Origin: a virus | UHGV virus genome: UHGV-0134350 | Length of the DNA: 31,759 nucleotides | Direction: 5' to 3' (one strand) | Shown: positions 1 through 31,759 of the stretch, piece by piece | Layout of the letters: every line of letters starts with the position of its first letter | How positions within the stretch are numbered: the stretch's first letter is position 1 | Notes under the pieces: generated by a model | What the model was told of the DNA's origin: nothing | Database searches by the model: none | Seen by the model: the letters and a program-made list of their open reading frames with translations, nothing else | Made by a program: the position numbers and the translations under genes

Positions 1-49
1 AGGGAATAATAAACTTCAAAATTGCATTTGCAAGTTTTGGTTTGCTTTT

Positions 50-1219
50 TCACTCCTCATTTTCTTCTGAGCTGTACTCCACATCGGAGAGTTTAACCTC
101 AAGCTCTAAGCCCGTCGTGAAACCGTTATTATTGAGGTTGTGGGTCACCTTGCTGATTAACCATGCCTGCTCGTCTATGACGCGCTTAAAGCCTGACACG
201 CGTACAGGCGTCTCAGGAAATAAATCCGCTCGCCCTAGCGCCAGTGTGATTGAAAACTCCGCAACGCCTCGCTGCAGTTTATCCCACTTAGCCTGAGCGG
301 CGCGCATCGCCTGTGCCTTTGAGGCATAGACCGTCGTCAGCGCCAGCACGTTATCGGCTTCACCGGCCATGTACTCACCCTCACGTGCTTCCTGTTCTTT
401 TTTGACCTTTGTCTTTTTGCTGACCGGCTTTGCTTTTGGGTGTTCCAGTGCGCGCAGGTGCTTCTCTTTTGGCTTGCGTTTCAGCGTTACTTTCTGCTTT
501 TGTGGCTTCGGGTCTTTGGTGTGCAACCATTTAGCAGTGACGCCGGTATAAGCCCCACGGTCGGCAATGGCAAACTGATGACGGTCACCATCACTGCGGG
601 TCAGCGTCATTTGCGGGACGGGTTTGCCGCTGGCCGTCATCGCACTACCGGCTTTCAGAAACAACAGTTTCCCTGCCTTCACCGATACCGTTGCCCCGTT
701 GCGGTCAGCCAGTCGACTCAAAAATACCGCGTCGGATTCCTGCGACTGGTCGATATGCGGTACCGGGATTTTTTTCAGCGATTCCGCAATGCTGGCCGTC
801 AGTTTGTTGCGCTTTGCGATGGTACTGACCAGTTCGCCGATGGTGGTGTCGTGCCATGACTCTTCACGCCTGGAATTTAGCGTGCCGCGAAAGTCCGCGC
901 TGCGCGCCCGGATGGTCAGGGTATCAGGAGCCCCCCGGTGCTCAATCTCATCGACCGTAAAATCCCCCTTATTCAGCAGCGCCGAACCCTGCCAGCCAAG
1001 CCACAACGTCAGCACTGCCCCGCGCAGGGGTAACTCGACTTTCCCATCGGTGTCATCGAGCTCAATGTCGAGCTGGTCAGCTTCAAAGCCCCTATTGTCC
1101 GTCATGGTGAGAGAAATCAGCCGGTCGCTGAAGTTACTGGTAATGTCCTGACTGTTCAGCGTCAGCATAAAAGCCGGTGCAAGGCTGGCACCGGCGTCAA
1201 TTGCCATCCCCGTTATCAT
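50..1219 (-). CDS. D: tail protein gpD (late control D)
   Basis: 389-aa ORF with recognisable P2 gpD-like sequence; its start overlaps the U stop in an ATGA arrangement; position after U-T as in P2. Confidence 0.9.
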   Translation of the reverse strand: MITGMAIDAGASLAPAFMLTLNSQDITSNFSDRLISLTMTDNRGFEADQLDIELDDTDGKVELPLRGAVLTLWLGWQGSALLNKGDFTVDEIEHRGAPDTLTIRARSADFRGTLNSRREESWHDTTIGELVSTIAKRNKLTASIAESLKKIPVPHIDQSQESDAVFLSRLADRNGATVSVKAGKLLFLKAGSAMTASGKPVPQMTLTRSDGDRHQFAIADRGAYTGVTAKWLHTKDPKPQKQKVTLKRKPKEKHLRALEHPKAKPVSKKTKVKKEQEAREGEYMAGEADNVLALTTVYASKAQAMRAAQAKWDKLQRGVAEFSITLALGRADLFPETPVRVSGFKRVIDEQAWLISKVTHNLNNNGFTTGLELEVKLSDVEYSSEENEE

Positions 1220-1701
1220 GCAGTGAAACCTCCGGGCATACCCTGCAGTTTATCTGTCAAATTACCGGCAGAGCCGAGAAGCTCACTGGCCTGTTTATTC
1301 AGGTCACCAAACATCTCTGTCAGCGATTCATCAACCCGTTTTAGCGAAAGCGTGAAATCAATCTTTCTGGCCGCACCATCACTGAAAAACTCGGTGCGTG
1401 TAGTCGATACTTTATCGACGATATACATCCCGAGGATATTTCCGGTTCCCTCTATCAACGGCCACGCTCTGCCTTTATTGGCCATCACCTCTACAGCCTT
1501 AAGTGAGATCCAACCGCCAGTGATAGCGGGGTATAGCGTACCAGCAAGCTGTATAGAGGTTTCCCCCTCGCCAAGAAACTGATAGGCAGGTGGTTTACCC
1601 ACCCGGTCATTGGACACCCAGCGATAATCTTTCGAATGCTGCATCGACTGGTAAGGCAGGGTGCGAAGTTCAAACACAAACATTCCGAGAGCAAGCATCA
1701 T
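1216..1701 (-). CDS. U: tail protein gpU
   Basis: 161-aa ORF, P2 gpU-like, located between T and D. Confidence 0.9.
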   Translation of the reverse strand: MMLALGMFVFELRTLPYQSMQHSKDYRWVSNDRVGKPPAYQFLGEGETSIQLAGTLYPAITGGWISLKAVEVMANKGRAWPLIEGTGNILGMYIVDKVSTTRTEFFSDGAARKIDFTLSLKRVDESLTEMFGDLNKQASELLGSAGNLTDKLQGMPGGFTA

Positions 1702-1714
1702 CGTTTAATCCCCC

Positions 1715-4159
1715 TCAATAGTCGTGGGTCATGTTGGCACGCTGGCGGGCGCGTTTATCGCGCTCAATCTGTTCGAGCGTGTCGCGTAGTTGTCTGTCAA
1801 GCTGATGCCCCGGCGCAACACCTCCCGGCAGATTGATGTTGTATTCGCTTTTGCTCTGGTCAATGTAAGAGCGCCCCGCCGGTGCGGTAACTGGCTGATA
1901 AGCCTGATAGCCGCCATATGTGCTGGTTGCCGGGATGTAGGAATTACCCTGTGTGGCGGCATTGGTTTTGGCGGCGGTCTGGTCGAGGCTGTCCGACTCT
2001 TTGTTGATGATGCCGAGCTTTTCGAGAAGCCAGTCGACACCGCTGCGCAGCTTGTTAAAAACATTGAGCGGAGCCATCAAGGCAGAGGCCAGTGCCTGAC
2101 CAAATATGACGCCGACATTTTTGCAGCTATCAAGCGTTTCCTGCGTGGCCTTAACCGGTGCTATCAGGTCTTTAAACCACTGCCAGACGCCGCGCAGTTT
2201 CTCGCCGAGACCATCAAAAATGGGAGCCAGTGGAGCGAACATTTCCCCGACTGGGGCAAAGGCACTCATGATGCCCTCAATCACTCCCGAGAAAAATGCG
2301 CTGATGGGCTCCCAATATTTACGGATGAGTAGCGCCCCCGCCACAATCGCCGCACCGACGGCCACTATCGGCCAGGTAATCGCACCGAGCGCTGTCGCAA
2401 TGGCACTACCGACGACAGTAAAGACCGTACCCAGCACGCCAGCAGCGGCGATAATGGCATTAATCCCCATGACAACCGGCCACGCAACGAGACCAATGCC
2501 GCCGATGATACCAATCAGCGCCAGCGCACCACCGGCGATGATGCCGATAGTTTCCGCTAACTCCTTGTTGTCTTTGATCCAGTCATCAAGCTTTAGCACA
2601 TACCGTGTTGCTGTCTGAGTTAGCTGACGCAATGAGCTATCTTGCTGGTCGTAGAGGTCGGTACCGACGGCCTCATAAGCGGATTGAAACTCTTTGAAGT
2701 CGCCACCTAAGTTATCCTGCATGACCTTAACCAATTCCTCGGTTTTACCGTCAGAATCCTTAATTATCTTGGTCAGTTCATCCAGTTTTCCACTGGCCGC
2801 TGCGGCCATTAACACACTTGCAGCGGAACTGGCTTCCTCGCCGAATATCGTTTTCATATACTCGGCTTTTTGACCTGTACCGAGGTTGTTGCGCTTAAAG
2901 CTGGCTTGTATTTCTTTCAGGATGGTAAAGATTGGCCGTGTATTGCCTTTTTTATCCATCGTCTTAACGCCAAGCTCTTTAATGGCATCATAGGCTTTGC
3001 CAGTTGGAGCCTGCAGTCGACTTAAAACAGCTCGGCTACCGGTTCCTGCCATCGAACCTATGATTTTTGCATCGTGTAACGCACCCAGCATCGCGGCGGT
3101 TTCTTCTAGGCTGACACCGGCATCTTTGGCAACTGGACCAACATATGTAAGTGAGTCGTTTAATCCCTCAAATGATGCCTGTGTTTTATTTATCGCCATC
3201 GATATGATATCTGCTATATGCGATGCCTTGTCATCTGCGAGCCCGAATGCCGATTTGGTGCCAATAAGCAAAGCGGCGTTTTCCTCCATAGTTTTTTTAT
3301 TTGCCAGCGACATATTCAGAATGGCCGGTGTTTGCGCCACTATGCCGTCTTTATCTGCGCCAGATTTGGCTACGATAATCTGCGCGGCGGCGGCATCATC
3401 TGCTGAGGCCGCTGAGTTATCGCCGAGCTGACGCGCCTGTTTGCGTAGAGCCTGCATTTCTGGAGACTGCTTATCGACCCCAAGCACGGCCTGCAGCTCG
3501 GAGTTTTTTTGCGCAAAGTCATAACCGGGCATCAGCAATTTAACCCCGGCCATCGTTCCCGCTGTCGCAATACCGACCCCGGCAGCACCTGCAGCGGCCA
3601 TGTTACCGGCAAGCTCCTTACCCGATTTATATCGCTCTTTCACTCGGTTTAGGTGCGCCTGCTGTGCGCTGACCTTCTCCAATGCTTCACGCTGCCGGTT
3701 GAGCTGCGCCGTCGTCTCGCTGATGCGTGTTTTAAGCCCCCGCTCATCGTTTGCCAGATTGCGGGTATTGATACCGGCGGCACCCAGCTCGCGTTGTTGG
3801 CGTTTAACTGACTCGGTGAGGCTGTTGTATTTAACCTGCAGCCCCTCGGCGGCACGTTTTGCGGATTCGAGCACCTGTGCCTGCGCTCGCGTCGGGCGCT
3901 CAGTATTTTTGAATTGCGTGGCAAGCGCTTCAGCCTCGCGCTTTGCCTTCTCCAGCGACTGGCCGGTTACGGCCAGTTGAGCGCTGGTTTTGCGAAAGCC
4001 GTCGATTTTCGCGGCCTGCCCGTTCAGGTCACGCAGCCCTTTTTGTGTGTCGCGAATATCGCCCGACAGGGTTTTACTCGCGGTCTGGATGGATTTAAGC
4101 GGTCGGGTCGCCTGGTCGACCGCTTTCAGCAAAACCTCAAGTCTCAGGTTATTACTCAT
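1715..4159 (-). CDS. T: tail tape measure protein gpT
   Basis: 814-aa ORF, coiled-coil rich N-terminal part and Gly/Ala-rich hydrophobic segment typical of tape measure proteins; synteny E-T-U-D. Confidence 0.9.
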   Translation of the reverse strand: MSNNLRLEVLLKAVDQATRPLKSIQTASKTLSGDIRDTQKGLRDLNGQAAKIDGFRKTSAQLAVTGQSLEKAKREAEALATQFKNTERPTRAQAQVLESAKRAAEGLQVKYNSLTESVKRQQRELGAAGINTRNLANDERGLKTRISETTAQLNRQREALEKVSAQQAHLNRVKERYKSGKELAGNMAAAGAAGVGIATAGTMAGVKLLMPGYDFAQKNSELQAVLGVDKQSPEMQALRKQARQLGDNSAASADDAAAAQIIVAKSGADKDGIVAQTPAILNMSLANKKTMEENAALLIGTKSAFGLADDKASHIADIISMAINKTQASFEGLNDSLTYVGPVAKDAGVSLEETAAMLGALHDAKIIGSMAGTGSRAVLSRLQAPTGKAYDAIKELGVKTMDKKGNTRPIFTILKEIQASFKRNNLGTGQKAEYMKTIFGEEASSAASVLMAAAASGKLDELTKIIKDSDGKTEELVKVMQDNLGGDFKEFQSAYEAVGTDLYDQQDSSLRQLTQTATRYVLKLDDWIKDNKELAETIGIIAGGALALIGIIGGIGLVAWPVVMGINAIIAAAGVLGTVFTVVGSAIATALGAITWPIVAVGAAIVAGALLIRKYWEPISAFFSGVIEGIMSAFAPVGEMFAPLAPIFDGLGEKLRGVWQWFKDLIAPVKATQETLDSCKNVGVIFGQALASALMAPLNVFNKLRSGVDWLLEKLGIINKESDSLDQTAAKTNAATQGNSYIPATSTYGGYQAYQPVTAPAGRSYIDQSKSEYNINLPGGVAPGHQLDRQLRDTLEQIERDKRARQRANMTHDY

Positions 4160-4639
4160 TGTGGTGTCCGCTACGCTGCAGCGCCTTTTCGCGCCATGTG
4201 ATGAGCTCGGTCAGGCTCAGGGAATAGAGCTCTGATAGCGGCCAGTGGAATATCACCGCGATATCCGCCATCAGGTCATCGGTCGACAGGTCGGGCGGGA
4301 AATCTACTCCGCCGAAGCCGGTGACAAAAAACCAATCACCTTAGCGGCCAGCGACAGCATATCGGGCAGGTTCATTGCGGTAAGCTCCTGCGCCGTAAGC
4401 GCGGGGTAGGTCATGCGTGGCAATACCTTAATCAGCGCATCGACTTCGGACTGCGCCACCGCTGCCAGACTGACACCGCGCAGGGTACCGGCGTTCGGCT
4501 CAATCAGTGTGACTTTATCAATCGTCTGACCGGCGCGCTTAATCGGCTTGTCGAGGGTCACGACGTTCGGGTTTACGGTGTCAGTTTCATTGCCAGCCAT
4601 ATCAACAAATTCAGCGGTTTTACGTGGTGCTTTTGCCAT
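4152..4639 (-). CDS. gpE+E' fusion made by programmed -1 frameshift
   Basis: The -1 frame downstream of the T_TTT_TTG heptamer stays open to a TAA at 4152-4154 that overlaps the T start, as in P2 E/E' and lambda G/GT. Confidence 0.65.
4304..4639 (-). CDS. E: tail assembly chaperone gpE
   Basis: 111-aa ORF directly upstream of T; contains the slippery heptamer near its 3' end. Confidence 0.85.
   Translation of the reverse strand: MAKAPRKTAEFVDMAGNETDTVNPNVVTLDKPIKRAGQTIDKVTLIEPNAGTLRGVSLAAVAQSEVDALIKVLPRMTYPALTAQELTAMNLPDMLSLAAKVIGFLSPASAE
4325..4331 (-). promoter_or_regulatory. slippery heptamer T_TTT_TTG for the E/E' -1 frameshift
   Basis: Minus-strand sequence GGT TTT TTG in the E frame (plus strand caaaaaa). 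Confidence 0.65.
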
Positions 4640-4702
4640 GATGTTTTTCTCTGCTCTGAATGGGGATTAATAACAGGCCAGCAGTGCTGACCGGTTAGGG
4701 AA

Positions 4703-5221
4703 TTACAGCCCGATTGCGCGGCGGTGCTGTTCCAGACGGTCGACGCCGTTCACCTTCTCAACCATGTTGACGGTATCGATTTCGATGACGTCGCTACCAT
4801 CAATCGTGAGGCGGTAATAGGTGCATACGGTCGACAGTTTGGTCGAGGTGTTTTCACCCTGCTTATTCTCGCCGCCGTCGATTTCTTTATGACGGCCACG
4901 CATGACCACCTCGACCGCCACGATTTCGCCAGTGTCGTCACGTTGGTAAGAGCCAGCAAAACGCAACGGCACAGCGTCAGCACCCGGCGCGGCGTACTGC
5001 GCCCACAGCGCCACATCAGGCAGGCCACCGACAGACCATTCGACGGTGAGCGCATCATCGTCGAGACCAAGGTCAATCGCCGCCGCGCCATTCATGCCGC
5101 CGCCGCGATAGTTTTCGAGCTTGCGGGTCAGCTTCGGCAGCGTCACGGATTCAACAACGCCCATGTAGCTAAGGCCGTCATTGAACATGTTCAGATATTT
5201 AAGTTTGCGGGGTAGTGCCAT
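4703..5221 (-). CDS. FII: tail tube protein gpFII
   Basis: 172-aa ORF, P2 FII-like, downstream of FI. Confidence 0.9.
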   Translation of the reverse strand: MALPRKLKYLNMFNDGLSYMGVVESVTLPKLTRKLENYRGGGMNGAAAIDLGLDDDALTVEWSVGGLPDVALWAQYAAPGADAVPLRFAGSYQRDDTGEIVAVEVVMRGRHKEIDGGENKQGENTSTKLSTVCTYYRLTIDGSDVIEIDTVNMVEKVNGVDRLEQHRRAIGL

Positions 5222-5236
5222 GTTGTTTCAGGCTCC

Positions 5237-6415
5237 TTAGCTGTTGACCGATTCGGCCAGATTCACCAGATATTTATCGGTGATACGCTGGCGCAGGGTC
5301 AGGCTTTCCAGTGGTGGAACCGGTGTATAGTCGTAGTCGATATACAGTTTCCCGGCCTTGAGGGTTTCCTTATCGTTCGATTCCTCGTCGAACCAGCATT
5401 CACCGTCCACGATGTAGCCGTTTGATTTCAGCTCGCGGAATTTGGCGTTAATGCCGTCGACAATGTCACGGATAAGTGATGCGGTGATGGGCTTATCGAC
5501 CGCCCACATGTGCGCCTCGGCCATCGTGTCGGCCAGCACCTGCGCGGTGCGGGTGTAGTTCTCAAACAGGAAAAGCTGGTCATCAGAGCAGGTGCGGTTA
5601 CCCCAAAAGCGGAAGCCATCCTTACGCACCAGTGTCGTGACCCCGGCCTCGTTGAGCAGATCAGCATCGGTGCCGGATGCCTGCAAATCCCAAAACACTG
5701 ACGCACTGATGCCGGTAACACCCTGCACGCCGACGTTAGACAGGGTTTTGTGCCAGCCGACGGTCTGGTCGATATAGGCACGCAGGCCGAGTGCGCGCGC
5801 AGTTGCGTATGCCGGTGCGGTGGCGTTTGTGGTGGTATCCCATGCAAGGAAATCAGGCCAGATGACCATCAGCTCGCGCTGGCTGAAATTCTCGCGATAG
5901 GCCATCGCCTCGGAAATGGTTTTACAACCCCATGCGCTGATATAGCCAAAGGCGCGCAGGCTGATACAGACCGAAGCAAGTGCGACTGCGACCTCTTTGG
6001 TATCGAGACCCGGCACGCCGAGAATGCGCGGCTTAACGCCGGTGACTGCTTCGGCAGTCAACAGCGCCTTGATGCCGGTATATTTACCGTTCTCATCCGT
6101 GCCGCCGATGATATTGGAAATGGTCTGCGCTTCGGCGTCTTCTCCGGTACCTTCGGCAACACGCACGACAACTGTGACAGGTTTTGACTGGTCGGCGATG
6201 GCCTGCAGGGACGCGGCCAGCGTGCCTTTTTTACCGGCTTTCGCAATGGCGCTTTGCACATTGGTAATCAGTACCGGCTCGTTGAGGGGAAAGGTTGCCG
6301 CATCCGCATCGCTGGCTGTACAGACCATGCCGACGATTGCGGTTGCAACAGTGGAAATGACGCGGGTGCCGTCGTTAATCTCAAGCACCTGCACGCCGTG
6401 GTGAAAATCACTCAT
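5237..6415 (-). CDS. FI: tail sheath protein gpFI
   Basis: Strong P2 FI-like sequence beginning MSDFHHGVQVLEIN; the ORF-track start at 6442 is an upstream extension. Confidence 0.9.
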   Translation of the reverse strand: MSDFHHGVQVLEINDGTRVISTVATAIVGMVCTASDADAATFPLNEPVLITNVQSAIAKAGKKGTLAASLQAIADQSKPVTVVVRVAEGTGEDAEAQTISNIIGGTDENGKYTGIKALLTAEAVTGVKPRILGVPGLDTKEVAVALASVCISLRAFGYISAWGCKTISEAMAYRENFSQRELMVIWPDFLAWDTTTNATAPAYATARALGLRAYIDQTVGWHKTLSNVGVQGVTGISASVFWDLQASGTDADLLNEAGVTTLVRKDGFRFWGNRTCSDDQLFLFENYTRTAQVLADTMAEAHMWAVDKPITASLIRDIVDGINAKFRELKSNGYIVDGECWFDEESNDKETLKAGKLYIDYDYTPVPPLESLTLRQRITDKYLVNLAESVNS

Positions 6416-6492
6416 CCGGTTAACTCCGTGGTTAGTGGGCAAGTGTTATTGTCCTGGCTGGTCTGTTGAGGGGCTATTTGTCAGTGTTGGGC

Positions 6493-6515
6493 GATGTCTG
6501 ACACATTGAGACATC
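6493..6515. promoter_or_regulatory. imperfect dyad upstream of FI, candidate late-activator (Ogr/B-type) site
   Basis: gatgtct-N9-agacatc contains TGT-N13-ACA, centred about 90 bp upstream of the FI start; the P2 late-promoter consensus is TGT-N12-ACA. Confidence 0.3.
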
Positions 6516-6552
6516 AGCAACGGATGCGGGAAATTTTTTGTATAGCGTTGAG

Positions 6553-6755
6553 ATACCCGAGGCGATCCAGTTTCCAGACCACAAGCGTATCGCCCTCTGA
6601 CAAGGTTCTGAGTAACCTCTTTAGCCCGGCCAGTCTGATGTTTTGCCGCTGATTTTATCTTCGAAAATCAGCTCACATCCTGCGCACTCCAGTTCATTTC
6701 GCTGTAATGCGGTGTTCTGGTCATTTGTTGATACACGTACATAACCGATAAACAT
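6553..6755 (-). pseudogene. serine DNA invertase (Gin/Hin/Cin/Pin family) remnant, frameshifted and 3'-truncated
   Basis: Minus-strand translation gives MFIGYVRVSTNDQNTALQRNELECAGCELIFEDKISGKTSDWPG then a stop; a second frame continues with LKRLLRTLSEGDTLVVWKLDRLG, after which similarity ends. About 67 of roughly 190 aa remain. Confidence 0.75.
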
Positions 6756-6809
6756 GAGAAATAACCCGGTAAAAAGTCGGGAGCATGCCAGCTGAACGGA
6801 ATATCTGCG

Positions 6810-6835
6810 TTTTCTAAAAGGTTGGTTTGGGAGAA
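6810..6835. repeat. left 26-bp hix/gix-like inversion crossover site
   Basis: TTTTCTAAAAGG-TT-GGTTTGGGAGAA; the inner half plus core (6822-6836) is a perfect inverted copy of 8757-8771; the outer half lacks the conserved AAACC. Confidence 0.65.
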
Positions 6836-7360
6836 GGTTCGGCATTACCCGTTGGCGTGCCTGTTCCGTGGCCTTCCGCCACTCCGCCAACAGGCTGGCT
6901 GAAATGCAACGGTGCCGCTTTTTCTGCTGAAGAATACCCGGAACTGGCAAAGGCTTATCCGACAAATAAATTGCCTGATTTACGTGGTGAGTTTATTCGT
7001 GGCTGGGATGACGGGCGTGGTGTGGATGCGGGACGTGCCTTGCTAAGTCTTCAGGATGACTCTTTTGAAGCGCACAGGCATGAGTCCTTTTTTTACGCGG
7101 GTATTTCTCGCAATGAAATACCATTAAAAAATCTTCCAAGTTCAGACGAGATGCTGACTTTAAGTTCTACAACTAATGCCTTGTCCCCGGACGGTATTGA
7201 TGCCACTAATTCGTTAATTGGTAATGATGATTACAACTGTCTGATTGAAGGAAATAAAAATAACAAACGAACAGCGACGGGGTTGAGTACCAGTATTGTC
7301 GGTGCAGCAGAGACACGCCCACGTAATATTTCATTTAATTACATTGTGAGGGCTGCATGA
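6827..7360 (+). CDS. alternative tail-fibre C-terminal segment (Hv'), silent in this orientation
   Basis: Frame opens inside the crossover site (LGEGSALPVGVPVPWPS...), has no ATG of its own, and carries a phage tail-collar-like motif; inversion would fuse it to the constant part of H. Confidence 0.7.
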   Translation: MGEGSALPVGVPVPWPSATPPTGWLKCNGAAFSAEEYPELAKAYPTNKLPDLRGEFIRGWDDGRGVDAGRALLSLQDDSFEAHRHESFFYAGISRNEIPLKNLPSSDEMLTLSSTTNALSPDGIDATNSLIGNDDYNCLIEGNKNNKRTATGLSTSIVGAAETRPRNISFNYIVRAA

Positions 7361-7962
7361 TGTATAACGCCATCTTGAATAGTAAATTTATTGCCACAAA
7401 GGCAGGAGAGATTACCGTTTATAACTATGACAGTGAGACACGGGAGTATATTTCTGCATCAACTGAATATCTTGCTGTGGGTGTCGGTATCCCTGCATAT
7501 TCCTGTTTAGATGCTCCTGGCACACATAAGGCTGGTTATGCAATCTGCCGTTCGGCAGATTTAAACTCATGGGAATATGTGTCAGACCATCGCGGTGAAA
7601 TCATCTATAGCACCGAAACAGGAGAATCGAAAGAAATCACAGCTCCGGGTGATTATCCTGAAAATACAACCACTATCGCCCCGTTAACGCCATACGATGA
7701 ATGGGATGGTGAGAAATGGGTAACAGATACTGTGGCACAGCATAGCGCCGCAGTAGGCGCGGCAGAAGCACAGCGTCAGTCACTGATTGATACTGCAATG
7801 GCTTCCATTAGTCTGATTCAGCTGAAATTGCAGGCCGGACGGAATCTGACGCAGGCAGAAACCGCCCGACTTAACGCTGCGCTGGATTACATTGACGCGG
7901 TGACGGCAACAGATACCAGCACCGCGCCGGATGTCATCTGGCCTGAACTGCCGGAGGCGTAG
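7357..7962 (+). CDS. tail fibre assembly protein (alternative, tfa')
   Basis: 201-aa ORF with typical Tfa C-terminus ...TSTAPDVIWPELPEA; ATG overlaps the Hv' stop. Confidence 0.8.
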   Translation: MMYNAILNSKFIATKAGEITVYNYDSETREYISASTEYLAVGVGIPAYSCLDAPGTHKAGYAICRSADLNSWEYVSDHRGEIIYSTETGESKEITAPGDYPENTTTIAPLTPYDEWDGEKWVTDTVAQHSAAVGAAEAQRQSLIDTAMASISLIQLKLQAGRNLTQAETARLNAALDYIDAVTATDTSTAPDVIWPELPEA

Positions 7963-8377
7963 GCCATTCAATATCTGGCGCACCGGAAGTATCGACCAGT
8001 TCCAGTGCGTCCAGATAATCCAGCCACAAATTATATTGCGCCAGTTCATCATCTTTCAGACGACCAATAGCGGCTTTACCGGGCCATTGCTTACTGTTCA
8101 TGTATTCGTTGGCCTGGTTAATTAGTAGCTGTCTTTCTGATTCAGTAATTTCAATAAGTTCTTCATGCGTGGGTGGAGGAATATCTGCCCACGCAGGCAG
8201 CCCATCATCTCCGGCAATACGGATTTTTCCTTGTGGCGGTTCAGCCATAAACTCACTGATAATATTTTGATTTACTTCCTTAGCGTCTGATAAATCCCAT
8301 CCCTCTGATTTATATTTATCAATCATATCCACAGGGAAAAAAGCATTATGCCTTGCGCTATAAACATATTCGTTCAT
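7934..8377 (-). CDS. tail fibre assembly protein (currently expressed orientation)
   Basis: Tfa-like C-terminus ...DTSGAPDIEWPTPP; start taken at ATG (MNEYVY) preceded by GGTGA; the track start at 8386 is GTG. Confidence 0.8.
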   Translation of the reverse strand: MNEYVYSARHNAFFPVDMIDKYKSEGWDLSDAKEVNQNIISEFMAEPPQGKIRIAGDDGLPAWADIPPPTHEELIEITESERQLLINQANEYMNSKQWPGKAAIGRLKDDELAQYNLWLDYLDALELVDTSGAPDIEWPTPPAVQAR

Positions 8378-8397
8378 ATAAATCACCCTGAATAAAA

Positions 8398-9378
8398 TTA
8401 CTCACCAACAGCCCACCAACTGTAATTCATCGATACCGTGTCGCTGGTTGATGACGTTCTGTAAGCAGAATTAAAGCCGGTTAACGTTGGGCCTTCTGCA
8501 GTCATCACGAACCCTCGCCCAGCGCCTAAAGGCGCACCGCCATCACCAGAATGAGTAAGCATGGCGCAGTCCGCTTTTTTGGGGAAAGGGATGCTGAATG
8601 TAATTCTCATTGTTTGCGTCGATAATGTCGGCGTAACCGCACCACGACCATATTGCAGGATTTTCCCGTTGGGTAATTTCATCCATCCATCACCACTGGC
8701 AAAAGAGGTCATGTCCGGTATCTGATTTTCCCCTGTCCCCACATCCCGTTTTGCCGCTTCTCCCAAACCAAGGTTTTTAAGAACGTCGCCGGCCAGTCCC
8801 GCGTCAACCATTTCTTTCAGAGCATTAGCGATTAACGGGTACTGCTTGTGTGGATTGGCGGCCTCAACATGTTTTTTCATCAGGTCATCAGCATATCCTT
8901 TCACCTCGATAATCTTGCCGTCGACATACTGGCGCGTTGCCAGCACGACTGCCGGGTCGATTTTCAGGGTGATTGCCGATGTGCTCGACACAATCAGAAT
9001 CATGCGAATGGTCTGCGTGCGACCGCTTCCCTCCTGCAGTTGTGGCTTGTAGGTCTCCGGACAGTTCGCCACGGCAATCAGAATACCATCATCGTCATAG
9101 AGACCAATCTCGCGGATCCAGAAACCACCTTCATTCTCGGGAATAATCTGTTCCGCGATAATCTGACTGGTATTGGCCGGGTCAACGGTCAGCAGGTTCA
9201 GCGGCGCGATGCGTTTCTGGTTAATGAGCTTCGTCTGCGCCGTATCAGGGGTCGGCAACGTACCATTCGCATCACCGACGGCCATCTGCGTCAGGTTGAG
9301 TTTGGTACCGAGTGCCGCCGCGTTCGCCAGCCGCGCCGCGCCCTGATTGGTCAGAATGGCAAAATATTTTGCGGTCAT
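8398..9378 (-). CDS. H: tail fibre protein gpH (constant N-terminal part about 8771-9378, variable C-terminal part 8398-8770)
   Basis: N-terminus is P2 H-like (...GGFWIREIGLYDDDGILIAVAN...SGRTQTIRMILIVSS); the constant/variable junction LG|LGE lies on the crossover site. Confidence 0.9.
   Translation of the reverse strand: MTAKYFAILTNQGAARLANAAALGTKLNLTQMAVGDANGTLPTPDTAQTKLINQKRIAPLNLLTVDPANTSQIIAEQIIPENEGGFWIREIGLYDDDGILIAVANCPETYKPQLQEGSGRTQTIRMILIVSSTSAITLKIDPAVVLATRQYVDGKIIEVKGYADDLMKKHVEAANPHKQYPLIANALKEMVDAGLAGDVLKNLGLGEAAKRDVGTGENQIPDMTSFASGDGWMKLPNGKILQYGRGAVTPTLSTQTMRITFSIPFPKKADCAMLTHSGDGGAPLGAGRGFVMTAEGPTLTGFNSAYRTSSTSDTVSMNYSWWAVGE
8758..8783. repeat. right 26-bp hix/gix-like inversion crossover site (inside H)
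   Basis: Coding orientation TTCTTAAAAACC-TT-GGTTTGGGAGAA; both half-sites match the invertase half-site pattern TTCTnnnAAACC. Confidence 0.7.
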
Positions 9379-9983
9379 GCGTTCACTCTCAGGTTATCAA
9401 TCAAATGGATGGCCGAGGCCGGGTAATATTCACCGCCGACGACAATCTCCTCGGGGGTGTAGGGGTAAACAGTCAGCGCGTCGCCGTGATAGCATCCCGC
9501 GCCGACATACAGTTCGCCGGTCGAGCTCAGACTGATAGCCAGCCCGGTCAGGTGGCGACTTGCCGGTTTGGCGTCTTCAATCAGGCGCTCAAGCTCCTGA
9601 TACATTTCGTCAGTAATGCCGCTATCGAGCACGCCGACAACGAGGCGGAATGTGCCTGGCTCCTCGTTGAGCTGCCACCACTCGCGCACTTCAATCAGAA
9701 AGCCGAGCGGCTCAACCACCCGACGCAATGCGCTGATGGTGCCTTTGTGCTGATGGACGAAAAACGAGGACGCGCAGACGCTACGCTTTGTCGCCTCCGG
9801 CCATTTCTCATCCCACCTGTCGACCGACAGCGCCCAGGCCAGATACGGCAGCAGTTTTACCGGGCAGGTGCGCCAGTTCCACAGAGTGCGCAGCGGTACC
9901 GGCACACGCTGAATCTCAGAGAGCGCGGCAGCGGCGGCAACCTCCAGCGGCGACGAGCCAACGGGTAATAGCCGGTCACTCAT
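9375..9983 (-). CDS. I: baseplate assembly protein gpI
   Basis: 202-aa ORF, P2 gpI-like, between J and H. Confidence 0.9.
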   Translation of the reverse strand: MSDRLLPVGSSPLEVAAAAALSEIQRVPVPLRTLWNWRTCPVKLLPYLAWALSVDRWDEKWPEATKRSVCASSFFVHQHKGTISALRRVVEPLGFLIEVREWWQLNEEPGTFRLVVGVLDSGITDEMYQELERLIEDAKPASRHLTGLAISLSSTGELYVGAGCYHGDALTVYPYTPEEIVVGGEYYPASAIHLIDNLRVNA

Positions 9984-10884
9984 CCGAGCCCCCGATAGTT
10001 ATCTGGTACTCAGTACAATTCGACGCCTGCGACTTACTCAGCACAATGTCGGCCTGCGGTGATGCCAGTTCGACACGCTGCACCCCCTCAACATGCAGCG
10101 CCGCGTAAATGGCCGACAGACGGATATCACGCCCGAGGCGGTGCTGCGCGCTGATGTAACTCTGCAGCTTTTGTTCTGATGCCTGCCTGATGGGCTCAGA
10201 CTCGGGGCCGGGGTAAACGTAGAGCGTCGCGTCAATCTGGTACGGCACAATCTCGGCTGACTGGACGGTCACCCGGTCAGCCACCGGGCGCACATCTTCG
10301 GCATTCAGCGCTTTATCAACAATCGCCAGTAAATCAGGGCTGGCGGTGCCGTCGCCCTCACGTGATAGCACAGTAATCGTCACGCAGGCTGGCGACGGAC
10401 TGGCGACCGAAACGTCAGCGACCCGCCCGTCGGCACTGCGACCATGATACTCATATGCTCCGACCGGCCCCGCCACACTCAAGCCCTCAAACGCTTGTTG
10501 CGTGCGCAGTCGCAGGTCAGTATCTGATTCCATAACGGCAGGCGTCGGCGGGATGGTAGTGTCATCCGCCGGGGTGATGGTCAGGCGCTCGGTATTGTTG
10601 TTCCCGGCCACGACGTCGAGATCGTTACCGGCAGAATAGGCCAGCGTTACCGCCTGCGCGGCTTCGTTCACCCGCTGACGCCAGATAATTTCACGGTAGG
10701 CGTTTTCCTGCAGCAGCTTAACAATCGGCTCTGACTCAAGTGCGAGCGTCCGGGCAATGGCCTCCTGCTGGTCTTCGGGATAGAGCGAAATCAGTATCGC
10801 TTTGCGTTCCGCAAGGATGGTTTCATAGTCCAGTTCCTCAACTACATCGGGAACGGGTAACTGACTCAGGTCAACGGTTGCCAT
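9976..10884 (-). CDS. J: baseplate assembly protein gpJ
   Basis: 302-aa ORF, P2 gpJ-like; synteny W-J-I. Confidence 0.9.
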   Translation of the reverse strand: MATVDLSQLPVPDVVEELDYETILAERKAILISLYPEDQQEAIARTLALESEPIVKLLQENAYREIIWRQRVNEAAQAVTLAYSAGNDLDVVAGNNNTERLTITPADDTTIPPTPAVMESDTDLRLRTQQAFEGLSVAGPVGAYEYHGRSADGRVADVSVASPSPACVTITVLSREGDGTASPDLLAIVDKALNAEDVRPVADRVTVQSAEIVPYQIDATLYVYPGPESEPIRQASEQKLQSYISAQHRLGRDIRLSAIYAALHVEGVQRVELASPQADIVLSKSQASNCTEYQITIGGSDE

Positions 10885-10890
10885 AGTGAT

Positions 10891-11238
10891 TTAACTCAGT
10901 GAAACAGTGGTTGAAACTGACGCACCGGTATCGGTACGCATCCCGGTAATATCGACATACATTTCGCCAGCGTCGCCGGTCTCAAAGCTGATGGCGGTAA
11001 GCCTGATGCGCGGTTCCCACTTCTGGATAGCCGAATAGCACGCCACCATAATTTGCAGCCTGAGCGCCGGGTTTTGCGGCATATCAATCAGCGCCGACAG
11101 AAGCGAGCCATATTCTCGACGCATTACCCGCGAACCGACCGGCGTCAGCAGAATATCGCGCATGCTCTGGCTGATATGCTCGGTATCGCTGATGCCGAGG
11201 CCGGTATTTCGGTTCATACCCTGATAGCGCGCCGTCAT
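10891..11238 (-). CDS. W: baseplate protein gpW (GPW/gp25 family)
   Basis: 115-aa ORF, conserved position and size. Confidence 0.9.
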   Translation of the reverse strand: MTARYQGMNRNTGLGISDTEHISQSMRDILLTPVGSRVMRREYGSLLSALIDMPQNPALRLQIMVACYSAIQKWEPRIRLTAISFETGDAGEMYVDITGMRTDTGASVSTTVSLS

Positions 11239-11870
11239 AACGGTGTCCCCGTTTGCCCGCCGCTGTCCCCCGGGTGTTTATGGGTGTGGAGTACCTTGCC
11301 ATTAGACGACAGTGACCCGCCGGTATGTTCGATATTGCCGCTCATCTTGCCGCCTTTTTGTACCTCAAGCGTCGCTGTCGTCAGCTTATTGGTGCAAATC
11401 ACCTCCGGGGTGTCGAGGGTGATACTGGTCGAGGCTTTCACCAGTACCAGCGGTACGGTTGCAGTGATGGACTCCGATGCCGTCACGTCGGCCGTTTTGA
11501 TACCGCTGACCGTCAGCGCGCCGGTCTCGGGCTCGTACTCAATGACCGCACCATCAGGGAAAGCCACATGCCACGCATCCGCCGAGGCAGACGGGGCGGG
11601 GTTATCGTCGGAGAAAATACCCGGCAGCACGAAAGCGGTATCAAGCTCGCCACCGATTGCCAGCAGCAGAACCTGCTCACCGACCGAGGGAGCCCACCAC
11701 GTCCGCGAACGACCGGCGCGGGTGGTCAGCCAGTTCAGCCATGTAGTCTGGATCCCGCCGCTTTGTACGCGGCACAGCCCCTGCACGGTATCAACCTCAG
11801 TCACCACACCTGAGCGGATGAGGTTGCGAATCGCACGCGCGAGCTCCTGTATCGTGGATAACGTATTCAT
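11235..11870 (-). CDS. V: baseplate spike/assembly protein gpV
   Basis: 211-aa ORF, P2 gpV-like; stop overlaps the W start. Confidence 0.9.
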   Translation of the reverse strand: MNTLSTIQELARAIRNLIRSGVVTEVDTVQGLCRVQSGGIQTTWLNWLTTRAGRSRTWWAPSVGEQVLLLAIGGELDTAFVLPGIFSDDNPAPSASADAWHVAFPDGAVIEYEPETGALTVSGIKTADVTASESITATVPLVLVKASTSITLDTPEVICTNKLTTATLEVQKGGKMSGNIEHTGGSLSSNGKVLHTHKHPGDSGGQTGTPL

Positions 11871-11938
11871 AGTGCAAGGATGCCTCTGGTCTGGAGTCGC
11901 GCCAATTCGCGCGGCTCCGGTGGTGGTTCACACAATAT

Positions 11939-12388
11939 TTATTTGCCGAGATGCCTGATAATGACGTCTTCAATCGTCTGCTCATCGTCGCGGGTGAAAC
12001 CGAGTAACGGGCGCGCCTCGTACTGCACATCCCGGCTGTTGCGGTTTGGTCTGTCTTTGAGCCCGTACTGATGCACCCGCGCCATGCGCTGCACCTTGCC
12101 GGTAAACTCCACCACCGCCGCACTGTCGCTGCCTTTGGCTTTCATAAAGCGACTGGTGCGCAGTTTGGCGAACATTTCACGTTTAATCCGACCTTTCTTG
12201 CTCCTCACCGGCTGGCGCTTTCGTGCCGCATACGGGGTGCCGTCTGGTGCCTGCTGGCGCTTGATACGCTGTTGCTGACTGGTACGCAGCTTTTTCGCAA
12301 TCTCAGCCGCCATTTGCCGACGCGCCGCCGGTGACAGGCTGGCAATCAGACCGGCAAGGCGTTCCTGCAGTGCGGTTAACTCACTCAT
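11939..12388 (-). CDS. S: tail completion protein gpS
   Basis: 149-aa ORF, P2 S-like, upstream of V. Confidence 0.85.
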   Translation of the reverse strand: MSELTALQERLAGLIASLSPAARRQMAAEIAKKLRTSQQQRIKRQQAPDGTPYAARKRQPVRSKKGRIKREMFAKLRTSRFMKAKGSDSAAVVEFTGKVQRMARVHQYGLKDRPNRNSRDVQYEARPLLGFTRDDEQTIEDVIIRHLGK

Positions 12389-12857
12389 CCCACTTACTCA
12401 CCAGTTCGCCGTTAACGTACAGCTCGACCGGGCGCGTCACCGGCTCAGGCAGCGGCGGCTCAGGGGCATAGCTGACATGCAGCGCGCCGTCGACCTCTTT
12501 GACGAGCGTGCGCTCGGTGAGCCTCAGGCTGATACTGATATCGAGCGAATCGTCGTTATTGATATCAATAATCCAGGTGAATCCTTTTTCCCGCCCGTCG
12601 TCGGTGGTCATAATGTCCGGCTGATGTTCACGCAGCCACGCCTGCACCGGCACGAATATCAAATCAAGGTCACCGGTGAAGTCGGTCACCACCACGTTAA
12701 GCACGTACACCTTTTCAAACGACAGCGAGCTCGCCAGTCTGGAATCGGTATGGCCGTTGTCGGCAAAAAGGCGCAGCATATCGGGGTTGTTTCGGAGCTG
12801 CGGCACGGCGTTAATCAGCGCTTTGCGCAGGCTTTTGTGCTTCTGCATCGAGTTCAT
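12381..12857 (-). CDS. R: tail completion protein gpR
   Basis: 158-aa ORF, P2 R-like (...SLSFEKVYVLNVVVTDFTGDLDLIFVPVQAWLREHQPDIMTTDDG...). Confidence 0.85.
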   Translation of the reverse strand: MNSMQKHKSLRKALINAVPQLRNNPDMLRLFADNGHTDSRLASSLSFEKVYVLNVVVTDFTGDLDLIFVPVQAWLREHQPDIMTTDDGREKGFTWIIDINNDDSLDISISLRLTERTLVKEVDGALHVSYAPEPPLPEPVTRPVELYVNGELVSKWDE

Positions 12858-13101
12858 CCTGACAGTGTTTGACGGTTTTGACCTGTAGCGCGCAGGCGAT
12901 CAGCGCGCCCTCAAGGCGGCGGATATCTGCGCTCAGGTCACCATTGGTTTTCGGGTCACTTCCCGGCATCGGGCAAAGGCTCACTCTCGGGCATCCGTTG
13001 ACCACAATCACCGGCGCTGGCGCAGGCGGTGCGGATGTGCAACCGACGCACAACATCAGGTAAAGCAGCGTTATACCAGCGGCGAAAGGCTTCATTTTCA
13101 T
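12811..13101 (-). CDS. lysC: LysC (Rz1-like outer-membrane spanin lipoprotein), embedded across lysB/R
   Basis: 96-aa ORF with lipoprotein-type signal peptide and lipobox (LLYLMLCVGC) and a Pro-rich segment, overlapping lysB in another frame as in P2. Confidence 0.6.
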   Translation of the reverse strand: MKMKPFAAGITLLYLMLCVGCTSAPPAPAPVIVVNGCPRVSLCPMPGSDPKTNGDLSADIRRLEGALIACALQVKTVKHCQDELDAEAQKPAQSAD

Positions 13102-13369
13102 TAAGTAACCTCGTTATTGATTGCTCGCGGCGGCTGGCTTCCTCGCTGGCCTTTGCGAGCTGTTCACGCAGTGCCACCTGCGCAGATTCATTACGTCTGG
13201 CAAGCTGACCGGCAACACTGAGCTGATTTTTCAGCATGCCAATCGTCGTCTTTTGTTCGCTCGCGACGCGGTTTGCTGTCTCAAAGGAGCGGGATAAATT
13301 GCTGTTCTCATGGCGCAACCACAACATCCCGAGCACAGTCAGCACCAGAAGTGTAATCAGGATTTTCAT
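12956..13369 (-). CDS. lysB: LysB (Rz-like inner-membrane spanin)
   Basis: N-terminal TM helix (MKILITLLVLTVLGMLWL) followed by coiled coil; start at internal ATG that overlaps the K stop (ATGA). Confidence 0.75.
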   Translation of the reverse strand: MKILITLLVLTVLGMLWLRHENSNLSRSFETANRVASEQKTTIGMLKNQLSVAGQLARRNESAQVALREQLAKASEEASRREQSITRLLNENEAFRRWYNAALPDVVRRLHIRTACASAGDCGQRMPESEPLPDAGK

Positions 13370-13863
13370 TCCATTACCCCGCCAGCGGTGCGCCATACGG
13401 TGACCAGTTTGTCGAGGCTGTGCTCACGTTGGCCGTAACCGGCACCCGGTAACGACGCCCAGATATTGCGGCACCGTGAAATTGCCCGCTCAATACGCCC
13501 CGCCTTAATATCCTCAATGGCACCGCGTTCGCGGATTAACTGAATCGCAAGTTTGTCCTGCGACAACGGGCTGAAATCAGGCAATGCGAGTTGTTTCTGA
13601 TAATGCGGCCAGTAGAGATAAAGCTGCTGGTAACGCCCTGATGCCGTGGATTTTTCGCCGCGTCGATTAAACACTTTCGCTGGTCTGCCATGTGCGAAAG
13701 GGTGGTCGGTGTAGTCGGTGAAAATTTCCGGCTTGCCATCAAGGCCAGTGACAATGACGTCGTAACCACGATTTTTCGTCAGCGGATGCGTCGCCGTCCC
13801 TTCGGAATAGGCCAGCATGTCCAGAAATGCGGCGATATTCTGGTGAGTATTAATGATCGGCAT
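13366..13863 (-). CDS. K: endolysin gpK
   Basis: P2 K-like sequence beginning MPIINTHQNIAAFLDMLAYSEGT; the track ORF extends further upstream in frame. Confidence 0.9.
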   Translation of the reverse strand: MPIINTHQNIAAFLDMLAYSEGTATHPLTKNRGYDVIVTGLDGKPEIFTDYTDHPFAHGRPAKVFNRRGEKSTASGRYQQLYLYWPHYQKQLALPDFSPLSQDKLAIQLIRERGAIEDIKAGRIERAISRCRNIWASLPGAGYGQREHSLDKLVTVWRTAGGVME

Positions 13864-14146
13864 CGCTATCCCCCTGTTGTGACTTAAAGCGGCGCTGAAT
13901 GGCGATTTCCACCACCTGATAACCTGCAATGCCGAGCATGGATCCAATCCCACAAACGGCAGGCAGTGACATATCTGGAAACTGCACCAGAACAACACCG
14001 GCGACCATTGAAACAAAACCGCCGAGCAGCATGCGGCCGATAAACAGGCGCGGGGTAATGGGCTCACCACCCGCCAGCACTTTTCCGACAACAATCATCA
14101 CGCCAATCACAAACAGTGACAGGACGCCTTTTTCCCCTTCTGTCAT
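13850..14146 (-). CDS. Y: holin gpY
   Basis: 98-aa ORF with hydrophobic helices and a charged C-terminus, immediately upstream of K. Confidence 0.85.
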   Translation of the reverse strand: MTEGEKGVLSLFVIGVMIVVGKVLAGGEPITPRLFIGRMLLGGFVSMVAGVVLVQFPDMSLPAVCGIGSMLGIAGYQVVEIAIQRRFKSQQGDSDADH

Positions 14147-14149
14147 GGT

Positions 14150-14353
14150 TTACTCCCAAAGGTTGATAGTTTCTGTTACGGGTGACGATGCCACGTCGGG
14201 CAGGTCAATCGCCGTGCCATGCGGCAGAATGACGCCCAGCTCAGACAGACCGGGATTAGCCTGCAGCACCGTCTCGACCACGCCCTCAGTGCGCCCGTAA
14301 TACCGGGCGCAAAGCGCGTCGAGGGTGTCACCCTGCATCGCGTAGACTTTCAT
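14150..14353 (-). CDS. X: tail protein gpX
   Basis: Small ORF starting MKVYAMQGDTLDALCARYYG at an ATG that overlaps the L stop. Confidence 0.8.
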   Translation of the reverse strand: MKVYAMQGDTLDALCARYYGRTEGVVETVLQANPGLSELGVILPHGTAIDLPDVASSPVTETINLWE

Positions 14354-14862
14354 CAGAGCTGACCCACGATGCAGCGCGGCTTGTCCTGCAGACGCGAGAC
14401 CGACCAGCGCATATCCCGCCACAGGTCATCAATGGTGGTTTCGACGCTGTCGGCTTTTTTGTCACCCTTACCCGTGGCCTCAACCCCGCGATAACGCTCA
14501 TACAGGGTGGCGGTCGCCATCGCCGTCACGGCGCTGAGGTAGTGGAAAACGCGCACATTCTCGCCGTCGATTTCCTCGGCGTCAGGCACGTCGGCCAGTG
14601 TCTTAAACCCTGCGGCAATCTGGCGCAGCCGGTAGTCGTAAAGCTCCGCATTGGTTTCCGCCATGCCGGTCTTGATGGCGTTGCGCAGGCGCGCATCGGA
14701 AACCGTCTGCTCAAGGCGCATCAGTTCGCGCACCCGCTTCGGATCCACATCAGGGAAAAAGAACGTGTTTTTAATCACTGCGTCGCCCGTCTCCGGTGCG
14801 GGAATCACCACGCCCGGTACGTCCTGCGGTTCGTCGGGCTGATTCAGTATTACTGTCGTCAT
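14353..14862 (-). CDS. L: capsid completion protein gpL
   Basis: 169-aa ORF, P2 L-like. Confidence 0.9.
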   Translation of the reverse strand: MTTVILNQPDEPQDVPGVVIPAPETGDAVIKNTFFFPDVDPKRVRELMRLEQTVSDARLRNAIKTGMAETNAELYDYRLRQIAAGFKTLADVPDAEEIDGENVRVFHYLSAVTAMATATLYERYRGVEATGKGDKKADSVETTIDDLWRDMRWSVSRLQDKPRCIVGQL

Positions 14863-14955
14863 GACAACCTCATTAGGTTGGGCGGTGGACGCCGGTCGCC
14901 GTCAGGGTCAAAACCTGCTTTGACCGGCGTGCCGCCCGGCTCGGGGAGCGTTCAG

Positions 14956-15705
14956 TTAACCGGCGGTTTTTACCGCCTTTGGTGGACGCCCGCGCTTTGC
15001 CGCCGGTTTGTTGGCAGGTTTGCGCGTGCGCGGTTTAGTCGTTTTACGGGGCGCGGCCTCTGGCTTTGGCTTCAATGCCCGTTCCAGTCGCTCAATCTCC
15101 TTGCGCACACCGGCATTGCGGTCGAGCTGCATCGCGCGCTGAAACTGCGCCAGCGCCTCTGCATTCATACCGGCATCACGCAGGGTCAGGCCTGTCACCT
15201 TATGCAGACGGGCGCGCACCATATCGGGAACGTCAGCGCCGTCGGTCAGGTCGATAGTGGTCTGCAGCCAGGAAAGGTCGACAGACTCACCGGCATCGCG
15301 CAGGCGCTGTGCAGCAAGCGCCACTTCCTCAACCAGCATGTAAGGTGTTGTGCGGTGGTGGTCAGAGGTGAGGCCGTATTTCAGCGCGTACGGGGCAATT
15401 TCCAGCGCGCCAGCGATATCACCGGCATCGAGACGCCACAGCATGACGGTCATGACAATGTCATCCTGCGCACCACGGCCATCAGCCAGCACACCGGCGA
15501 CCCACGGCGCATAGAACGGCAGCAGCTCGCGCTTTTTCTCGGCTTTACGTTCGTTTGAACGGATGTTTTTTAACGTGCGGCGGTCATCGGCCAGCTTAAC
15601 CAGCATCTGCTCGTAGGCAGTGGCATGCCGCAGCGGGTTGTTTTCCCGCTGCGCGGTTTCAATGGCCGAGACCCGCATCATGTGACGCTGTGCGGGGCTC
15701 GTCAT
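14956..15705 (-). CDS. M: terminase endonuclease (small) subunit gpM
   Basis: 249-aa ORF beginning MTSPAQRHMMRVSA with basic C-terminal tail, P2 M-like. Confidence 0.9.
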   Translation of the reverse strand: MTSPAQRHMMRVSAIETAQRENNPLRHATAYEQMLVKLADDRRTLKNIRSNERKAEKKRELLPFYAPWVAGVLADGRGAQDDIVMTVMLWRLDAGDIAGALEIAPYALKYGLTSDHHRTTPYMLVEEVALAAQRLRDAGESVDLSWLQTTIDLTDGADVPDMVRARLHKVTGLTLRDAGMNAEALAQFQRAMQLDRNAGVRKEIERLERALKPKPEAAPRKTTKPRTRKPANKPAAKRGRPPKAVKTAG

Positions 15706-15708
15706 GGT

Positions 15709-16776
15709 TTAGGCTCCGCTTTCCGGTGCTGCAGGTGCGGTGAAATCGCCCAGGGTGATGTTTTCCAGCAGGCACCCGGCGGCATACGCCTCGACCACAT
15801 AGTCGATATTCATCGACTCGTAGTTTTCAACGCGGTCTTTTTTCGGGTTTTCATCAATGCTGCGGCGGTGGCTCTCATCCATGAAATAGATAGAGAGGTT
15901 TTCCAGCGTGGTCACTAACACGGCATTCGCCGGGAAGTACGGCACACGCACAGCAGGCAGGTTGCCGATTCGCTTCTGGCTGATGATGATATCTGCCGCA
16001 AGCGCCTCGCTGTTTTCCTGCGGCTTGTTCACCAGCGGGAAATATTTGTCGGCTAGCAGCTTACGGCCAACGATGGCAACGAGTTTCGGGTCATCCTGAT
16101 AAACCTCGTCAATCAGGTTGTTGGTGGCGTCCATCACCAGCGCGTCGAGGTTCTCATAGTCGCCATTTCGACCTACACGAATCACTGCTGAAACGACCTT
16201 ACCGTCAGCGTCGGTGATGTTGCTCATCACGCGCGTCGGGGCTTCATTGCGGTATTTCTGCAGCCAGCCGACGGCCACATCCTGCAGCATCGGATTTTTG
16301 GTGCGGTCAGAGGTGGCGGCGCGGGTGGTACCGTTAAAACCGGCCATGATGAAATCCAGTGCCTGACGTTTGACAATGGCGTCGCGGATGCGGCGCTGGA
16401 AGTCCTGAAAACGCGCCCACAGGTCGAGGGTTTTATATTTCAGATGGAAGTCAAAATTAATTTGGTCGCACTCGTACTTGTTGGACTCAAGCGCGGTGAA
16501 GTCGGCGGTCTTACGCTCATCATCGCCCGAGGTGTCGGTCGTGCTGGCGATAGTACCGGTCACACCGACGCCGATTTTCTCACCCTTCATTTCTGCGACC
16601 GGCAGAATATTAATCGTCTGCAGAAACGCGGATGACTCCTGCACTTTGTTCATCAGTGTTTGCGTGACGGACGGCTCGACGGTGAATTTTTTACTGACGT
16701 CATCAGTGCTGATGCCGTTCAGCTCAGCGACGCGGGTCAGATAGGCATTGAACTTAAAACGGGTATCCGGGCGCAT
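15709..16776 (-). CDS. N: major capsid protein gpN
   Basis: 355-aa ORF beginning MRPDTRFKFNAYLTRVAELNGI, P2 N-like. Confidence 0.9.
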   Translation of the reverse strand: MRPDTRFKFNAYLTRVAELNGISTDDVSKKFTVEPSVTQTLMNKVQESSAFLQTINILPVAEMKGEKIGVGVTGTIASTTDTSGDDERKTADFTALESNKYECDQINFDFHLKYKTLDLWARFQDFQRRIRDAIVKRQALDFIMAGFNGTTRAATSDRTKNPMLQDVAVGWLQKYRNEAPTRVMSNITDADGKVVSAVIRVGRNGDYENLDALVMDATNNLIDEVYQDDPKLVAIVGRKLLADKYFPLVNKPQENSEALAADIIISQKRIGNLPAVRVPYFPANAVLVTTLENLSIYFMDESHRRSIDENPKKDRVENYESMNIDYVVEAYAAGCLLENITLGDFTAPAAPESGA

Positions 16777-16852
16777 AGTATTTCCTGTTTGAATTTATCG
16801 GTTAGTCACTGCATCGGGCGGGGATGCCGCCCGGTTTCTGGTCTGCGGTTTA

Positions 16853-17707
16853 TCAGCAGTCGGTCAGCAGCTCATCGCCACCACCGCCGCTGGCTTTCGT
16901 GCGTCGCGGCTGGCTGAAACTTTCGGTTTTATCGAGGGTGGTTTTCAGGTCGGAAAATGCCTGGCTGGTTTCTTCAACCTTGCCGGTCAGTTCCTGTTTG
17001 AAAGTGGCAAACGCGGTTTCCATAGCGGAAAGGCGCTCGTCCTGTTTTGTCAGGTTGGTTTGCACATGTTCGCTGACGGTGGTCACCGCTTCATGCACAT
17101 CATTCAGGCGCGCATCGTCGCTGACCTGCTTACGGCTGAAAATGGCTTTCACCTTATCGGCCAGGCTGTTGAGCACCGTGTCGGGAACGTCTTCAAACTC
17201 CAGCTCGGCCAGAGTGGCAGCGGAAAAGACGTTTTCAGGGTTGGCCTTAAAGCGCTGCAGCGGGTTGTGCTTCGCGTTGCGGCAGAATTCGAGGTATTCA
17301 GTGCCGAGGCTCGCCGGGTCATCGGTGACAGCAAGGCCGACGAGGTAGCATTTGCCGGTATTGGCAAAATTCGGCTGAATTTCCATTGAGGTGTAGACCT
17401 TCTGCAATTTTTTATTCATCGCAATCAGGTCGTCGGTTGGGGTGATTCTGGCGAACAGCGCCCATTTGCCGTTAAGCGCAGAATCGTCGTCAATTATTTC
17501 AGCTTTCAGTTCAACCACATCGCCTAAGCGTTTGAAGTCGCCATCAGGAAAGAGACCGCGAATATGCTCAAGGTTAATGCGGCAACCGTAGACGCGAGGG
17601 TCAAACGATTCGGCCATTTCCTGAATATCGTTGCCGCTGATAATGCGGCCGTCGCAGGTGTCACCCTCGACGCCGATGCGAAAGAATTTTGAGACTTTTT
17701 TTGCCAT
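16853..17707 (-). CDS. O: capsid scaffolding protein gpO
   Basis: 284-aa ORF, P2 O-like, divergent from P. Confidence 0.9.
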   Translation of the reverse strand: MAKKVSKFFRIGVEGDTCDGRIISGNDIQEMAESFDPRVYGCRINLEHIRGLFPDGDFKRLGDVVELKAEIIDDDSALNGKWALFARITPTDDLIAMNKKLQKVYTSMEIQPNFANTGKCYLVGLAVTDDPASLGTEYLEFCRNAKHNPLQRFKANPENVFSAATLAELEFEDVPDTVLNSLADKVKAIFSRKQVSDDARLNDVHEAVTTVSEHVQTNLTKQDERLSAMETAFATFKQELTGKVEETSQAFSDLKTTLDKTESFSQPRRTKASGGGGDELLTDC

Positions 17708-17872
17708 TGTCAGGAGTCCTGAGGTTAAGGTTACTGGTCACCGCCAGTTTCCAGACTCAGGACACGCCAGACCACCAATGACGACTGGACAACCGCCCAC
17801 ACAACAGCACCTTAGCGAATCACTGACGGCCATTAAGTAGCCTTGCCCTGAATCCACTACGGCGAGGCATCA

Positions 17873-19642
17873 ATGACCATTTCCACAGATACAACCTTGT
17901 TGCATGACCCGCGACGGCAGGCATCGCTGCTTTACTGGCAGGGTTTTTCCGTGCCACAGATTGCCGAAATGCTGCAGGTCAAGCGCCCGACCGTGCAGAG
18001 CTGGAAGCAGCGCGACGGCTGGGACGGCATCGCGCCGATTTCCCGCGTTGAAAGCAGCCTTGAGGCTAGGCTGATTCAGCTCATCGCCAAGCCGCAAAAG
18101 ACAGGGGGTGATTTCAAAGAGATTGACCTGCTCGGACGGCAGATTGAACGGTTGGCGCGAGTCAACCGCTACAGCCAGACCGGCAACGAAGCCGACCTTA
18201 ACCCCAACGTCGCCAACCGCAACAAAGGGGAGCGCAAAAAGCCGAAAAAGAATTTTTTCAGCGACGAGTCTATCGATAAACTAGAGGAATTATTTTTCGA
18301 CCAGTCTTTCGAGTACCAGTTGCAGTGGTACCGCGCAGGACTGGAGCACCGTATTCGTGACATTCTCAAATCCCGCCAGATTGGCGCGACATTCTATTTC
18401 TCCCGCGAGGCACTGCTGCGCGCACTCAAAACCGGCCATAACCAGATATTTTTATCAGCCAGTAAAACGCAGGCTTACGTGTTCCGCGAATACATCATCC
18501 AGTTTGCGCGACTGGTCGACGTTGACCTGACTGGCGACCCGATTGTCATCGGTAACAACGGCGCAAAACTGATTTTTCTCGGTACCAATTCCAACACCGC
18601 GCAGAGCCATAACGGCGATCTGTATGTCGATGAAATATTCTGGATCCCGAATTTTCAGAAACTGCGCAAAGTCGCCTCGGGCATGGCCTCGCAAAAGCAC
18701 CTGCGCTCGACCTATTTTTCGACACCTTCCACGCTGGCGCACGGCGCTTACCCCTTCTGGTCTGGCGAGCTGTTCAACAAGGGGCGCAGCCGGATTGCCG
18801 ACCGCATCGAAATCGACATCAGTCACAGCGCGCTCGCCGGTGGCCAGCTCTGCGACGATGGCCAGTGGCGGCAGATTGTCACCATTGAGGACGCCCTTGC
18901 GGGTGGCTGCACCCTGTTCGACCTCGACCAGCTCAAACGCGAAAACAGTGATGAGGACTTTAAGAACCTGTTTATGTGCGAGTTTGTCGACGATAAAGCG
19001 TCGGTATTCCCGTTCGAGGAGCTGCAGCGCTGCATGGTCGATGTGATGGAGGAATGGGAGGACTTTGCCCCGTTCGCCGACCATCCGTTCGGCTCTCGTC
19101 CTGTCTGGATTGGCTACGACCCGTCACACACCGGCGACAGTGCCGGGTGCGTCGTGCTCGCGCCGCCGGTGGTCTCTGGTGGCAAGTTCCGCATGCTGGA
19201 GCGCCACCAGTGGAAGGGCATGGATTTTGCAGCACAGGCAGAGGGCATCCGCAAGCTGACCGAGAAATACAACGTTGAATACATCGGCATTGACGCAACC
19301 GGCCTCGGTCTCGGCGTGTTCCAGCTGGTGCGCTCATTTTACCCGGCGGCACGCGGCATCCGTTACACACCTGAAATGAAAACCGCAATGGTACTCAAGG
19401 CGAAAGACACCATTCGCCGTGGCTGTCTGGAGTACGACGCCGGAGCAACCGACGTCACGCAGTCGTTTATGTCCATCCGCAAAACCATGACTAGCAGCGG
19501 GCGCAGCGCCACCTATGAGGCCAGCCGCACCGAGGAAGCCAGCCACGCCGATATCGCATGGGCGACCATGCACGCCCTGTTAAACGAACCGCTTTCTGCC
19601 GGTAGCGGCATGCAGCCTAAATCTATTCTGGAGTTCAACTAA
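17873..19642 (+). CDS. P: terminase ATPase (large) subunit gpP
   Basis: 589-aa ORF, P2 P-like, divergent from O. Confidence 0.9.
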   Translation: MTISTDTTLLHDPRRQASLLYWQGFSVPQIAEMLQVKRPTVQSWKQRDGWDGIAPISRVESSLEARLIQLIAKPQKTGGDFKEIDLLGRQIERLARVNRYSQTGNEADLNPNVANRNKGERKKPKKNFFSDESIDKLEELFFDQSFEYQLQWYRAGLEHRIRDILKSRQIGATFYFSREALLRALKTGHNQIFLSASKTQAYVFREYIIQFARLVDVDLTGDPIVIGNNGAKLIFLGTNSNTAQSHNGDLYVDEIFWIPNFQKLRKVASGMASQKHLRSTYFSTPSTLAHGAYPFWSGELFNKGRSRIADRIEIDISHSALAGGQLCDDGQWRQIVTIEDALAGGCTLFDLDQLKRENSDEDFKNLFMCEFVDDKASVFPFEELQRCMVDVMEEWEDFAPFADHPFGSRPVWIGYDPSHTGDSAGCVVLAPPVVSGGKFRMLERHQWKGMDFAAQAEGIRKLTEKYNVEYIGIDATGLGLGVFQLVRSFYPAARGIRYTPEMKTAMVLKAKDTIRRGCLEYDAGATDVTQSFMSIRKTMTSSGRSATYEASRTEEASHADIAWATMHALLNEPLSAGSGMQPKSILEFN

Positions 19643-19643
19643 A

Positions 19644-20690
19644 ATGGGTAAACAAAAATCCCGTAAAGCCAACGCACAAAAGGCCAGCAAACCACAACAA
19701 CTGACCGCCAGCGCACCGCCAAAAACGACAGCGTTCACCTTCGGCGAGCCGGTGCCGGTACTCGATAAGCGCGACATTCTGGATTACGTCGAATGCATCA
19801 GTAACGGCAAATGGTACGAGCCGCCGGTCAGCTTCTCAGGGCTGGCAAAGAGCCTGCGCTCTGCCGTGCATCACAGCTCGCCAATTTATGTTAAGCGTAA
19901 CGTGCTCGCGAGCACCTACATTCCGCACCCGTTGTTATCCCGTCAGGATTTCAGCCGCTTTGCGCTCGATTATCTGGTGTTCGGTAACGCCTTTCTTGAG
20001 CAGCGCCACAGCGTCACCGGCCAGTTAATCAAACTGCTGGCCTCGCCAGCCAAATACACCCGACGCGGAGTCGACGATTCGATTTTCTGGTTTGTGGAAA
20101 ACTTCACCCAGCCGCACGAGTTCGCGCCTGATACCGTGTTTCACCTGCTGGAGCCCGACATTAATCAGGAGATTTACGGTCTGCCGGAATATCTCAGCGC
20201 GCTTAATTCCGCTTGGCTGAATGAATCCGCGACGCTGTTCCGCCGCAAGTATTATCAGAACGGCGCGCACGCAGGCTACATCATGTATGTGACTGACCCG
20301 GCGCAAAGTGCGACCGACGTCGAATCGCTGCGCGAGGCGATGCGTAACTCGAAGGGACTCGGCAACTTTAAGAACCTGTTTTTCTACGCCCCCGGCGGAA
20401 AACCGGACGGCATCAAAATCGTGCCACTGAGCGAGGTCGCCACAAAGGATGACTTTTTCAACATTAAGAAAGCCAGCGCCGCCGACCTGATGGACGCGCA
20501 CCGCGTACCGTTCCAGCTCATGGGCGGCAAGCCCGAGAATATCGGTTCACTCGGTGACGTTGAGAAGGTGGCAAAGGTATTTGTGCGCAATGAGCTGTCG
20601 CCGCTACAGGACAGGTTCAGGGAGGTAAACGACTGGCTCGGCATGGAGGTCATCAGGTTCAAAGAGTACACCCTCGATAATCCGGAATAA
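19644..20690 (+). CDS. Q: portal protein gpQ
   Basis: 348-aa ORF, P2 Q-like, immediately downstream of P and reading toward cos. Confidence 0.9.
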   Translation: MGKQKSRKANAQKASKPQQLTASAPPKTTAFTFGEPVPVLDKRDILDYVECISNGKWYEPPVSFSGLAKSLRSAVHHSSPIYVKRNVLASTYIPHPLLSRQDFSRFALDYLVFGNAFLEQRHSVTGQLIKLLASPAKYTRRGVDDSIFWFVENFTQPHEFAPDTVFHLLEPDINQEIYGLPEYLSALNSAWLNESATLFRRKYYQNGAHAGYIMYVTDPAQSATDVESLREAMRNSKGLGNFKNLFFYAPGGKPDGIKIVPLSEVATKDDFFNIKKASAADLMDAHRVPFQLMGGKPENIGSLGDVEKVAKVFVRNELSPLQDRFREVNDWLGMEVIRFKEYTLDNPE

Positions 20691-20720
20691 TCACCACTCT
20701 AGCCGCCAGCATGGCGGCTC

Positions 20721-21446
20721 TCAATCGTGAGTGGATATTTGCGAAACAAACTCTTTAACTCCATCTCGTTCAAGTATTTTACTGTCATGGATATACTTTA
20801 CGATATCCCACTCGTAGTATGTACAAGCCATTGCAACTAAAGATATTATTTTTATGTCAGTTAAGTTAACTAATGTTTCATAATAATCTTCCCGTTCAAC
20901 CCCGCAATTATCTATCAACTTCACAATCAAATAAAAGCGACGCACCACTGAAAAAATGCAATCATTAGCATCCACTTCACTTAACCACTTTGTTATTACC
21001 TCTTTTTTTACCTTGGCTTTAACTAAAATTACAATATTATCTTCAAGATAAGTTACGGCTGCACCACTTGTAAATTCTTCGACCACCCCGTCAGTTTGTC
21101 CATCAATATCACCAACTTGAACACAAAACCTTTCAAAGTTAGAATCCTGACATTCAACCAAATGGAAAAATCTCACTTCAAATTTTTTATACTCTTCTAA
21201 AGATTCTTGCCTTTTTACTTCATCGATCAGGCTGGAATTAGCCTCCCTTTGAAGTTTTATTGAATTTATAAGGAGGTAAATTGTAATAAATGAAAGTATA
21301 GGGTTGACGACACCACCCAAATAATCACCAAACTGCGCCCAAACATCAGTCTTGCTGGATAAATGTCCGTTTACTCCGAAGTTGAAGTAATACAAGGCGC
21401 ACACAGCTACAATCACGCCAGCCGAAGACAGCAACACCTTTCTCAT
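20721..21446 (-). CDS. cargo protein with two N-terminal transmembrane helices (candidate membrane effector)
   Basis: 241-aa ORF in markedly AT-rich DNA; hydrophobic helices VLLSSAGVIVAVCALYYF and LGGVVNPILSFITIYLLI; ATG overlaps the stop of the upstream gene (ATGA). Confidence 0.75.
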   Translation of the reverse strand: MRKVLLSSAGVIVAVCALYYFNFGVNGHLSSKTDVWAQFGDYLGGVVNPILSFITIYLLINSIKLQREANSSLIDEVKRQESLEEYKKFEVRFFHLVECQDSNFERFCVQVGDIDGQTDGVVEEFTSGAAVTYLEDNIVILVKAKVKKEVITKWLSEVDANDCIFSVVRRFYLIVKLIDNCGVEREDYYETLVNLTDIKIISLVAMACTYYEWDIVKYIHDSKILERDGVKEFVSQISTHD

Positions 21447-22261
21447 ACAGTTTCAACCATACGGATTAGATATTTCACCACATCACCACTTTTTACTACA
21501 ACTTTGCTAACAGTAAGTTTTAGATATGTGTAGTTATCTTGCCTGCCATTATTATTGTGTAAATTTAATGAGACCAATCTTTTTTGAGCGGCGGGTATAG
21601 CCTTTAAAGGCATGTAAAAACCAAAGGCTACTGTATCATCTTCACCTTCGATAACTAACCTACCATTTCCAGTTCTCGCATTAAATCGAGTAATAACTGC
21701 GTTAATATTAACTTGACCGGGCTTTATTTTTGATTGTGTCAAGTTTGTAGCAGTCATTGTGTCTAACTTTGCTATTCTTTGTTTTCCAGCAGGTTTTTTA
21801 TAGTTAAGTTCAACATCAAAGTTTTTTTGAAGATTTATCCTATGCATCCTTACCAAAGGTTGTCTGATACGATCAATAAGTTCATCTTCAATTTCCTCAA
21901 GCTCCTCAATAATTCCTGCAGCTTTTGGAGATAGCTCCTTAGTTTCCAGATATAGAGATTCAGAAATAAAATACCCCATGACTTCCGAGAACACAGAACG
22001 GGTCATTTTTTTTAATTCGGCAGCTAATTCCGGCTCATTAACAATCAAGTCGAAGTTTTGACCATAAGAACTTTTAAAGCTTTGTTTGAGAACCGCTCGC
22101 GCAGGGTTAACATGAGTGCGGCGCTTAATAATTTTTTTTCTGAGTATTGCCTCTGCTAGTATGCATGTCACCTCAGCCGTTCCAGAGAGGGTATCAAGGC
22201 CATACTCCATATCAACTTCTTGATCACCACTTTTGATGACAACGTCATAGCTAACTTTCAT
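21443..22261 (-). CDS. cargo protein of unknown function (candidate sensor partner)
   Basis: 272 aa from the ATG (MKVSYDVV...) preceded by AAGGA; the track start is a GTG two codons upstream; AT-rich; no motif I recognise. Confidence 0.75.
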   Translation of the reverse strand: MKVSYDVVIKSGDQEVDMEYGLDTLSGTAEVTCILAEAILRKKIIKRRTHVNPARAVLKQSFKSSYGQNFDLIVNEPELAAELKKMTRSVFSEVMGYFISESLYLETKELSPKAAGIIEELEEIEDELIDRIRQPLVRMHRINLQKNFDVELNYKKPAGKQRIAKLDTMTATNLTQSKIKPGQVNINAVITRFNARTGNGRLVIEGEDDTVAFGFYMPLKAIPAAQKRLVSLNLHNNNGRQDNYTYLKLTVSKVVVKSGDVVKYLIRMVETV

Positions 22262-22369
22262 CGGCACATCCTTGATTTAGTAACCTTTGGTTATTATTTT
22301 TCATCTTCTACTCATTGACACCGATTTTTTACACCAAAAATATCAAATTGCAAGTGTGTGCTGCGCGCA

Positions 22370-22388
22370 ATGCTTTCCCCGCCACGCC
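22370..22388. other. cos site (19-nt cohesive end, 186/P2 type)
   Basis: Reverse complement of 22370-22388 is GGCGTGGCGGGGAAAGCAT, matching the P2 cohesive end GGCGAGGCGGGGAAAGCAC (recalled from memory) at 17 of 19 positions. Confidence 0.7.
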
Positions 22389-22545
22389 TGCCCGCTTTAC
22401 GGGGCGGTTTTAATGCAGTTGCATGAACACTCGGGATCCGCGCCAGCTCTGGCGGCGCACGGTCAGAACGGGCAACCCCTGCGAATGCAAAAGCATGCAC
22501 CTGTTGCATGCACGGCTAAAAACGGGGAAATCGCGGAAAAATGGC

Positions 22546-22573
22546 ATAAAAAACCGGCATTCACGGTGCCGGT
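22546..22573 (-). terminator. rho-independent terminator ending the leftward early/tum transcript before cos
   Basis: Stem ACCGGCA / TGCCGGT with 7-nt loop, followed on the minus strand by TTTTTTAT. Confidence 0.6.
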
Positions 22574-22902
22574 TTGGGGCTGGTTTTGTCGCGATTACTG
22601 GGCGTGTAATGCGCCAATAACACTATTGAGGCACATGCTGGCAAAAATCAGCAGAAAAATCGTCGTCCACCGATTTTCATAAACGAGAGATAACATATTG
22701 ATATAGATCCTTTTATTTGTGCATTCTAATGTGGTTTAACAGGTGTTTGATAACGACCGTAAGCTCATCTTTACTGGCTTGCTCGACCATTTTTTCGGTG
22801 TAGCTTTCCACCTCACGAGAACTCAGGTCGTTATTTGAAGCCATTACGGTCAGCTTTTTTGCCCAATCGGCAAACGGGTCTATCGATGAAAGGGAATTAT
22901 GC

Positions 22903-23334
22903 ATGTCCAAAAACCTCGAATTATTTAACCAGCAGACGGCGGAAATTTTTGCGGTGTTATGGGATAACTTCCCGGTGCCGCAGGTCATCACCTACGAAAA
23001 ATTTAACGCCGTGCTACCTGATGACTACTTTGACCAACTTAACTCACCGGAAATGAAAGCACTGAATCAGTTGCGTAGTGTGGTTGAGGGTACATTCACT
23101 TTTCTCAGTGAAAACGGCTACATCCAATATGAAACAGACCATCAGACTTATTTTCGGGATGTGCGCCTGACCGAGAAAGCACTCGCCGTGCTCAACAAAA
23201 AGCCCGAGGCACTCGGCGGTAGTGAAACGATGGGCGATAAGATTATCAGTGCGGTGAAAGACGGGACACCCGGAGTTATTGCAGGTGCGGTGACAAACCT
23301 GCTTTCACTCGGTGTCAATCTGGTAACCAACTAA
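22903..23334 (+). CDS. hypothetical protein with hydrophobic Gly-rich C-terminal tail
   Basis: 143-aa ORF with AGGGA 7 nt upstream of the ATG; convergent with the dinI-like gene; sits where old/tin lie in P2. Confidence 0.55.
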   Translation: MSKNLELFNQQTAEIFAVLWDNFPVPQVITYEKFNAVLPDDYFDQLNSPEMKALNQLRSVVEGTFTFLSENGYIQYETDHQTYFRDVRLTEKALAVLNKKPEALGGSETMGDKIISAVKDGTPGVIAGAVTNLLSLGVNLVTN

Positions 23335-23401
23335 CGCCTCGCGTGGCTCGTTGTTCAACCCCGTCAGCACTGAAAGCAAGTTTCAGCACCGGCGGCGTTT
23401 G

Positions 23402-23635
23402 TTAATGCAGCCAGCTATCGTCCTCCCATACCTGCTGCATGATTTCCATTACTCGTTTTTTATCTTCGTCCAGTTTCAAACCGCTTAGTTCAACGCCATT
23501 AGCGGAGCCCTTGCGAATTCGGATAGCAGTCTTTGGGTAAATAGGTTGAAGATTGCGGTACAGTTCAGCCTCAAGTGCATCCAATGTTGCCTGACTAATT
23601 TTTTGCTCTTTATCCAACGTGATATTGATTCTCAT
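23402..23635 (-). CDS. dinI: DinI-family protein (Tum C-terminal-like)
   Basis: 77-aa ORF MRINITLDK...DALEAEL...EDKKRVMEIMQQVWEDDSW aligns along its length with E. coli DinI. Confidence 0.85.
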   Translation of the reverse strand: MRINITLDKEQKISQATLDALEAELYRNLQPIYPKTAIRIRKGSANGVELSGLKLDEDKKRVMEIMQQVWEDDSWLH

Positions 23636-23638
23636 AAT

Positions 23639-23821
23639 CTAATCAGCCTTATAAAAATTATCATCTTCGGTTTCGTTATTTTCGCTGTTTGCTAGGTCTG
23701 CAATGAGAGTGAGCGCGAGCTTTAAGTCTGATGGCTTGCAGTTTGCAATCAGAGATACCTCGGCAATAAATTGCACACAAGCCCACTTTTGCTGCGTTCG
23801 GCTGAAATGTTCGCCAACCAT
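23639..23821 (-). CDS. small protein, possible Tum N-terminal (antirepressor) part
   Basis: 60-aa ORF with GGAGG RBS, downstream of the LexA box; in frame with the dinI-like ORF and separated from it by a single TAG. Confidence 0.5.
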   Translation of the reverse strand: MVGEHFSRTQQKWACVQFIAEVSLIANCKPSDLKLALTLIADLANSENNETEDDNFYKAD

Positions 23822-23840
23822 GAAATCCCTCCCATAGGGT

Positions 23841-23860
23841 TACTGTATGTTTATACAGTA
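23841..23860. promoter_or_regulatory. LexA (SOS) box
   Basis: TACTGTATGTTTATACAGTA fits CTGT-N8-ACAG and lies about 20 bp upstream of the 60-aa ORF. Confidence 0.75.
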
Positions 23861-23934
23861 GCACGTATTGGCAAAAGATGGGAAGAAAAAAAACGAATAG
23901 AGCGATTGCTGTATGTGCATGATATGGATATGAA

Positions 23935-26157
23935 TTACTCATGTATTGGTTTTGATTCTTCAGCCATCGCCGCAACACGATTAAGGATTTTCCGAGCTTT
24001 AGCCTCATGCGATGGTGCTGCGGAAAATATTTCTCCTTTGGCCGTTCCGCGTAGCCATTTACCATCAAAACAACTTTTACCACCGGCCATCAGGTGCAGG
24101 GCTTCGCCCCGGCTGATATTAATGCCGGTTGTCAGATGTATCTCATCGATAGTTTTAGCTATAGCTGCGTTTTGCTCATCCGTTCCGTGGATGAATTTTC
24201 GCCGTGCTGCTGGCTTTTGCTTCCTGAGTCGGTTGGTCAATTCTCGTCTTTCACGCCGACTCAGTGGTTTTGTTAAATCCAGTATCGGTGGATCGCTTTC
24301 GCTTCCCGTACAGTTATTGACAGAACTCCGAGGGACGGCTTTGCCGTCCTGAAGGTCAACGGCCAAATCAACAGCACGCTTCGGAACAATCTTCCACTGA
24401 GTGAGCCGGGTTAAAATCGGGCTTCCTGCACCTATGGAGGAATCGTAGACCCCCTTAATACATACCGTTTCCTCACCGTACTGATTAAGCTCGGTACGCG
24501 GTTCATACAGTGTGCGCACCTGTAAATCATCGCGACGGACAAACGGCCCACCCTGAGCATTAACATAACCAGCCCAGTCACCAGCGTCGGCGGCATCATG
24601 GACGGCGGCAAACTCAACGCTCAGACCGTGCGCGGTTTCGGTATCAGCGAGGCGACGCAACTCACGGTAAACCGTCACCGGCGCACCACCAATAAACTGA
24701 AACTGACGGATGTGCCAGCGCGCAGCCCATGCTGAAACGGCGGGGGCTGTCTCTTTCAGCAGCTCACCGCTTTCATCATCGGTTTCACCATCGAGAGCAT
24801 AACCGTCGATATTTTTTGAAATGTATTTAGCAACATAGCCGGTTGCGCTGCCTTTCTCCGGGTCAATGGACTCCGCGTGGAAACGTGCTTTTTGGGATTT
24901 ATCGCTTTTCAGTTCGTGGCGGTCTTCTTTCCATGCGTATTTACGGACGATGGAGCGAACATATTCAACATCTTCCGGCAGCATGAACATCAGCATGTGC
25001 CAGTGTGGAGTGCCGTCGTGATGGGGCTCGGCGACACGAATACCGAAAATACGGACATCTTCCCGATGTAGTTTGGCACGGATACGCGCCCAGATACCGG
25101 TTAGATAGTTTTGCGTGTCAGCCGGGCTGGCACCGCTCCATTTGCTGTTACGGTAACCGGCTTTAGTCGTGGCGTGATATTTTGACGGCGCGGTTAGAGT
25201 GTAAAACTCACCGACATAACCGAGCTCATTACAGATGTTTTCAAACCCACGAATGCGGGTCATGAGCTCACAGCGGCGAATCGCAGGGTTAGCAACTGAG
25301 CCATCATATTTTTCAATTAGGCTGATACGGTTGCCGTCTTCGTCTTCGAGATCCAGACCTTTGAGAAATTCACGAGTGCGGCGCTTTTGTTCACGCCAGT
25401 CAGTCACGCAGTTTTTACTCGCGTAAGTGTTTTTTTTCTTACTGACGTTGCCGACTGCAATTTGCAGGTGTTCGCGCCACGTAGCTGCTACACGGCGCAA
25501 ACGACCGCGCCACCACCCATCGTTAAACATTTTGGCGATAGCCGGTGCGATTTCATCCGCACCGACATATTTTTTTTCAACCCGCTCCCAATGTGGTGGG
25601 ATAACGTTGAATTGGAGGGAAATAAAGCCAGCACGAATATACCAGGTGTACAGCGTTTTAAGCTCGCCGAATCCGTGGTCATTAATGTTGGCAAGTTCAC
25701 CACGAATGAAATTAGCAATATCAGCGGCCAACAGGTCAACATCAGCGCGCGACATGTCCGGGAGACGGTTATATCGGGCGACCATATTAACCATGCGTGA
25801 CGACAGATATTGCATTTGCTGAGTATCAAAATGACTTCCAAAAACAGCGGTTGATACCTTGCTGTTGATACCAGCGCATTCGTATTTTTTTGCGACCAGT
25901 TCAAGACGCGGCAATGCCTTTTTGCAGAAGCTGATTAAAAATGCATTGGCTCGTTGACTACCCTGATTTTGTTCCAGCACCGCAGCAGTGCGATAAACAT
26001 CTAACCGCACGCAGTCGGGCTGGAGAGAAAGCACCTTTTTTGCATGCAGCAAAGCCGCGAACATACGGTCGCGGCGATGCTGTTGCTCATAAGTAAGGTA
26101 TGGGCTGGAGATTGCCGACCGTGGGACGTTCCACGGATAAGCGAATTGAACAGCCAA
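23935..26157 (-). CDS. A: replication initiation endonuclease gpA (rolling-circle initiator)
   Basis: 740-aa ORF, P2 A-like, contains the active-site region YVAKYISK. Confidence 0.9.
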   Translation of the reverse strand: MAVQFAYPWNVPRSAISSPYLTYEQQHRRDRMFAALLHAKKVLSLQPDCVRLDVYRTAAVLEQNQGSQRANAFLISFCKKALPRLELVAKKYECAGINSKVSTAVFGSHFDTQQMQYLSSRMVNMVARYNRLPDMSRADVDLLAADIANFIRGELANINDHGFGELKTLYTWYIRAGFISLQFNVIPPHWERVEKKYVGADEIAPAIAKMFNDGWWRGRLRRVAATWREHLQIAVGNVSKKKNTYASKNCVTDWREQKRRTREFLKGLDLEDEDGNRISLIEKYDGSVANPAIRRCELMTRIRGFENICNELGYVGEFYTLTAPSKYHATTKAGYRNSKWSGASPADTQNYLTGIWARIRAKLHREDVRIFGIRVAEPHHDGTPHWHMLMFMLPEDVEYVRSIVRKYAWKEDRHELKSDKSQKARFHAESIDPEKGSATGYVAKYISKNIDGYALDGETDDESGELLKETAPAVSAWAARWHIRQFQFIGGAPVTVYRELRRLADTETAHGLSVEFAAVHDAADAGDWAGYVNAQGGPFVRRDDLQVRTLYEPRTELNQYGEETVCIKGVYDSSIGAGSPILTRLTQWKIVPKRAVDLAVDLQDGKAVPRSSVNNCTGSESDPPILDLTKPLSRRERRELTNRLRKQKPAARRKFIHGTDEQNAAIAKTIDEIHLTTGINISRGEALHLMAGGKSCFDGKWLRGTAKGEIFSAAPSHEAKARKILNRVAAMAEESKPIHE

Positions 26158-26158
26158 T

Positions 26159-26380
26159 TTATACCCCCCGATAGTGTTTGTTTTTTAGCTCTGCGATTTG
26201 CTGGCAGGTTACGCAAAAAGCCACGCCCGGAATCGCAATGCGGCGAGCTTCCGGGATTGGTGCGTCACATTCCTCGCAAAGAAAACGGGAAGGTGCAGCG
26301 ATACGGGTGCGTGCGTTGCTGATGTGGCGTTCGCGGTCTTCCTGCTCGCGCAGTTGTGCTAAATCCATTGCGTCGGCCAT
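26159..26380 (-). CDS. TraR/DksA-family C4 zinc-finger protein
   Basis: 73-aa ORF with CEEC...CVTC motif directly upstream of A (P2 orf82/83 position). Confidence 0.8.
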   Translation of the reverse strand: MADAMDLAQLREQEDRERHISNARTRIAAPSRFLCEECDAPIPEARRIAIPGVAFCVTCQQIAELKNKHYRGV

Positions 26381-26607
26381 TAGTGCAGCTCCTGTGATTC
26401 ATTCTCAAAGCGGGTTGCTTCACGGCGCAGCAGTTCGGCAGCTTCGGTGCCGCTCATTCCCTCTCTGGTAATATGGATAGCCAGCGCCTCAAGGCGGATG
26501 GAAACAGCGAGCGCGCGGTCTTTACGCTCTTCTTTTTTTGCATCGGTCAGCAATACGGCCAGCGCATCGCTATCAGTGTTAAAACTACGGATTTCGGTAT
26601 TACGCAT
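26380..26607 (-). CDS. hypothetical early protein
   Basis: 75-aa ORF in the early operon; ATG overlaps the stop of the next gene. Confidence 0.6.
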   Translation of the reverse strand: MRNTEIRSFNTDSDALAVLLTDAKKEERKDRALAVSIRLEALAIHITREGMSGTEAAELLRREATRFENESQELH

Positions 26608-26674
26608 AATTAACTCTCCTGATTTCGGGCAATAAGATGCCCGGCGGGTTTACGCCATTAAATTTCTGTTTGGA

Positions 26675-27013
26675 TTAATTCGGCATGGTTAGCCGTTTGG
26701 GAAATAAGCTCACTACTGCACGAAAATGATTCATCGCTGTAATAAGCGCCTTTTTCTCGTCAGTAGTCAGCTCACTTAATTCGAGTTCATGACGAGCCGC
26801 CGGTATTTTTGCCAGAAAGAAAATAGCGGCCAGCGCCCGATTATTTTCTTCAAATTGTGGGTCACGTTTATCGCGCATATCATCGACAAAACGTTCAACC
26901 TCTTTCCAGCTATCGCCCCAATATCTCGCGCGCAATTCGGCAACATGATTGAGACCGGCCAGACGTTCACCCGCTTTTAGCGGAACAGTCGCGGAAACAG
27001 CTTCGATAGCCAT
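26675..27013 (-). CDS. hypothetical early protein
   Basis: 112-aa ORF in the early operon between cII and A. Confidence 0.6.
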   Translation of the reverse strand: MAIEAVSATVPLKAGERLAGLNHVAELRARYWGDSWKEVERFVDDMRDKRDPQFEENNRALAAIFFLAKIPAARHELELSELTTDEKKALITAMNHFRAVVSLFPKRLTMPN

Positions 27014-27183
27014 GATCCCCCCCGCTTTTGAGTAGAGAGGCCAGCCAGTAAATCAGCCTGCGAGTGGCTCGGGTGCCAGCGCTTGCCGTCCTTACCTGCG
27101 ATCCAGCCGTGGCCGTAGTGCATGCCGGGGCTTTGCTTAACGAGCAGAGATGCGAATGACGGTTCACTTTTCAGCATACGCAC
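26977..27183 (-). CDS. hypothetical small early protein (uncertain)
   Basis: 68-aa ORF starting right after cII and overlapping the next ORF by 37 nt; composition only. Confidence 0.35.
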   Translation of the reverse strand: MRMLKSEPSFASLLVKQSPGMHYGHGWIAGKDGKRWHPSHSQADLLAGLSTQKRGGSWLSKLFPRLFR

Positions 27184-27184
27184 C

Positions 27185-27694
27185 TCAAATCAGACCAAAC
27201 GATGCGCCAATACCGCTCATGGTATCGACCACGCTCGACATAGCTGGATTAGTCTGCAGACGTGCATGCAGAGCCAGAGCCGACAATGACAACATGCGAA
27301 TGCCGGAGTTAACGCTTTCAATCATGTTGTGCTTACGGGCAATGGTCAGACGTTCATCAGATACCGCGCCGCTCGCCAGTTCGCCGAGTTCACGCATTGC
27401 GCGCATGACATAAGACTGCAATTTGTCTTTAGCCAACTCATTAACCGGCACGCATGGTAGGCAGTGAATCTGCGCTAAAAAACCATCAATGAGGGTTGAG
27501 TCTTCGGTCAGGTCAGTCAGCAGCCACAATTCAGACGGCGTGAACTGGTGAGGCTGTTCCGGGTTGAGCTTGTTACGTAACGTTTGAACGTTCATACCTG
27601 CACGCTTGGCCAGCTTCGCCATATTGTGACGCTGTGCGAAAATGCGGCATGCTTCGTCATAGTGGGGATGTTTGGAAACCTGAAAATCAAACAT
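27185..27694 (-). CDS. cII: CII-like lysogeny establishment regulator (186 CII / CP76 family); P2 gpB is the alternative assignment
   Basis: 169 aa from ATG (MFDFQVSK...) with GAGGG RBS; HTH-like segment MAKLAKRAGMNVQTLRNKL; lies directly after the apl-like gene as in 186. Confidence 0.65.
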   Translation of the reverse strand: MFDFQVSKHPHYDEACRIFAQRHNMAKLAKRAGMNVQTLRNKLNPEQPHQFTPSELWLLTDLTEDSTLIDGFLAQIHCLPCVPVNELAKDKLQSYVMRAMRELGELASGAVSDERLTIARKHNMIESVNSGIRMLSLSALALHARLQTNPAMSSVVDTMSGIGASFGLI

Positions 27695-27726
27695 GGTTAA
27701 ATTCCCTCTAACTTGCATAATCAAAT

Positions 27727-28098
27727 TCAGTTAAGAGCGGTGCGCTGGTCGATGTAGCGACAATCAATCGCTTGTTGAGTCAGCTTATCGCGCCATGCTT
27801 TTACGTTTACGAGGGTTCGGCTTCGTTTAGCAGCTTCCTCTTTGTTGGAAAAGTCTTTGGTCGGAGCTTTGAGAAGGACTCCCTCATCGAGCCATTGCCA
27901 GACCAGACGCTCGCTAACACCGCGAGTAGCGGCGAAGTCTTTCACAGTCATCGTGTCTGACATAGCGGAGCGAATCATTGTCTGTAGAGCTGGCAGCATG
28001 GCGGTAACGATGGCATCAAACTGTGTTGGATCTAGCAGCACAGTTTGATTTTGTGAGTTTTGCGAGTCGTGCGTCGAGATTGATTTTGCATCTGACAT
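27727..28098 (-). CDS. Apl/Cox-like excisionase-regulator (HTH)
   Basis: First gene of the early operon, divergent from the repressor; HTH MTVKDFAATRGVSERLVWQWL; AGGAGA 9 nt upstream of the ATG at 28098, internal starts not excluded. Confidence 0.7.
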   Translation of the reverse strand: MSDAKSISTHDSQNSQNQTVLLDPTQFDAIVTAMLPALQTMIRSAMSDTMTVKDFAATRGVSERLVWQWLDEGVLLKAPTKDFSNKEEAAKRSRTLVNVKAWRDKLTQQAIDCRYIDQRTALN

Positions 28099-28219
28099 AT
28101 CGCATTATCTCCTGTTGTTTGAAATGTAGTGCAGTGGTGTGCATCTTGGTCGATGAATGCCACTATAGATCGTAAAAAGTTTTCTGTAAACACCCATAAA
28201 ATTATCTGTAGGGGTTTTT
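28099..28219. promoter_or_regulatory. genetic switch region between the apl-like and cI genes
   Basis: 121-bp intergenic region between divergent early and repressor genes; individual operators were not resolved by eye. Confidence 0.5.
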
Positions 28220-29080
28220 ATGAGTTCTGAGCTTGATGTTCAGTGGCGTGTTAGTGCAACGAACGGCGTATTGGAACGCTTAATGTCAGCCTATGGGGTC
28301 AAGATGCAAAAGGATTTGGCTGACCTGCTAGGTATCGCTAAACACAGCGTTAGCGGCTGGGTTCAGCGTGATGCAATACCTGGCAATGTCATAGTTAGGT
28401 GTTGTCTTGACACGGGAGCTGATATCAATTGGCTTGTAAATGGAGAACTTGCAAATGCAAATCACGAGCGAGCCAGTTGCAAGTTAAAAGGCAAAGAGCT
28501 TTATGACGAGATTATGACGAATGGTGGTAAAACCGTTTTGCGTAGGATTCTTGATGCGTATGGCTTTACCATGCAAAAGGAGCTCGGTGATTTGCTCGGC
28601 ATTTCCTCTGGCACAATTAGCACATGGGTAAGGCGAGATTTTTTCCCTGGTGATGTTGTTGTTACATGCGCTCTTGATACCGATACGTCACTGGAATGGT
28701 TAGCAACAGGCAAGGGGCAAATGCGAGCTAACAGGGAAGATGTCACATCTGGTTTTTCTATTAAAAAATCTCGTCTTGAATCTGGTGAGCTTAAGGATGC
28801 AGGAACGTGGCATCCTGACCCCTCAATGATTCCTTCTAACTCAGGGGAATTGATTTTTGTTGACGGTGTAGCTGCCTCTTGGCTTGTCGACTGTTCTGCT
28901 TCGAATATAAGTAATGGTCGCTGGTTAATTGATATCGACGGCGCTCTTGATGTTTTTGATGTAATTCGCTTGCCCGGTGGAAAAGTCAGGTTGTCAAATA
29001 AGTCTGCTGAGTTTGAATGCAACATTACAGACATTACTCCTGCCGGGGCTGTAGTTTTCACATTGGAAAAACACGTGTAA
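28220..29080 (+). CDS. cI: CI-type immunity repressor (186 CI-like) with tandem duplicated N-terminal DNA-binding domain
   Basis: 286-aa ORF; two internally similar segments (aa about 18-77 and 96-163) of the phage CI repressor HTH type, then a CI C-terminal-like domain. Confidence 0.8.
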   Translation: MSSELDVQWRVSATNGVLERLMSAYGVKMQKDLADLLGIAKHSVSGWVQRDAIPGNVIVRCCLDTGADINWLVNGELANANHERASCKLKGKELYDEIMTNGGKTVLRRILDAYGFTMQKELGDLLGISSGTISTWVRRDFFPGDVVVTCALDTDTSLEWLATGKGQMRANREDVTSGFSIKKSRLESGELKDAGTWHPDPSMIPSNSGELIFVDGVAASWLVDCSASNISNGRWLIDIDGALDVFDVIRLPGGKVRLSNKSAEFECNITDITPAGAVVFTLEKHV

Positions 29081-29088
29081 GGGACATT

Positions 29089-29418
29089 ATGAAATGTAAA
29101 CTCTTTTTAGCTCTGCTTCTTACCCTTTCTTTTGGAGCCTCAGCCGCTGAAAAAACACAGGATTTAGATGGCGCTAAGTTTGGTGAGGATTGGCCGTTAA
29201 CTTTTGAAAAAGCTACGGTGTCTTGTGTCAACGGTAAATATGCCTTTGTGTACGACAAAGCAACAGATGACCAAATGGTTTTGCGATTGATGGAGTAAAG
29301 TCTGGAAAGCTTGAGGGGAGCAATATTGATACTGTTTGGAAAGATAGCCCGGAGTATGCAGGCGTAAAAATTCCTTTGGATCCTGTAATGGATGCTGCAA
29401 CAGCACTTTGGGAATAAT
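29089..29418 (+). pseudogene. small secreted protein gene interrupted by a 1-nt frameshift (moron between cI and int)
   Basis: ATG with GGGA RBS; signal peptide MKCKLFLALLLTLSFGASA; the frame stops at 29298 but another frame continues NGFAIDGVKSGKLEGSNIDTVWKDSPEYAGVKIPLDPVMDAATALWE to 29418. Confidence 0.5.
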
Positions 29419-29439
29419 TAGAGTTGCCTCGGTGACATT

Positions 29440-30480
29440 ATGACTGTAAGTAAGCAAAAAAATGGCAAATGGTTATGCGAGCTCTATCCAAATGGTCGAG
29501 AAGGGCGGCGTATACGTCGGCAATTCAATACCAAAGGTGAGGCCGAGGCATTCGAAGCATTTACGAAAAGTGAGAGTGAGGATAAGCCGTGGCTCGGCAA
29601 GAAAGAAGACCGCCGACGCTTAAGTGAGATTATCCAGCTTTGGCATAATTTACACGGACAGGCACTGGTCGCCAGTAAGTCGCGGTTAGCTAAACTTCAA
29701 ATCGTGTGTAATGGACTTGGTGACCCTATTGCATCCCGCCTTACTGCTAAAGATTGGGCTCATTACCGTGACCGCCGACTTCGGGGGGAGATAGATAATG
29801 GCTATCATAAAGACCCGGCAAAATGGATTGCTAAACCGATAACTGTCAATCGTGAGCAACAATATCTTGAGGCTGTATTTAATGAGCTCAAAAGGCTAGG
29901 GGAGTGGAGCTTACCAAATCCACTTGATGGAGTCCGTGTTTTCAAGGAAGCCGAGAAAGAAATGTCTTGGCTCACTTTGTCTCAAATTCCGAAATTGTTT
30001 CAGGCATGCGAGCAATACGGAAAAGAAGACCTCACCATGATTGTTAAGATTTGTCTTGCAACAGGTGCTAGATGGGGTGAGGCTGAGAGGTTGACACGTC
30101 CCCAGCTCTCGCCACATAAACTGACCTTCACCAAAACGAAAGGGAAAAAGAATCGAACCGTTCCGATCCCAAAATGGTTGTATGACGAATTATCTGAAAG
30201 GCAGGGAAAGATGTTTAAGCCTTGCTATCAGGAGTTTAAAAAGATGCTCAAACTAACGGATATCGAACTGACGGAAGGGCAAAAGACACACGTTCTGCGT
30301 CATACCTTCGGCGCTCATTTTATGATGAATGGCGGGAATATTCTTGTGCTGCAACGTATACTCGGTCATGCGAATATTCGTGAAACTATGAAGTATGCAC
30401 ATTTCTCCCCGGATCATCTTGAGGAGGCTGTAACATTTAATCCTTTAACATTATGTAATGGTTTTAAATGGAAAGATTAA
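29440..30480 (+). CDS. int: tyrosine integrase
   Basis: 346-aa ORF with catalytic-domain motifs HVLRHTF, LQRILGH and YAHF; downstream of cI as in P2/186. Confidence 0.9.
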   Translation: MTVSKQKNGKWLCELYPNGREGRRIRRQFNTKGEAEAFEAFTKSESEDKPWLGKKEDRRRLSEIIQLWHNLHGQALVASKSRLAKLQIVCNGLGDPIASRLTAKDWAHYRDRRLRGEIDNGYHKDPAKWIAKPITVNREQQYLEAVFNELKRLGEWSLPNPLDGVRVFKEAEKEMSWLTLSQIPKLFQACEQYGKEDLTMIVKICLATGARWGEAERLTRPQLSPHKLTFTKTKGKKNRTVPIPKWLYDELSERQGKMFKPCYQEFKKMLKLTDIELTEGQKTHVLRHTFGAHFMMNGGNILVLQRILGHANIRETMKYAHFSPDHLEEAVTFNPLTLCNGFKWKD

Positions 30481-30549
30481 TTATGCGTATATTGTTAGTT
30501 TATTTTAACGCTGTTGGATTTAAATTTAATAACGGCTGCGTCTATTGTA

Positions 30550-30596
30550 AACCATAAAGACCACCTATGGCCGTCTTTATGGTTTGTGTTTTTTTG
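30550..30596 (+). terminator. rho-independent terminator after int
   Basis: Stem AACCATAAAGAC / GTCTTTATGGTT, then TGTG and a 7-T run; abuts the stop of the convergent 281-aa gene. Confidence 0.5.
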
Positions 30597-31442
30597 TTAT
30601 GATGGTAATTCTATTTCATCATGATCATCAACTTTTTCAAAGTCACCGGCTTTAATTGGGACAGGTTTAAGTTCAATTTCACCGAAACCCATTGGGAAAA
30701 GACTATGAGTAGTGTCTTGTTTGCAAAAATAAGATACCAAATCAAATCCACAGGAAACTTTTTTTATAAAGTCATCTGATAGTAAAATGCATAAAAAAGA
30801 TGAGTCTTCTTTTGTTTCTGTGTTTTTCTTTGTTGTCTTGGGGTGAATTATGTCATTTCTAAGTGACTCAAGGCTTTTAAAATCTTGCCATAGTTTTGAA
30901 CCTTTAGGTGAATCACAATTTAAAATAGACGGTAGGATTTTATCTATTTTTTCACTTGTTGGTATATATCGCTCAATTAGCTCTTTGCTATAGGATTCTT
31001 TGATTCCCTTGGCATTGTTTTTTTCATAAACATAATCATGTGGTATGCATATATTTGCAAAAGACTCAATTGCAGTATACATAGAAATAATGGCCGTCTG
31101 AATTGATTCAAAGTAATTATAGAGTCTCGGCAGGTCTTTGTCGGAAATTTTAAAGTTTTTATGTTTGGTTTTGTGTATTTTTCCAAAAAGACTTTTATAT
31201 ATAGAATTGGATTTTGAGAGCTCTTTTTTTGCTGAGGATAAGAATATAGAAACGTTATTTGGGGTGAAAAAACTAACTGTCGCACCAGATAATGTGGCTT
31301 TATCTGACATTTGCAATGTCAAATTTAAATTTTCTTCTTCTATTCTTGCTATGATTGGTCTCTGCATCCTGATATCGATAATCTGGATTGTATCCTTTTT
31401 TGACACGTTCTTCTCCGTGGATGTTTTGTGGTTAAAAAACAA
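30597..31442 (-). CDS. hypothetical protein in AT-rich flank, HEPN-like R-x4-H motif
   Basis: 281-codon open frame in very AT-rich DNA, which is unlikely by chance; motif LESLRNDIIHP; the track start is TTG and the true start is uncertain. Confidence 0.55.
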   Translation of the reverse strand: MFFNHKTSTEKNVSKKDTIQIIDIRMQRPIIARIEEENLNLTLQMSDKATLSGATVSFFTPNNVSIFLSSAKKELSKSNSIYKSLFGKIHKTKHKNFKISDKDLPRLYNYFESIQTAIISMYTAIESFANICIPHDYVYEKNNAKGIKESYSKELIERYIPTSEKIDKILPSILNCDSPKGSKLWQDFKSLESLRNDIIHPKTTKKNTETKEDSSFLCILLSDDFIKKVSCGFDLVSYFCKQDTTHSLFPMGFGEIELKPVPIKAGDFEKVDDHDEIELPS

Positions 31443-31556
31443 TGCTAATTTTAGGATGTTGGGTTTTTAAAAACTGACAACTACTTGGTAATACCTGATT
31501 CGTGCAAAAATAATTTTGAAGCTAATAATTACATTATATCAGGTAAAAATCATATA

Positions 31557-31709
31557 ATGCGTATCAATATTACAACATATACGGAAATTTTCCAACTACC
31601 TCATGTGTTAGCGTTTCACTCGGGTATACTAAAGTCTGTGTGGTATAAAGCTTTAAGTGGCGGCAAAGTGGCGGCGGAGGTTGCAGAATATTGCAATTCA
31701 CTGCATTAA
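31557..31709 (+). CDS. small hypothetical protein (uncertain)
   Basis: Open frame from ATG (MRINITTYTEIF...) in AT-rich flank; weak RBS. Confidence 0.2.
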   Translation: MRINITTYTEIFQLPHVLAFHSGILKSVWYKALSGGKVAAEVAEYCNSLH

Positions 31710-31759
31710 AAATTAAATTAACTAATTGTTTTTATTATAATTATATGTTTTTTATGTGG

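Follow-up and report, generated by a model that had tools for sequence, protein, structure and literature searches.

Inversion of tail-fibre segments is known from phages Mu and P1, from the e14 element and from P2-like prophages, and the locus described here adds little that is new in principle. In the Mu G (gin) and P1/P7 C (cin) systems, as in the present one, recombination at 26-bp sites swaps a C-terminal fibre exon together with a chaperone; in Mu and P1/P7 the invertase gene also contains an enhancer in its 5′ part, where the present locus has a homologous block. The e14 P segment has the same layout as the present locus, with an invertase gene, a crossover site, a silent exon and its chaperone, the chaperone and exon in use, and a second site inside the fibre gene. 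PinE, PinQ and PinR each invert the e14 P segment, acting on repeats with the same 15-bp core, and PinQ is encoded by a different prophage than its e14 target (PMC12529663); Fin of Fels-2 acts on the Salmonella H segment, as cited in passages of PMC12529663 and PMC4272514. Invertible tail fibres are also already known in the P2-like group, namely in phage pro483 and in prophages of EPEC E2348/69; for the EPEC prophages, inversion was demonstrated by PCR and sequencing (PMC4272514).

The 31.8-kb window (the whole stretch of DNA that was analysed) corresponds in the RefSeq annotation to a complete prophage of the 186 type, lying between the genes yfiB and rplS of Escherichia coli ECE313 (assembly GCF_051561535.1). 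It very probably carries a Pin-type host-range switch within a complete 186/P2-type prophage, whose own invertase is dead and whose segment is most likely still flipped in trans. The tail genes follow the order V-W-J-I-H-Tfa-FI-FII-E-T-U-D with P2-type domains, as in the P2 family (Peduoviridae); the ORF map and Pfam matches to Tail_P2_I, the Phage_tail_fib N-terminal domain and sheath domains define the module. The original prediction described the invertible segment as grafted onto a P2-type H gene, and the P2-type constant part and tail module agree with this, but the arrangement is not unusual, as pro483 and O157:H7 prophages share it. No convincing match was obtained for the prophage cargo ORFs using PADLOC and Pfam.

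The predicted perfect 15-bp inverted repeat was recovered: TTGGTTTGGGAGAAG has exactly two copies in the window, at 6822-6836 (plus strand) and, as the reverse complement, at 8757-8771, and a search of the same 31.8 kb allowing up to two mismatches returned no further copy. An inverted repeat arising by chance was rejected, with 0.06 matches expected by chance, two or more copies in none of 100 shuffles, and extension to a 29-nt inverted pair (83% complementary) that is the longest within the surrounding 5 kb. A shufflon-like third crossover site, as in one EPEC prophage, was also rejected, no extra core copy having been found at two mismatches.

The left, invertase-proximal crossover site is of the pix type and spans 26 bp at 6810-6835 (TTTTCTAAAAGG-TT-GGTTTGGGAGAA, centre 6822-6823), and the right 26-bp site, within gene H, spans 8758-8783 (TTCTCCCAAACC-AA-GGTTTTTAAGAA, centre 8770-8771), leaving an invertible segment of 1948 bp between the crossover points (6823-8770). 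As in the Din family, both are imperfect palindromes, they are inverted relative to each other and their central dinucleotides match (TT and AA, complementary); as an inverted pair they agree at 21 of 26 positions, and the half-sites of both fit the TTCTCNNAAACC pattern common to pix, cix and gix. The sites had been likened to gix and hix; they are real, but whereas gix and cix match at only 17-20 of 26 positions, Mu also having a different central dinucleotide, e14 pix matches at 23 of 26 (left site against the pinE-proximal pix, right site against the distal pix). Read on the minus strand, the right site encodes V-L-K-N-L-G-L-G-E in frame with H, at the LG|LGE junction anticipated (...VLKNLG|LGE...), and a flip leaves the reading frame open. 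The right site is identical in every relative with the same invertase remnant.

In its present form gene H (9378-8398, minus strand) encodes 326 aa. The constant N-terminal part, Hc (8771-9378, minus strand, ~203-204 codons), includes an N-terminal domain of the Phage_tail_fib type (Pfam PF12571, E=1e-62, residues 1-150), a domain that fixes the fibre to the baseplate, and is shared with EC1 and CH425 at 100% identity. The C-terminal exon in the current orientation, Hv (8398-8770, minus strand, ~122 codons), encodes a gp53-like predicted receptor-binding domain (Pfam PF21882 Gp53-like_C, E=6e-12) with 98-99% identity to the O157 EC4115/pro483 exon, and the H ORF is unbroken across Hc and Hv, though PGAP cuts the gene in two. 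The chaperone gene co-oriented with this exon (7934-8386, PGAP start 8377, minus strand; Pfam Caudo_TAP, E=4e-31) has 97-98% identity to EC4115/pro483 and 54% to e14 TfaP.

On the opposite strand lie the silent alternative exon, Hv′ (6824-7360, plus strand, 178 codons; Pfam Collar, E=1e-15), and the co-oriented TfaE-like silent chaperone gene, Tfa′ (7357-7962, plus strand; Pfam Caudo_TAP, E=4e-31). Hv′ is free of stop codons over its whole length, from the crossover point onwards, while each of 20000 shuffled versions contained an in-frame stop; it has 55% identity to e14 StfE and 61% to EC4115, while Tfa′ has 87.6% identity to e14 TfaE; no decay was found in the 379 codons of the silent cassette. 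When the segment was flipped in silico at the central dinucleotide, the H N-terminus was fused in frame to Hv′ to give an intact H′ of 381 aa. The locus thus has a site inside H, two open forms of H and one Caudo_TAP chaperone for each orientation, and the two opposed cassettes of exon plus chaperone that had been proposed were borne out by Pfam and PHROGs. One tip is of the Gp53-like_C family and the other of the Collar family, which is suggestive of differing receptor or host specificity.

As judged from site and cassette similarity, the nearest relative among the classical systems is the e14 P segment rather than Mu G or P1 C. The 15-bp core agrees at every base with the crossover repeat published for e14 (PMC12529663), as does the left-site 16-mer TTGGTTTGGGAGAAGG with the inversion repeat of e14 (PMC12529663), and the e14 inner half-site TTCTCCCAAACC and AA/TT centre are the same as those of the window. 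Cassette similarity is of the pix subtype (TfaE 88%, StfE 55%, TfaP 54%), with the exception of the gp53-like exon, for which tblastn against the e14 segment gave no match at E<=0.01, and the invertase remnant shares 77% nucleotide identity with e14 pinE over 200 nt. The two elements differ in that e14 is defective with an intact pinE, whereas the ECE313 prophage is complete with a dead invertase, and in that the constant part in ECE313 is a P2-type H N-terminus.

The comparison with Mu and P1 that the original prediction had suggested was performed by tblastn, and the four cassette proteins of the window gave no match at E<=1e-3 to S, S′, U or U′ of Mu or P7; homology to the Mu/P1 cassettes was rejected. 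Of the Mu G/P1 C/e14 P architecture that had been proposed, the exon and chaperone swap stands, but the content is e14-type. The window system would work like Mu G and P1 C, yet it is of a different cassette family. The invertase of the intact relatives shares ~78% amino-acid identity with Gin and Cin, and in both Mu and the ECE313 prophage transcription of the invertase gene leads away from the segment, unlike in P1/P7, where cin is transcribed towards it.

Among P2-like prophages, pro483 and those of O157:H7 EC4115/TW14359 agree with the window in gene order from gpI to the sheath gene and in the placement and direction of the invertase gene. The active cassette of pro483 and EC4115 is 98-99% identical to that of the window, whereas identity is only 82% in the constant part of H (over residues 1-180) and only 61% in the silent collar exon. 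The invertase-proximal site has the outer half TTTTCTAAAAGG in the window and TTTTCATAAACG in the pro483/O157 group. These relatives encode an intact invertase of 197 aa; the gene in the window has a frameshift and an internal deletion.

Immediately left of the invertible segment, where an intact serine invertase of ~190 aa with catalytic Ser10 and a C-terminal helix-turn-helix would be expected, there is only a serine DNA-invertase pseudogene (6474-6755, minus strand). The first 44 codons, which encode the catalytic-serine motif YVRVSTNDQ, are undamaged and match the Pfam Resolvase N-terminal domain and the PHROG 'DNA invertase'; they are followed by a 1-bp deletion near 6625, which shifts the frame, and an internal deletion of ~312 bp (codons ~68-171, junction near 6556), and the final ~25 codons and stop are still present. 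RefSeq labels the remnant 'recombinase family protein; frameshifted; incomplete'. As the gene is a pseudogene here and intact in EC4115 and pro483, the locus is derived from a full Din-family member and is now non-autonomous, and the death of the adjoining invertase alters how the switch would work in the ECE313 prophage. The original prediction had named no invertase gene, beyond the idea of supplying one in trans.

A block homologous to the Fis-dependent recombinational enhancer was located at 6670-6737 (minus strand), corresponding to nt 19-86 of the invertase gene and upstream of both lesions; cin nt 19-86 are annotated as the enhancer in the P7 record. The block is identical at 56 of 68 positions to the P7 cin enhancer and at 59 of 68 to EC4115, a conservation confounded by its past coding role (YVRVSTNDQ and CAGCE motifs). 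The distance from crossover centre to enhancer-block centre is 119 bp, equal to that of Mu gixR/gin. Enhancers of this family comprise two Fis sites, and a strict Fis-core motif was found at the distal position only. Inversion in the ECE313 prophage may be Fis-dependent.

Both orientations were found among relatives. The closest complete-genome matches, which are mostly O157:H7, divide 48 (ECE313 included) to 46 between the two orientations, and O157 relatives with an intact invertase divide 47 to 46; EC4115 is separated from TW14359 by an exact inversion of 1908 bp, between flanks of 100% identity. The truncated invertase of the window is common to at least 35 complete E. coli genomes, and within this group two pairs of strains with the same dead invertase, EC12/EC15 and CH423/CH425, differ by a precise inversion of a 1.87-kb segment between 100% identical flanks, the CH425 backbone being 99.6% identical to the window. 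Among the 30 remnant carriers listed, ~16 have a window-like and ~11 a flipped-like arrangement, as judged from neighbouring annotation, a reading that was correct in five of five cases fetched. A single orientation across many genomes had been named in advance as part of the outcome that would speak against a switch; in these homologous segments both orientations occur, with breakpoints at the sites. The exact cassette pair of the window is found in one genome only, ECE313, hence one orientation is known for this allele. Comparison of the sister strains shows that inversion took place after loss of the invertase. These flips are silent on the acting enzyme and on the rate.

A source of invertase elsewhere in the cell was indicated by matches to the part of the invertase gene that is missing from the remnant. 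Using a chimeric query (a lysogen-specific tag joined to the invertase) and comparing place counts with those of genomes carrying the tag only, three further matching loci were counted in ECE313 and two in the CH strains, with coordinates and intactness lying outside the count; the tag-only control genomes had no extra loci matching this part. With three other invertase-like loci in ECE313, trans flipping is the likely mechanism, and the segment would most likely be inverted by the Pin/Gin-type invertases of other prophages; we infer that ECE313 itself flips it. The action of PinQ and PinR on e14 P, and of Fin on the H segment, is alike in that the invertase of one prophage flips a distant segment, but the e14 and Salmonella targets keep their own invertase (pinE and hin), whereas that of the ECE313 segment has been lost in cis, which would make trans action obligatory.

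Alternatively, with its invertase destroyed, the ECE313 segment might be a frozen relic, locked in the gp53-like orientation with a silent cassette that has merely not yet decayed. The pseudogene, the single orientation known for the exact ECE313 allele, and the fact that the other invertase-like loci in ECE313 are known by place counts alone are consistent with this explanation. It is nevertheless unlikely, since a precise flip separates the members of two clonal pairs that share this dead invertase, one pair having a backbone 99.6% identical to the window, the listed remnant carriers are divided between both arrangements, both sites, the enhancer block and all 379 silent codons are undamaged, and Pin enzymes work in trans on the identical core (PMC12529663). 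The differences in orientation between sister strains might instead result from RecA-dependent recombination between the short repeats or from assembly error, and the breakpoints in the strain pairs can indeed be placed only within 15-21 bp of shared sequence, so that the chemistry of exchange is not visible. This we regard as the least probable explanation of all. The repeat is perfect over only 15 bp and matches at 21 of 26 positions overall, which is shorter than efficient RecA recombination needs in E. coli and far too short to fool long-read assembly; moreover, three independent strain pairs and the ~1:1 split over 94 genomes point to an efficient, dedicated process, and experiments have proven that Pin enzymes act on this core (PMC12529663).

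It is also conceivable, though highly improbable, that the switch serves the host, with fibre variants acting as bacterial surface or receptor-blocking anti-phage proteins in the manner of e14 StfE2, for which a role in anti-phage defence has been reported (PMC12529663). The active exon has a gp53-like domain, as the e14 study describes for StfE2 (PMC12529663), the silent cassette is close to that of e14 in both TfaE and StfE, and the switch has outlasted its own invertase. However, the prophage is complete, unlike e14, and H lies in an intact late tail operon, so that host-range switching of the virion suffices as an explanation, and the gp53-like exon of the window is the one without a tblastn match in the e14 segment at E<=0.01.

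The reading preferred here is thus a host-range switch driven in trans. H would be expressed as part of the late tail operon V-W-J-I-H-Tfa, with a constant stretch of ~204 codons at its start, while the remainder of H would be exchanged, together with the chaperone gene, within the 1948-bp segment between the inverted 26-bp pix-type sites. The present orientation would yield the 326-aa fibre with its gp53-like tip and matching chaperone, and inversion at the central AA/TT would fuse the constant part in frame to the Collar tip (381 aa), with a change to the TfaE-like chaperone; the two tips may give different receptor specificity. Because the invertase of the prophage is dead and the cis elements are intact, namely the two crossover sites and, in the 5′ part of the defunct gene, the block homologous to the enhancer, the segment is most likely still flipped in trans, by Pin/Gin-type invertases that other prophages would provide in the same cell. 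A more speculative extension, which we consider possible but rather doubtful, is that in the lineage of at least 35 genomes selection keeps the switch as an obligately trans-driven device that depends on the invertases of co-resident prophages and has possibly been co-opted by the host, as reported for e14 StfE2; this would account for the survival of both crossover sites, the enhancer block and an undecayed silent cassette. If true, this lineage would represent an invertase-sharing network among prophages.

A lineage that still flips with a dead invertase would be a natural case of cross-talk between prophage invertases, and could be suited to working out the site preferences of the resident Pin enzymes. 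For genome comparison, differences in orientation between otherwise identical isolates represent phase variation rather than strain differences or misassemblies. The switch is unannotated in RefSeq and misleads automatic annotation: in one orientation, H is annotated as a 'partial' gene followed by a 'gp53-like domain' gene.

The 15-mer TTGGTTTGGGAGAAG was located by exact match search at 6822-6836 and, as its reverse complement, at 8757-8771, and these are its only two copies in the window with up to two mismatches allowed (0.06 expected by chance; at least two copies in 0 of 100 shuffles). The inverted pair extends to 29 nt with 83% complementarity, making it the longest inverted repeat of the surrounding 5 kb. 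The two copies fall in 26-bp sites at 6810-6835 (TTTTCTAAAAGG-TT-GGTTTGGGAGAA) and 8758-8783 (TTCTCCCAAACC-AA-GGTTTTTAAGAA), as in the original prediction of a perfect 15-bp repeat within sites of this length; the sites match at 21 of 26 positions as an inverted pair and their central dinucleotides are complementary.

Within H (9378-8398, minus strand; 326 aa) the right site is translated in frame as V-L-K-N-L-G-L-G-E. H combines a P2-type N-terminal fibre domain (PF12571, E=1e-62) with a Gp53-like C-terminal domain and is followed by the active Caudo_TAP chaperone (8386-7934, minus strand). The silent cassette is oriented oppositely, with an exon ORF carrying a Collar domain (6827-7360, plus strand) and a second Caudo_TAP chaperone (7357-7962, plus strand). 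Recombined in silico at their central dinucleotides, the sites join the first ~204 H codons to the collar exon with the frame kept, and the resulting 381-aa product is open; between the crossover point and its natural end the silent exon has no stop codon, and none of 20000 exon shuffles was open. The anatomy predicted originally, an in-frame right site in H and two opposed exon-chaperone cassettes, is correct in every particular because the domain matches, the reading frame of the right site and the open fusion all agree with it. With the gp53-like exon joined, as in ECE313 and EC4115, RefSeq/PGAP cuts H in two and labels the parts 'phage tail protein, incomplete' and 'gp53-like domain-containing protein', although the ORF is uncut in that orientation; in TW14359, which has the other orientation, one full-length gene is called. 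This orientation-dependent annotation of the H ORFs (window 8398-9378; comparison loci L003 5099-6079 and L004 3868-5067) is an artefact caused by the switch.

Both orientations were found among relatives when 5426 complete E. coli genomes were searched with two queries, the region itself and a copy flipped in silico (threshold at least 80% of the query). The window orientation was present in 48 genomes (ECE313 plus 47 more, for the most part O157:H7-type prophages whose invertase is intact) and the flipped orientation in 46, so the first part of the case named in the original prediction as refuting it, a single orientation across many genomes, did not occur. Between EC4115 and TW14359 the flanks are 100% identical and the segment is inverted over exactly 1908 bp, the ends of the inversion lying within the repeat. 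Strain TUM11352 carries the O157-type segment twice in one assembly, flipped on the chromosome and in the window orientation on a separate 88-kb record (NZ_CP134384.1, H109; NZ_CP134387.1, H65), which could reflect an extrachromosomal or duplicated prophage or a mixed-population assembly.

An invertase gene, which the original prediction mentioned only as something to be supplied in trans, starts at 6755 on the minus strand, directly left of the left site. Its product matches Pfam Resolvase and PHROG 'DNA invertase' and opens with the resolvase/invertase family's catalytic-serine motif, MFIGYVRVSTNDQ. Alignment to the invertases of the O157:H7 EC4115 prophage and phage pro483, both intact at 197 aa, revealed two lesions. 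One is the loss of 1 bp near 6625 (codon ~45); the other is an internal deletion of ~312 bp with its junction near 6556, removing codons ~68-171, which comprise most of the catalytic domain and the DNA-binding domain. The last ~25 codons and the stop (6474) are kept, and RefSeq labels the remnant 'frameshifted; incomplete'.

This truncated remnant is common to 35 genomes, and among the 30 of these listed, ~16 have the window orientation and ~11 the opposite one, as judged from neighbouring annotation, a reading confirmed in all 5 cases checked. Two pairs with the same dead invertase, EC12 and EC15 (urine, Hangzhou, same study) and CH423 and CH425 (one Islamabad hospital, same study; genomes of 4,740,904 bp and 4,740,899 bp), each have 100% identical flanks and differ by a precise ~1.87-kb inversion, so inversion has taken place since the invertase was lost. 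The CH425 backbone is 99.6% identical to the window; its cassettes differ. Compared with window 6556-6755, EC12 and EC15 have the internal deletion and apparently lack the 1-bp frameshift (match of 421 bp versus 420 bp; annotated 'incomplete' without 'frameshifted'), which suggests that the frameshift arose after the large deletion.

The title of Kahmann et al. 1985 (cited in PMC3798978) places the Mu enhancer 'within the invertase gene', and the P7 record annotates the inversion enhancer as cin nt 19-86. The homologous block, at 6670-6737 in the remnant and upstream of both lesions, is identical at 56 of 68 positions to the P7 enhancer and at 59 of 68 to the intact O157 gene, and is centred 119 bp from the crossover centre, the same distance as in Mu gixR-gin. 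By homology and geometry it is a putative Fis-binding enhancer, its conservation being confounded by the former coding of conserved protein motifs.

In operation the system resembles Mu G, P1 C and e14 P, of which e14 is its closest classical relative: the sites match e14 pix at 23 of 26 positions and gix and cix at 17-20 of 26, and identity is 87.6% between the silent chaperone and TfaE, 55% between the collar exon and StfE and 54% between the active chaperone and TfaP. The BLAST comparison originally proposed as a check gave no match at E<=1e-3 between any of the four cassette proteins and the segments of Mu or P7. The predicted Mu G / P1 C / e14 P architecture is right in kind, but of e14/pix type rather than Mu/P1 in content. 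Its placement in a P2-type tail module also holds and is not novel, with the same layout, invertase annotated, in pro483 and O157 prophages, and inversion shown for two P2-like prophages of EPEC E2348/69 by both sequencing and PCR (PMC4272514). A close homologue of the invertase occurs in 115 phage records, including P2-like (Peduoviridae), Mu-like and P1-like phages. The cassettes are mosaic: identity to O157 is 98-99% for the active cassette, 82% for the constant part of H and 61% for the silent exon. The one notable feature is the combination of a dead invertase, intact cis elements and comparative evidence that such copies still flip.

Apart from the integrase and the dead invertase, the prophage has no recombinase gene. 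The crossover core is identical to the e14 P-segment repeats, checked against K-12 and published as 5'-TTGGTTTGGGAGAAGG / CCTTCTCCCAAACCAA (PMC12529663). PinE, PinQ and PinR, PinQ coming from a different cryptic prophage, were each shown experimentally to invert at these repeats; the same paper recalls that Fels-2 Fin acts on the Salmonella H segment and PinE on Mu G. A chimeric query joining a lysogen-specific junction tag to invertase genes matched five places in ECE313, four in the CH strains and one in tag-only control genomes. Limiting it to the invertase part deleted from the remnant gave four, three and one, lowering each lysogen by exactly one place with the controls constant, so ECE313 has three other candidate loci, and the CH strains two, in which the catalytic and DNA-binding part of a Pin/Gin-type gene is retained, as nucleotide place counts that are blind to distant PinQ/PinR-type enzymes (38% identical to PinE; PMC12529663). 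The best explanation, which we regard as probable, is that the segment would be flipped in trans by invertases of resident prophages, its own invertase being dead and its cis elements intact. We are less confident that ECE313 itself is active as a switch; the main rival, that the segment is a frozen relic in ECE313 in particular, would fit the dead invertase, and we consider it unlikely given the flipped remnant carriers.

The window is 100% identical to the ECE313 chromosome and spans nearly the whole of a 186/P2-type prophage whose insertion point lies between yfiB and rplS, with int, CI, CII, Fil, replication gene A, portal, terminase, capsid and lysis genes, an Ogr-like regulator and a minus-strand tail module in the order V-W-J-I-H-Tfa-FI-FII-E-T-U-D. 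The only broken genes flagged are the invertase and a small DUF2511 gene between integrase and CI (29089-29417, from locus L015 10177-10505), the sole other gene that RefSeq marks frameshifted. The 286-aa CI repressor (28220-29080, plus strand) has two Phage_CI_repr helix-turn-helix stretches and a CI C-terminal domain, and its DNA-binding domain looks duplicated relative to the usual arrangement. Variable cargo is common between the portal gene and the replication region in P2-family phages, and two overlapping minus-strand ORFs here (20721-21446 and 21443-22267; 241 and 274 aa) had no match in Pfam or PADLOC. A 281-aa cargo ORF (30597-31442, minus strand) between the yfiB-side attachment junction and the integrase matched no Pfam family; its weak PADLOC match over aa 114-200 to an RT-associated HEPN model (E=1.3e-4) and its RxxxxH-like motif (SLRNDIIHP) point to a possible role in defence or abortive infection.

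What the first reader, a model, noticed from the sequence alone, without database searches (positions are those of the whole stretch)
20721..22353. AT-rich two-gene cargo operon between portal gene Q and cos: candidate undescribed membrane-effector defence system
Two translationally coupled minus-strand genes (272 aa soluble, then 241 aa with two N-terminal TM helices and a soluble C-terminal domain) sit in DNA far more AT-rich than the surrounding phage genes, inserted between the Q stop and cos. P2 is known to carry its anti-phage cargo (old, tin) in the accessory region around cos, though on the A side, so this is a variant placement at the extreme virion left end. Neither protein has a motif I can assign (no P-loop, nucleotidyltransferase GS...DxD or HNH). 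The sensor-plus-2TM-effector layout resembles abortive-infection pairs such as RexAB or CBASS/Cap15-like membrane effectors. A plausible sigma70 promoter (TTGCAA, 16 bp, TAAAAA on the minus strand, about 22326-22353) lies between cos and the first gene. A GC hairpin (20701-20719) separates the operon from Q.
Basis: partly seen in the sequence, partly recalled or inferred. Interest (0 to 1): 0.85.

Follow-up and report, generated by a model that had tools for sequence, protein, structure and literature searches.

The report
AbiC-like membrane protein with OB-fold partner
A P2/186-type E. coli prophage carries, in its known cargo hotspot next to the packaging site, a mobile two-gene cassette: a membrane protein distantly related to the lactococcal abortive-infection proteins AbiC/AbiP, always preceded by a soluble OB-fold partner. 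It is a plausible but untested anti-phage module, not a new kind of system.

Summary
Two translationally coupled minus-strand genes (272 aa soluble, 241 aa with two TM helices) lie in about 36% GC DNA between the portal gene Q and the 186-type cos site.

- **Location:** this is not a new placement. The whole gpA-gpQ interval around cos is the published P2 defence hotspot. These exact proteins are listed there as untested "hypothetical" proteins. Other E. coli P2-like prophages hold different cargo in the same Q-cos slot.
- **241-aa protein:** it is assignable. Profile-profile comparison gives 99.85% probability, E 1.5e-30, to proteins that carry Pfam putAbiC and match PADLOC AbiC/AbiP. It is a divergent AbiC/AbiP-superfamily member that Pfam and PADLOC do not detect directly.
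- **272-aa protein:** it is a divergent DUF7946+DUF7947 protein. The N-terminal domain has no solved analogue. The C-terminal domain is an OB (cold-shock-like) fold.
- **Pairing:** the two genes are adjacent in every one of about 25 loci examined. These include P2-like prophages, a lambdoid Klebsiella phage, ColE1 and IncX1 plasmids, and islands beside Lamassu or retron Ec48.

Best reading: an unnamed two-gene variant of AbiC/AbiP-type abortive infection. There is no phenotype evidence. Interest is moderate.

The parts
21443..22261 (-). protA: 272-aa soluble, slightly basic protein. N-terminal alpha/beta-plus-helical domain (DUF7946-like), C-terminal OB / cold-shock-like fold (DUF7947-like, about residues 180-272). 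Invariant TRFNxxTGNGRL and FGF motifs.
20721..21446 (-). protB: 241-aa inner-membrane protein. TM1 about 4-23. TM2 about 42-62 is almost invariant (WxQFGDYxGGVxNPxLxF). TM2 continues as a conserved stalk helix to about residue 104, followed by a helical cytoplasmic domain homologous to putAbiC. Divergent AbiC/AbiP-superfamily member.
   Evidence: HMM search found 6209 relatives. Distant relatives carry PF16872 (20/33) and match PADLOC AbiP (12/33) and AbiC (11/33). hhalign probability 99.85%, E 1.5e-30 over 225 columns. No direct Pfam or PADLOC hit.
20701..20719 (.). GC hairpin between the convergent Q gene and protB. Probable bidirectional terminator at the backbone/cargo junction.
   Evidence: -21.5 kcal/mol, z = -4.2. 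No T-run. Analogous stems follow Q in other prophages.
22262..22360 (-). Cassette-specific upstream region.
   Evidence: Sequence. Consensus scan. Not conserved between alleles, whereas cos is. The promoter is inferred, not shown.
22369..22387 (.). 186-type cohesive-end sequence (cos), the right boundary of the variable cassette.
   Evidence: Invariant block across E. coli, Pectobacterium and Dryocola loci. Matches the ends of linear P2-like phage records. Identity to a near-isogenic prophage jumps from about 60% to 96-99% at about 22,405.
19644..20690 (+). Portal gene Q, the left flank of the slot. The Q allele co-varies with the cassette.
   Evidence: Q is about 80% identical to the near-isogenic prophage L013, while P is 98-100% identical.

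Best explanation
The interval of about 20,691-22,360 is a self-contained, horizontally mobile two-gene cassette. It sits in the Q-proximal slot of the known P2 gpA-gpQ/cos cargo hotspot. It most likely encodes an abortive-infection-type anti-phage module.

**protB** is a divergent member of the AbiC/AbiP (putAbiC) superfamily. It is an N-in/C-in two-helix membrane hairpin. The second TM helix is almost invariant and runs into a conserved stalk helix and a helical cytoplasmic domain.

**protA** is a soluble partner made in fixed ratio by translational coupling. It has a novel N-terminal domain and a cold-shock-like OB fold.

**Proposed mechanism (inferred).** The operon is expressed from the prophage. 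A and B associate at the cytoplasmic face of the membrane. On infection by another phage, the OB domain of A engages a phage single-stranded nucleic acid, or a protein bound to one. This relieves or triggers B. B then oligomerises through TM2 and the stalk. Either it damages membrane function, or, as reported for AbiP, it interferes with phage nucleic-acid metabolism at the membrane. Phage development is aborted.

**Shown:** gene structure, composition, location, homology of B, predicted folds, strict A-B linkage and mobility.
**Inferred:** expression, A-B contact, the trigger, the effector activity and any anti-phage phenotype.
For: **Homology of protB.** It is homologous over its full length to proteins that match Pfam putAbiC and PADLOC AbiC/AbiP. 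AbiC and AbiP are validated lactococcal Abi proteins with 2 and 1 TM helices (PMC13064643).

**Location.** The cassette lies in the hotspot where more than a third of cloned systems were active (PMC9122126). In the same Q-cos slot, other E. coli prophages hold an nSTAND1 NTPase or a DUF3696 ATPase pair.

**Cassette swap.** A near-isogenic prophage (backbone 97-100% identical) carries a 53-57%-identical allele of the pair. The divergence ends at cos.

**Linkage.**
- A and B are adjacent, in the same order, overlapping or within a few nt, in every locus examined.
- Their pairwise identities co-vary: r = 0.87, Mantel 0/5000.

**Neighbours elsewhere.** Lamassu plus an SRA-McrA gene in Pseudomonas. 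Retron Ec48 in a metagenome contig.

**Mobility.** The pair is also found in a lambdoid Klebsiella phage, and on ColE1 and IncX1 plasmids.

**protA fold.** OB fold with invariant loop residues.

**protB conservation.** TM2 is nearly invariant. Conservation along the stalk has about 3.5-residue periodicity.
Against: - There is no phenotype, expression or interaction data.
- protB itself is below threshold for Pfam putAbiC and for PADLOC AbiC/AbiP. Membership rests on profile-level and transitive evidence.
- The mechanism of AbiC/AbiP is itself unknown, so homology gives a phenotype class and not a mechanism.
- AbiC and AbiP work as single genes, so the role of protA is open.
- The N-terminal domain of protA has no analogue to guide inference.
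- Defence neighbours were seen in only some non-phage contexts. Others are neutral.
- The family is rare: 36 of 5426 complete E. coli genomes.
Confidence: 0.6

Rival explanations
1. Toxin-antitoxin-like addiction or stabilisation module. protB is a membrane toxin and protA its neutraliser. The pair mainly stabilises the element that carries it (prophage or plasmid), and any phage effect is incidental.
For: - The pair is the main cargo of a 6.1-kb ColE1-type plasmid. On IncX1 plasmids it lies next to the type I toxins dinQ/dqlB.
- The arrangement is tight and translationally coupled, with the soluble gene first.
- It is retained at 100% identity in a prophage that has lost its tail genes.
Against: - Both proteins are much larger than typical type II TA components.
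- protA has no DNA-binding autoregulator domain that could be recognised.
- protB is homologous to the Abi proteins AbiC/AbiP.
- The cassette occupies defence hotspots and islands.
- TA and Abi roles are not mutually exclusive.
Confidence: 0.12
2. Reverse polarity, Kiwa-like logic. The membrane protein protB senses infection at the envelope. The OB-fold protein protA is the effector, binding phage single-stranded nucleic acid to block replication or late gene expression without killing the cell.
For: - protA is the more conserved partner in distant pairs. For L023, E is 1e-80 for A against 1e-27 for B.
- protA carries the invariant OB-loop motif.
- protB is acidic, and its TM2 is conserved on all faces rather than along one polar face.
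- From my own knowledge, Kiwa works with a membrane sensor and a DNA-binding effector.
Against: - AbiC/AbiP-type proteins confer resistance on their own. The B-type protein is therefore expected to hold effector activity.
- There is no homology to KwaA/KwaB or any other PADLOC model.
Confidence: 0.12
3. Superinfection exclusion or lysogenic conversion at the membrane. protB blocks DNA entry or alters the envelope, and protA is an accessory factor. This would not be an abortive or intracellular immune mechanism.
For: - It is a prophage-encoded inner-membrane protein transcribed separately from the late genes.
- From general knowledge, many prophage membrane morons are exclusion proteins.
Against: - Most of protB, and all of protA, is predicted to be cytoplasmic.
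- The periplasmic loop is only about 15 residues.
- Homologues AbiC and AbiP act after DNA entry, on capsid protein production and on replication/early transcripts.
- The pair is also on plasmids and on islands unrelated to phage.
Confidence: 0.08
4. A function for the phage itself, such as counter-defence, lysis or replication timing, or packaging-end protection, rather than host protection.
For: - Variable hotspots also hold anti-defence genes.
- The cassette sits at the very end of the virion DNA and is linked to the Q allele.
- An OB-fold protein could protect or mask single-stranded ends.
Against: - It is absent from most P2-like prophages and is replaced by unrelated cargo.
- It is present on plasmids and chromosomal islands without phage genes.
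- It is oriented and terminated separately from the late operon.
Confidence: 0.06

Closest known systems
Lactococcal AbiC / AbiP (AbiC/P group; Pfam PF16872 putAbiC; PADLOC AbiC, AbiP)
   Same: - N-terminal TM helices (AbiC has 2) followed by a helical cytoplasmic domain.
- protB aligns over 225 columns with putAbiC-positive proteins: hhalign 99.85%, E 1.5e-30.
- The WGxFGDYxGGxxNP...LQ and YxRxxYxIxKxID motifs are shared.
- Both are carried on mobile elements.
   Different: - AbiC and AbiP are single-gene systems of Gram-positive plasmids. Here the gene is always preceded by protA.
- protB is shorter (241 aa).
- It is missed by Pfam and PADLOC thresholds.
- AbiP's own nucleic-acid-binding activity may be supplied here by the OB-fold partner. 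This last point is inference.
Cargo of the P2 gpA-gpQ / cos hotspot (old, tin and the systems of Rousset et al. 2022)
   Same: - Same interval, next to cos.
- Low-GC cassette that is swapped between otherwise near-identical prophages.
- The exact proteins are listed in that study's Table S5.
   Different: - Unrelated in sequence to Old, Tin or any PADLOC model, including the PDC candidates.
- It lies on the Q side of cos.
- It has not been tested.
Lambda RexAB
   Same: Analogy only: a prophage-expressed pair of a soluble protein and an inner-membrane protein giving abortive exclusion.
   Different: - No sequence or fold match.
- From my own knowledge, RexB has 4 TM helices, whereas protB has 2.
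Cold-shock domain / OB-fold single-strand binders (CspA, YB-1 CSD, PriB, SSB, RPA)
   Same: - Predicted beta1-3/alpha/beta4-5 OB topology for protA residues about 180-272.
- By eye, TRFNxxTGNGRL resembles KWFNxxKGFGFI of CspA. This is a lead, not a test.
   Different: - No significant sequence similarity.
- Aromatic RNP residues are replaced by N/R.
- Foldseek E-values are all above 0.03.
- The ligand is unknown.

Membership tests
AbiC/AbiP superfamily (putAbiC, PF16872) | Direct match of the protein to the Pfam putAbiC model or to the PADLOC AbiC/AbiP models | tested here: not met
   No Pfam hit at E<=0.1 for protB or for any of 50 close family members. The only PADLOC hit is a weak ZorB/MotB TM match, E 0.002.
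AbiC/AbiP superfamily (putAbiC, PF16872) | Profile-level homology over the TM hairpin and the C-terminal putAbiC domain | tested here: met
   The family HMM finds 6209 relatives. Of 33 distant ones, 20 match PF16872, 12 match PADLOC AbiP and 11 match AbiC. hhalign of A2 against A4 gives 99.85%, E 1.5e-30, 225 columns.
AbiC/AbiP superfamily (putAbiC, PF16872) | N-terminal transmembrane anchor (2 helices in AbiC, 1 in AbiP) | tested here: met
   Two hydrophobic windows at 4-23 and 42-62. AlphaFold helices 2-23 and 33-104. The number of TM helices in AbiC/AbiP is taken from PMC13064643.
AbiC/AbiP superfamily (putAbiC, PF16872) | Confers phage resistance as a single gene | not testable with these tools
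   Here the gene is always paired with protA. Canonical putAbiC genes such as P0264 stand alone. Whether protB works alone needs cloning.
P2 gpA-gpQ/cos defence-hotspot cargo | Located between gpA and gpQ next to cos in a P2-like prophage | tested here: met
   Q at 19644-20690, cos at 22369-22387, gpA at 23935-26157. Hotspot definition from PMC9122126. The proteins are listed in its Table S5.
P2 gpA-gpQ/cos defence-hotspot cargo | Variable content between closely related prophages | tested here: met
   Divergent allele in near-isogenic L013. Unrelated cargo, or none, in the same slot in L026-L030, two of which have the identical portal protein.
P2 gpA-gpQ/cos defence-hotspot cargo | Anti-phage activity | not testable with these tools
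No report was found in the papers searched.
RexAB-like exclusion | Homology to RexA/RexB, with a 4-TM RexB-type channel | tested here: not met
CBASS with Cap15-like effector | CD-NTase gene in the operon and a 2TM + beta-barrel effector | tested here: not met
   The operon has only two genes and neither matches a CBASS model. The protB C-terminal domain is all-helical.
Zorya ZorB / MotB stator | ZorA/MotA partner, single TM with plug, and a peptidoglycan-binding domain | tested here: not met
   Only a 57-residue TM-region match at E 0.002. No ZorA-like gene. The C-terminal domain is cytoplasmic and helical.
DUF7946 + DUF7947 proteins (Pfam PF25678/PF25679) | Matches to both Pfam models in N-to-C order | tested here: inconclusive
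   The window protein matches only DUF7947, at E 0.039 and 14 bits, below the 27-bit cut-off. Across the family, 30/53 members match DUF7947 and 9/53 match DUF7946, best E about 3e-5. This is a divergent branch, and neither DUF has a known function.
OB-fold / cold-shock-like nucleic-acid binders | Five-stranded OB barrel | tested here: met
OB-fold / cold-shock-like nucleic-acid binders | Binds single-stranded nucleic acid | not testable with these tools
   Needs EMSA or a similar assay. The top structural neighbours include metal-binding and sugar-binding OB folds.

The most novel reading that the evidence does not exclude
The pair is an unnamed, widely mobile two-component abortive-infection system. 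A cold-shock-like OB-fold protein reads a phage single-stranded nucleic-acid signal and gates an AbiC/AbiP-type membrane effector. Because it occurs in E. coli, it would give the first genetically tractable model for how the AbiC/AbiP class works, more than 30 years after it was described. It would also show that in one branch the sensing function has been split off into a separate gene.
Probability: 0.3. Interest if true: 0.6.

Novelty: new variant of a known kind. Interest (0 to 1): 0.42.

Why it matters
AbiC and AbiP have been known as abortive-infection genes since the early 1990s, but how they work is still unknown (PMC13064643). A proteobacterial branch of the family that is always coupled to an OB-fold partner points to a sensor/effector split. 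This can be tested with E. coli genetics: escape mutants, toxicity and nucleic-acid binding.

The case also shows that standard defence finders (PADLOC v2, Pfam thresholds) miss this branch. It therefore falls into the roughly 19% of P2-like prophages whose hotspot looks "defence-less" (PMC13586616).

Finally, it shows that the Q-proximal side of cos is a regular cargo slot, with cos itself as a sharp recombination boundary.

The practical value is modest unless a phenotype is shown.

Tried and rejected
**Direct family scans**
- Pfam, NCBIfam, PADLOC and PHROGs scans of both proteins gave only PHROG families of unknown function, a weak DUF7947 hit and a weak ZorB/MotB TM hit. I rejected the ZorB hit as homology. 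The protein has 2 TM helices, no ZorA partner, and D41 lies at the periplasmic end of TM2.

**Solved structures**
- Sequence search of PDB with both family profiles found nothing.
- The AFDB Foldseek library was not available.

**Literature**
- Searches for DUF7946/DUF7947, for the WP accessions and for the PHROG ids returned no papers.
- An unrestricted 'AbiC' search was swamped by medical acronyms.
- The DefensePredictor supplements (truncated when stored) and the domain-centric NAR 2026 paper did not contain these proteins.

**Other checks**
- No A-B fusion was found among the 398 proteins fetched.
- Rfam found nothing in 20500-23500.
- The scan of GTDB genomes with protA patterns gave only 4 loci. 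Exact-protein look-ups and plasmid/phage tblastn were more productive.
- One look-up (P0321) was not on record.

**Readings rejected**
- Spurious ORFs: the genes have conserved full-length homologues.
- CBASS: there is no cyclase.
- RexAB membership: there is no homology.
Full report

Yes. The window is a complete P2/186-type prophage, running from late control gene D to the integrase. On the plus strand the terminase gene P (17873-19642) and the portal gene Q (19644-20690) are followed by two minus-strand ORFs, 20721-21446 (241 aa) and 21443-22267.

The upstream gene most likely starts at ATG 22261, giving 272 aa. An AAGGA lies 7 nt before that ATG, and RefSeq annotates the same start. The two genes overlap as ATGA.

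The composition is strikingly different from the backbone. GC is 0.36-0.37 and GC3 is 0.30-0.33, against 0.55-0.57 and 0.70 for P and Q.

The minus strand reads GGCGTGGCGGGGAAAGCAT at 22369-22387. This is the phage 186 cohesive end as I recall it. The block is invariant in P2-like prophages of E. coli, Pectobacterium and Dryocola. The same stretch also matches the physical ends of linear P2-like phage records. The operon therefore lies between the Q stop and cos.

The hairpin at 20701-20719 is real (-21.5 kcal/mol, z = -4.2). It has no T-run. Comparable GC stems follow Q in other prophages, so I read it as the junction terminator for convergent transcription.

The proposed promoter exists as sequence but is weak. 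The consensus scan does not list it and offers another weak site instead. The upstream region is not conserved between alleles. The promoter remains unverified. No Rfam family matches the region.

**2. Where does it sit?**

It is not.

Rousset et al. 2022 defined the P2 defence hotspot as the whole cos-proximal interval between gpA and gpQ (PMC9122126). A 2026 survey confirms it as the main P2 hotspot (PMC13586616). The exact proteins of this window, WP_073507269 and WP_073507268, appear in Table S5 of the 2022 paper as "hypothetical + hypothetical". They were neither curated nor tested.

I sampled other E. coli prophages that share the cos-flanking sequence. Their Q-cos slot holds:
- an nSTAND1 NTPase (L027);
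- a DUF3696 ATPase plus a hypothetical protein (L028);
- a 327-334-aa hypothetical protein, in two cases next to the identical portal protein (L026, L029);
- nothing, with Q ending 163 bp before the matched cos-flank segment (L030).

A near-isogenic prophage (E. coli D3, L013) is 97-100% identical across P and across everything to the right of cos. It is only about 80% identical in Q and 40-70% identical through the cassette. Identity returns to 96-99% at about 22,405. The cassette is therefore a swappable unit, bounded by cos on one side and by the P/Q junction on the other.

**3. The 241-aa protein (protB)**

It has two hydrophobic segments, at 4-23 and 42-62.

The AlphaFold model (mean pLDDT 87) shows TM1, a short loop, and a second helix running from residue 33 to 104. 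A compact all-helical domain follows. By the positive-inside rule, both termini and the C-terminal domain are cytoplasmic (inference).

TM2 is almost invariant (W36, F39, G40, D41, G44, G45, N48, P49, L51, F53, L59, S62, Q66, N70). TM1 is variable. Conservation along residues 63-104 has a 104-degree periodicity, about 3.5 residues per turn. This is consistent with a packed or coiled stalk.

Direct scans of the protein found nothing useful. An exhaustive HMM search with the family profile found 6209 representatives at E<=0.001. Of 33 distant representatives:
- 20 match Pfam PF16872 putAbiC in their C-terminal part;
- 12 match PADLOC AbiP;
- 11 match PADLOC AbiC.

A profile-profile comparison of the protB family with eight putAbiC-positive proteins gives 99.85% probability, E 1.5e-30, over 225 columns. 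It covers both the TM hairpin and the putAbiC region.

protB is therefore a divergent member of the AbiC/AbiP superfamily. UniRef and one submitter already call it "Phage abortive infection protein".

**4. The 272-aa protein (protA)**

It has no hydrophobic segment and is slightly basic. It has no PADLOC match.

Thirty of 53 family members match Pfam DUF7947 and nine match DUF7946, all weakly. No paper mentions either DUF.

The AlphaFold model is confident (mean pLDDT 90, pTM 0.85). It shows an N-terminal alpha/beta-plus-helical domain and, from about residue 180, a beta1-3/alpha/beta4-5 barrel.

The invariant residues R192, N194, G198, G200, R201, F213, N233 and N237 lie in the beta1-beta2 loop, in beta3 and in the helix. 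In OB folds this is the usual ligand face (general knowledge). By eye, TRFNxxTGNGRL resembles the KWFNxxKGFGFI segment of CspA. That is a lead only.

The N-terminal domain has no solved analogue.

**5. The pair is one unit**

Every locus with a protA homologue has a protB homologue immediately downstream. The genes are on the same strand, and they overlap or lie within a few nucleotides of each other. The loci are:
- E. coli alleles in P2-like prophages (L011-L014);
- Pectobacterium and Dryocola P2-like prophages, also at the Q side (L003, L004);
- a soil MAG (L002);
- Pseudomonas (L005-L008, L016-L017), Chromobacterium (L009-L010) and Dickeya (L019);
- metagenome contigs (L018, L021, L023, L024);
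- a lambdoid Klebsiella phage (L025);
- a 6.1-kb ColE1-type plasmid and IncX1 conjugative plasmids (L031, L032).

Pairwise identities of A and B across 15 loci correlate with r = 0.87, and 0 of 5000 Mantel permutations did as well. No fusions were seen.

The one canonical putAbiC gene whose flanks could be read (P0264) stands alone without a protA-like neighbour. For P0288 the contig ends 326 nt upstream of the gene. The partner therefore marks one clade of the superfamily.

Neighbours outside phages are sometimes defence genes: Lamassu (LmuB_C plus MC3) and an SRA-McrA gene in Pseudomonas soli, and retron Ec48. In other loci they are uninformative.

The family is rare in E. coli. Fourteen of 5426 complete genomes carry this allele, and 36 carry any allele detectable by blastn. 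The 90% cluster extends to Salmonella, Serratia, Klebsiella, Enterobacter and Citrobacter.

**6. Most likely function**

I commit to an abortive-infection-type anti-phage module (confidence about 0.6).

In this model protB is the AbiC/AbiP-type membrane component. protA is a dedicated cytosolic partner whose OB fold reads a phage-derived ligand, probably single-stranded nucleic acid, and controls protB.

*Shown:* structure of the locus, homology, predicted folds, linkage, mobility and hotspot context.

*Inferred:* expression in the lysogen, A-B contact, the trigger, and what protB does. It could permeabilise the membrane, or interfere with phage transcripts or replication in the way reported for AbiP.

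Four rivals remain:
- a TA-like stabilisation module, supported by the small-plasmid context;
- the reverse, Kiwa-like polarity, with B as sensor and A as nucleic-acid-binding effector;
- membrane-level superinfection exclusion;
- a function for the phage itself.

None is excluded without experiments.

**7. Comparison with known systems and novelty**

protB belongs to the AbiC/AbiP superfamily at profile level but fails the curated thresholds. The location belongs to the known P2 hotspot.

RexAB, CBASS/Cap15 and Zorya were tested and rejected as families. RexAB remains a functional analogy.

I found no named or validated system consisting of a DUF7946/DUF7947 OB-fold protein plus an AbiC/P-type protein. 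I checked PADLOC v2 and the searchable literature.

I rate it a new variant of a known kind. A specialist would find an unannotated cassette in this hotspot unsurprising. About 19% of P2-like prophages have only unknown genes there, and most such P4 loci tested were active (PMC13586616). The obligatory OB-fold partner is the one feature that could make the old AbiC/AbiP question testable.

Interest: 0.42.

Noticed in passing
window 6757-8091 (ORFs 6827-7360 + and 7357-7962 +): A tail-fibre C-terminal fragment (Collar plus receptor-binding domain, 177 aa) and a tail-fibre assembly protein (201 aa) lie inverted next to the minus-strand assembly gene (7934-8386) and fibre gene (8398-9378). An imperfect 17-nt inverted repeat (6757-6773 / 8075-8091) flanks them. 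This looks like an alternative or invertible host-range cassette, but no invertase was seen nearby.
   Followed up: partly
window 30597-31442 (-): A 281-aa ORF lies beyond the integrase. It has weak HEPN-type PADLOC hits (RTasHEPN E 1.3e-4, CARF_HEPN 0.008) and no Pfam hit. It may be cargo at the minor int-att hotspot.
   Followed up: partly
window 23402-23635 (-) and about 23404-23597: A DinI-family gene sits between cos and gpA. It matches only the C-terminal half of the DinI PHROG profile. It is a second block that differs from the otherwise 98-100% identical prophage in E. coli D3 (46% protein identity).
   Followed up: partly
window 19600-20690 (gene Q): The portal gene is only about 80% identical between near-isogenic prophages, while the adjacent P gene is 98-100% identical. 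A mosaic joint lies at the P/Q boundary, and the Q allele travels with the cassette.
   Followed up: partly
window 22312-22509 (-) and 22423-22692 (+): RefSeq annotates two small hypothetical ORFs that run across the cos site and across terminator-like hairpins (22388-22407, 22493-22514, about 22549-22577). They are probably not genes. One of them is counted as part of the arrangement in the Rousset table.
   Followed up: no
L015 (E. coli S3, NZ_CP010228) 15283-16163: In strain S3 the same prophage has lost roughly 10 kb of tail and lysis genes, and its head-completion gene is truncated. It still keeps the A/B cassette at 100% identity.
   Followed up: no
L031 (NZ_CP049104, 6.1-kb ColE1-type plasmid) 3986-5541; L032 (IncX1 pO111-110512_3) 4986-6541: Alleles of the pair (about 37% identical in protA) are the main cargo of a small ColE1-type plasmid. 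They also sit in the accessory region of IncX1 conjugative plasmids, beside the type I toxin genes dinQ/dqlB. protA homologues were found on 19 plasmids, from Escherichia, Salmonella, Klebsiella, Photobacterium, Plesiomonas and Acinetobacter.
   Followed up: partly
L025 (Klebsiella phage Kp4865-4, OK490419) 4998-6605: This is the only deposited phage genome with the pair (30-35% identity). It is an unannotated temperate phage, and the pair lies after replication-type genes, followed by an unrelated 272-aa ORF on the opposite strand.
   Followed up: partly
Rousset et al. 2022 Table S5 (supplementary file 6): Proteins annotated putAbiC occur 7 times in the part of the P2 gpA-gpQ locus table that is held. 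One entry is a 'hypothetical + putAbiC' neighbour pair (WP_000671718 + WP_000333697), which may be another A/B-type allele. This was not checked.
   Followed up: no

What the first reader, a model, noticed from the sequence alone, without database searches (positions are those of the whole stretch)
22370..22520. cos is 186/P2-type and is followed by repeated GCATGCA palindromic motifs
The 19-nt cohesive-end sequence is recognisable, with two differences from the P2 version as I recall it. Within about 150 bp toward the early side are ATGCAgtTGCAT (22413-22424) and two GCATGCA copies 13 bp apart (22493-22499 and 22506-22512), plus a CGCCAG/CTGGCG hairpin. These are candidate terminase-recognition (cosB-like) elements. 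The cargo operon sits on the other side of cos, so its promoter is at the extreme end of the virion DNA.
Basis: partly seen in the sequence, partly recalled or inferred. Interest (0 to 1): 0.4.

Follow-up and report, generated by a model that had tools for sequence, protein, structure and literature searches.

The report
186-type cos site with phased ATGCA repeats
This is the ordinary DNA-packaging (cos) site of a 186/P2-like E. coli prophage, and the "GCATGCA" motifs beside it belong to a set of ATGCA repeats held at fixed distances from the cut site across the P2 phage family and its P4 satellites, so they are probably where the packaging enzyme docks.

Summary
Bases 22370-22388 (minus strand) are identical to the annotated 19-nt cohesive end of phages 186 and PSP3, and differ from P2 at two positions. 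The window is an E. coli P2/186-like prophage: TerL, portal, two unknown cargo genes, cos, then gpA.

The interpretation needs refining. The repeated unit is the pentamer ATGCA, not the palindrome GCATGCA. It sits at +25, +97, +107 and +120 from the cut (22413, 22485, 22495, 22508).

I collected 104 distinct cos flanks using only the cos sequence as the search pattern. ATGCA is at +25 in 100, at +96/97 in 85 and at +106/107 in 77. The DNA between these positions is unrelated among lineages. P2, 186, PSP3, Ralstonia RSA1 and 16 of 17 P4-like satellites share this layout. Other lineages keep the geometry (about 72 bp, then 10-bp steps) with GTGCA or CTGCR instead.

Homology to other phages begins 7-10 bp left of cos, and in several records it ends just after the third repeat. 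The CGCCAG/CTGGCG repeat is lineage-specific.

Best reading: a one-sided terminase-recognition array. Binding is not shown. The cos itself is known biology, so interest is modest.

The parts
22363..22369 (.). Left conserved heptamer GCGCGCA (-7 to -1). It is the left limit of the conserved cos module, and cargo DNA begins immediately to its left.
   Evidence: It is conserved in P2, 186, PSP3 and 613R3, and in P4 with one change. It shows high information content in 61 spacer-distinct flanks. Homology of other phage records to the window starts at 22360-22363.
22370..22388 (-). 19-nt cohesive-end sequence GGCGTGGCGGGGAAAGCAT (cos nicking region). By analogy with 186, the nicks fall between 22389|22388 on the minus strand and 22369|22370 on the plus strand.
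   Evidence: Exact and unique match. Identical to the annotated cos of 186 and PSP3. The right end of the 186 record aligns to window 22389.
22389..22412 (+). Right half of the conserved core: TGCCCGCTTTACGGGGCGGTTTTA, an imperfect GC hairpin followed by a T-run.
   Evidence: Near-invariant across 61 spacer-distinct flanks. The core PWM scores 106.6 of a possible 113.9. A terminator-like hairpin is reported at 22388-22407.
22413..22424 (+). Proximal element ATGCAgtTGCAT: ATGCA at +25 and inverted TGCAT at +32.
   Evidence: ATGCA is at +25 in 100 of 104 distinct flanks and TGCAT at +32 in 64 of 104. By my comparison, P2-P4 near-identity ends with this ATGCA.
22441..22454 (.). GC-rich inverted repeat CGCCAG-ct-CTGGCG in the spacer. 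It is lineage-specific.
   Evidence: Present at about +52 in 186-like and P4-like flanks, with some changes on both arms, but absent from P2 and many others. Inverted-repeat lengths here are no greater than in a control region.
22485..22489 (+).
   Evidence: ATGCA at +96/97 in 85 of 104 flanks. ATGCA-N5-ATGCA is exact in 43 of 63 spacer-distinct flanks and starts at +96 to +98 in 40 of them.
22495..22499 (+). Distal ATGCA site 2 (+107).
   Evidence: ATGCA at +106/107 in 77 of 104 flanks. It is 10 bp from site 1 in 43 of 52 spacer-distinct flanks with at least two distal copies.
22505..22512 (+). Distal site 3, TGCATGCA (ATGCA at +120, TGCAT at +117).
   Evidence: A third ATGCA lies at +116 to +120 in about 67 of 104 flanks, 9-13 bp after site 2. 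Homology of several phage records ends at 22512-22519. 613R3 diverges about 5 bp after it.
22493..22511 (-). Hairpin formed by sites 2 and 3 (GCATGCA-acagg-TGCATGC) followed by UUUUGCAUU. Possibly a weak back-up terminator.
   Evidence: Terminator-like hit. The fold is -11.6 kcal/mol with z = -0.43, not exceptional.
22545..22575 (-). Intrinsic terminator with a 9-bp stem and a U6 run. It is the homologue of 186 t95b and ends early-side transcription before cos.
   Evidence: Fold, inverted repeat I4, and 186 annotation of t95b at the homologous place.
22261..22369 (-). Leader and promoter region of the two-gene cargo operon, within the first 109 bp of the left end of virion DNA.
   Evidence: ORFs 21443-22267 and 20721-21446 on the minus strand. 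One promoter-like site at 22321-22293 on the minus strand. No near match in the phage collection left of 22360.
14956..15705 (-). Small terminase subunit (gpM type), a candidate reader of the array.
   Evidence: Pfam PF05944 and phrog_74. The C-terminal tail contains KRGRPPK, which resembles an AT-hook.
17873..19642 (+). Large terminase subunit (gpP type) with an N-terminal helix-turn-helix domain, a candidate reader of the array.
   Evidence: Pfam Terminase_6N, Terminase_6C and Terminase_5, plus HTH_23 and HTH_28 on residues 12-69.

Best explanation
Window 22363-22512 is the complete packaging signal of a 186-like prophage. Terminase makes staggered nicks 19 bp apart at 22370-22388. Recognition is one-sided. 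On the early-gene side lie the conserved core, which ends in a T-run and a proximal ATGCA (+25, paired with an inverted TGCAT at +32). Exactly 72 bp further on are three directly repeated ATGCA pentamers, about one helical turn apart (+97, +107, +120). I infer that phage-encoded terminase subunits read the pentamers on one face of the helix. The candidates are the small subunit gpM and the N-terminal helix-turn-helix of the large subunit gpP. The sequence-free spacer of fixed length would be bent or wrapped so that proximal and distal sites are held by one complex that positions the nuclease on cos. The first base of the pentamer (A, G or C in different lineages) would set which phage's terminase, and therefore which satellites, can use the site. 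What is shown: the sequence, its identity with 186 cos, the positional conservation, the module boundaries and the presence of terminase genes. What is inferred: protein binding, which subunit binds, DNA bending, and the role in specificity.
For: The 19-mer is identical to the annotated 186 and PSP3 cos. The site lies between the portal gene and gpA, with gpP and gpM present. Flanks were retrieved by the cos 17-mer only, so there was no selection for the repeats. In those flanks ATGCA is at +25 in 100 of 104, +96/97 in 85 and +106/107 in 77. At least two copies fall in +92 to +122 in 52 of 63 spacer-distinct flanks, against 0 of 63 in three control stretches. The spacer carries almost no information. 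P4, which per PMC9122126 shares no other homologous region with P2 and is packaged by P2 terminase, has ATGCA at +25, +97, +107 and +120. Among 17 distinct P4-like flanks, each distal site is present in 16. Ralstonia RSA1 has +25, +96, +106. phiCTX has CTGCA at +24 and CTGCR at +95 and +105. Chuche-like E. coli prophages have GTGCA with spacings of 72, 10 and 10 bp, found in 45-52 of 84 distinct flanks. Both ATGCA-type and GTGCA-type elements live in E. coli, which argues for a phage-encoded reader rather than a host one. Natural recombination boundaries hug the module: homology starts at 22360-22363 and in several records ends at 22512-22519. In 67 distinct Chuche-like loci the variable DNA starts right after the third GTGCA. 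Longer cos flanks raised P4-cosmid transduction by about 10^4-fold in PMC9594776.
Against: No binding, cleavage or packaging experiment was available here. I could not read the one paper that mapped the functional limits of P2 and P4 cos (Ziermann and Calendar 1990). Site 3 is less conserved: it is exact in 22 of the 43 flanks that carry the site 1-2 pair. About 20% of flanks lack an exact copy at site 1 or 2. The 'spacer-distinct' filter uses ungapped identity, so some representatives may still be related through indels. Sites 2 and 3 also form a hairpin in 186-like and P4-like lineages, so part of their conservation there could serve transcription termination. Which subunit reads the sites is unknown. 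The differences in the TerL recognition helix between ATGCA and GTGCA lineages rest on five sequences and are confounded by phylogeny.
Confidence: 0.7

Rival explanations
1. The array is a termination or last-packaged-end element (like lambda cosQ) rather than an initiation site (like cosB). Terminase would meet it at the end of translocation and need it for the final cut or for holding the end at the portal.
For: The array lies on the side of cos opposite the terminase and head genes, the reverse of lambda, where cosB sits between cosN and Nu1 (gene order). All sites end up in the last 125 bp of the right end of virion DNA, by analogy with the 186 record.
Against: From my own knowledge, not checked here: P2-family phages package monomeric circles, where a separate termination cut is not obviously needed. 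Multiple helically phased repeats are typical of initiation and recognition sites. I found no accessible source for the direction of packaging.
Confidence: 0.2
2. The GCATGCA pair is mainly a transcription terminator or insulator hairpin that stops early-side transcripts from crossing cos into the cargo operon. The pentamer repeats would be a by-product.
For: The scan reports a terminator-like hairpin at 22511-22493 on the minus strand with a U-rich tail. In P4 the homologous sites 2 and 3 form an 8-bp stem flanked by A and T runs just after psu.
Against: The fold is not better than shuffles (z = -0.43), and a stronger terminator already lies upstream at 22545-22575. P2 keeps the three pentamers with no inverted repeat. 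The best-conserved pair, sites 1 and 2, is a direct repeat that cannot form the stem. The GTGCA lineage keeps direct repeats only.
Confidence: 0.07
3. The pentamers are binding or bending sites for a host nucleoid protein, playing the role IHF plays in lambda cosB, and are not read by terminase.
For: The fixed 72-bp spacing and 10-bp phasing suit an architectural protein.
Against: No IHF consensus, even allowing one mismatch, lies in 22389-22520. Prophages of the same host, E. coli, use either ATGCA or GTGCA according to phage lineage, which points to a phage-encoded reader.
Confidence: 0.03

Closest known systems
cos site and right-end region of coliphage 186 (U32222), and of PSP3
   Same: The 19-nt cohesive end is identical. 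The right flank is 84% identical, with ATGCA at +25, +97, +107 and +120, TGCAT at +32 and +117, the same CGCCAGctCTGGCG repeat and a t95b-type terminator.
   Different: Left of the GCGCGCA heptamer the window carries a 1.6-kb two-gene cargo instead of the short cos-to-tW interval of 186. The early-side genes beyond the terminator also differ.
55-bp cos core shared by P2 and P4 (Ziermann and Calendar 1990, as cited in PMC3931495, PMC5694545, PMC9594776, PMC9122126)
   Same: The core is present at 22363-22417. By my comparison of P2 and P4, the near-identical stretch is -7 to +29 and ends with the proximal ATGCA.
   Different: The three distal ATGCA copies lie outside that 55 bp, yet occupy identical offsets in P2 and P4. 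I found no accessible text that describes them and could not read the 1990 paper.
Lambda cosB (R3-I1-R2-R1 sites bound by gpNu1, with IHF)
   Same: Several short repeats flank the nicking site on one side only, at a fixed distance.
   Different: The units are pentamers rather than 16-bp R sites. There is no IHF consensus. The array lies on the side away from the terminase genes. Binding and packaging direction are untested.
Repeats annotated around cos in Pseudomonas phage phiCTX (record NC_003278, 'region3; containing R4,R5,R6 repeats')
   Same: This P2-family phage has annotated repeats spanning cos. I find CTGCA at +24 and CTGCG/CTGCA at +95 and +105, the same geometry.
   Different: The pentamer is CTGCR rather than ATGCA, there is an extra copy at +79, and the cohesive end is 21 nt as annotated.
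cos-adjacent insertion hotspot of P2-like phages and P4 satellites (Rousset et al. 2022, PMC9122126; Dodd and Egan 1996; the ctx gene of phiCTX, as cited in PMC5694545)
   Same: Cargo is inserted between cos and the portal gene, starting a few bases from the cohesive end.
   Different: The two cargo proteins here match only PHROG families of unknown function and no PADLOC defence model at a convincing score.

Membership tests
P2/186-type cos site (Peduoviridae, 19-nt 5' cohesive ends) | 19-nt GC-rich cohesive-end sequence of the GGCGNGGCGGGGAAAGCAY type | tested here: met
   Exact match to the 186 and PSP3 cos at 22370-22388 on the minus strand. It is unique in the window.
P2/186-type cos site (Peduoviridae, 19-nt 5' cohesive ends) | Conserved core flanking the cohesive end (about 55 bp, -7 to +29) | tested here: met
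   A PWM built from 61 spacer-distinct family flanks scores 106.6 of 113.9 at 22363. See also the alignment with 186, P2, P4 and 613R3.
P2/186-type cos site (Peduoviridae, 19-nt 5' cohesive ends) | Position between the portal gene (Q/W) and the replication/early region, with gpP and gpM terminase genes in the same element | tested here: met
   TerL 17873-19642, portal 19644-20690, gpA 23935-26157, TerS 14956-15705.
P2/186-type cos site (Peduoviridae, 19-nt 5' cohesive ends) | Staggered cleavage in vivo giving 19-nt 5' overhangs in virion DNA | not testable with these tools
   Needs virion DNA end mapping. Here it is inferred only from identity with the 186 cos.
Terminase-recognition array of the lambda cosB kind | Several repeated short sites on one side of the nicking site at conserved spacing | tested here: met
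   ATGCA at +25, +97, +107 and +120 in the window, at the modal family positions.
Terminase-recognition array of the lambda cosB kind | Sequence-specific binding by the small terminase subunit | not testable with these tools
   No solved relatives of gpM or gpP were found by sequence. No binding data are accessible.
Terminase-recognition array of the lambda cosB kind | IHF site between the repeats | tested here: not met
   No WATCAANNNNTTR match, allowing one mismatch, between 22389 and 22520.
Terminase-recognition array of the lambda cosB kind | Location on the first-packaged side of the nick site, next to the small-terminase gene | tested here: inconclusive
   The array is on the side away from the terminase genes. 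Packaging direction was not found in accessible literature.
Intrinsic (rho-independent) terminator, for the GCATGCA pair | Stable GC-rich stem followed directly by a U-run | tested here: inconclusive
   A 7-bp stem at -11.6 kcal/mol with z = -0.43 and tail UUUUGCAUU. A better terminator lies at 22545-22575.

The most novel reading that the evidence does not exclude
The P2-family packaging signal is larger than the textbook 55-bp core. It would be a bipartite, helically phased array: a T-run plus NTGCA at about +25, a 72-bp spacer of fixed length and free sequence, then NTGCA repeated at 10-bp steps. This array is shared by helper phages and their P4-like satellites in Enterobacteria, Ralstonia, Burkholderia and Pseudomonas. 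The first base of the pentamer (A, G or C) would act as a specificity code that decides which terminase, and so which helper-satellite pairs, can package a given DNA. If this has not been described, it gives a testable rule for helper-satellite compatibility and for designing efficient P2/P4 cosmids.
Probability: 0.3. Interest if true: 0.55.

Novelty: new member of a known kind. Interest (0 to 1): 0.3.

Why it matters
For this window, the result fixes the virion ends and shows that the prophage keeps an intact packaging signal. It also shows that the unknown two-gene cargo sits within about 110 bp of the left DNA end, in the known cos-adjacent hotspot. More generally, the fixed-offset pentamer array would explain three things. 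Natural gene exchange stops exactly 7-10 bp left of cos and just after the third repeat. P4 satellites retain about 125 bp of otherwise unrelated DNA. Longer cos fragments make much better P2/P4 cosmids. It also points to concrete mutations for testing how a structurally uncharacterised terminase type recognises its DNA.

Tried and rejected
- **Rfam:** a search of 22000-23200 at E <= 1 found nothing.
- **IHF consensus:** none in the array region.
- **GC inverted repeat as a general element:** rejected. It is present only in 186-like and P4-like flanks, and inverted-repeat lengths do not exceed a control region.
- **GCATGCA pair as a strong terminator:** not supported, since the fold z-score is -0.43.
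- **Whole-window enrichment of GCATGCA:** none.
- **Core PWM on six distant Peduoviridae loci:** it found a credible site only in phiE202. The Chuche and Kp4861-1 sites were found by a repeat search instead. Nothing convincing was found for KS14, PaBSM or Aeromonas A051.
- **HP1:** it shows a different repeat (TTTCCGTG), but its genome layout differs and I did not pursue it.
- **The search for related loci with a portal alignment:** it returned only relatives at 67% identity or more, so it did not widen the sampling.
- **Literature:** I could not obtain Ziermann and Calendar 1990, the Christie and Calendar P2 review under the PMC id I guessed from memory, or Chattoraj and Inman 1974. Searches for P2-family 'cosB', cos-region repeats or packaging direction returned nothing useful. 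The cosmid papers give no sequence limits.
- **PDB:** sequence searches for gpM and gpP found nothing.
- **Not attempted:** structure prediction, or a systematic test of covariation between terminase residues and pentamer type.

Full report
**Context.** The window is a P2/186-like prophage, inverted relative to the standard P2 map.
- The large terminase gene (17873-19642, +) has Terminase_6N and 6C domains and an N-terminal gpP-type helix-turn-helix. The portal gene (19644-20690, +) follows it.
- Next come two minus-strand ORFs of unknown function, 20721-21446 and 21443-22267. They match only phrog_8999 and phrog_13337.
- Then come the region in question, a few small genes, and the replication gene gpA (23935-26157, -).
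- The small terminase gene (gpM type, PF05944) is at 14956-15705 (-).
- The stretch 20650-22650 is 100% identical in at least ten complete E. coli chromosomes. Of 5,426 genomes, 14 carry at least 80% of it.

**Checking the observation.**
- GGCGTGGCGGGGAAAGCAT matches 22370-22388 on the minus strand exactly. It is the only match in the window allowing up to three mismatches.
- The 186 record annotates the same 19 bases as 'cos; cohesive end'. The PSP3 record calls its cos 'identical to 186 cos'.
- P2 has GGCGAGGCGGGGAAAGCAC, which is two differences.
- The right end of the linear 186 record aligns to window 22389, immediately after the 19-mer.
- ATGCAgtTGCAT (22413-22424), the two GCATGCA copies (22493-22499 and 22506-22512) and CGCCAG/CTGGCG (22441-22446 and 22449-22454) are all present.
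- GCATGCA is not over-represented in the window as a whole: 9 found against 9.8 expected.
- Four ATGCA within 100 bp is the densest cluster in the window. Only 2% of Markov simulations reach it.

**What the repeats are.** The right ends of 186, P2 and P4 show the same pentamer, ATGCA (in the window's orientation), at the same distances from the cut.
- 186, P4 and the window have it at +25, +97, +107 and +120. P2 has +25, +97, +107 and +119. PSP3 has +25, +97, +107 and +116.
- In the window these are 22413, 22485, 22495 and 22508, with inverted TGCAT at 22420 and 22505.
- P2 has the pentamers with no palindromic extension (ttaATGCAatc, tcATGCAcc, gaATGCAac). The palindrome is therefore not the conserved feature.

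**Test on a wide sample.** I scanned IMG/VR with the cos 17-mer alone (GCTTTCCCCGCCNCGCC), so the repeats played no part in retrieval.
- After removing chance hits and duplicates, 104 distinct right flanks remained.
- ATGCA starts at +25 in 100 of them, at +96/97 in 85, at +106/107 in 77, and at +116 to +120 in about 67.
- I then kept only flanks whose spacer (+37 to +95) is under 60% identical without gaps, which left 63.
- In 52 of those 63, at least two ATGCA start within +92 to +122. The figure is 0 of 63 in each of three control stretches.
- ATGCA-N5-ATGCA is exact in 43 of the 63, and starts at +96 to +98 in 40. The third copy follows 9-13 bp later and is less conserved, being exact in 22 of those 43.
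- Column information is near maximal from -7 to about +36, then almost zero through the spacer.
- A caveat: the ungapped filter may count some indel-related spacers as distinct.

- I classified loci by tblastn with portal, gpA and Psu.
- Among 17 distinct P4-like flanks, the proximal site is present in 17 and each distal site in 16.
- The P2-P4 near-identity that I can see runs from -7 to +29, which is 55 bp, and ends with the proximal ATGCA. This matches the '55-bp core' that later papers attribute to Ziermann and Calendar 1990.
- The distal copies lie outside that core, yet P2 and P4 place them identically.

**Other lineages.**
- Ralstonia phage RSA1 has ATGCA at +25, +96, +106 and +125.
- Burkholderia phiE202 has a proximal ATGCA, and its distal array starts 81 bp later, one extra helical turn.
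- phiCTX has CTGCA at +24 and CTGCG/CTGCA at +95 and +105. Its record annotates repeats spanning cos.
- A very common E. coli prophage lineage (phage Chuche and relatives) has T-run-GTGCA, then GTGCA three times, with spacings of 72, 10 and 10 bp.
- A second IMG/VR scan, using that lineage's core sequence, gave GTGCA at +18, +90, +100 and +110 in 45-52 of 84 distinct flanks. Several of those have unrelated spacers.
- The geometry is therefore conserved while the pentamer changes with the phage lineage. Both the A-type and the G-type occur in E. coli, which argues that a phage protein reads the motif, not a host protein.

**Module boundaries.**
- Other phage records become homologous to the window only from 22360-22363 onward.
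- Several of them stop being homologous at 22512-22519, just after site 3.
- Phage vB_EcoM-613R3 has a 100% identical portal protein but different cargo. It matches the window from the GCGCGCA heptamer to about 5 bp beyond site 3 and not outside that range.
- In 67 distinct Chuche-like loci the sequence is constant up to the third GTGCA and diverges immediately after it.
- Gene exchange in the cos-adjacent hotspot therefore respects a unit of about 150 bp. This is what one expects if the whole unit is needed for packaging.
- In PMC9594776, replacing a short packaging signal with one that has longer cos flanks raised transduction about 10^4-fold.

**The other elements.**
- The CGCCAG-ct-CTGGCG repeat recurs at about +52 in 186-like flanks, and as GCGCC-N6-GGCGC in P4-like flanks, with a few changes on both arms. 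It is absent from P2 and many others, and inverted repeats in that stretch are no longer than in a control region. I treat it as lineage-specific and optional.
- Sites 2 and 3 can pair as a 7-bp stem followed by UUUUGCAUU on the minus strand. The fold is no better than shuffles (z = -0.43).
- A clear terminator, the homologue of 186 t95b, lies upstream at 22545-22575. A back-up terminator role is possible but cannot explain conservation of the direct repeats in P2 or in the GTGCA lineage.
- No Rfam family matches, and no IHF consensus lies in the array.

**Mechanism.** I propose that the terminase of this phage recognises the pentamers on one face of the DNA.
- The 10-bp steps, and the 72-bp gap (81 bp in phiE202), fit whole helical turns.
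- The sequence-free spacer would be bent or wrapped so that one complex holds both the proximal and distal sites and places the nuclease on the 19-bp nicking region.
- Candidate readers are gpM, whose C-terminal tail contains an AT-hook-like KRGRPPK, and the N-terminal helix-turn-helix of gpP.
- In five sequences, the putative recognition helix of gpP differs between ATGCA-type and GTGCA-type phages: RPTVQSW, PATVASW and RATVEAW against SNTVYSW and PNTIYAW. This is a lead only, and it is confounded by phylogeny.
- Neither subunit has a solved relative detectable by sequence.

**An open point.** It is unclear whether 'cosB-like' is the right analogy.
- In lambda, cosB lies on the first-packaged side, next to the small-terminase gene.
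- Here the array is on the side of cos away from the terminase genes.
- I could not find the packaging direction of P2-family phages in the accessible literature.
- If the array-bearing right end is packaged last, the closer analogue is lambda cosQ.

**The cargo remark.** By analogy with 186, the left duplex end of virion DNA is 22369. The likely cargo start codon, an ATG at 22261 preceded by AAGGA, is 109 bp away.
- One promoter-like site lies at 22321-22293 on the minus strand.
- The early-side terminator, and possibly the hairpin, shield the operon from read-through across cos.
- Insertion of foreign genes between cos and the portal gene is well documented (PMC9122126; Dodd and Egan 1996 and phiCTX ctx, both as cited in PMC5694545).

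**Verdict.** The cos site is a known kind of element, and here it is an exact 186-type copy. The repeats are real, conserved and probably functional. I could not tell whether the distal array has already been described in the 1990 mapping paper. Interest is modest for this window, and somewhat higher for the family-wide pattern.

Noticed in passing
window 22595-22696 (-): A 33-codon ORF encodes a hydrophobic peptide (MLSLVYENRWTTIFLLIFASMCLNSVIGALHAQ). AAGGA lies upstream and the t95b-like terminator (22545-22575) follows it. It could be a small membrane peptide or toxin on the SOS/early side of cos. The related phage Midge annotates hypothetical proteins here.
   Followed up: partly
window 20721-22267 (-): The two-gene cargo between portal and cos matches only PHROGs of unknown function (phrog_8999, phrog_13337). 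It has no Pfam match, and only a weak N-terminal hit to ZorB/MotB (E = 0.002). No near match exists in the phage collection, but it is 100% identical in at least ten E. coli chromosomes.
   Followed up: partly
window 14956-15705 (-), C-terminus: The small terminase ends in a lysine/proline-rich basic tail containing KRGRPPK, which resembles an AT-hook. The conserved core and site 1 are each flanked by T or A runs (GGTTTTAATGCA, ATGCAAAA).
   Followed up: no
L218-L297 and L299 onward (Chuche-like E. coli prophages): In this very common lineage the variable cargo region begins immediately after the third GTGCA repeat. All 80 loci returned have a 100% identical portal, yet they give 67 distinct downstream sequences. 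This is a second cos-adjacent hotspot with a sharply defined edge.
   Followed up: partly
L353, about 16 bp after GTCACCTGCGCGCAG: In one contig the proximal GTGCA is joined directly to the last two distal repeats, so about 82 bp (the spacer plus the first distal repeat) is missing. It looks as if recombination occurred between the repeats. It may be a defective cos.
   Followed up: no
window 22374-22381 and 22523-22530: A perfect 8-nt inverted repeat, TTTCCCCG (inside cos) and CGGGGAAA, spaced 141 nt apart. CGGG(G)AAA recurs at +135 to +137 in only 9 of 104 flanks, all 186-like. It is probably lineage-specific or chance.
   Followed up: partly
window 23402-23635 (-): A DinI-like protein (phrog_189, RecA filament binding) is encoded on the early side, near unknown ORFs 22903-23334 (+) and 22713-22991 (-). 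This is the region where 186 has its SOS operon (tum, orf97).
   Followed up: no
L004 (P2 33424-33457): The annotated start points of the P2 old-tin transcript lie only about 27-31 bp beyond the third ATGCA. The old promoter therefore abuts or overlaps the packaging array.
   Followed up: no
L130 (HP1 right end): Haemophilus phage HP1 has TTTCCGTG(G) three times near its end, at about +7, +38 and +101 in the reverse-complemented right end. It may be an analogous proximal-plus-distal arrangement with an unrelated motif.
   Followed up: no

Follow-up and report, generated by a model that had tools for sequence, protein, structure and literature searches.

A head-to-head gene pair with overlapping start codons in the cos-proximal slot of P2-family prophages, a candidate defence and self-immunity cassette

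The stretch of DNA analysed here (UHGV virus genome UHGV-0134350, 31,759 nucleotides, hereafter called the window) belongs, among the prophages of the P2 family, to the 186/PSP3 type. Between its portal gene Q and its replication gene A lie two divergent genes of 143 and 63 codons, which we call big and small and whose family is unnamed in the literature and databases that were searched (Table 1). As a first-pass annotation of the same sequence had proposed, the 143-codon reading frame on the plus strand is convergent with the early genes, dinI, tum and A being all located on the minus strand; small, for its part, is co-directional with tum, dinI and A. The perfect LexA box found upstream of tum indicates that tum and dinI constitute a 186-like SOS-inducible unit. 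On the other side of the pair, the sequence ATGCTTTCCCCGCCACGCC, which we take to be the cos sequence of 186, is separated from the stop codon of small by 325 bp, making the cassette cos-proximal, and the termini of the Midge and FSL SP-004 phage genomes map at about 22380-22400. In P2, old and tin are carried next to cos in the interval from gpA to gpQ, a documented anti-phage hotspot (PMC9122126). Since big is placed between gpA and gpQ beside cos, it therefore occupies the P2 old/tin slot, and its initial description as accessory cargo of a P2-family prophage, inserted between A and cos, is sustained.

Table 1. Genes and sequence elements around the pair (positions counted from the first nucleotide of the window)
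Feature	Position	Strand	Remarks
Terminase gene P	17873-19642	+	
Portal gene Q	19644-20690	+	
Cargo pair, 241 aa and 274 aa	20721-22267	-	After portal gene Q; on the Q side of cos
cos, ATGCTTTCCCCGCCACGCC	22370-22388		186-type cohesive ends, from sequence; within a non-coding stretch
Conserved non-coding block, ATAACATATTGATATAGATCCTT	22690-22712		Just past the stop codon of small
small	22713-22904	-	63 aa; predicted three-helix bundle; PHROG 2454
Shine-Dalgarno-like AAGGGA of big	22890-22895	+	Inside codons 4-5 of small; 9 nt before the ATG
big	22903-23334	+	143 aa, ATG to TAA; PHROG 2266
Shine-Dalgarno GAGGT of small	22913-22917	-	Inside codons 4-5 of big; 8 nt before the ATG
dinI	23402-23635	-	DinI Pfam match, E 7e-24
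tum	23639-23821	-	
LexA box, CTGTATGTTTATACAG	23843-23858	-	Perfect match; within TACTGTATAAACATACAGTA; directly upstream of tum
Replication gene A	23935-26157	-	

The slot also accommodates other cargo. In the window, this is a pair of genes coding for proteins of 241 and 274 aa and overlapping by 4 nt. The 241-aa protein (PHROG 8999) possesses an N-terminal hydrophobic segment and shows a weak ZorB/MotB-like match, and the 274-aa protein (PHROG 13337) has a sub-threshold match to DUF7946/DUF7947. A PADLOC scan matched no system to these two genes, which may represent another uncharacterised system of the hotspot; versions that are 54-57% identical are carried by two further loci (L013 and L014).

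The big and small genes begin back-to-back. Within the tetranucleotide CATG at 22902-22905, the plus-strand ATG occupies 22903-22905 and the minus-strand ATG is the complement of 22902-22904, resulting in an overlap of 2 nt. This overlap, inside the palindrome ATGCAT (22899-22904), had already been recognised in the first-pass annotation, which took it as a sign that only one of the two reading frames was likely to be real. It is now clear that both are. The big gene has 72 close homologues in Enterobacteriaceae, every one of them labelled 'hypothetical', matches PHROG 2266 with an E-value of 1e-60 and is under purifying selection (dN/dS of 0.079 over 699 sequence pairs). The small gene is intact in 53 out of 53 related loci, drawn from genomes, viral contigs and annotated phages, with a length of 63-64 codons (86 in one locus) and a dN/dS of 0.153. 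It matches PHROG 2454 (E 1e-39), contains the invariant motif NNDLSSREV...LLNHIRM and has 58 homologues, again all labelled 'hypothetical'; in many genomes, it is annotated by GenBank and PGAP. In all 53 close loci, the CATG start overlap (an offset of +1) is invariant. The unit of function is a conserved head-to-head pair and not, as initially assumed, a single gene.

The initiation regions of the two genes are correspondingly intertwined, the ribosome-binding site of each being located within the first codons of the other (Table 1). The plus-strand gene had been credited with the better site; the GAGGT of small is, in fact, at least equal to the AAGG(GA) of big, and both are invariant. Indeed, across 45 sequences, the core of each Shine-Dalgarno sequence is unchanged, at 22893-22895 for big and at 22914-22917 (CCTC) for small. 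Synonymous diversity is zero in codons 2-4 of small and likewise zero at the CTC codon of Leu5 in big, despite its six-fold degeneracy. More broadly, synonymous diversity in big amounts to 0.20-0.27 in the first ~20 codons versus 0.42-0.51 in the last 60. Such low diversity at the start of both genes is what is expected of a dual-use sequence.

The 53 related loci all have the pair between Q and A, and their A proteins are 35-99% identical to the one of the window. The pair is present in many Salmonella and Klebsiella and is missing from PSP3, SEN1 and SW9. Among complete E. coli genomes, 94 out of 5426 (about 1.7%) possess the locus, in single copy and always on the chromosome. The body of big is kept in 79 of these 94 genomes and lost in about 15, which have all kept small. 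The opposite situation, big without small, did not occur in any of the 53 related loci, nor in the window or in one additional E. coli genome. The genomes apparently devoid of small turned out to contain a diverged and unannotated allele having the same start overlap. Within the close subfamily, big was thus always accompanied by small, while small also occurs where big has been lost. In E. coli FDAARGOS_1253 (L142, 2501-2860), a natural internal deletion of big has spared its initial ~57 nt together with the 3' end, the small gene being intact, and a P2-like contig (L055, 3373-3623) contains, beside dinI, a fragment resembling the C-terminal part of big (38% identity, residues ~57-140), which is probably a decayed copy.

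Regarding the surroundings of the pair, the distance from the stop codon of Q to that of small is about 500-520 bp in most loci, namely those that are cargo-free. In some others, genes for a Fic protein, a retron reverse transcriptase or the 241/274-aa pair have been inserted on either side of the pair. Between the pair and dinI/A, for instance, we found a retron-type reverse transcriptase with an XRE regulator in Klebsiella phage ST147-VIM1phi7.1 (L003) and a Fic-family protein in FSL SP-004 (L002). The pair therefore borders, and does not itself constitute, the region where the hotspot varies most.

Among close relatives, the small protein exists in two main allelic types, with an identity of about 55-65% between them and most of the differences in the N-terminal half. 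These alleles are shuffled with respect to big, as illustrated by loci in which big is 94% and small 64% identical to the window proteins and others in which the values are 89% and 92%. Such shuffling implies that recombination has occurred at the start-codon junction or close to it.

Predictions made with AF2 assign to the small protein three helices (residues 10-23, 29-42 and 45-62; pLDDT 78), with no informative structural neighbour. For the big protein, the predicted fold consists, from the N-terminus, of a winged-helix domain (about residues 1-100) and two C-terminal helices (110-120 and 123-142), with a pLDDT of 88.8 and a pTM of 0.82, high confidence being reached in one of five models only. 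The overall topology and the LTxKG motif in the wing are as in winged-helix regulators of the MarR/Rrf2 type. The protein is acidic (pI 4.6), a property shared throughout PHROG 2266 (pI 4.3-6.8, median 4.8-5.0). Scans of Pfam, NCBIfam and PADLOC with big, small and 46 distant members gave no significant family; sequence-profile searches of the PDB returned matches only at E>0.2, and a Foldseek comparison with viral structures gave none below E 0.09. A literature search on the PHROG identifier and on start-overlapping divergent phage genes was equally without result. The homology search suggested in the first-pass annotation thus connected big to no morphogenetic or known regulatory protein.

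The family extends far beyond the close relatives of the window. A profile of big searched against 1.84 billion cluster representatives retrieved 775 of them at E<1e-3, with a length of about 125-160 aa and end-to-end matches, the distant members being likewise assigned to PHROG 2266, and 68 further loci were recovered with a degenerate DNA pattern for LTAKGLEVLK. Every locus of the big family that was inspected lies in a phage context. Distant members were found in a Mu-like phage after the transposition genes, in another P2-like phage beside cos, and between baseplate gene V and a tail-completion gene, as well as, together with a small gene, between TerL and portal, between tail tube and tape measure, and between Mu G and scaffold. 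The pair recurs in P2-like, Mu-like and lambda-like phages.

In these distant phages, a divergent ATG-initiated reading frame of 60-100 aa accompanies 42 out of 74 unique members versus 21 out of 543 control genes (Fisher p 3e-29). The start offsets include 29 cases at +1 (the CATG arrangement, 29 of 71 unique distant members), seven at -5 and three at -1. The distant partners are homologous to one another and belong to a single family, PHROG 25421 (pairwise E-values from 1e-5 to 1e-20); the similarity of this family to small is marginal (hhalign P 0.024; hmmsearch E 0.03 with a 36-sequence set). No partner was detected in 32 of 71 distant members (about 40%), and it is also missing from a 45%-identical P2-like relative. 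Regarding orientation, as called by ORF heuristics and not from annotation, the gene located past the 3' end of big is convergent with it in 34 out of 37 distant cases, frequently with only 3-6 nt from stop to stop, and both flanking genes lie on the strand of small in 22 of the 34 loci that have a partner versus 7 of the 30 that have none (p 0.0009). Taken together, the orientation and partner data reveal a recurrent design in which an antisense gene interrupts a lytic operon and, directly after it, a small gene returns to the direction of the operon.

As for the signals that could drive these genes, consensus scans of the window and of three distant loci gave no near-consensus sigma-70 promoter for either gene. 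Manual inspection of the conserved block just past the end of small and of a minus-strand AATAAT motif within big disclosed no convincing pair of -35 and -10 elements. This block, in which most positions are at least 90% conserved across 45 sequences, may correspond to a promoter of big, to the 3' terminus of the transcript of small or to a boundary of recombination; neither a promoter nor a terminator could be assigned within it. An Rfam search of positions 20600-24000 returned no RNA family. On the minus strand, no intrinsic terminator was called from the stop codon of dinI to that of big, and SOS-driven read-through from the LexA-controlled tum-dinI unit into small is plausible. A weak terminator-like hairpin does occur on this strand within big (CCGAGTGCCTCGG then GCTTTTTGTT, 23216-23204), and it could limit or stop antisense read-through; sites of this kind are no commoner than in shuffled sequence.

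Considering gene layout and comparison with characterised prophage loci, we propose that big and small form a prophage accessory cassette laid out as a 'noncontiguous operon', in which big would be a protein-binding defence effector expressed in the lysogen and small its lytic-phase antidote. This is the reading that we favour, tentatively, as we would place it just short of probable. In the lysogen, the big protein would be made and would bind either one of the proteins of an infecting phage or a factor of the host on which this phage depends, acting as an anti-phage defence or exclusion effector. Upon induction, transcription of the small strand, presumably by read-through from the LexA-controlled tum-dinI unit or from the A operon, would cross big in antisense. 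Because the Shine-Dalgarno sequence of each gene sits in the first codons of the other, the same transcript would cover the ribosome-binding site of big, and antisense read-through would add silencing at the RNA level. [quoted passage not shown]

The main rival to a defence gene with its antidote is a MarR/Rrf2-like dimeric winged-helix regulator, big controlling small, neighbouring cargo or host genes. Its N- and C-terminal helices would then provide the dimer interface, and small would be a regulated target or a co-regulator. Several properties of the family render such a function rather unlikely. Indeed, no helix-turn-helix model of Pfam or NCBIfam is matched, the whole family is acidic, the putative recognition helix and wing contain no conserved basic residue, and the helix-2 region is degenerate and of variable length. 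Furthermore, since the start codons overlap, there is no intergenic operator region, and antisense insertion in lytic operons is a pattern that has been reported for defence/counter-defence pairs.

One may also envisage that the two proteins serve lysogenic conversion or host takeover, acting jointly or at distinct stages and having no link with self-immunity. A moron-like distribution and a winged helix of the protein-binding type fit many functions, and the solitary family member of a Mu-like phage lies after the transposase genes, in the early region where host-takeover genes cluster. That PADLOC gave no match, and that an annotation note for Midge cites an HHpred similarity to T7 gp5.5/5.7, are in line with this explanation as well. 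We regard it as unlikely.

A toxin-antitoxin or abortive-infection system, in which the C-terminal helix of big would attack the membrane and small, the antisense transcript or both would be the antidote, appears improbable. The translation-initiation regions of big and small are mutually antisense in a type-I-like manner, as those of symE/symR- and tisB/istR-type loci are, remnants that retain only the antidote exist, and, among the enterobacterial members, the C-terminal helix carries no charge. It had indeed been described as a Gly-zipper membrane anchor. However, residues 124-142 reach a best 19-residue Kyte-Doolittle mean of 1.56, under the usual cut-off of 1.6, and a summed insertion energy of about +4.4 kcal/mol on the Hessa scale, which is unfavourable (scale values after the published tables), and the equivalent helix, charged in most of the family, is amphipathic in distant homologues, with a median of three charged residues and a Kyte-Doolittle mean of 0.88. 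A membrane anchor is therefore unsupported. The pTM of the model suggests instead that the helix packs on the domain of big. In addition, big and small are not co-transcribed as type II genes are, the product of big is, at 143 aa and with a predicted fold, unlike type I toxins, and an antidote needed continuously would not sit behind a lytic promoter. The original proposal of a single membrane-anchored exclusion protein faced by a chance reading frame, right as to position and orientation, is very improbable given the missing support for the anchor and a small gene that is conserved, under selection, annotated and recurrent in distant phages.

If big and small are a defence gene and its antidote, an abundant new protein family joins the small set of prophage defences that come with their own antidote, and the 'noncontiguous operon', namely an antisense gene within a lytic operon, paired head-to-head with a small gene, provides a search signature for others. 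More generally, it is possible, though we put it forward with some reserve, that PHROG 2266 together with PHROG 2454 or PHROG 25421 represents widespread and so far unrecognised prophage defence/self-immunity pairs, in which the CATG antisense arrangement would serve as a toggle between lysogeny and lysis. With such an overlap, the initiation regions are exact antisense of one another, and lytic transcription would thus silence the defence gene and encode the antidote together. There are also consequences for annotation, as discarding one of two divergent reading frames with overlapping starts loses half of the system and gene callers miss or mis-start small in some genomes. In E. coli WP4-S17-ESBL-08 (L143, 1241-1435), for example, an intact 64-aa small gene was left unannotated by PGAP, and elsewhere the N-termini of both proteins have been extended, to 162 aa for big and 84-92 aa for small.

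How big and small relate to known systems can be considered class by class. Membership of the MarR class was rejected in the absence of an HMM match and of a basic DNA-binding surface, big differing from MarR/Rrf2-type regulators in its acidity and in DNA-contact residues that are not conserved. Toxin-antitoxin systems were likewise set aside, as the genes are divergent and not co-transcribed and big codes for a folded, acidic protein of 143 aa; the one feature recalling those of type I is that the initiation regions overlap in antisense. With old and tin of P2, the pair shares an identical slot between gpA and gpQ beside cos and a presence that varies among related phages. The proteins are unrelated, however, and no built-in antidote gene is known for old or tin. 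In contrast to them, the pair also keeps a constant distance to cos, other cargo being inserted on one side of it or the other.

Closer parallels are offered by prophage defences that are expressed during lysogeny and for which self-immunity is switched on at induction, a concept shared by BstA/aba (PMC8585504) and TerI/anti-TerI. In the former, aba is a DNA element and not a protein (PMC8585504). In the latter, described with anti-TerI1,2 in the Listeria phage phi10403S, the defence gene lies opposite the lytic operon (bioRxiv 10.1101/2025.02.27.640495); the proteins are different from big and small, and terI completely overlaps a gene of the opposite strand. In the Tab/anti-Tab system of Pseudomonas phage JBD26, the antidote, which binds the defence protein, is a product of the late operon (PMC10884400). 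As we propose for big, the defence gene is expressed from the prophage; it is located opposite the late operon, much as big is opposite lytic genes, and in JBD26 it cannot be kept without its antidote. Unlike big and small, tab and atab code for 83 aa each and are convergent, with a 47-nt overlap at their 3' ends, instead of being head-to-head, and hmmsearch detected no homology of big and small to JBD26 gp31/gp30 (0.9 bits or lower).

A further parallel is Tai/Ati of phi80 (tail assembly inhibition and its counter-defence), in which taiEcA is antisense within the Q-dependent late operon and AtiEcA, produced in the lytic cycle only, neutralises Tai (PMC11364771). In phi80, taiEcA (-) and atiEcA (+) are head-to-head with a 5' overlap of 20 nt, compared with 2 nt for big and small. 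Membership of the Tai or Tab families was rejected for want of sequence homology by hmmsearch and hhalign, the profiles of big and small giving about 0 bits and an hhalign probability of 1% against TaiEcA/AtiEcA, and TaiEcA is a 204-aa protein in which a Pfam scan matched neither a winged helix nor any other family. Beyond these differences, the two systems have the same architecture, with a defence gene, or a candidate one, placed antisense in a lytic operon and a small head-to-head gene, the counter-defence in Tai/Ati, co-directional with the operon. In Proteobacterial prophages, both are found at moron sites and immunity hotspots, and in both the partner is recognisable in some members only. 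This layout has been established experimentally for prophage defences with self-immunity, and it is therefore a lysogenic defence gene paired with a lytic antidote that we favour for big and small.

Follow-up and report, generated by a model that had tools for sequence, protein, structure and literature searches.

The virus genome UHGV-0134350 (31,759 nucleotides, one strand, hereafter the window) contains a 60-codon ORF that is followed, in the same reading frame, by an ORF for a DinI-family protein, with nothing but TAG and one codon between them. An earlier note on this DNA compared the pair with tum, the SOS-controlled antirepressor gene of phage 186, and offered two readings: a tum gene inactivated by an amber mutation, which could make the prophage SOS-non-inducible or suppressor-dependent, or an arrangement of two genes. 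The question is whether the TAG interrupts one gene or ends the first of two. The near-consensus LexA box, the 60-aa ORF, the TAG plus one codon and the in-frame DinI ORF described in that note were all found where it had placed them, on the minus strand. On the evidence below, the locus very probably forms, in a PSP3-like Escherichia coli prophage, an SOS operon of two intact genes, tumA and tumB, with the TAG as the normal end of tumA.

Position of the locus in the prophage

The window is an E. coli PSP3-like prophage (Eganvirus, 186 group of P2-like phages). It is colinear with Salmonella phage PSP3, in reverse orientation and at 87-92% identity, with two segments (6434-9540 and 20720-23329) that have no PSP3 counterpart. 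The tum region is 95.6% identical to that of PSP3 and 100% identical to several E. coli chromosomes, and it was matched in 81 of 5426 complete E. coli genomes. In the RefSeq annotation of the 100%-identical E. coli copies, two genes are given at the match ('DinI family protein' and 'hypothetical protein'). Two further genes that matter for the comparison with 186 are as follows.

23935..26157, minus strand: P2 A-type replication endonuclease ORF, from the ORF list, immediately upstream of the locus (context only)
28220..29080, plus strand: cI, 286-aa 186-type immunity repressor, from Pfam PF07022 and PF16452

The locus adjoins the P2-A-type replicase gene on its downstream side, which is the place of tum in 186, and the replicase gene is colinear with PSP3 gp36 and 186 A. 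The placement of a LexA-controlled, Tum-like locus in the tum position, as proposed earlier, is borne out by this neighbor and by the p95-like promoter described below. CI was matched by Phage_CI_repr (PF07022, two stretches, E 1e-52) and Phage_CI_C (PF16452), and cI is colinear with PSP3 cI, whose product is likewise 286 aa. By analogy with 186 Tum and CI, this repressor is the presumed target of TumA. As a side observation, the two PF07022 stretches stand ahead of the C-terminal domain, giving two helix-turn-helix stretches by Pfam.

Both segments without a PSP3 counterpart were inspected. The segment at 20720-23329 is bounded on one side by tumB and on the other by the portal-gene end of the region that matches PSP3, which is the cos side on the PSP3 map; the equivalent position in PSP3 is occupied by orf37/orf38, which are replaced in the window by unrelated cargo. 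Four ORFs were found there.

20721-21446, minus strand: ORF of 241 aa
21443-22267, minus strand: ORF of 274 aa
22713-22991, minus strand: ORF of 92 aa
22903-23334, plus strand: ORF of 143 aa

These ORFs matched only PHROG families of unknown function (8999, 13337, 2454, and 2266), with no Pfam match and no convincing PADLOC match for any of the four. The segment occupies what we take to be a variable cargo position of P2-like phages, often the site of anti-phage systems, and may be an uncharacterized accessory or defense module. The segment at 6434-9540 is a tail-fiber region unlike that of PSP3, with the following features.

6624-6965, minus strand: ORF of which only the last ~39 residues match the N terminus of serine resolvases/invertases
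6827-7357, plus strand: alternative fiber C-terminal ORF with a collar domain
7357-7959, plus strand: tail-fiber assembly gene, in opposite orientation to the second copy
7937-8386, minus strand: tail-fiber assembly gene, in opposite orientation to the first copy

This region looks like a Cin/Gin-type invertible fiber segment with a truncated invertase.

Promoter and LexA box

The elements upstream of tumA are given below, all on the minus strand.

23879..23884, minus strand: -35 hexamer TTCCCA of a p95-like SOS promoter, by homology to the annotated 186 p95
23855..23863, minus strand: extended -10 TGcTACTGT, the -10 hexamer being nt 1-6 of the LexA box
23860..23841, minus strand: LexA (SOS) box TACTGTATAAACATACAGTA, a near-consensus 20-nt palindrome
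23827..23833, minus strand: tumA ribosome-binding site GGGAGGG, read from the sequence

The promoter was assigned by alignment to 186 p95 as annotated in the 186 record; a generic sigma-70 scan of 22600-24100 called no site, the p95-like promoter included. The 60 nt 5' of tumA are nearly identical to the annotated p95 promoter, and the -35 hexamer aligns with the p95 -35 (TTCACA) column for column, with an 18-nt spacer to the -10. In 186, the p95 -10 at 29044-29049 likewise coincides with the start of the LexA site. The LexA box agrees with the consensus at 18 of 20 positions (two mismatches) and is the sole such site in the window, with 0 of 100 shuffles giving a match; it is also the sole CTGT-N8-ACAG in the window. 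Each of the 24 TumA loci has a box of this form, 19-24 nt 5' of its start codon, and such a box is present in the 186 and Fels-2-type loci too. Every TumA locus, 186 and the Fels-2 type share the whole layout, namely the -35, an 18-nt spacer, TACTGT within a 20-nt LexA box, the ribosome-binding site and the start codon. Judged by these elements, the promoter would be LexA-repressed, with the SOS box lying over the -10.

The asymmetric center of the box is inverted in the window relative to 186 (L002 1424-1443). Read in the tum direction, the 186 box is identical to TACTGTATGTTTATACAGTA, the plus strand of the box in the window, and several relatives have the center in one or the other orientation. 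The operator being palindromic, this inversion is probably without functional meaning.

The first gene, tumA

23821..23639, minus strand: tumA, predicted 60-aa antirepressor, with ATG at 23821 and TAG stop at 23641-23639

The ribosome-binding site ahead of this gene is GGAGG-like in the relatives as well. TumA is 98% identical to PSP3 TumA. It was assigned to phrog_1993 (E 1e-31), the same family that residues 1-61 of 186 Tum match (E 1e-22), and a TumA profile aligned with residues 14-45 of 186 Tum at E 3.4e-5 (hhalign). This link required profile methods, as a tblastn search with only TumA as the query found neither 186 Tum nor the Fels-2-type ORFs at E 1e-3. A protein-database search gave 208 clusters of TumA homologues, and among the best 120 of these the length is ~60 aa, with a few at 86-93 aa; several are named TumA in UniRef.

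TumA core residues 14-44 (ACVQFIAEVSLIANCKPxDLKLALxLIADL) are almost invariant among the relatives. In the 31 codons of this core, 270 synonymous and 34 non-synonymous codon changes were counted, summed over the pairwise comparisons with the window, and tumA is under strong purifying selection. An AlphaFold2 prediction run with the database homologues gave a two-helix hairpin (residues 6-25 and 30-52) with a pLDDT of 69, which is moderate confidence; no solved structural relative of TumA was found.

The junction, tumB and the end of the operon

The TAG at 23641-23639 is followed by ATT and then, in the same frame, by the ATG of tumB at 23635. The features from the junction onward are as follows.

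23647..23651, minus strand: TAAGG, a ribosome-binding-site-like motif within tumA (3' end) and 11 nt 5' of the tumB ATG
23635..23402, minus strand: tumB, 77-aa DinI-family protein, with TAA stop at 23404-23402
23391..23365, minus strand: 11-bp hairpin with no U-run, from RNA folding and the inverted repeat, just after tumB

TumB was matched by the Pfam DinI family PF06183 at 84.3 bits (cutoff 24.2) over profile positions 2-63 of 63 and by phrog_189 at E 3e-30, and it is 99% identical to PSP3 TumB. It aligns with the C-terminal half of 186 Tum, starting exactly at the internal GTG annotated in 186. From its membership in the DinI family, TumB would be a modulator of RecA filaments and the SOS response.

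The TAAGG motif is kept in the PSP3-type junctions, TATAAGGCTGA(T/A)TAG(A/T)TTATG, and relatives have GAGGTGA, AAGGA or AAGGAGG at this spot. As a ribosome-binding site for tumB the motif is weak and distant, so that the expression level of TumB is uncertain. Given the 3-nt gap, translation of tumB may be coupled to termination on tumA. Among the loci with a DinI-family gene, the in-frame relation, which has a one-in-three chance of arising at random, is kept only in the close PSP3 lineage.

The hairpin after tumB lies in a segment shared with PSP3, which extends down to position 23329 of the window. It was not called by the terminator scan, whose one listed site (23216..23204) is ~190 nt past tumB and not at its end; in 186, the equivalent of this hairpin may, tentatively, be the partial terminator t95a. 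A convergent ORF lies beyond the hairpin, so that the operon probably has no genes besides tumA and tumB.

The window, PSP3 and 186 are nearly the same over the first ~40 nt of the DinI-type gene (in tumB, 23595-23635; AATATCACGTTGGATAAAGA[G/C]CAAAAA), with diverged flanks. Locus L009 and a group of E. coli genomes (H115-H122) have a tumA that is 98-99% identical and the same TAG-ATT-ATG, joined to a different DinI-like half. The similarity of H115-H122 to the window ends ~40 nt into tumB, where the breakpoint lies, and the DinI-like half of L009 resembles, by eye, the C-terminal half of 186. The DinI half can be exchanged between lineages, and the conserved ~40-nt stretch looks like a recombination joint for swaps of the DinI module.

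Conservation of the stop and alternative explanations

A further 22 loci with TumA relatives were collected from genome assemblies, and their junctions were analyzed. One locus (L029) was set aside for an internal stop, and 23 intact copies were counted. These have 52-100% identity and come from more than 10 genera (Escherichia, Citrobacter, Enterobacter, Yokenella, Kluyvera, Pluralibacter, Buttiauxella, Kosakonia, Phytobacter, Dryocola, Winslowiella, and Pantoea). All 23 intact TumA end at the homologous position, after 60-62 codons, on TAG in 15, TAA in 6 and TGA in 2. Within the available downstream sequence, a DinI-family gene follows tumA in 9 of the 23 loci and is absent from 14. Six of the nine are in frame with a 3-nt gap, and these six are all from the close PSP3 lineage (TumA identity of 95% or more); L022, L025 and L026, which make up the rest, are out of frame, with gaps of 2, 13 and 17 nt. 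Phages PSP3, SEN1, SW9, SI22 and Midge have the same junction as the window. Since the stop is kept in 23 of 23 copies and tumA is under purifying selection, the stop is the conserved end of an autonomous gene and not an amber mutation.

Two kinds of anomaly were seen in the collection. An enterobacterial-type tumA is present in a 'Bacillota bacterium' MAG (on a 1-kb contig) and in a 'Chryseobacterium sp.' assembly (loci L013 and L016), where it is likely the result of contamination or mis-binning. L029 (Franconibacter helveticus) has its internal stop after codon 37, at a contig end, and is probably a pseudogene or a sequencing error.

The amber-mutation reading, in which a 186-like tum was recently hit and the prophage became SOS-non-inducible or suppressor-dependent, draws on the in-frame ORFs parted only by TAG and one codon and on the read-through product, which aligns end to end with 186 Tum. 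This product would have 60+1+1+77 = 139 aa, near the 146 aa of 186 Tum and as long as the earlier note had estimated. Against a recent mutation, the stop is found in every intact homologue down to 52% identity and as three different codons, 14 loci lack any DinI half, the DinI gene is out of frame in three of the nine loci that have one, and the selection on tumA is strong. The phages named above share the junction, and one of them, PSP3, is UV-inducible through tum (PMC2771037). An 18-residue linker of 186 Tum is also absent here, so the difference from 186 is more than a single point mutation. We consider a tum pseudogene extremely improbable, and of the two readings first offered it is the arrangement of two genes that holds, in agreement with the PSP3 tumA/tumB annotation and with the published assignment of antirepressor activity to the upstream gene.

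An in-frame stop could also be leaky. Occasional read-through of the TAG, or its suppression in supE hosts, would add to the two separate proteins a small amount of a 139-aa TumA-TumB fusion having a distinct, 186-Tum-like function, and the fused architecture is functional in 186. The in-frame TAG-ATT-ATG is kept in 6 of 6 PSP3-type loci examined, but these six are one close lineage (at least 95% TumA identity) and do not count as independent evidence. Across the diverged relatives, an in-frame relation with a leaky stop is not kept: L022, L025, L026 and the Fels-2 type, the distant loci that bear a DinI gene, have it out of frame, and TAG, TAA and TGA all occur as the stop. We know of no structure or sequence context at this junction that would promote read-through. 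Because neither the frame nor the identity of the stop codon is kept in distant relatives, programmed or leaky read-through is rated as highly unlikely. The same small probability is given to the more specific proposal that, in the PSP3 lineage, a low level of read-through or amber suppression yields a fusion that couples antirepression to RecA filaments, as 186 Tum may do; if true, one locus would give three products.

The two proteins might instead associate non-covalently into a Tum-like antirepressor, with both needed for induction. The modules do form one polypeptide in 186, and where the genes are paired they are tightly linked, with gaps of 2-17 nt. Yet the LexA box and a conserved TumA are both retained in the 14 of 23 intact tumA loci for which the available downstream sequence shows no DinI gene, and TumB halves have been swapped (L009 and H115-H122) while TumA stays 98-99% identical. 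The literature also places the antirepressor activity of PSP3 in the upstream gene and reports that deletion of dinI in the Gifsy prophages left induction unaffected (PMC3121763). Such a split protein is regarded as very unlikely, and two separately acting products of an intact tumA-tumB operon remain the preferred explanation.

Proposed mode of action

By analogy with 186, PSP3 and the published systems, the tumA-tumB operon would act as follows. In the lysogen, LexA bound to the box overlapping the p95-type -10 would keep the operon off. DNA damage would activate RecA and lead to self-cleavage of LexA, and the operon would be transcribed. TumA, a 60-aa protein with two predicted helices, would bind the 186-type CI and reversibly block its operator binding, as suggested by 186 Tum and by the upstream gene of PSP3, and induction would proceed without cleavage of the repressor. 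TumB, whose translation would begin at a separate ATG, 3 nt past the tumA stop, would probably act on RecA filaments and tune the SOS signal, and would be dispensable for antirepression.

With this LexA-controlled antirepressor pathway, which is standard for the 186/PSP3 group and adds little that is new, the prophage should be SOS-inducible without repressor cleavage. TumA appears as an autonomous, highly conserved 60-aa module, preceded in every case by a p95-type promoter with a LexA box. The DinI module can be missing or exchanged, the fused form in 186 Tum being the exception. As split, fused and DinI-less forms occur naturally, comparing them could show what the DinI half adds to induction, a question already raised by Lemire et al. 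2011 (PMC3121763).

Comparison with known systems

TumB is like E. coli DinI (1GHH), with which it aligns over the full length (residues 1-77, E 2.6e-9). A LexA-controlled dinI homologue is also paired with a small antirepressor in the Gifsy prophages, where deletion of dinI was without effect on induction (PMC3121763). The Gifsy order is reversed, with dinI first, and the antirepressors GfoA/GftA are separate proteins (PMC3121763).

The Fels-2/SEN8/DuoHS type (STM2728 plus a DinI-family gene) shares with the window a LexA-boxed promoter, a small ORF of ~62 aa, a DinI-family gene and the position after the A gene. Its small ORF belongs to phrog_698, with weak cross-matches to phrog_1993, and would be a remote homologue of TumA. 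The two are only 15-19% identical and the TumA profile gave no significant hhalign match to the Fels-2-type small ORF, so that the link is weak. In Fels-2, SEN8, 500465-1 and ST437-OXA245phi4.1, the small ORF and its stop are followed after 10-11 nt by the DinI ATG, out of frame. In DuoHS, a P2-like prophage of E. coli HS, deletion of tum and lexA(Ind-) each abolish induction by mitomycin C (PMC12055606); these data support the pathway and not specifically the assignment of the short ORF.

Phage 186 is like the window in having an N-terminal phrog_1993 module, a C-terminal DinI module and a near-identical p95/LexA layout, and also in genomic position and in the 186-type CI as the partner. In an alignment with 186 Tum, the 60-aa ORF corresponds to the N-terminal half and the DinI ORF to the C-terminal half; the read-through translation aligns contiguously over query residues 16-137 at 36.6% identity (E 5e-23, tblastn). 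The earlier note had set against its reading the combination of a conserved stop, two independent ORFs and a 60-aa protein unrelated to the N terminus of Tum. The relatives do keep the stop and the ORFs are independent, but the 60-aa protein is related to the Tum N terminus (phrog_1993 and hhalign). 186 Tum differs in being one 146-aa polypeptide, in contrast to two proteins parted by a stop, with ~37-40% identity overall. One continuous ORF joining the antirepressor and DinI modules is absent from the window, where the TAG ends the first module. 186 Tum carries the extra 18-residue linker SVVFSAPPVGETFAKEGK, and the 186 operon has orf97 downstream, which the window lacks.

Within the 186 linker, a perfect ribosome-binding site, AAGGAGG, stands 6 nt before the internal GTG (L002 1650-1675), and this GTG aligns exactly with the tumB ATG. 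In the 186 record, it is the start of a 'truncated Tum' that 'modulates SOS induction'. The motif and the GTG are in keeping with a DinI half that is translated independently and with descent of 186 Tum from two genes. On the simplest reading, 186 Tum looks like a fusion of the two-gene module in which the former intergenic spacer is now the linker. Lemire et al. 2011 (PMC3121763) had already suggested that in 186 Tum an antirepressor is joined to DinI. According to Shearwin 1998, as cited in that paper (PMC3121763), 186 Tum binds CI and blocks its operator binding.

The closest known system is PSP3, in whose record (AY135486) the same ORFs have been annotated as tumA and tumB since 2002, TumA as 'similar to 5' end 186 tum; UV induction of prophage' and TumB as 'similar to dinI and 3' end of 186 tum'. 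PSP3 and the window agree in the ORF lengths (60 and 77 aa, 98-99% identity), the TAG-ATT-ATG junction, the LexA box and promoter (one box base different), the place after the A replicase gene and the type of CI (286 aa). They differ in host, the window being from E. coli, in the substitutions TumA I55N and TumB A31P, and downstream of tumB, where PSP3 has orf37/orf38 and the window its unrelated cargo. Lemire et al. 2011 (PMC3121763) described tum as split by a stop codon in PSP3 and Fels-2, with the antirepressor activity in the upstream gene; for PSP3, this assignment is quoted there second-hand as a personal communication, the primary paper being Bunny et al. 2002. Phages 186, PSP3, Fels-2 and SopEphi are listed as UV-inducible through tum (Lavigne et al. 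2009, PMC2771037). The arrangement in the window is the already-described tumA/tumB form, of which PSP3 carries a near-identical copy.

Follow-up and report, generated by a model that had tools for sequence, protein, structure and literature searches.

A second helix-turn-helix domain in the CI repressor of a PSP3-type prophage and a possible division of operator recognition between the two domains

Introduction

The switch of phage 186 is among the few genetic switches that are understood quantitatively, and its repressor wheel of seven dimers, distal sites and dual recognition are textbook examples of long-range regulation. In the account given in PMC3675496, which cites Shearwin et al. 2002, the single helix-turn-helix (HTH) domain of 186 CI reads two recognition sequences. 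Within the 31,759-nt stretch of DNA analysed here (virus genome UHGV-0134350, hereafter the window), the gene at 28220-29080 encodes a CI-like repressor with two HTH domains in one chain. This locus raises the questions of whether the doubling is real, how it arose, and which DNA each of the two domains would read. An initial annotation, made from the letters alone, had described a tandem HTH duplication and proposed that both domains act on one asymmetric or direct-repeat operator in the adjacent 121-bp switch region.

Two HTH domains precede a 186-type C-terminal domain

The gene, an ORF with an ATG start on the plus strand (28220-29080), encodes a 286-aa repressor organized as HTH (N1), linker, HTH (N2), linker and C-terminal domain (CTD). 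A Pfam search detects two PF07022 (Phage_CI_repr) stretches at residues ~15-80 and 106-169 (whole-protein E 1.3e-52) and PF16452 (Phage_CI_C) at residues 180-277 (E 1e-20), whereas no Peptidase_S24 match is found in this search. When residues 1-91 are compared with residues 92-195 by BLASTP, residues 14-83 align with 100-173 at 50% identity (37/74, E 5e-25), and the first-proposed limits of the two copies, residues 18-77 and 96-163, are thus right within a few residues. The AlphaFold2 (AF2) monomer model (mean pLDDT 83.6) contains two five-helix domains and a beta-rich CTD, with low-confidence linkers at residues 79-86 (pLDDT <50) and 171-177. Both HTH folds are intact in Pfam and in the model, i.e., the second copy is a DNA-binding fold, as had been supposed.

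By hmmsearch domain limits and AF2 helices, the outer domain N1 spans residues 15-80 (28262-28459, plus strand), with its recognition helix KHSVSGWVQR at about residues 41-50 (28340-28369, plus strand). The N1-N2 linker, delimited by pLDDT and by the DNA of 60 loci, comprises residues 76-103 (28445-28528, plus strand) and is partly disordered in the model. The inner domain N2, defined by conservation and by homology to single-domain CIs, covers residues 104-169 (28529-28726, plus strand), with its recognition helix SGTISTWVRR at about residues 130-139 (28607-28636, plus strand). The CTD (28757-29077, plus strand), assigned by PF16452 and Foldseek as an oligomerisation domain of the 186 CI type, superimposes in the model on a chain of the 186 CI C-terminal 14-mer (2FKD) with a TM score of 0.89 and an rmsd of 1.6 Å; the CTDs of the S24 self-cleaving repressors LexA and lambda CI match its fold distantly (E 1e-6 to 1e-3, TM ~0.3 on the query). 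The N2+CTD part of the protein aligns with the 186 CI structure 2FJR over the whole 186 protein (E 6e-22), N2 corresponding to the 186 N-terminal domain. The two repressors share Pfam families (PF07022 and PF16452), CTD fold and gene neighbourhood, yet 186 CI has one HTH in 192 aa, as the initial annotation had stated, against two in 286 aa here, and overall identity is ~30%.

The gene order cII, apl-like, cI, DUF2511, int is the same in PSP3 and 186; int lies at 29440-30480 (plus strand) and the 186-type CII activator gene cII at 27185-27694 (minus strand; PF06892, E 3.8e-46; RefSeq CDS 510 bp), likely starting at the ATG at 27694 (MFDFQ...). RefSeq names the product of 28220-29080 "phage repressor protein CI", and the PSP3 record labels its orthologue "immunity repressor". 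The gene is therefore the cI immunity repressor gene of a PSP3-type (Eganvirus, P2/186-like) E. coli prophage, and its product carries a second HTH before the canonical HTH+CTD unit.

The doubled architecture is widespread and has arisen repeatedly

PSP3 CI (AAN08403, AY135486) is likewise 286 aa long and 97.9% identical to the window protein, and PSP3, SEN1 and vB_EcoM-613R3 all have near-identical CIs (97-99.7%) with the same pR region. A 3.4-kb region around the gene is present in 130 of 5426 complete E. coli genomes, at 100% identity in several, and the HTH-HTH-CTD architecture recurs at 61 loci of other enterobacterial genomes. The doubled HTH is hence no assembly artefact, the outcome that the initial annotation had named as fatal to its reading. 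The architecture extends to at least 61 enterobacterial species and about one-third of the CI-matching phage records, and among the top matches, two HTH domains are present in 14 and one in 70 of the 84 representatives of 50% clusters that are complete. The doubling is not annotated in the PSP3, SEN1, 613R3, Midge or SW9 records, and Nilsson et al. 2011 (PMC3448106) explained the greater length of PsP3 CI by a "longer C-terminal domain". Our literature searches found no prior account of it; the gene itself is already known and annotated as cI.

The same layout is found in the 313-aa CI of Klebsiella 4LV2017 and in other clades with a doubled HTH (P0137; P0184, P0196 and P0199; P0234). There, N1 and N2 are alike (58-65%), and both look like single-HTH CIs from within the subfamily rather than like PSP3 N1, which marks these doublings as independent; since the two recognition helices still resemble each other, nothing points to a division of labour in these clades. 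In the domain tree, the N1 domains of all doubled clades are monophyletic in 0 of 100 bootstraps. Within the 186-type CI family, the HTH has become doubled on at least three occasions.

For the PSP3 clade itself, the two copies in one chain stand as first described, but their origin by tandem duplication does not follow. N1 of PSP3-type CI does not group with N2 in the domain tree; it is therefore just as possible that the 5' regions of two heteroimmune cI genes were fused, and tandem duplication is plausible but not proven. All PSP3-type N1 domains form one clade in only 3 of 100 bootstraps, because one of them (P0128_N1) wanders in the tree.

N1 varies together with the candidate operators at pR

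A pR-like lytic promoter directed toward the Apl-like gene lies at 28162-28190 on the minus strand (−35 TTTACA at 28190-28185, −10 TATAGT at 28167-28162; 10/12 in a consensus scan, 17-nt spacer). Its position relative to cI is that of the annotated 186 pR, which also abuts the cI start, and its −35 (TGTAAA on the plus strand) is kept in nearly all related loci. The −35 is flanked by two direct repeats 22 bp apart, AAAGTTTTCTGTA (28176-28188) and AAAATTATCTGTA (28198-28210, both plus strand), which we regard as candidate N1 operators. The TTNTCTGTA motif occurs three times in the window, two of them at pR.

Comparison with relatives links these repeats to N1. The window and PSP3 are 100% identical to Midge and SW9 at 28060-28156, and the DNA diverges from ~28157 through N1 to ~28480. 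Midge and SW9 have N2, the CTD and the invariant block in common with the window, combined with another N1 and other pR operators, and are presumably heteroimmune for that reason; N1 and the ~60 bp around the lytic promoter (28157-28219) thus vary together among such relatives. Across 60 loci, the pR operator sequence is distinct for each type of N1 recognition helix, against a constant N2 helix, ISSGTISTWVRR; loci that share the N1 helix of the window also share the AAAGTTTTCTGTA/AAAATTATCTGTA element, which differs where the helix is another. N1-type motifs are confined to pR across loci, mostly as two copies 21-22 bp apart. In line with this variability, the pN of N1 is 0.26-0.37 against Midge, SW9 and locus L009. 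We infer that N1 is the immunity-specificity domain and reads pR. The spacing of 21-22 bp agrees with that of the operators at 186 pR, which are phased by two turns (PMC3675496); 186 has three repeats at pR and the window two.

A further N1-type site was considered and rejected. ATTGTCTGTAG at 27977 (TTGTCTGTA at 27978) resembles the pR repeat and might have been a distal or third operator; it is absent in PSP3, which has the same immunity type, and it is coding DNA that follows the Apl allele instead of the immunity type, so that the resemblance is probably due to chance.

Bipartite DNA-binding proteins such as the POU domain and engineered single-chain 434 repressors combine two HTH-type modules, each having a DNA specificity of its own, through a flexible linker, and the two modules bind neighbouring halves of a single composite site. 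PSP3-type CI, which has no homology to these proteins, could in principle behave alike, with N1 and N2 of one chain lying side by side on long pR operators and the palindromes elsewhere, described below, being unrelated to CI. The pR elements of the window would suit such an arrangement, being 13-bp direct repeats at 22-bp spacing without clear palindromy; so would the asymmetric Midge repeat ATCGA-N4-GAGT, the ATCG/ATC at the promoter-proximal edge of the first operator in many immunity types, which could be a constant half-site, and the ~25-residue linker, which is flexible in the model and could allow reach to adjacent major grooves. Several other immunity types, unlike the window, have perfect 14-bp palindromes at pR (ATCGCAAATGCGAT, ATCGTAAAAACGAT, ATACACAAATGTAT); such sites suit two identical domains in a symmetric arrangement instead. 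Single-HTH relatives with an N2-type helix use TTGCAAG-type half-sites, and nothing like these is found at the pR of two-HTH loci; the frozen synonymous codons reported below would also stay unexplained. We consider composite operators unlikely. The comparative data favour two separate site classes hundreds of bp apart, N1 acting at pR and N2 at palindromes elsewhere, over the joint reading of one asymmetric or direct-repeat operator that had been proposed initially.

N2 retains the recognition helix of single-HTH repressors

N2 is the most conserved part of CI, with a pN of 0.04-0.06 at saturated pS. Peptide patterns derived from N2 served to collect the 80 genome loci, which inflates N2 conservation in that set; the same trend is seen in an unbiased set of 50%-cluster representatives (n=11). 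In these 11 diverse proteins, which were not chosen through N2, invariant columns cluster in the N2 HTH. The most conserved stretch is the recognition helix, the same as in single-HTH CIs.

These single-HTH CIs (196 aa; Rahnella, Ewingella, Chimaeribacter and relatives, loci L063-L084) lack N1. Their HTH is near-identical to N2 (88% is the identity of N2 to the HTH of single-domain CIs), with the recognition helix SSGTISTWVRRDYFPGDVVV, and their CTD and N-terminus (MRLDELEGGK versus LYDEIMTNGGK) are homologous. A palindrome, CTTG[CAT][ATC]TTTGC[AG]AG, lies in the −35/−10 spacer of the lytic promoter at 18 of 20 single-HTH loci (at one of them with a single mismatch); the promoter operator reads CTTGCAnnTGCAAG and sits within the lytic promoter, not in a linker. 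Where the N2 helix reads GTMSAW, the half-sites are TGTAAG instead of TGCAAG, a covariation that is based on 3-4 loci. Two loci, L082 and L086, combine an N2-like helix with different spacer elements, CTCAAAAAGTCGAG and CTTATTTATTTAAG, so helix identity is not fully predictive of the site.

Strong conservation at the protein level would also be expected of a conserved protein interface, and HTH domains of the 186-CI family can make protein contacts. N2 might accordingly be mainly structural, acting as a spacer, mediating dimerisation or docking a partner such as a Tum-analogue antirepressor, with N1 alone binding DNA; the linker palindrome would then be bound by another factor or kept for a non-operator reason. 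L082 and L086, where an N2-like helix goes with other DNA elements, would agree with such a role. It is harder to reconcile with three observations: the stretch of N2 under the strongest conservation is the recognition helix with which single-HTH CIs must bind DNA, the half-sites change where the helix changes, and the cognate palindrome of the single-HTH CIs is under DNA-level selection within two-HTH cI genes. Both the structural role of N2 and a non-operator role of the palindrome appear doubtful to us. We infer instead that N2 reads conserved flanking sites in the way that FL and FR are read in 186.

A palindrome inside cI is under selection at the DNA level

The N1-N2 linker holds a 14-bp palindrome, CTTGCAAATGCAAA (28448-28461), which matches the promoter operator of the single-HTH CIs and lies in a position like that of 186 FL, ~265 bp from pR; it is a candidate N2 operator. 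It is the sole match with 0 mismatches to YTTGCAWWTGCAAR in the window. Within the window alone, the number of YTTGCAWWTGCAAR-type palindromes (5 with ≤2 mismatches versus 2.7 expected) is not significant, so the case rests on comparison across loci.

That comparison reveals the palindrome in the linker of 38 of 56 loci (1.2 expected) and, by palindrome scan, of ~52 of 60, and in two different reading frames. The synonymous codons at this site are frozen: alanine is encoded by GCA in 56 of 62 instances against 130 of 677 elsewhere (p=4e-30; the loci are phylogenetically related, and such p-values overstate their independence), asparagine by AAT in 29 of 29 and leucine by CTT in 8 of 8. The linker palindrome is under selection at the DNA level.

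Its position points to its ancestry. In the window, the palindrome precedes, by exactly 54 nt, the codon to which the start codon of the single-HTH CIs is aligned; their operator has the same offset. A TTGCAAG half-site follows 22 bp after the palindrome (28477-28483, plus strand, identified by comparing offsets with the single-HTH relatives), its right end at −19 from the same codon, the offset of their second operator; this half-site could be what remains of another operator of the ancestor.

Such offsets are also what would be expected if the palindrome were a functionless relic of duplicated or fused promoter-operator DNA and N2 were redundant with N1. The independent Klebsiella 4LV2017 duplication, whose linker has operator-like GTTCAC repeats 44 bp apart, is in keeping with such an origin; with 4 matches against 1.5 expected and 15 of 200 shuffles reaching 4, these repeats are only suggestive that duplications carry operators along. 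Synonymous positions are saturated in the rest of the gene, and those of a neutral remnant would have decayed; here, however, the codons are frozen, the motif is kept despite a shift of reading frame and N2 is under strong purifying selection. Absence of any present function is therefore very improbable. An origin as a relic is compatible with a present function, and we think that both hold.

Further N2-type sites recur at fixed positions

Elsewhere in two-HTH loci, the N2-type motif recurs at fixed places. One such site, CTTGCATAATCAAA (27712-27725), lies between the stop codon of the Apl-like gene and the start of cII, ~470 bp from pR, and is by position the counterpart of 186 FR. It has 2 mismatches in the window and none in PSP3 and SW9, and where the motif is present (16 of 37 loci) its distance to the cII start codon is invariably 18 nt, the corresponding distance for 186 FR being 15 nt. 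The site includes a −10-like CATAAT and may also be part of a pE-like promoter; given this hexamer and the fixed distance to cII, it could be a promoter or translation element instead of an operator.

Another site, TTTGATTTTGTGAG (28044-28057, plus strand, 2 mismatches), lies upstream of the −35 of the pL-like promoter and falls within the Apl-like gene, at its 5' end, in a DNA block kept between otherwise diverged Apl alleles. In 26 of 60 loci the motif recurs at this offset relative to the start of cI (−158 to −177). A weaker copy, ATTGATTTTGCATC (28079-28092), lies near the lysogenic promoter. The 11-mer TTGATTTTGCA, common to 28080 and the L063 single-HTH operator, was set aside as a variant of a degenerate motif that may be shared by chance; the site at 28080 is retained solely as a weak N2-type site with 3 mismatches.

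The window would thus have candidate distal counterparts of FL, within cI, and of FR, between the Apl-like gene and cII; the 186 sites themselves lie about 300 bp to each side of pR-pL. The candidates differ from the pR operators in sequence type, a point of departure from 186.

A model for the two-domain repressor

We propose a division of labour, with an overall probability of about 0.6, in which N1 is directed to the immunity operators at pR and N2 to conserved palindromes elsewhere; the assignment of each domain to its DNA is correlative. The CTD would oligomerise as in 186 CI, into dimers and possibly a wheel of dimers. N1 would bind the two 13-bp repeats at 28176-28210 flanking the pR −35 and so repress lytic transcription. 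N2, retaining the specificity of the single-HTH repressors, would bind 14-bp YTTGCAWWTGCAAR-type palindromes at 28448-28461 in cI, at 27712-27725 at the apl/cII junction and, more weakly, at 28044-28057 and 28079-28092. These sites would act like the distal FL/FR and the weak pL sites of 186, strengthening repression of pR through looping and tuning pL and pE. Immunity would change by exchange of a ~320-bp cassette of pR operators and N1, the rest of the switch being left untouched. A more tentative extension, to which we give somewhat less than even odds, is that two jobs became split over two HTH domains through a 5' duplication or fusion that captured promoter-operator DNA as the linker, an event that would have recurred at least three times.

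If the division of labour is real, the separate domains provide a genetic handle, pR binding and distal-site function being mutable independently, and new immunity types would be reached by exchange of a ~320-bp cassette with the looping architecture fixed. A selected operator in the coding sequence of a linker would be a case of overlapping codes, regulatory DNA having been exapted into protein. Being common, the architecture bears on the superinfection immunity that prophages confer in clinical Enterobacteriaceae. If the basic observation alone holds, it is a modest annotation point, a known gene with an unremarked domain doubling.

The invariant switch block and the Apl-like gene

The block at 28060-28156 is 100% identical in alignments with PSP3, Midge, SW9 and RCIP0057. 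By analogy with the annotated 186 pL, which in that phage is face to face with pR, we read a pL-like promoter in it (plus strand; −35 TTGATT at 28080-28085, −10 CATTAT at 28103-28108), whose hexamers score 8/12, under the threshold of the scan.

The 121-bp region 28099-28219 does carry the elements first put forward as operators, ATTATCT at 28104 and 28201 and GTGCA...TGCAT at 28129-28144, and they fare differently. The ATTATCT at 28201 lies inside the candidate operator AAAATTATCTGTA. The copy at 28104 and the GTGCA element belong to the block that is invariant among the heteroimmune PSP3, Midge and SW9 and so cannot specify immunity; we rejected both as immunity operators, and they are probably not CI operators. 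By position, the ATTATCT at 28104 overlaps the ribosome-binding site of the Apl-like gene and the pL-like −10. The repeat GTGCA-N5-GTGCA (28129-28143) corresponds in position to the 186 Apl sites and tracks loci with a closer homologue of the Apl-like gene, so it may be a site for the Apl-like protein.

The Apl/Cox-analogue gene (27727-28098, minus strand, 123 aa) is divergent from cI and was assigned by phrog_3554, a weak Cox-like match and orthology to PSP3 gp30. The Apl analogue of PsP3 was described as a singleton by Nilsson et al. 2011 (PMC3448106), and 186 Apl and the analogue here are unrelated in sequence (PMC3448106). Within this gene, an inverted repeat at 28015-28049 (14 nt, 93% complementary) was also observed, the left arm of which is not kept in PSP3.

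A single-chain repressor with two HTH domains

The E. coli prophage in the window is P2/186-like; its late genes stand to the left and its immunity region to the right. Its repressor CI (286 aa; 28220–29080, plus strand), labelled a transcriptional repressor by PHROGs, had been read in the initial annotation as an immunity repressor with a tandemly duplicated HTH domain. Self-alignment confirms the paralogous copies, with residues 14–83 and 100–173 being 50% identical (E 5e-25), and Pfam detects two Phage_CI_repr HTH domains (PF07022; about 15–80 and 106–169, the outer N1 and inner N2) followed by a Phage_CI_C domain (PF16452; 180–277; CTD). An AlphaFold2 model from 83 homologues (mean pLDDT 83.6) predicts two domains of five helices each and a CTD rich in beta structure, with low-confidence linkers at residues 79–86 and 171–177. 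The 186 CI crystal structure 2FJR aligns with N2 plus CTD (E 6e-22), and the CTD superposes on a subunit of the 186 CTD 14-mer (2FKD) with a TM score of 0.89.

The cI gene itself is already known and annotated: CI of Salmonella phage PSP3 (286 aa) is 97.9% identical to that of the window, and identity is 99.7% for vB_EcoM-613R3 CI and 97.2% for SEN1 CI. Of 5426 complete E. coli genomes, 130 have one copy each of a 3.4-kb region; this, together with the PSP3-type relatives, contradicts an assembly artefact as the source of the duplication. In INPHARED, 152 records match CI, 48 of them with an unbroken alignment over 80% or more of the query. Our literature search found no account of HTH doubling: a 2011 study (PMC3448106) put the greater length of PsP3 CI down to a longer C-terminal domain, and an Eganvirus paper from 2024 leaves the topic aside. 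The doubling itself, its repeated origin within the family, the split in conservation between N1 and N2, and the selected intragenic palindrome appear to be undescribed.

The neighbours of cI include a P2-type integrase gene, a 186-type cII (PF06892) and, on the minus strand opposite to cI, a 123-aa Apl/Cox analogue (27727–28098; phrog_3554). The latter matched no Pfam family, and its PsP3 counterpart was termed a singleton in 2011 (PMC3448106); in the record of phage Midge, a DNA-binding protein of Mesorhizobium R7A is listed as an HHpred match. Two diverged alleles of the analogue, about 76% identical, assort independently of immunity type. Between cI and int, a DUF2511 gene (29089–29417) is frameshifted, its reading frame ending at 29298; it encodes a signal-peptide protein orthologous to PSP3 gp28 (112 aa), and RefSeq treats the copy in an identical E. 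coli prophage as a pseudogene.

N1 and the pR operators as a putative immunity cassette

We aligned the switch of the window with those of PSP3, Midge, RCIP0057 and SW9, Midge and SW9 being presumed heteroimmune relatives with other N1 domains. A 97-bp block (28060–28156) is 100% identical in all five, with flanks at 50–86%. Divergence starts at about 28157, inside the −10 of the presumed lytic promoter pR, spans the cI start and the whole of N1, and ends at about 28480. In the same phages, N2 and CTD are nearly identical as protein yet only about 75–85% identical as DNA, which reflects purifying selection rather than recent exchange; pN is 0.04–0.06 and pS 0.67–0.87 for N2, and pN is 0.26–0.37 for N1. 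The alleles of the Apl-analogue gene pair the window with Midge and PSP3 with SW9, a different sorting, so the candidate pR operators plus N1 move as an independent unit.

We then compared 86 loci, comprising 80 from a genome-collection scan (one per species) and six from phages; 61 are two-HTH and 21 single-HTH. N1 covaries with the pR DNA: each N1 recognition-helix type pairs with its own DNA around a conserved −35 (TGTAAA, plus strand), for example ATCGCAAATGCGAT, ATCGTAAAAACGAT, ATCACAAATGTGCT twice, ATCGA-N4-GAGT twice, or long dyads with the −35 at their centre. Across all these types the N2 helix is constant, ISSGTISTWVRR, in a set whose genome-scan members were retrieved by N2-derived peptide patterns. 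N1-type motifs are found at pR only. In the window, the pR repeats are AAAGTTTTCTGTA (28176–28188) and AAAATTATCTGTA (28198–28210); lying 22 bp apart, they match the pR operators of 186 in their two-turn phasing (PMC3675496). The initial annotation had instead named ATTATCT and GTGCA...TGCAT as possible operators; while its two-HTH CI stands, these motifs lie in DNA common to heteroimmune phages, which speaks against that role. A GTGCA-N5-GTGCA repeat (28129–28143) sits between pR and the presumed lysogenic promoter pL, at the place of the 186 Apl sites. Most loci that carry it also encode a closer relative of the Apl analogue (at least about 36% identical), so it may be the operator of that protein.

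Candidate N2 sites at fixed positions

The CIs of the single-HTH loci are 196 aa long, and their HTH barely differs from N2, SSGTISTWVRRDYFPGDVVV being shared. In 18 of 20 such loci (one with a single mismatch), a 14-bp palindrome, CTTG[CAT][ATC]TTTGC[AG]AG, lies 53–54 nt before the ATG, within the spacer of a putative TTGACA-type lytic promoter, where 186 has its central pR operator. When two-HTH loci were scanned with this pattern (at most two mismatches), it recurred at three fixed places: inside cI at +210 to +228 (window 28448–28461, CTTGCAAATGCAAA), at −158 to −177 (28044–28057), and 18 nt from the cII start codon (27712–27725; no mismatches in PSP3 and SW9). The motif count in this single window is not significant. 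The site at the apl/cII junction is positioned as the distal 186 operator FR and contains a −10-like hexamer; the intragenic site lies about 265 bp from pR, a distance like that of the other distal operator, FL, which is also inside cI. In three loci with the N2 helix GTMSAW, the half-sites are TGTAAG instead of TGCAAG, as in L036 (CTTAAAAATTTAAG).

Several single-HTH relatives (L063–L084) carry a second operator copy, CTTAATTTTGCAAG, with one or two mismatches, inside cI at +270 to +283. This is the offset of 186 FL (+269), in the region encoding the linker between the N-terminal domain and the CTD; an intragenic distal operator in the linker thus seems to be a family trait. The single-HTH CIs of L082 (Franconibacter) and L086 (Citrobacter sp. 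OP27) have an N2-type recognition helix and other promoter-spacer palindromes (CTCAAAAAGTCGAG and CTTATTTATTTAAG), although in L082 the canonical CTTGATTATGCAAG is still present, 368 nt ahead of the start of cI. Specificity may be set outside the recognition helix, or one HTH may read two site types, as in 186.

Elsewhere in the window, ATTGCATTTGCAAG (21–34), one mismatch from the N2-type palindrome, lies directly after the homologue of tail gene D (50–1219, minus strand), on its 3′ side; it is far from the switch and could be a chance match or another CI site. Within the 5′ part of the Apl-analogue gene is an inverted repeat of 14 nt, ATCAAACTGTGTTG / CAGCACAGTTTGAT (28015–28049; 93% complementary, 7-nt gap), its right arm in DNA conserved between the diverged alleles and its left arm not kept in PSP3.

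DNA-level selection on the palindrome inside cI

The intragenic palindrome sits in the N1–N2 linker in 38 of 56 loci, where the background rate of these loci predicts 1.2, and a palindrome scan places a linker site in about 52 of 60. Two reading frames retain it: some loci translate it as ELANAN, others as NSHLQ or NLNLQD. When the product is [LF]-A-N-A, synonymous choices are frozen: compared with the rest of the same genes, Ala is GCA in 56/62 versus 130/677 cases (p 4e-30), Asn is AAT in 29/29 versus 186/327 (p 3e-7), and Leu is CTT in 8/8 versus 169/878 (p 2e-6), p-values that are optimistic because the loci are related by descent. The linker palindrome is under selection at the DNA level, in a stretch disordered in the model.

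We infer a mechanism in which the 186-like CTD would drive CI oligomerisation, N1 pairs would hold the immunity-specific sites flanking the pR −35, and N2 pairs would hold the conserved palindromes, distal or pL-proximal, with DNA looping likewise predicted. In 186 CI, a single HTH with two recognition sequences does this work (Shearwin et al. 2002, as cited in PMC3675496); here it would be shared between the two domains.

Recurrent doubling and origin of the linker

A phmmer search run exhaustively over 1.84 billion cluster representatives returned 432 matches, the best 150 of which include 70 HTH-CTD and 14 HTH-HTH-CTD proteins and 14 HTH-HTH fragments. Domain origins were judged from domain identities and a neighbour-joining tree (100 bootstraps). 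In the PSP3 clade, N1 domains cluster together and N2 domains likewise, which points to a single old event; single-domain CI HTHs are close to this N2 (up to 88% identity). The paralogous repeat is evident, but its tandem origin is less so, as the tree fits an N1 derived from N2 in situ and one taken from another cI alike. In the Klebsiella 4LV2017/P0137 clade, N1 and N2 resemble each other (about 60%) and the single-domain CIs of their own subfamily. Further doubled groups are P0184/P0196/P0199 and P0234. None of the 100 bootstraps made all N1 domains monophyletic; the doubling therefore arose at least three times.

The single-HTH N-terminus MRLDELEGGK aligns with window residues 95–104 (YDEIMTNGGK). 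The palindrome lies exactly 54 nt before the codon aligned with the single-HTH start, with a TTGCAAG half-site (28477–28483) ending at −19; the first and second operators of single-HTH phages have just these offsets. This match suggests the hypothesis that the doubling event took promoter-operator DNA into the reading frame, although the offsets differ among other loci and clear DNA similarity is lacking in the remainder of the linker. GTTCAC repeats 44 bp apart in the 4LV2017 linker, not significant alone, offer a parallel hint.

In the independently doubled CI of Klebsiella phage 4LV2017 (L004; 1380–1810), the N-terminal 25 residues resemble the N1–N2 linker, and both stretches carry (G/A)TTCAC or ATCAC elements every 20–26 bp or so; these are similar to TTCAC, the half-site of 186 FR. 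The true start may lie downstream of the annotated one (1420): in the alignment, the internal ATGGAG at 1798 pairs with an ATG at 1474.

Follow-up and report, generated by a model that had tools for sequence, protein, structure and literature searches.

Lysogeny genes of a P2/186-type prophage occupy the right end of the window (the whole 31,759-nt stretch of DNA analysed here). Between the immunity repressor gene cI and the integrase gene int lies a small gene with a signal peptide and a broken reading frame. The features discussed below are, in order along the window:

20721-21446 and 21443-22267, minus strand: two overlapping cargo ORFs of 241 and 274 aa, just after the putative portal gene
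27185-27724, minus strand: cII-like gene of the lysogeny region
27727-28098, minus strand: gene of 123 aa in the apl/cox position of the lysogeny region
28220-29080, plus strand: immunity repressor gene cI, encoding 286 aa and lying upstream in the lysogenic operon (assigned by Pfam; E. coli records annotate an identical protein, WP_001394632.1)
29079-29084, plus strand: AAGGGA, a Shine-Dalgarno-like element that overlaps the TAA stop of cI (29078-29080) and ends 4 nt short of the ATG
29089-29145, plus strand: signal peptide of 19 codons, MKCKLFLALLLTLSFGASA, read from the sequence, with predicted cleavage between ASA and AEK
29089-29298, plus strand: ORF of 69 codons, read as a truncated DUF2511 pseudogene, with 61 native and 8 out-of-frame residues (QMVLRLME) and a TAA stop at 29296-29298
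29272-29273, plus strand: junction of a 10-bp deletion, GATACCCATT lost, located by orthologue alignment and by the allele of E. coli S3; codons R62-Y63-P64-L65 are gone and the frame is shifted by -1
29274-29417, plus strand: out-of-frame remainder of the gene (N66-E112 and the TAA at 29415-29417), identical in sequence to the intact sibling allele
29409-29411, plus strand: TGG (Trp) at the conserved C-terminal Cys position of the family, where all other homologues have TGC or TGT
29440-30480, plus strand: tyrosine integrase gene int, 346 aa, the downstream gene of the operon
30597-31406/31442, minus strand: ORF of 269 aa (WP_001394629.1) in a cassette inside the 3' end of int

A sequence-only reading of this region had proposed a gene for a small secreted, periplasmic-type protein between cI and int, and that much is borne out. 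The ORF that starts at the ATG at 29089 reads MKCKLFLALLLTLSFGASA and then AEKTQ...DDQMVLRLME. Judged by eye, its N terminus has lysines at positions 2 and 4 in the n-region, an 11-residue hydrophobic core and A-S-A at -3/-1, features that fit a Sec signal peptide with predicted cleavage after residue 19. The good ribosome-binding site claimed for the gene is also there: the string TAAGGGA, which joins the cI stop to the Shine-Dalgarno element, is invariant in 6/6 aligned sequences. Translated from 29271, where it opens, the -1 frame gives PNGFAIDGVK...ATALWE as far as its TAA stop. That stop ends at 29417 and not at 29418 as first given, and the 41 further residues first counted become 47 native residues after the break, 39 of them beyond the premature stop. 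The ATG of int lies 22 nt past the original DUF2511 stop and 141 nt past the premature one. The spacer between the original stop and int (29418-29439, plus strand) contains GCCTCGGT, which is invariant across phages with differing flanks, the most distant of them only 75% identical over the 501-bp region. It may be a ribosome-binding or translational-control region for int.

The break in the frame had been placed at gatgacc/aaatgg, which is exactly where it lies, and had been attributed to a homopolymer tract, which is not what happened there. Instead, the gene has suffered a clean 10-bp deletion that removes invariant R-Y-P-L codons. In an alignment of six sequences (the window and five phage orthologues), only the window has a 10-bp gap after GATGACC. 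A base-by-base comparison with the S3 gene runs through 184 identical bases, the lost GATACCCATT and a further 145 identical bases, and in this comparison the placement of the deletion is unique, with zero microhomology. The four residues removed (R62-Y63-P64-L65, or RYPL) are invariant in 15 cluster representatives. Because no substitutions separate the deleted from the intact sibling alleles, the deletion is recent.

Three other accounts of the lesion were considered and rejected. A one-base slip in the AAA run is ruled out by the five phage orthologues together with the exact sibling allele. Deletion mediated by microhomology or by repeats is rejected because neither was found at the site: there are no tandem repeats in 28900-29600, and a scan of the intact allele gave no direct repeats flanking the deleted 10 bp. 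Finally, one contig that carries the same deletion behind a differing 5' end (L010, protein variant P0016) raised the question of independent recurrence. Beyond roughly position 100 of the gene, however, its sequence matches the window exactly, TGG included, and on that pattern it is either a recombinant or, at its 1.5x coverage, a chimeric contig, rather than a second origin of the deletion.

An intact frame of about 110 aa had been anticipated, and the orthologues are indeed 339 nt long and encode 112 aa. If the short ORF were the natural form of the gene, orthologues should all end at its stop codon; all of them continue in a single frame, and the reading of a broken gene survives. In the window gene, the deletion at 29272/29273 gives rise to the premature stop at 29296-29298.

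Which protein family has been interrupted becomes clear once the frame is repaired. The repaired protein matches the Pfam family DUF2511 (PF10709) with an E-value of 7.5e-12 and 45.9 bits over profile positions 5-86 of 87, whereas the 69-aa ORF alone scores 15.9 bits, under the gathering cut-off of 21 bits. Because the repaired protein completes the DUF2511 match, the downstream frame is the true continuation of the gene and not a chance ORF. The search of homology and structure that the sequence-only reading had recommended for the full-length form thus gives DUF2511 by Pfam and, by modelling of a homologue, the YebY/MlbQ fold. At the sequence level, the protein of phage PSP3 matches YebY (PDB: 7N0J) with an E-value of 3e-7 over residues 33-111, with both cysteines aligned. 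The structure model was made for a full-length homologue (P0001) that is 98% identical to the intact sibling, and not for the truncated product. Its pLDDT of 66.6 is moderate, with a poor C-terminal half, and we used it for fold assignment and rough strand placement. By its fold matches the model belongs to the YebY/MlbQ fold, a four-stranded antiparallel sheet with helices around it. Its only significant Foldseek matches in the PDB are YebY 7N0J (E 2e-5, TM 0.63/0.73) and then MlbQ (6QFP and 2MVO; E 0.04-0.08, TM 0.53-0.55). Among the PHROGs, the DUF2511 protein matches only phrog_2950, annotated as 'unknown function', and PADLOC gave no match to known defence systems. A literature search for functional studies of any phage DUF2511 protein found none.

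The intact gene is a regular resident of this locus. It lies between cI and int in seven distinct phages (10 records) of the PSP3-like Eganvirus group, namely PSP3, SEN1, vB_EcoM-613R3, Midge, RCIP0057, SI22 and SW9, and at the same position in many E. coli prophages. A search of genome contigs with exact 8-residue patterns, which were too strict, returned one locus, in Enterobacter sp. MGH 24, where the gene is intact. Among intact orthologues dN/dS is 0.04-0.27 (about 0.1), with dS up to about 1.7, and because of these ratios we consider the protein to be under purifying selection and presumably functional in phages.

The gene had also been called an inserted moron, a description that holds in part. 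It is present in PSP3-like phages and absent from 186 between conserved neighbours, and the accompanying statement that the repressor and integrase genes are adjacent in 186 is correct: in the 186 record cI and int abut at 22433. It is, however, a conserved resident of the cI-int operon with no sign of an independent transcription unit or of deviant base composition. A consensus scan of the plus strand found no promoter-like or terminator-like site between cI and int, and the GC content of the DUF2511 gene (0.419) is near that of cI (0.452) and int (0.454). These sequence features suggest a gene that is built into the lysogenic operon rather than a classic self-contained moron.

The deleted allele is widespread. 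With a 701-bp query (28900-29600), seven complete E. coli genomes from several projects (Ecol_545, 10035210-2, ECE313, CH423, CH425, CH458 and GMM060) are 100% identical to the window, deletion included. Twelve more, for example S3 (WP_001394631.1), are identical over the same 701 bp except that they have kept the 10 bp. The RefSeq (PGAP) annotation of the identical sequence in Ecol_545 is 'DUF2511 domain-containing protein', marked as pseudo and 'frameshifted'. Moreover, the exact 69-aa product occurs on 363 contigs in 470 blocks of a large assembly collection and in NCBI records such as SQY16178.1. Because the product is recorded on 363 contigs, the deleted allele is real and circulating.

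The deletion is not the only lesion in this lineage. All complete E. coli genomes with this prophage lineage (19/19) encode ...ATALWE, with TGG as the penultimate codon, whereas a Cys occupies the C-terminal position in PSP3, in YebY and in 14/14 other cluster representatives; Trp is confined to this one allele cluster. In the window gene Cys46 is present, and its prospective partner is not only TGG but also out of frame. The intact Trp allele is very common, with at least 1000 contigs, which counts against a loss of function before the deletion. Because Trp is present in the intact siblings, the replacement of Cys by Trp predates the deletion, and by analogy with YebY it should destabilise the intact protein. 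Furthermore, the same MKCK...W background contains a second frameshift, in which one A is lost from GAAAAAG (P0017, three sequencing runs), and a third, in which one T is lost from GGTTTTG (P0034, three contigs). These two further independent frameshifts suggest relaxed constraint after loss of the disulfide, although the survey of frameshift variants used the Trp allele as its query and the excess of disruptions there could be ascertainment bias. The function of the gene had probably been lost, or the gene had probably become dispensable, before the deletion occurred.

Taking these observations together, we conclude with high confidence that 29089-29417 is the orf28/gp28 gene of PSP3, a member of the DUF2511/YebY family, turned into a pseudogene by a 10-bp deletion in the Trp-allele lineage. 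The suspicion that the gene is pseudogenised was well founded: it has a frameshift and a premature stop, and RefSeq flags the identical sequence as pseudo. In its intact form the gene would share the transcript of cI and int, driven by the lysogenic promoter, and its product would be made in the lysogen, a picture that draws on the pL operon of 186 and on our scan of the intergenic sequence. The 112-aa protein would be exported by its Sec signal peptide to the periplasm and stabilised there by a Cys46-Cys111 disulfide, as in YebY. This lineage first swapped the C-terminal disulfide Cys for Trp, and the 10-bp deletion then shifted the frame. Translation of the deleted allele would stop after the 61 native and 8 aberrant residues.

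What would remain is a fragment. The truncated ORF retains its ribosome-binding site and signal peptide, and from its sequence a fragment may be made. Placed on the moderate-confidence homologue model, it keeps the modelled strands 21-27, 41-47 and 51-56 and loses the RYPL strand (61-64) and everything C-terminal to it. The mature exported fragment of about 50 residues, with half of the fold and the disulfide partner missing, would probably be degraded and non-functional. A polar or uncoupling effect of the early stop on the synthesis of Int is conceivable from the spacing of the genes.

We weighed three other explanations of the broken frame against the pseudogene. Under one, the break is a sequencing or assembly error and the real gene is intact. 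A single window by itself could not rule this out, and the closest relatives differ from it at 29272/29273 only. Loss of 10 bp in non-repetitive sequence is, however, atypical of reads, the identical allele recurs in the seven complete genomes from different projects and on the 363 contigs, and NCBI records hold the 69-aa product. We therefore regard an error as extremely improbable, and the suggestion of one in the sequence-only reading is in effect excluded by the independent assembly of those seven genomes. No more credence can be given to a regulated two-frame gene, whether by phase variation at a slippery tract or by programmed -1 ribosomal frameshifting. The two frames do share 29271-29298, where a -1 shift could put them back together. 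All orthologues are nonetheless single-frame, the site has no tandem or direct repeat, its AAA run is only 3 nt long, and the overlap CCAAATGGTTTTGCGATTGATGGAGTAA is without an X XXY YYZ heptamer. Even a perfect shift would yield a protein without the invariant RYPL residues. The earlier proposal of phase variation falls on the same grounds, since the locus has no repeat tract and cannot regain the lost 10 bp.

The remaining explanation accepts the deletion and gives it a use. Either the truncated product (mature length about 50 aa) is functional, or the deletion was selected, with loss of the protein being beneficial or the early stop lowering Int and stabilising the prophage. Several observations point this way: the deleted allele accounts for 7/19 complete genomes of the prophage lineage besides its 363 contigs, the ribosome-binding site and signal peptide are intact, and three independent disruptions have arisen in one allele background. 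Moreover, the normal 22-nt distance from the DUF2511 stop to the int ATG makes translational coupling possible. Set against these, clonal expansion of the host can explain the spread (CH423, CH425 and CH458 are near-identical genomes), and the fragment is without the RYPL strand, all C-terminal helices and the disulfide partner. Drift accounts for the data as well as selection does. We consider function or selection very unlikely, and retain the reading of a pseudogene made by deletion in the Trp-allele lineage.

Much of this was already known: the gene family and its position between cI and the integrase gene (PMC8689200), and the frameshift (RefSeq PGAP). In that sense it is an ordinary annotated pseudogene. 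Our analysis corrects the nature of the lesion, which is a 10-bp loss of invariant codons and not a homopolymer slip. It also shows that this allele, of a gene that lies within a lysogeny operon and is otherwise strongly conserved (dN/dS about 0.1), has Trp in place of an essential disulfide Cys and was disrupted on three or more separate occasions. The allele thus serves as a natural experiment on a small scale, and suggests that these hosts can dispense with the phage YebY-like protein. A bolder hypothesis, which we think unlikely to be correct, would make the phage YebY homologue a lysogenic-conversion factor expressed from the cI-int operon. It might tune copper import into the host at the periplasm through YebZ/YobA, in the manner of YebY, or it might capture an antimicrobial peptide, or a component of an infecting phage, in the way that MlbQ binds NAI-107. 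The change from Cys to Trp and then the three independent frameshifts would be adaptive, rather than neutral decay, in a human-associated E. coli prophage lineage.

Other features of the prophage bear description in their own right. An AT-rich cassette of about 1.2 kb (30448-31657) lies inside the 3' end of int, with a GC content of 0.315, whereas the window as a whole has 0.515. The final ~13 residues of Int are replaced by it, so that Int ends ...NPLTLCNGFKWKD (346 aa) as compared with ...NPLSLAIGDKVAAEVA in PSP3 (349 aa); from about 31658 a displaced relic of the int 3' end, with attP-like sequence, picks up again. Neither PSP3 nor the prophage of E. coli strain 222 has the cassette. Of 5426 complete E. 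coli genomes, exactly 19 contain it, and these are the 19 with the DUF2511 Trp allele. Its 269-aa product has no Pfam match and no tblastn match in 50,697 phage records. It matches phrog_17113 (unknown function), has a weak HEPN-type match in PADLOC (RTasHEPN, E 1.3e-4) and contains an R-x4-H motif (RNDIIH). From these sequence features, the cassette protein may be defence or abortive-infection cargo.

The two overlapping cargo ORFs follow a gene at 19644-20690 that, by gene order only, we take to be the portal gene. In P2, the equivalent position after the portal gene holds the anti-phage genes old and tin. Neither ORF has a Pfam match; they match phrog_8999 and phrog_13337 (unknown function), and the sole PADLOC match of the pair is a weak ZorB/MotB-like one to the first, 241-aa ORF (E 0.002). 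Closer to cI, a Pfam search gave no match at E<0.01 for the 123-aa apl/cox-position gene, in agreement with the remark that the Cox/Apl analogue of PSP3 is a singleton without recognisable domains (PMC3448106). The record of phage Midge annotates the counterpart of this gene as 'transcriptional repressor Cox' from HHpred.

The repressor itself differs from that of 186. The CI of 186 has 192 aa (579-nt CDS), compared with 286 aa in the window. Window CI has two tandem Phage_CI_repr helix-turn-helix domains (the second at 106-169) followed by Phage_CI_C at 180-277, and PSP3 CI is alike. A 2011 survey explained the greater size of PSP3 CI by a 'longer C-terminal domain' (PMC3448106). The domain matches in the sequence point instead to a duplicated N-terminal DNA-binding domain.

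How does the locus compare with known systems? Phage 186 has the same order and orientation of cI and int and a related CII, whereas its gene in the apl position is unrelated. According to the 186 record, pL drives a lysogenic operon of cI, int and orf69, with a terminator behind it. No gene lies between cI and int in 186, and the accessory ORF of its operon, orf69, comes after int and is not a DUF2511 gene.

MlbQ (PDB: 2MVO and 6QFP), the lipoprotein for self-resistance to the lantibiotic NAI-107 in Microbispora, shares the DUF2511 fold and is the second-best fold match. Its disulfide is in the same place as that of YebY (PMC8689200). It differs from the phage protein in that it is a lipoprotein, has a long linker, comes from a Gram-positive host and is linked to ABC transporters, and the sequence identity is only 21-24%.

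YebY is closer. It belongs to the same Pfam family and has the same fold as the phage protein, with about 29% identity over about 90 residues and both cysteines aligned. YebY is periplasmic and monomeric, and members of the DUF2511 family have predicted signal peptides (Hadley et al., PMC8689200). It has a Cys48-Cys113 disulfide, and replacement of either Cys by Ala or Ser abolished expression; Cys113 is the counterpart of the position that is Trp in the window. DUF2511 genes flanked in Enterobacteriaceae by one gene for an XerD-like recombinase and another for a phage CI repressor had already been noted (PMC8689200). YebY dampens copper import mediated by YebZ (PMC11923076). The genomic settings are different: YebY is chromosomal, in the yobA-yebZ-yebY copper-uptake operon, whereas the phage copy is without yobA and yebZ neighbours.

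The nearest relatives are orf28/gp28 of PSP3 (NP_958085.1) and its orthologues, which have the same gene order (cI, this gene, int), strand and start context as the window. Over a 501-bp query that spans the gene (29000-29500), PSP3-type phages are 75-93% identical to the window at the nucleotide level, and the gp28 protein of PSP3 shares 72-100% identity with its counterparts in the other phages. Annotations of these genes read gp28/orf28, DUF2511 domain-containing or 'putative periplasmic protein'. All are intact and end ...ALC(E/N), whereas the window gene has lost 10 bp, is frameshifted, and has Trp for the terminal Cys.

Follow-up and report, generated by a model that had tools for sequence, protein, structure and literature searches.

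Between its integrase gene and its right-hand attachment core, a temperate phage of Escherichia coli carries a single gene of deviant base composition whose 269-aa product is predicted to be a stand-alone, trigger-activated HEPN RNase serving abortive infection or defence against superinfecting phages, a reading to which we give a probability of roughly 60%. The window, by which we mean the whole stretch of 31,759 nucleotides that was analysed, is an E. coli P2/186-like prophage, and its last 2.4 kb were found with 100% identity in 19 of 5,426 complete E. coli chromosomes. The candidate gene is phage cargo and not host DNA, and its protein proved to be identical to WP_001394629.1 (Table 1).

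The extent of the cargo could be read to the base from a sibling prophage that occupies this site in E. coli N56, where int runs straight into the arm repeats, after which come the core and yfiB. BLAST homology between this sibling and the window ends at position 30447 (81%) and resumes at 31658 (93.5%), with only 11 nt between these two points in N56. What fills the gap in the window is an insert of 1.2 kb containing a new C-terminal tail for int, a terminator, the HEPN gene and the gene's upstream region; the last ~11 codons of int come from this insert, while the catalytic Tyr is encoded upstream of the junction. The empty configuration, with int abutting att, was present in 48 complete E. 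coli genomes, as against 19 with the insert. The original prediction had noted that the DNA becomes strongly AT-rich just past int, and the composition agrees, with a GC content of 0.31 for the insert, whereas int has 0.45 and the window as a whole 0.51. The gene thus has the features of a cargo gene, or moron: it lies between attL and attR, is absent from homologous phages and deviates in GC content (0.31 vs 0.51).

Table 1 Features at the right end of the window, with coordinates counted from its first nucleotide
Feature	Position	Strand	Basis
Tyrosine integrase gene int	29440..30480	+	Pfam Int_N and Phage_integrase; N56 int alignment stops at 30447
AT-rich cargo insert, 1,210 bp	30448..31657		BLAST against the N56 sibling prophage; GC content
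Predicted intrinsic terminator, hairpin (30548-30586) and T-run	30548..30599		RNA folds, terminator scan
CDS of the 269-aa stand-alone HEPN-family protein	30597..31406	-	Identical to WP_001394629.1; stop 30597-30599, GTG 31404-31406
Codons of R183-N-D-I-I-H188, predicted catalytic Rx4H	30843..30860	-	Conservation; end of model helix 171-187
Codons of E114-S-F-A-N118 in core helix 2, predicted active-site augmentation	31053..31067	-	Conservation; model helix 89-120
Ribosome-binding site GGAGAAGAAC	31407..31420	-	Read from the sequence; SD GGAG 7 nt upstream of GTG
74-aa ORF, probably not a gene	31485..31709	+	No PGAP annotation; frame not conserved in Klebsiella
AT-rich upstream region, promoter-like TTGTAATATTGATAC...TATATGAT...TGATATAAT	31520..31600	-	Conservation, read by eye
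attP P-arm	31658..31759		Two 11-nt direct repeats AAGTGGCGGCA at 31655-31675; core GAGCGTCTTAACT beyond the window

The open reading frame itself spans 30597..31442 on the minus strand and encodes 281 aa from a TTG, and it contains the peptide LESLRNDIIHP, as the original prediction had it. The frame and the motif therefore stand, and only the length needs correction, since the true start is most likely the GTG at 31406, which yields 269 aa. This choice follows from the GGAG upstream of the GTG, from the PGAP annotation of WP_001394629.1 and from the 269-aa length of homologues; GGAGAA is kept at the Klebsiella, Serratia and Morganella loci. A shorter, 256-aa form starting at the next ATG was ruled out, as D11 and R13, which are conserved in the family, precede that ATG. 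Further upstream, an AT-rich block of ~200 nt travels with the gene. Even though they belong to different carrier elements, the E. coli and Klebsiella loci have this block in common, and the Morganella locus shares part of it. A consensus promoter scan of 31520..31600 called no minus-strand promoter; judging from its promoter-like sequences and their conservation, this stretch is probably the gene's own promoter.

The settings in which homologues of the protein occur point to a gene that moves. The Klebsiella homologue (88% identity) lies in a 186-like prophage with the same rplS core and the same int-gene-core layout, and the Serratia homologue (83%) lies in a P4-like satellite between delta (Ogr_Delta) and int, an interval known as the classical defence hotspot of P4 (PMC9122126). 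The interval between int and att of P2-like phages, in turn, is reported to be a minor defence hotspot, accounting for 3% of P2 systems (PMC13586616). Other homologues are adjacent to a phage tail end and to a RelA_SpoT-like gene (Morganella, 80%), between the Q antiterminator and the holin of a lambdoid prophage (Providencia, 58%), on an island with SIR2_2 and MvaT (Pseudomonas tremae, 49%) and on an 8-kb mobilizable plasmid (Acinetobacter, 33%). Seventeen further loci were distributed over Beta-, Gamma- and Deltaproteobacteria, Bacteroidota, Ignavibacteria, Paenibacillus and Planctomycetota, and within 5 kb of these distant homologues we found integrases, AbiEii/OLD-type ATPases, PtuA (2e-118), PDC-M01A/B and QatC. 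Homologues were thus recovered both from variable slots of mobile elements and from islands with SIR2, PtuA, QatC and PDC-M01. The raw occurrence of defence-type neighbours at the 17 loci is supportive of a defence role, and the genomic context makes the predicted abortive-infection function plausible.

What these loci do not share is a partner gene. An all-versus-all comparison of the ORFs within 3 kb at 24 loci revealed no shared neighbour family except for an unrelated GGDEF protein, and a conserved partner was rejected on the basis of this comparison: the HEPN gene is stand-alone and, in mobile elements of several unrelated kinds, occupies variable slots by itself. The result bears directly on the proposal that the protein acts as the toxin in an addiction or toxin-antitoxin module. 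An unannotated antitoxin (a small peptide, an antisense RNA or a 5'-UTR RNA within the 250-nt upstream region) would then hold it in check, and the module would serve mainly to stabilise the prophage, satellite or plasmid and not for defence. We consider this unlikely, although toxin-antitoxin and abortive-infection roles can coexist. The known HEPN-MNT toxins of type II/VII systems, such as SO_3166 (5yep) and the Aphanizomenon HEPN protein (7ae2), are ~130-140 aa long and always accompanied by an MNT antitoxin, whereas the protein of the window has 269 aa and is only 7-10% identical to them; no MNT (nucleotidyltransferase) gene or other partner is conserved across the 24 loci, and the gene has int on one side and att on the other in both E. 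coli and Klebsiella. Nor did we find a ToxI-type tandem-repeat RNA, the detected repeats being limited to the arm sites of att and one weak repeat within coding sequence.

The sole ORF in the vicinity that might have supplied a peptide antitoxin, of 74 aa, also argues against such a module because its frame is not conserved. The original prediction had placed this small ORF downstream of the gene; it lies in fact upstream and is divergent, was left without annotation by PGAP and has a broken frame in Klebsiella, where the homologous region contains indels of lengths not divisible by three along with short ORFs. In the window it straddles the right boundary of the insert, on the far side of which lie the old 3' end of int and the attP arm. 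The end of int in N56, ...MAAEVA followed by a stop, is in the same frame as the end of the 74-aa ORF, ...VAAEVAEYCNSLH and a stop, and by this reading the 3' part of the ORF is a relic of the ancestral int 3' end that overlaps the arm sites. Searches of Pfam, PADLOC, NCBIfam and PHROG gave no family match for the ORF. Taken together, it appears probably spurious, and as a partner or antitoxin it was rejected for its lack of conservation in Klebsiella.

The presence of the gene on a phage could also mean that the RNase works for the phage itself, in its own lytic cycle or in lysogen physiology, by processing transcripts, shutting off the host or countering defences. The Providencia copy in the late region between Q and the holin, which would be transcribed with the late genes, fits such a role, as does the fact that HEPN RNases also process RNA (PMC3710099), but the gene is dispensable, being absent from the 48 sibling prophages, and it moves among P2, P4 and lambdoid elements whose life-cycle wiring is unrelated. 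Homologues also reside on plasmids and on chromosomal islands without phage genes, and megablast and tblastn searches of 50,697 phage isolates, with two long-form members of the family (P0118 and P0032) among the tblastn queries, recovered no detectable homologue. Hence, we regard a benefit to the phage's own cycle as slightly less probable again than an addiction module.

The HEPN-like R-x4-H motif on which the original prediction was based withstood closer comparison. Across 31 homologues, R183, N184, I186 and H188 of the RNDIIH motif are invariant, as are E114 and N118; in a broader set of 79 representatives, with identities as low as 25%, invariance is retained by R183 and N118 alone, H188 and E114 being conserved in at least 90%. 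An Rx4H occurs somewhere in the sequence of 168 of the 180 family members, most commonly in the form R[N/D/H]xxxH. By its published definition, a HEPN domain has a polar N, D or H after the arginine, a motif that ends helix 3 and an acidic residue in helix 2 (PMC3710099), and the commonest family form matches the first of these features. The helix-2 motif is here Ex3N, compared to the commoner HEPN form Ex3[KR]. Since shuffling of the protein produced an Rx4H in 13% of cases and an Rx4-6H in 34%, the motif taken by itself is weak evidence, and the weight of the assignment comes from its conservation and from the fold.

The fold was examined in an AlphaFold2 model of the single chain (pLDDT 81, pTM 0.77). 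In this model, a four-stranded N-terminal beta-meander (residues 18-47; ~14-47) precedes four long core helices (51-74, 89-120, 171-187 and 213-230) that form an up-down four-helix bundle, and a beta-hairpin/two-helix insertion of ~50 residues lies between core helices 2 and 3. R183-H188 ends the third core helix and E114 lies in the second, as the HEPN definition requires. The original prediction had suggested a structural or profile search as a check of the fold. The model itself shows the four-helix bundle; a Foldseek search with the model against PDB and BFVD gave nothing significant. Profile searches of PDB sequences with both alignments (31 homologues and 79 representatives) returned no HEPN protein and a single spurious match at E=0.43.

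The protein of the window had no match in the local Pfam or in NCBIfam and belonged to a PHROG of unknown function (phrog_17113, E=1e-180), and its PADLOC matches were limited to RTasHEPN (E=1.3e-4) and one CARF-HEPN model, both weak. A word-indexed search yielded 33 relatives, and an exhaustive profile search extended these to 1,111 cluster representatives (50% clustering) at E<=1e-3, of which 144 were found at E<=1e-30. Among the 79 representatives, six HEPN families of Pfam recurred as matches that all stayed below the gathering thresholds (best E-values 1e-4 to 7e-4): HEPN_RiboL-PSP (12/79), HEPN_Cthe2314 (10/79), DUF3644 (9/79), Apea (two), AbiV (one) and Swt1. The three most frequent of these, RiboL-PSP-HEPN, Cthe_2314 and DUF3644 (EC042_2821), are all listed as HEPN families by Anantharaman et al. 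(PMC3710099); given that their matches are sub-threshold and that the protein of the window matches none of them, they indicate kinship at the superfamily level only. In PADLOC, the same relatives matched RTasHEPN (17 of the 79) and also CARF_HEPN, Cas13a and Csx1. Several homologues, including those of Klebsiella (88%) and Serratia (83%), bear a weak precomputed label, Pfam PF27216 'YopA_C'. Some members of the family possess an N-terminal extension of 130-200 aa, in which a Pfam scan of 10 long-form relatives detected no domain.

Judging from the conserved residues, their positions in the model and the recurrent weak HEPN matches, the protein very probably contains a catalytically competent HEPN domain, and RNase activity of the 269-aa protein is predicted with good, if lower, confidence. 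The same residues speak against an inert HEPN-fold subunit that would bind or regulate, for instance as a nucleotide- or protein-binding adaptor. HEPN proteins that are not catalytic typically lose the Rx4-6H (PMC3710099), and in this family the arginine, the N, D or H that follows it, the histidine and the helix-2 glutamate are among the best conserved positions. With no gene for a partner enzyme conserved at the 24 loci either, we hold an adaptor role to be improbable.

That the gene belongs to the phage was established from the two prophage junctions, which were taken from E. coli CH423, a genome with DNA identical to that of the window. The annotated order in CH423 is rplS, an ogr-like regulator and gene D, then terminase, portal and replication gene A, and finally cII, cI, a frameshifted DUF2511 gene, int, the hypothetical protein of 269 aa and yfiB; in K-12, rplS and yfiB are adjacent, with 75 bp between them. 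Comparison of the junctions, which the original prediction had recommended as the way to fix att, uncovered a 13-bp direct repeat, GAGCGTCTTAACT, common to both, which is the att core. In the lysogen, rplS carries one copy at its 3' end (CH423, L002:5890), and the other (L001:14370) corresponds to an extrapolated window coordinate of 31769-31781, ~10 nt past the end of the window. K-12 contains a single copy of GAGCGTCTTAACT, followed by the native rplS terminator exactly as after the right-hand copy in the lysogen. The core being duplicated in the lysogen and single in K-12, the phage integrates into the last codons of rplS and provides a new TGA stop and terminator. A search for the end repeat within the window, which begins inside gene D, found none. 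Just inside the core on both arms are TGGCGGCA repeats with 11-nt spacing, at 31655-31675 in the window and adjoining rplS on the other arm; a related Klebsiella phage has three copies. These 11-nt repeats are most likely arm-type sites for Int.

This position of the core differs from that in the original prediction, which had sought it within 30481-30600, where overlapping palindromes were seen. The palindrome CCATAAAGAC...GTCTTTATGG is indeed present within 30548-30586, and its sequence identifies it as a terminator: a 14-bp stem is followed by a T-run, a terminator scan matches the inner part of the hairpin, and the predicted RNA fold reaches -18 kcal/mol (z=-3.7) on the plus strand and -22.4 kcal/mol (z=-6.6) on the minus strand. 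The hairpin stands between int (plus strand) and the HEPN gene (minus strand), which are convergent. It is absent from the homologous int-HEPN spacer of Klebsiella and hence not required for recombination. On these grounds, namely the terminator fold, the T-run, the convergent flanks and the absence in Klebsiella, the palindrome was ruled out as att.

Because the att core maps past the HEPN gene, the prophage includes this gene, with int on one side of it and the attR core on the other. Of the two origins that had been proposed, host-side island or prophage cargo, the second is thus the one that holds, with the core duplicated beyond the gene and sibling prophages lacking it at the same site. 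Despite adjoining int and the attachment region, the gene is not credible as host-side island DNA or as a recombination accessory such as an att element or directionality factor, and either reading is essentially refuted, given that the att core lies beyond it, that sibling phages lacking it use the same integration site, that Pfam detects no DNA-binding domain in its product and that homologues are found far from any integrase.

A working model for the HEPN RNase as a phage-borne defence can be put together as follows. A moron of a P2/186-like temperate phage, carried between int and attP, would encode a HEPN endoribonuclease and be expressed in the lysogen from its own promoter. The protein would be held inactive, probably through the family-specific beta-meander (~14-47) and the insertion of ~50 residues that separates helices 2 and 3, until infection by another phage switches it on. 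By analogy with other HEPN enzymes, activation may consist of the forming or opening of a dimer in which two Rx4H motifs build a composite, metal-independent active site. The active protein would then cut cellular and/or phage RNA (tRNA, rRNA or mRNA), and the ensuing translation stop would abort the infection, protecting the population of lysogens and the resident prophage.

Such a protein would resemble the single-gene HEPN proteins of abortive infection and defence, AbiD/AbiF, AbiV, AbiU2, AbiJ and ApeA (PMC3710099), which likewise are stand-alone proteins with an Rx4-6H, are carried by mobile elements, have no obligatory partner and are predicted to cleave RNA upon infection. It differs from all of them in having no significant sequence match to any, and in its own N-terminal beta-meander and the insertion of ~50 aa between helices 2 and 3. 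With regard to location, the gene resembles the cargo of the P2 and P4 defence hotspots, being low in GC and sitting at a fixed place of the element where the content varies; in the available parts of the two hotspot papers (PMC13586616, PMC9122126) the family is neither named nor validated as a defence system. The protein of the window had no convincing match to a curated defence model, with 1e-4 as its best E-value in PADLOC. Literature searches for the protein, WP_001394629, the motif peptide, YopA with HEPN and YopA with SPbeta found nothing, and the supplements of DefensePredictor contained no match by accession or peptide.

The gene is therefore uncharacterised but familiar in kind, a HEPN effector carried as prophage cargo in a known minor hotspot of P2. 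HEPN RNases rank with the effectors most often used in prophage-borne defence, and so the finding is not surprising in kind. If validated, the insert would also offer a clean example of the little-studied cargo slot between int and att of P2-like phages; its boundaries are readable to the base, and it even rewrites the last codons of int.

More tentatively, and at somewhat less than even odds, the protein could represent the first member of a single-protein Abi family that has gone unrecognised, with ~1,100 representatives (50% clustering) in Proteobacteria, Bacteroidota, Firmicutes and Planctomycetota. In such a family, a new sensor module, formed by the beta-meander and the helix 2-3 insertion or by the 130-200-aa N-terminal extension of the long forms, would control a HEPN RNase with no antitoxin involved, and the same cassette would shuttle among P2-like phages, P4-like satellites and lambdoid phages. 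If validated, this would be a compact defence family, encoded by a single gene of 0.8 kb, that PADLOC 2.0, NCBIfam and the local Pfam do not flag. That a P2-like phage and a P4-like satellite have the same gene (83-88% identity) bears on the exchange of defence cargo between helper phages and their satellites.

The prophage is integrated within the final codons of rplS, a gene for a ribosomal protein; the 13-bp core is GAGCGTCTTAACT. Following integration, the native TAA stop codon of rplS is replaced by a phage-derived TGA and the gene gains a new terminator hairpin from the phage, while the native rplS terminator is displaced to the opposite junction, beside yfiB. The AT-rich cargo insert encodes the final ~11 codons of int itself (…TLCNGFKWKD*; window 30448-30480). 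The int tail of the sibling phage differs (…SLYVGDNMAAEVA*) and overlaps the arm-type repeats. Because the insert-encoded tail replaces this overlapping one, the 3' end of int is no longer tied to the arm sites.

Features of the prophage and of related loci (coordinates refer to the window unless a locus is named)
Feature	Location	Strand	Remarks
Resolvase/invertase N-terminal fragment	6621-6965	-	Within segment 6621-7962
Two overlapping ORFs, 241 and 274 aa	20721-22267	-	Low GC, 0.35-0.37
CI repressor gene	28220-29080	+	Two tandem Phage_CI_repr HTH domains plus CI C-terminal domain
DUF2511/YebY-like gene, frameshifted	29090-29418	+	PGAP pseudogene, between cI and int
Prophage junctions in E. 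coli CH423 (outside the window)	L002 (rplS side) 5885-5975; L001 (yfiB side) 14370-14440		13-bp core GAGCGTCTTAACT
118-aa ORF and 259-aa RelA_SpoT-like protein	L007 (Morganella) 7468-8605		~650 nt downstream of the homologue

Upstream of int, the duplication of the CI HTH domain is also seen in the DNA as a 47-nt internal repeat (28289-28335 and 28556-28602, 70% identity), and the same tandem-HTH architecture occurs in the Klebsiella phage. The neighboring DUF2511/YebY-like gene is unbroken in both the E. coli N56 sibling prophage and the Klebsiella phage, whereas it carries a frameshift here.

The overlapping 241- and 274-aa ORFs are flanked by the portal gene Q and the replication gene A, an interval known as the classical P2 tin/old defence hotspot. 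Neither ORF matched any Pfam family, and the sole PADLOC match for the pair was ZorB-like (E = 0.002); together they are a candidate two-gene cargo, as yet uncharacterised. The neighbours of the resolvase/invertase fragment are an ORF of the tail-collar/receptor-binding type and a gene for tail-fibre assembly (Caudo_TAP), and the whole segment (6621-7962) looks like a tail-fibre host-range switch, either invertible or a remnant.

Among relatives of the predicted HEPN-family protein, the long forms (P0032, P0039, P0043, P0096, P0118 and others) reach 390-490 aa and carry an N-terminal extension of 130-200 aa, which had no Pfam match and could be an alternative sensor domain. In Morganella, the 118-aa ORF and the RelA_SpoT-like protein near the homologue are possibly a toxSAS/CapRel-type module, which suggests that a few defence genes are clustered here, where a phage tail region ends.
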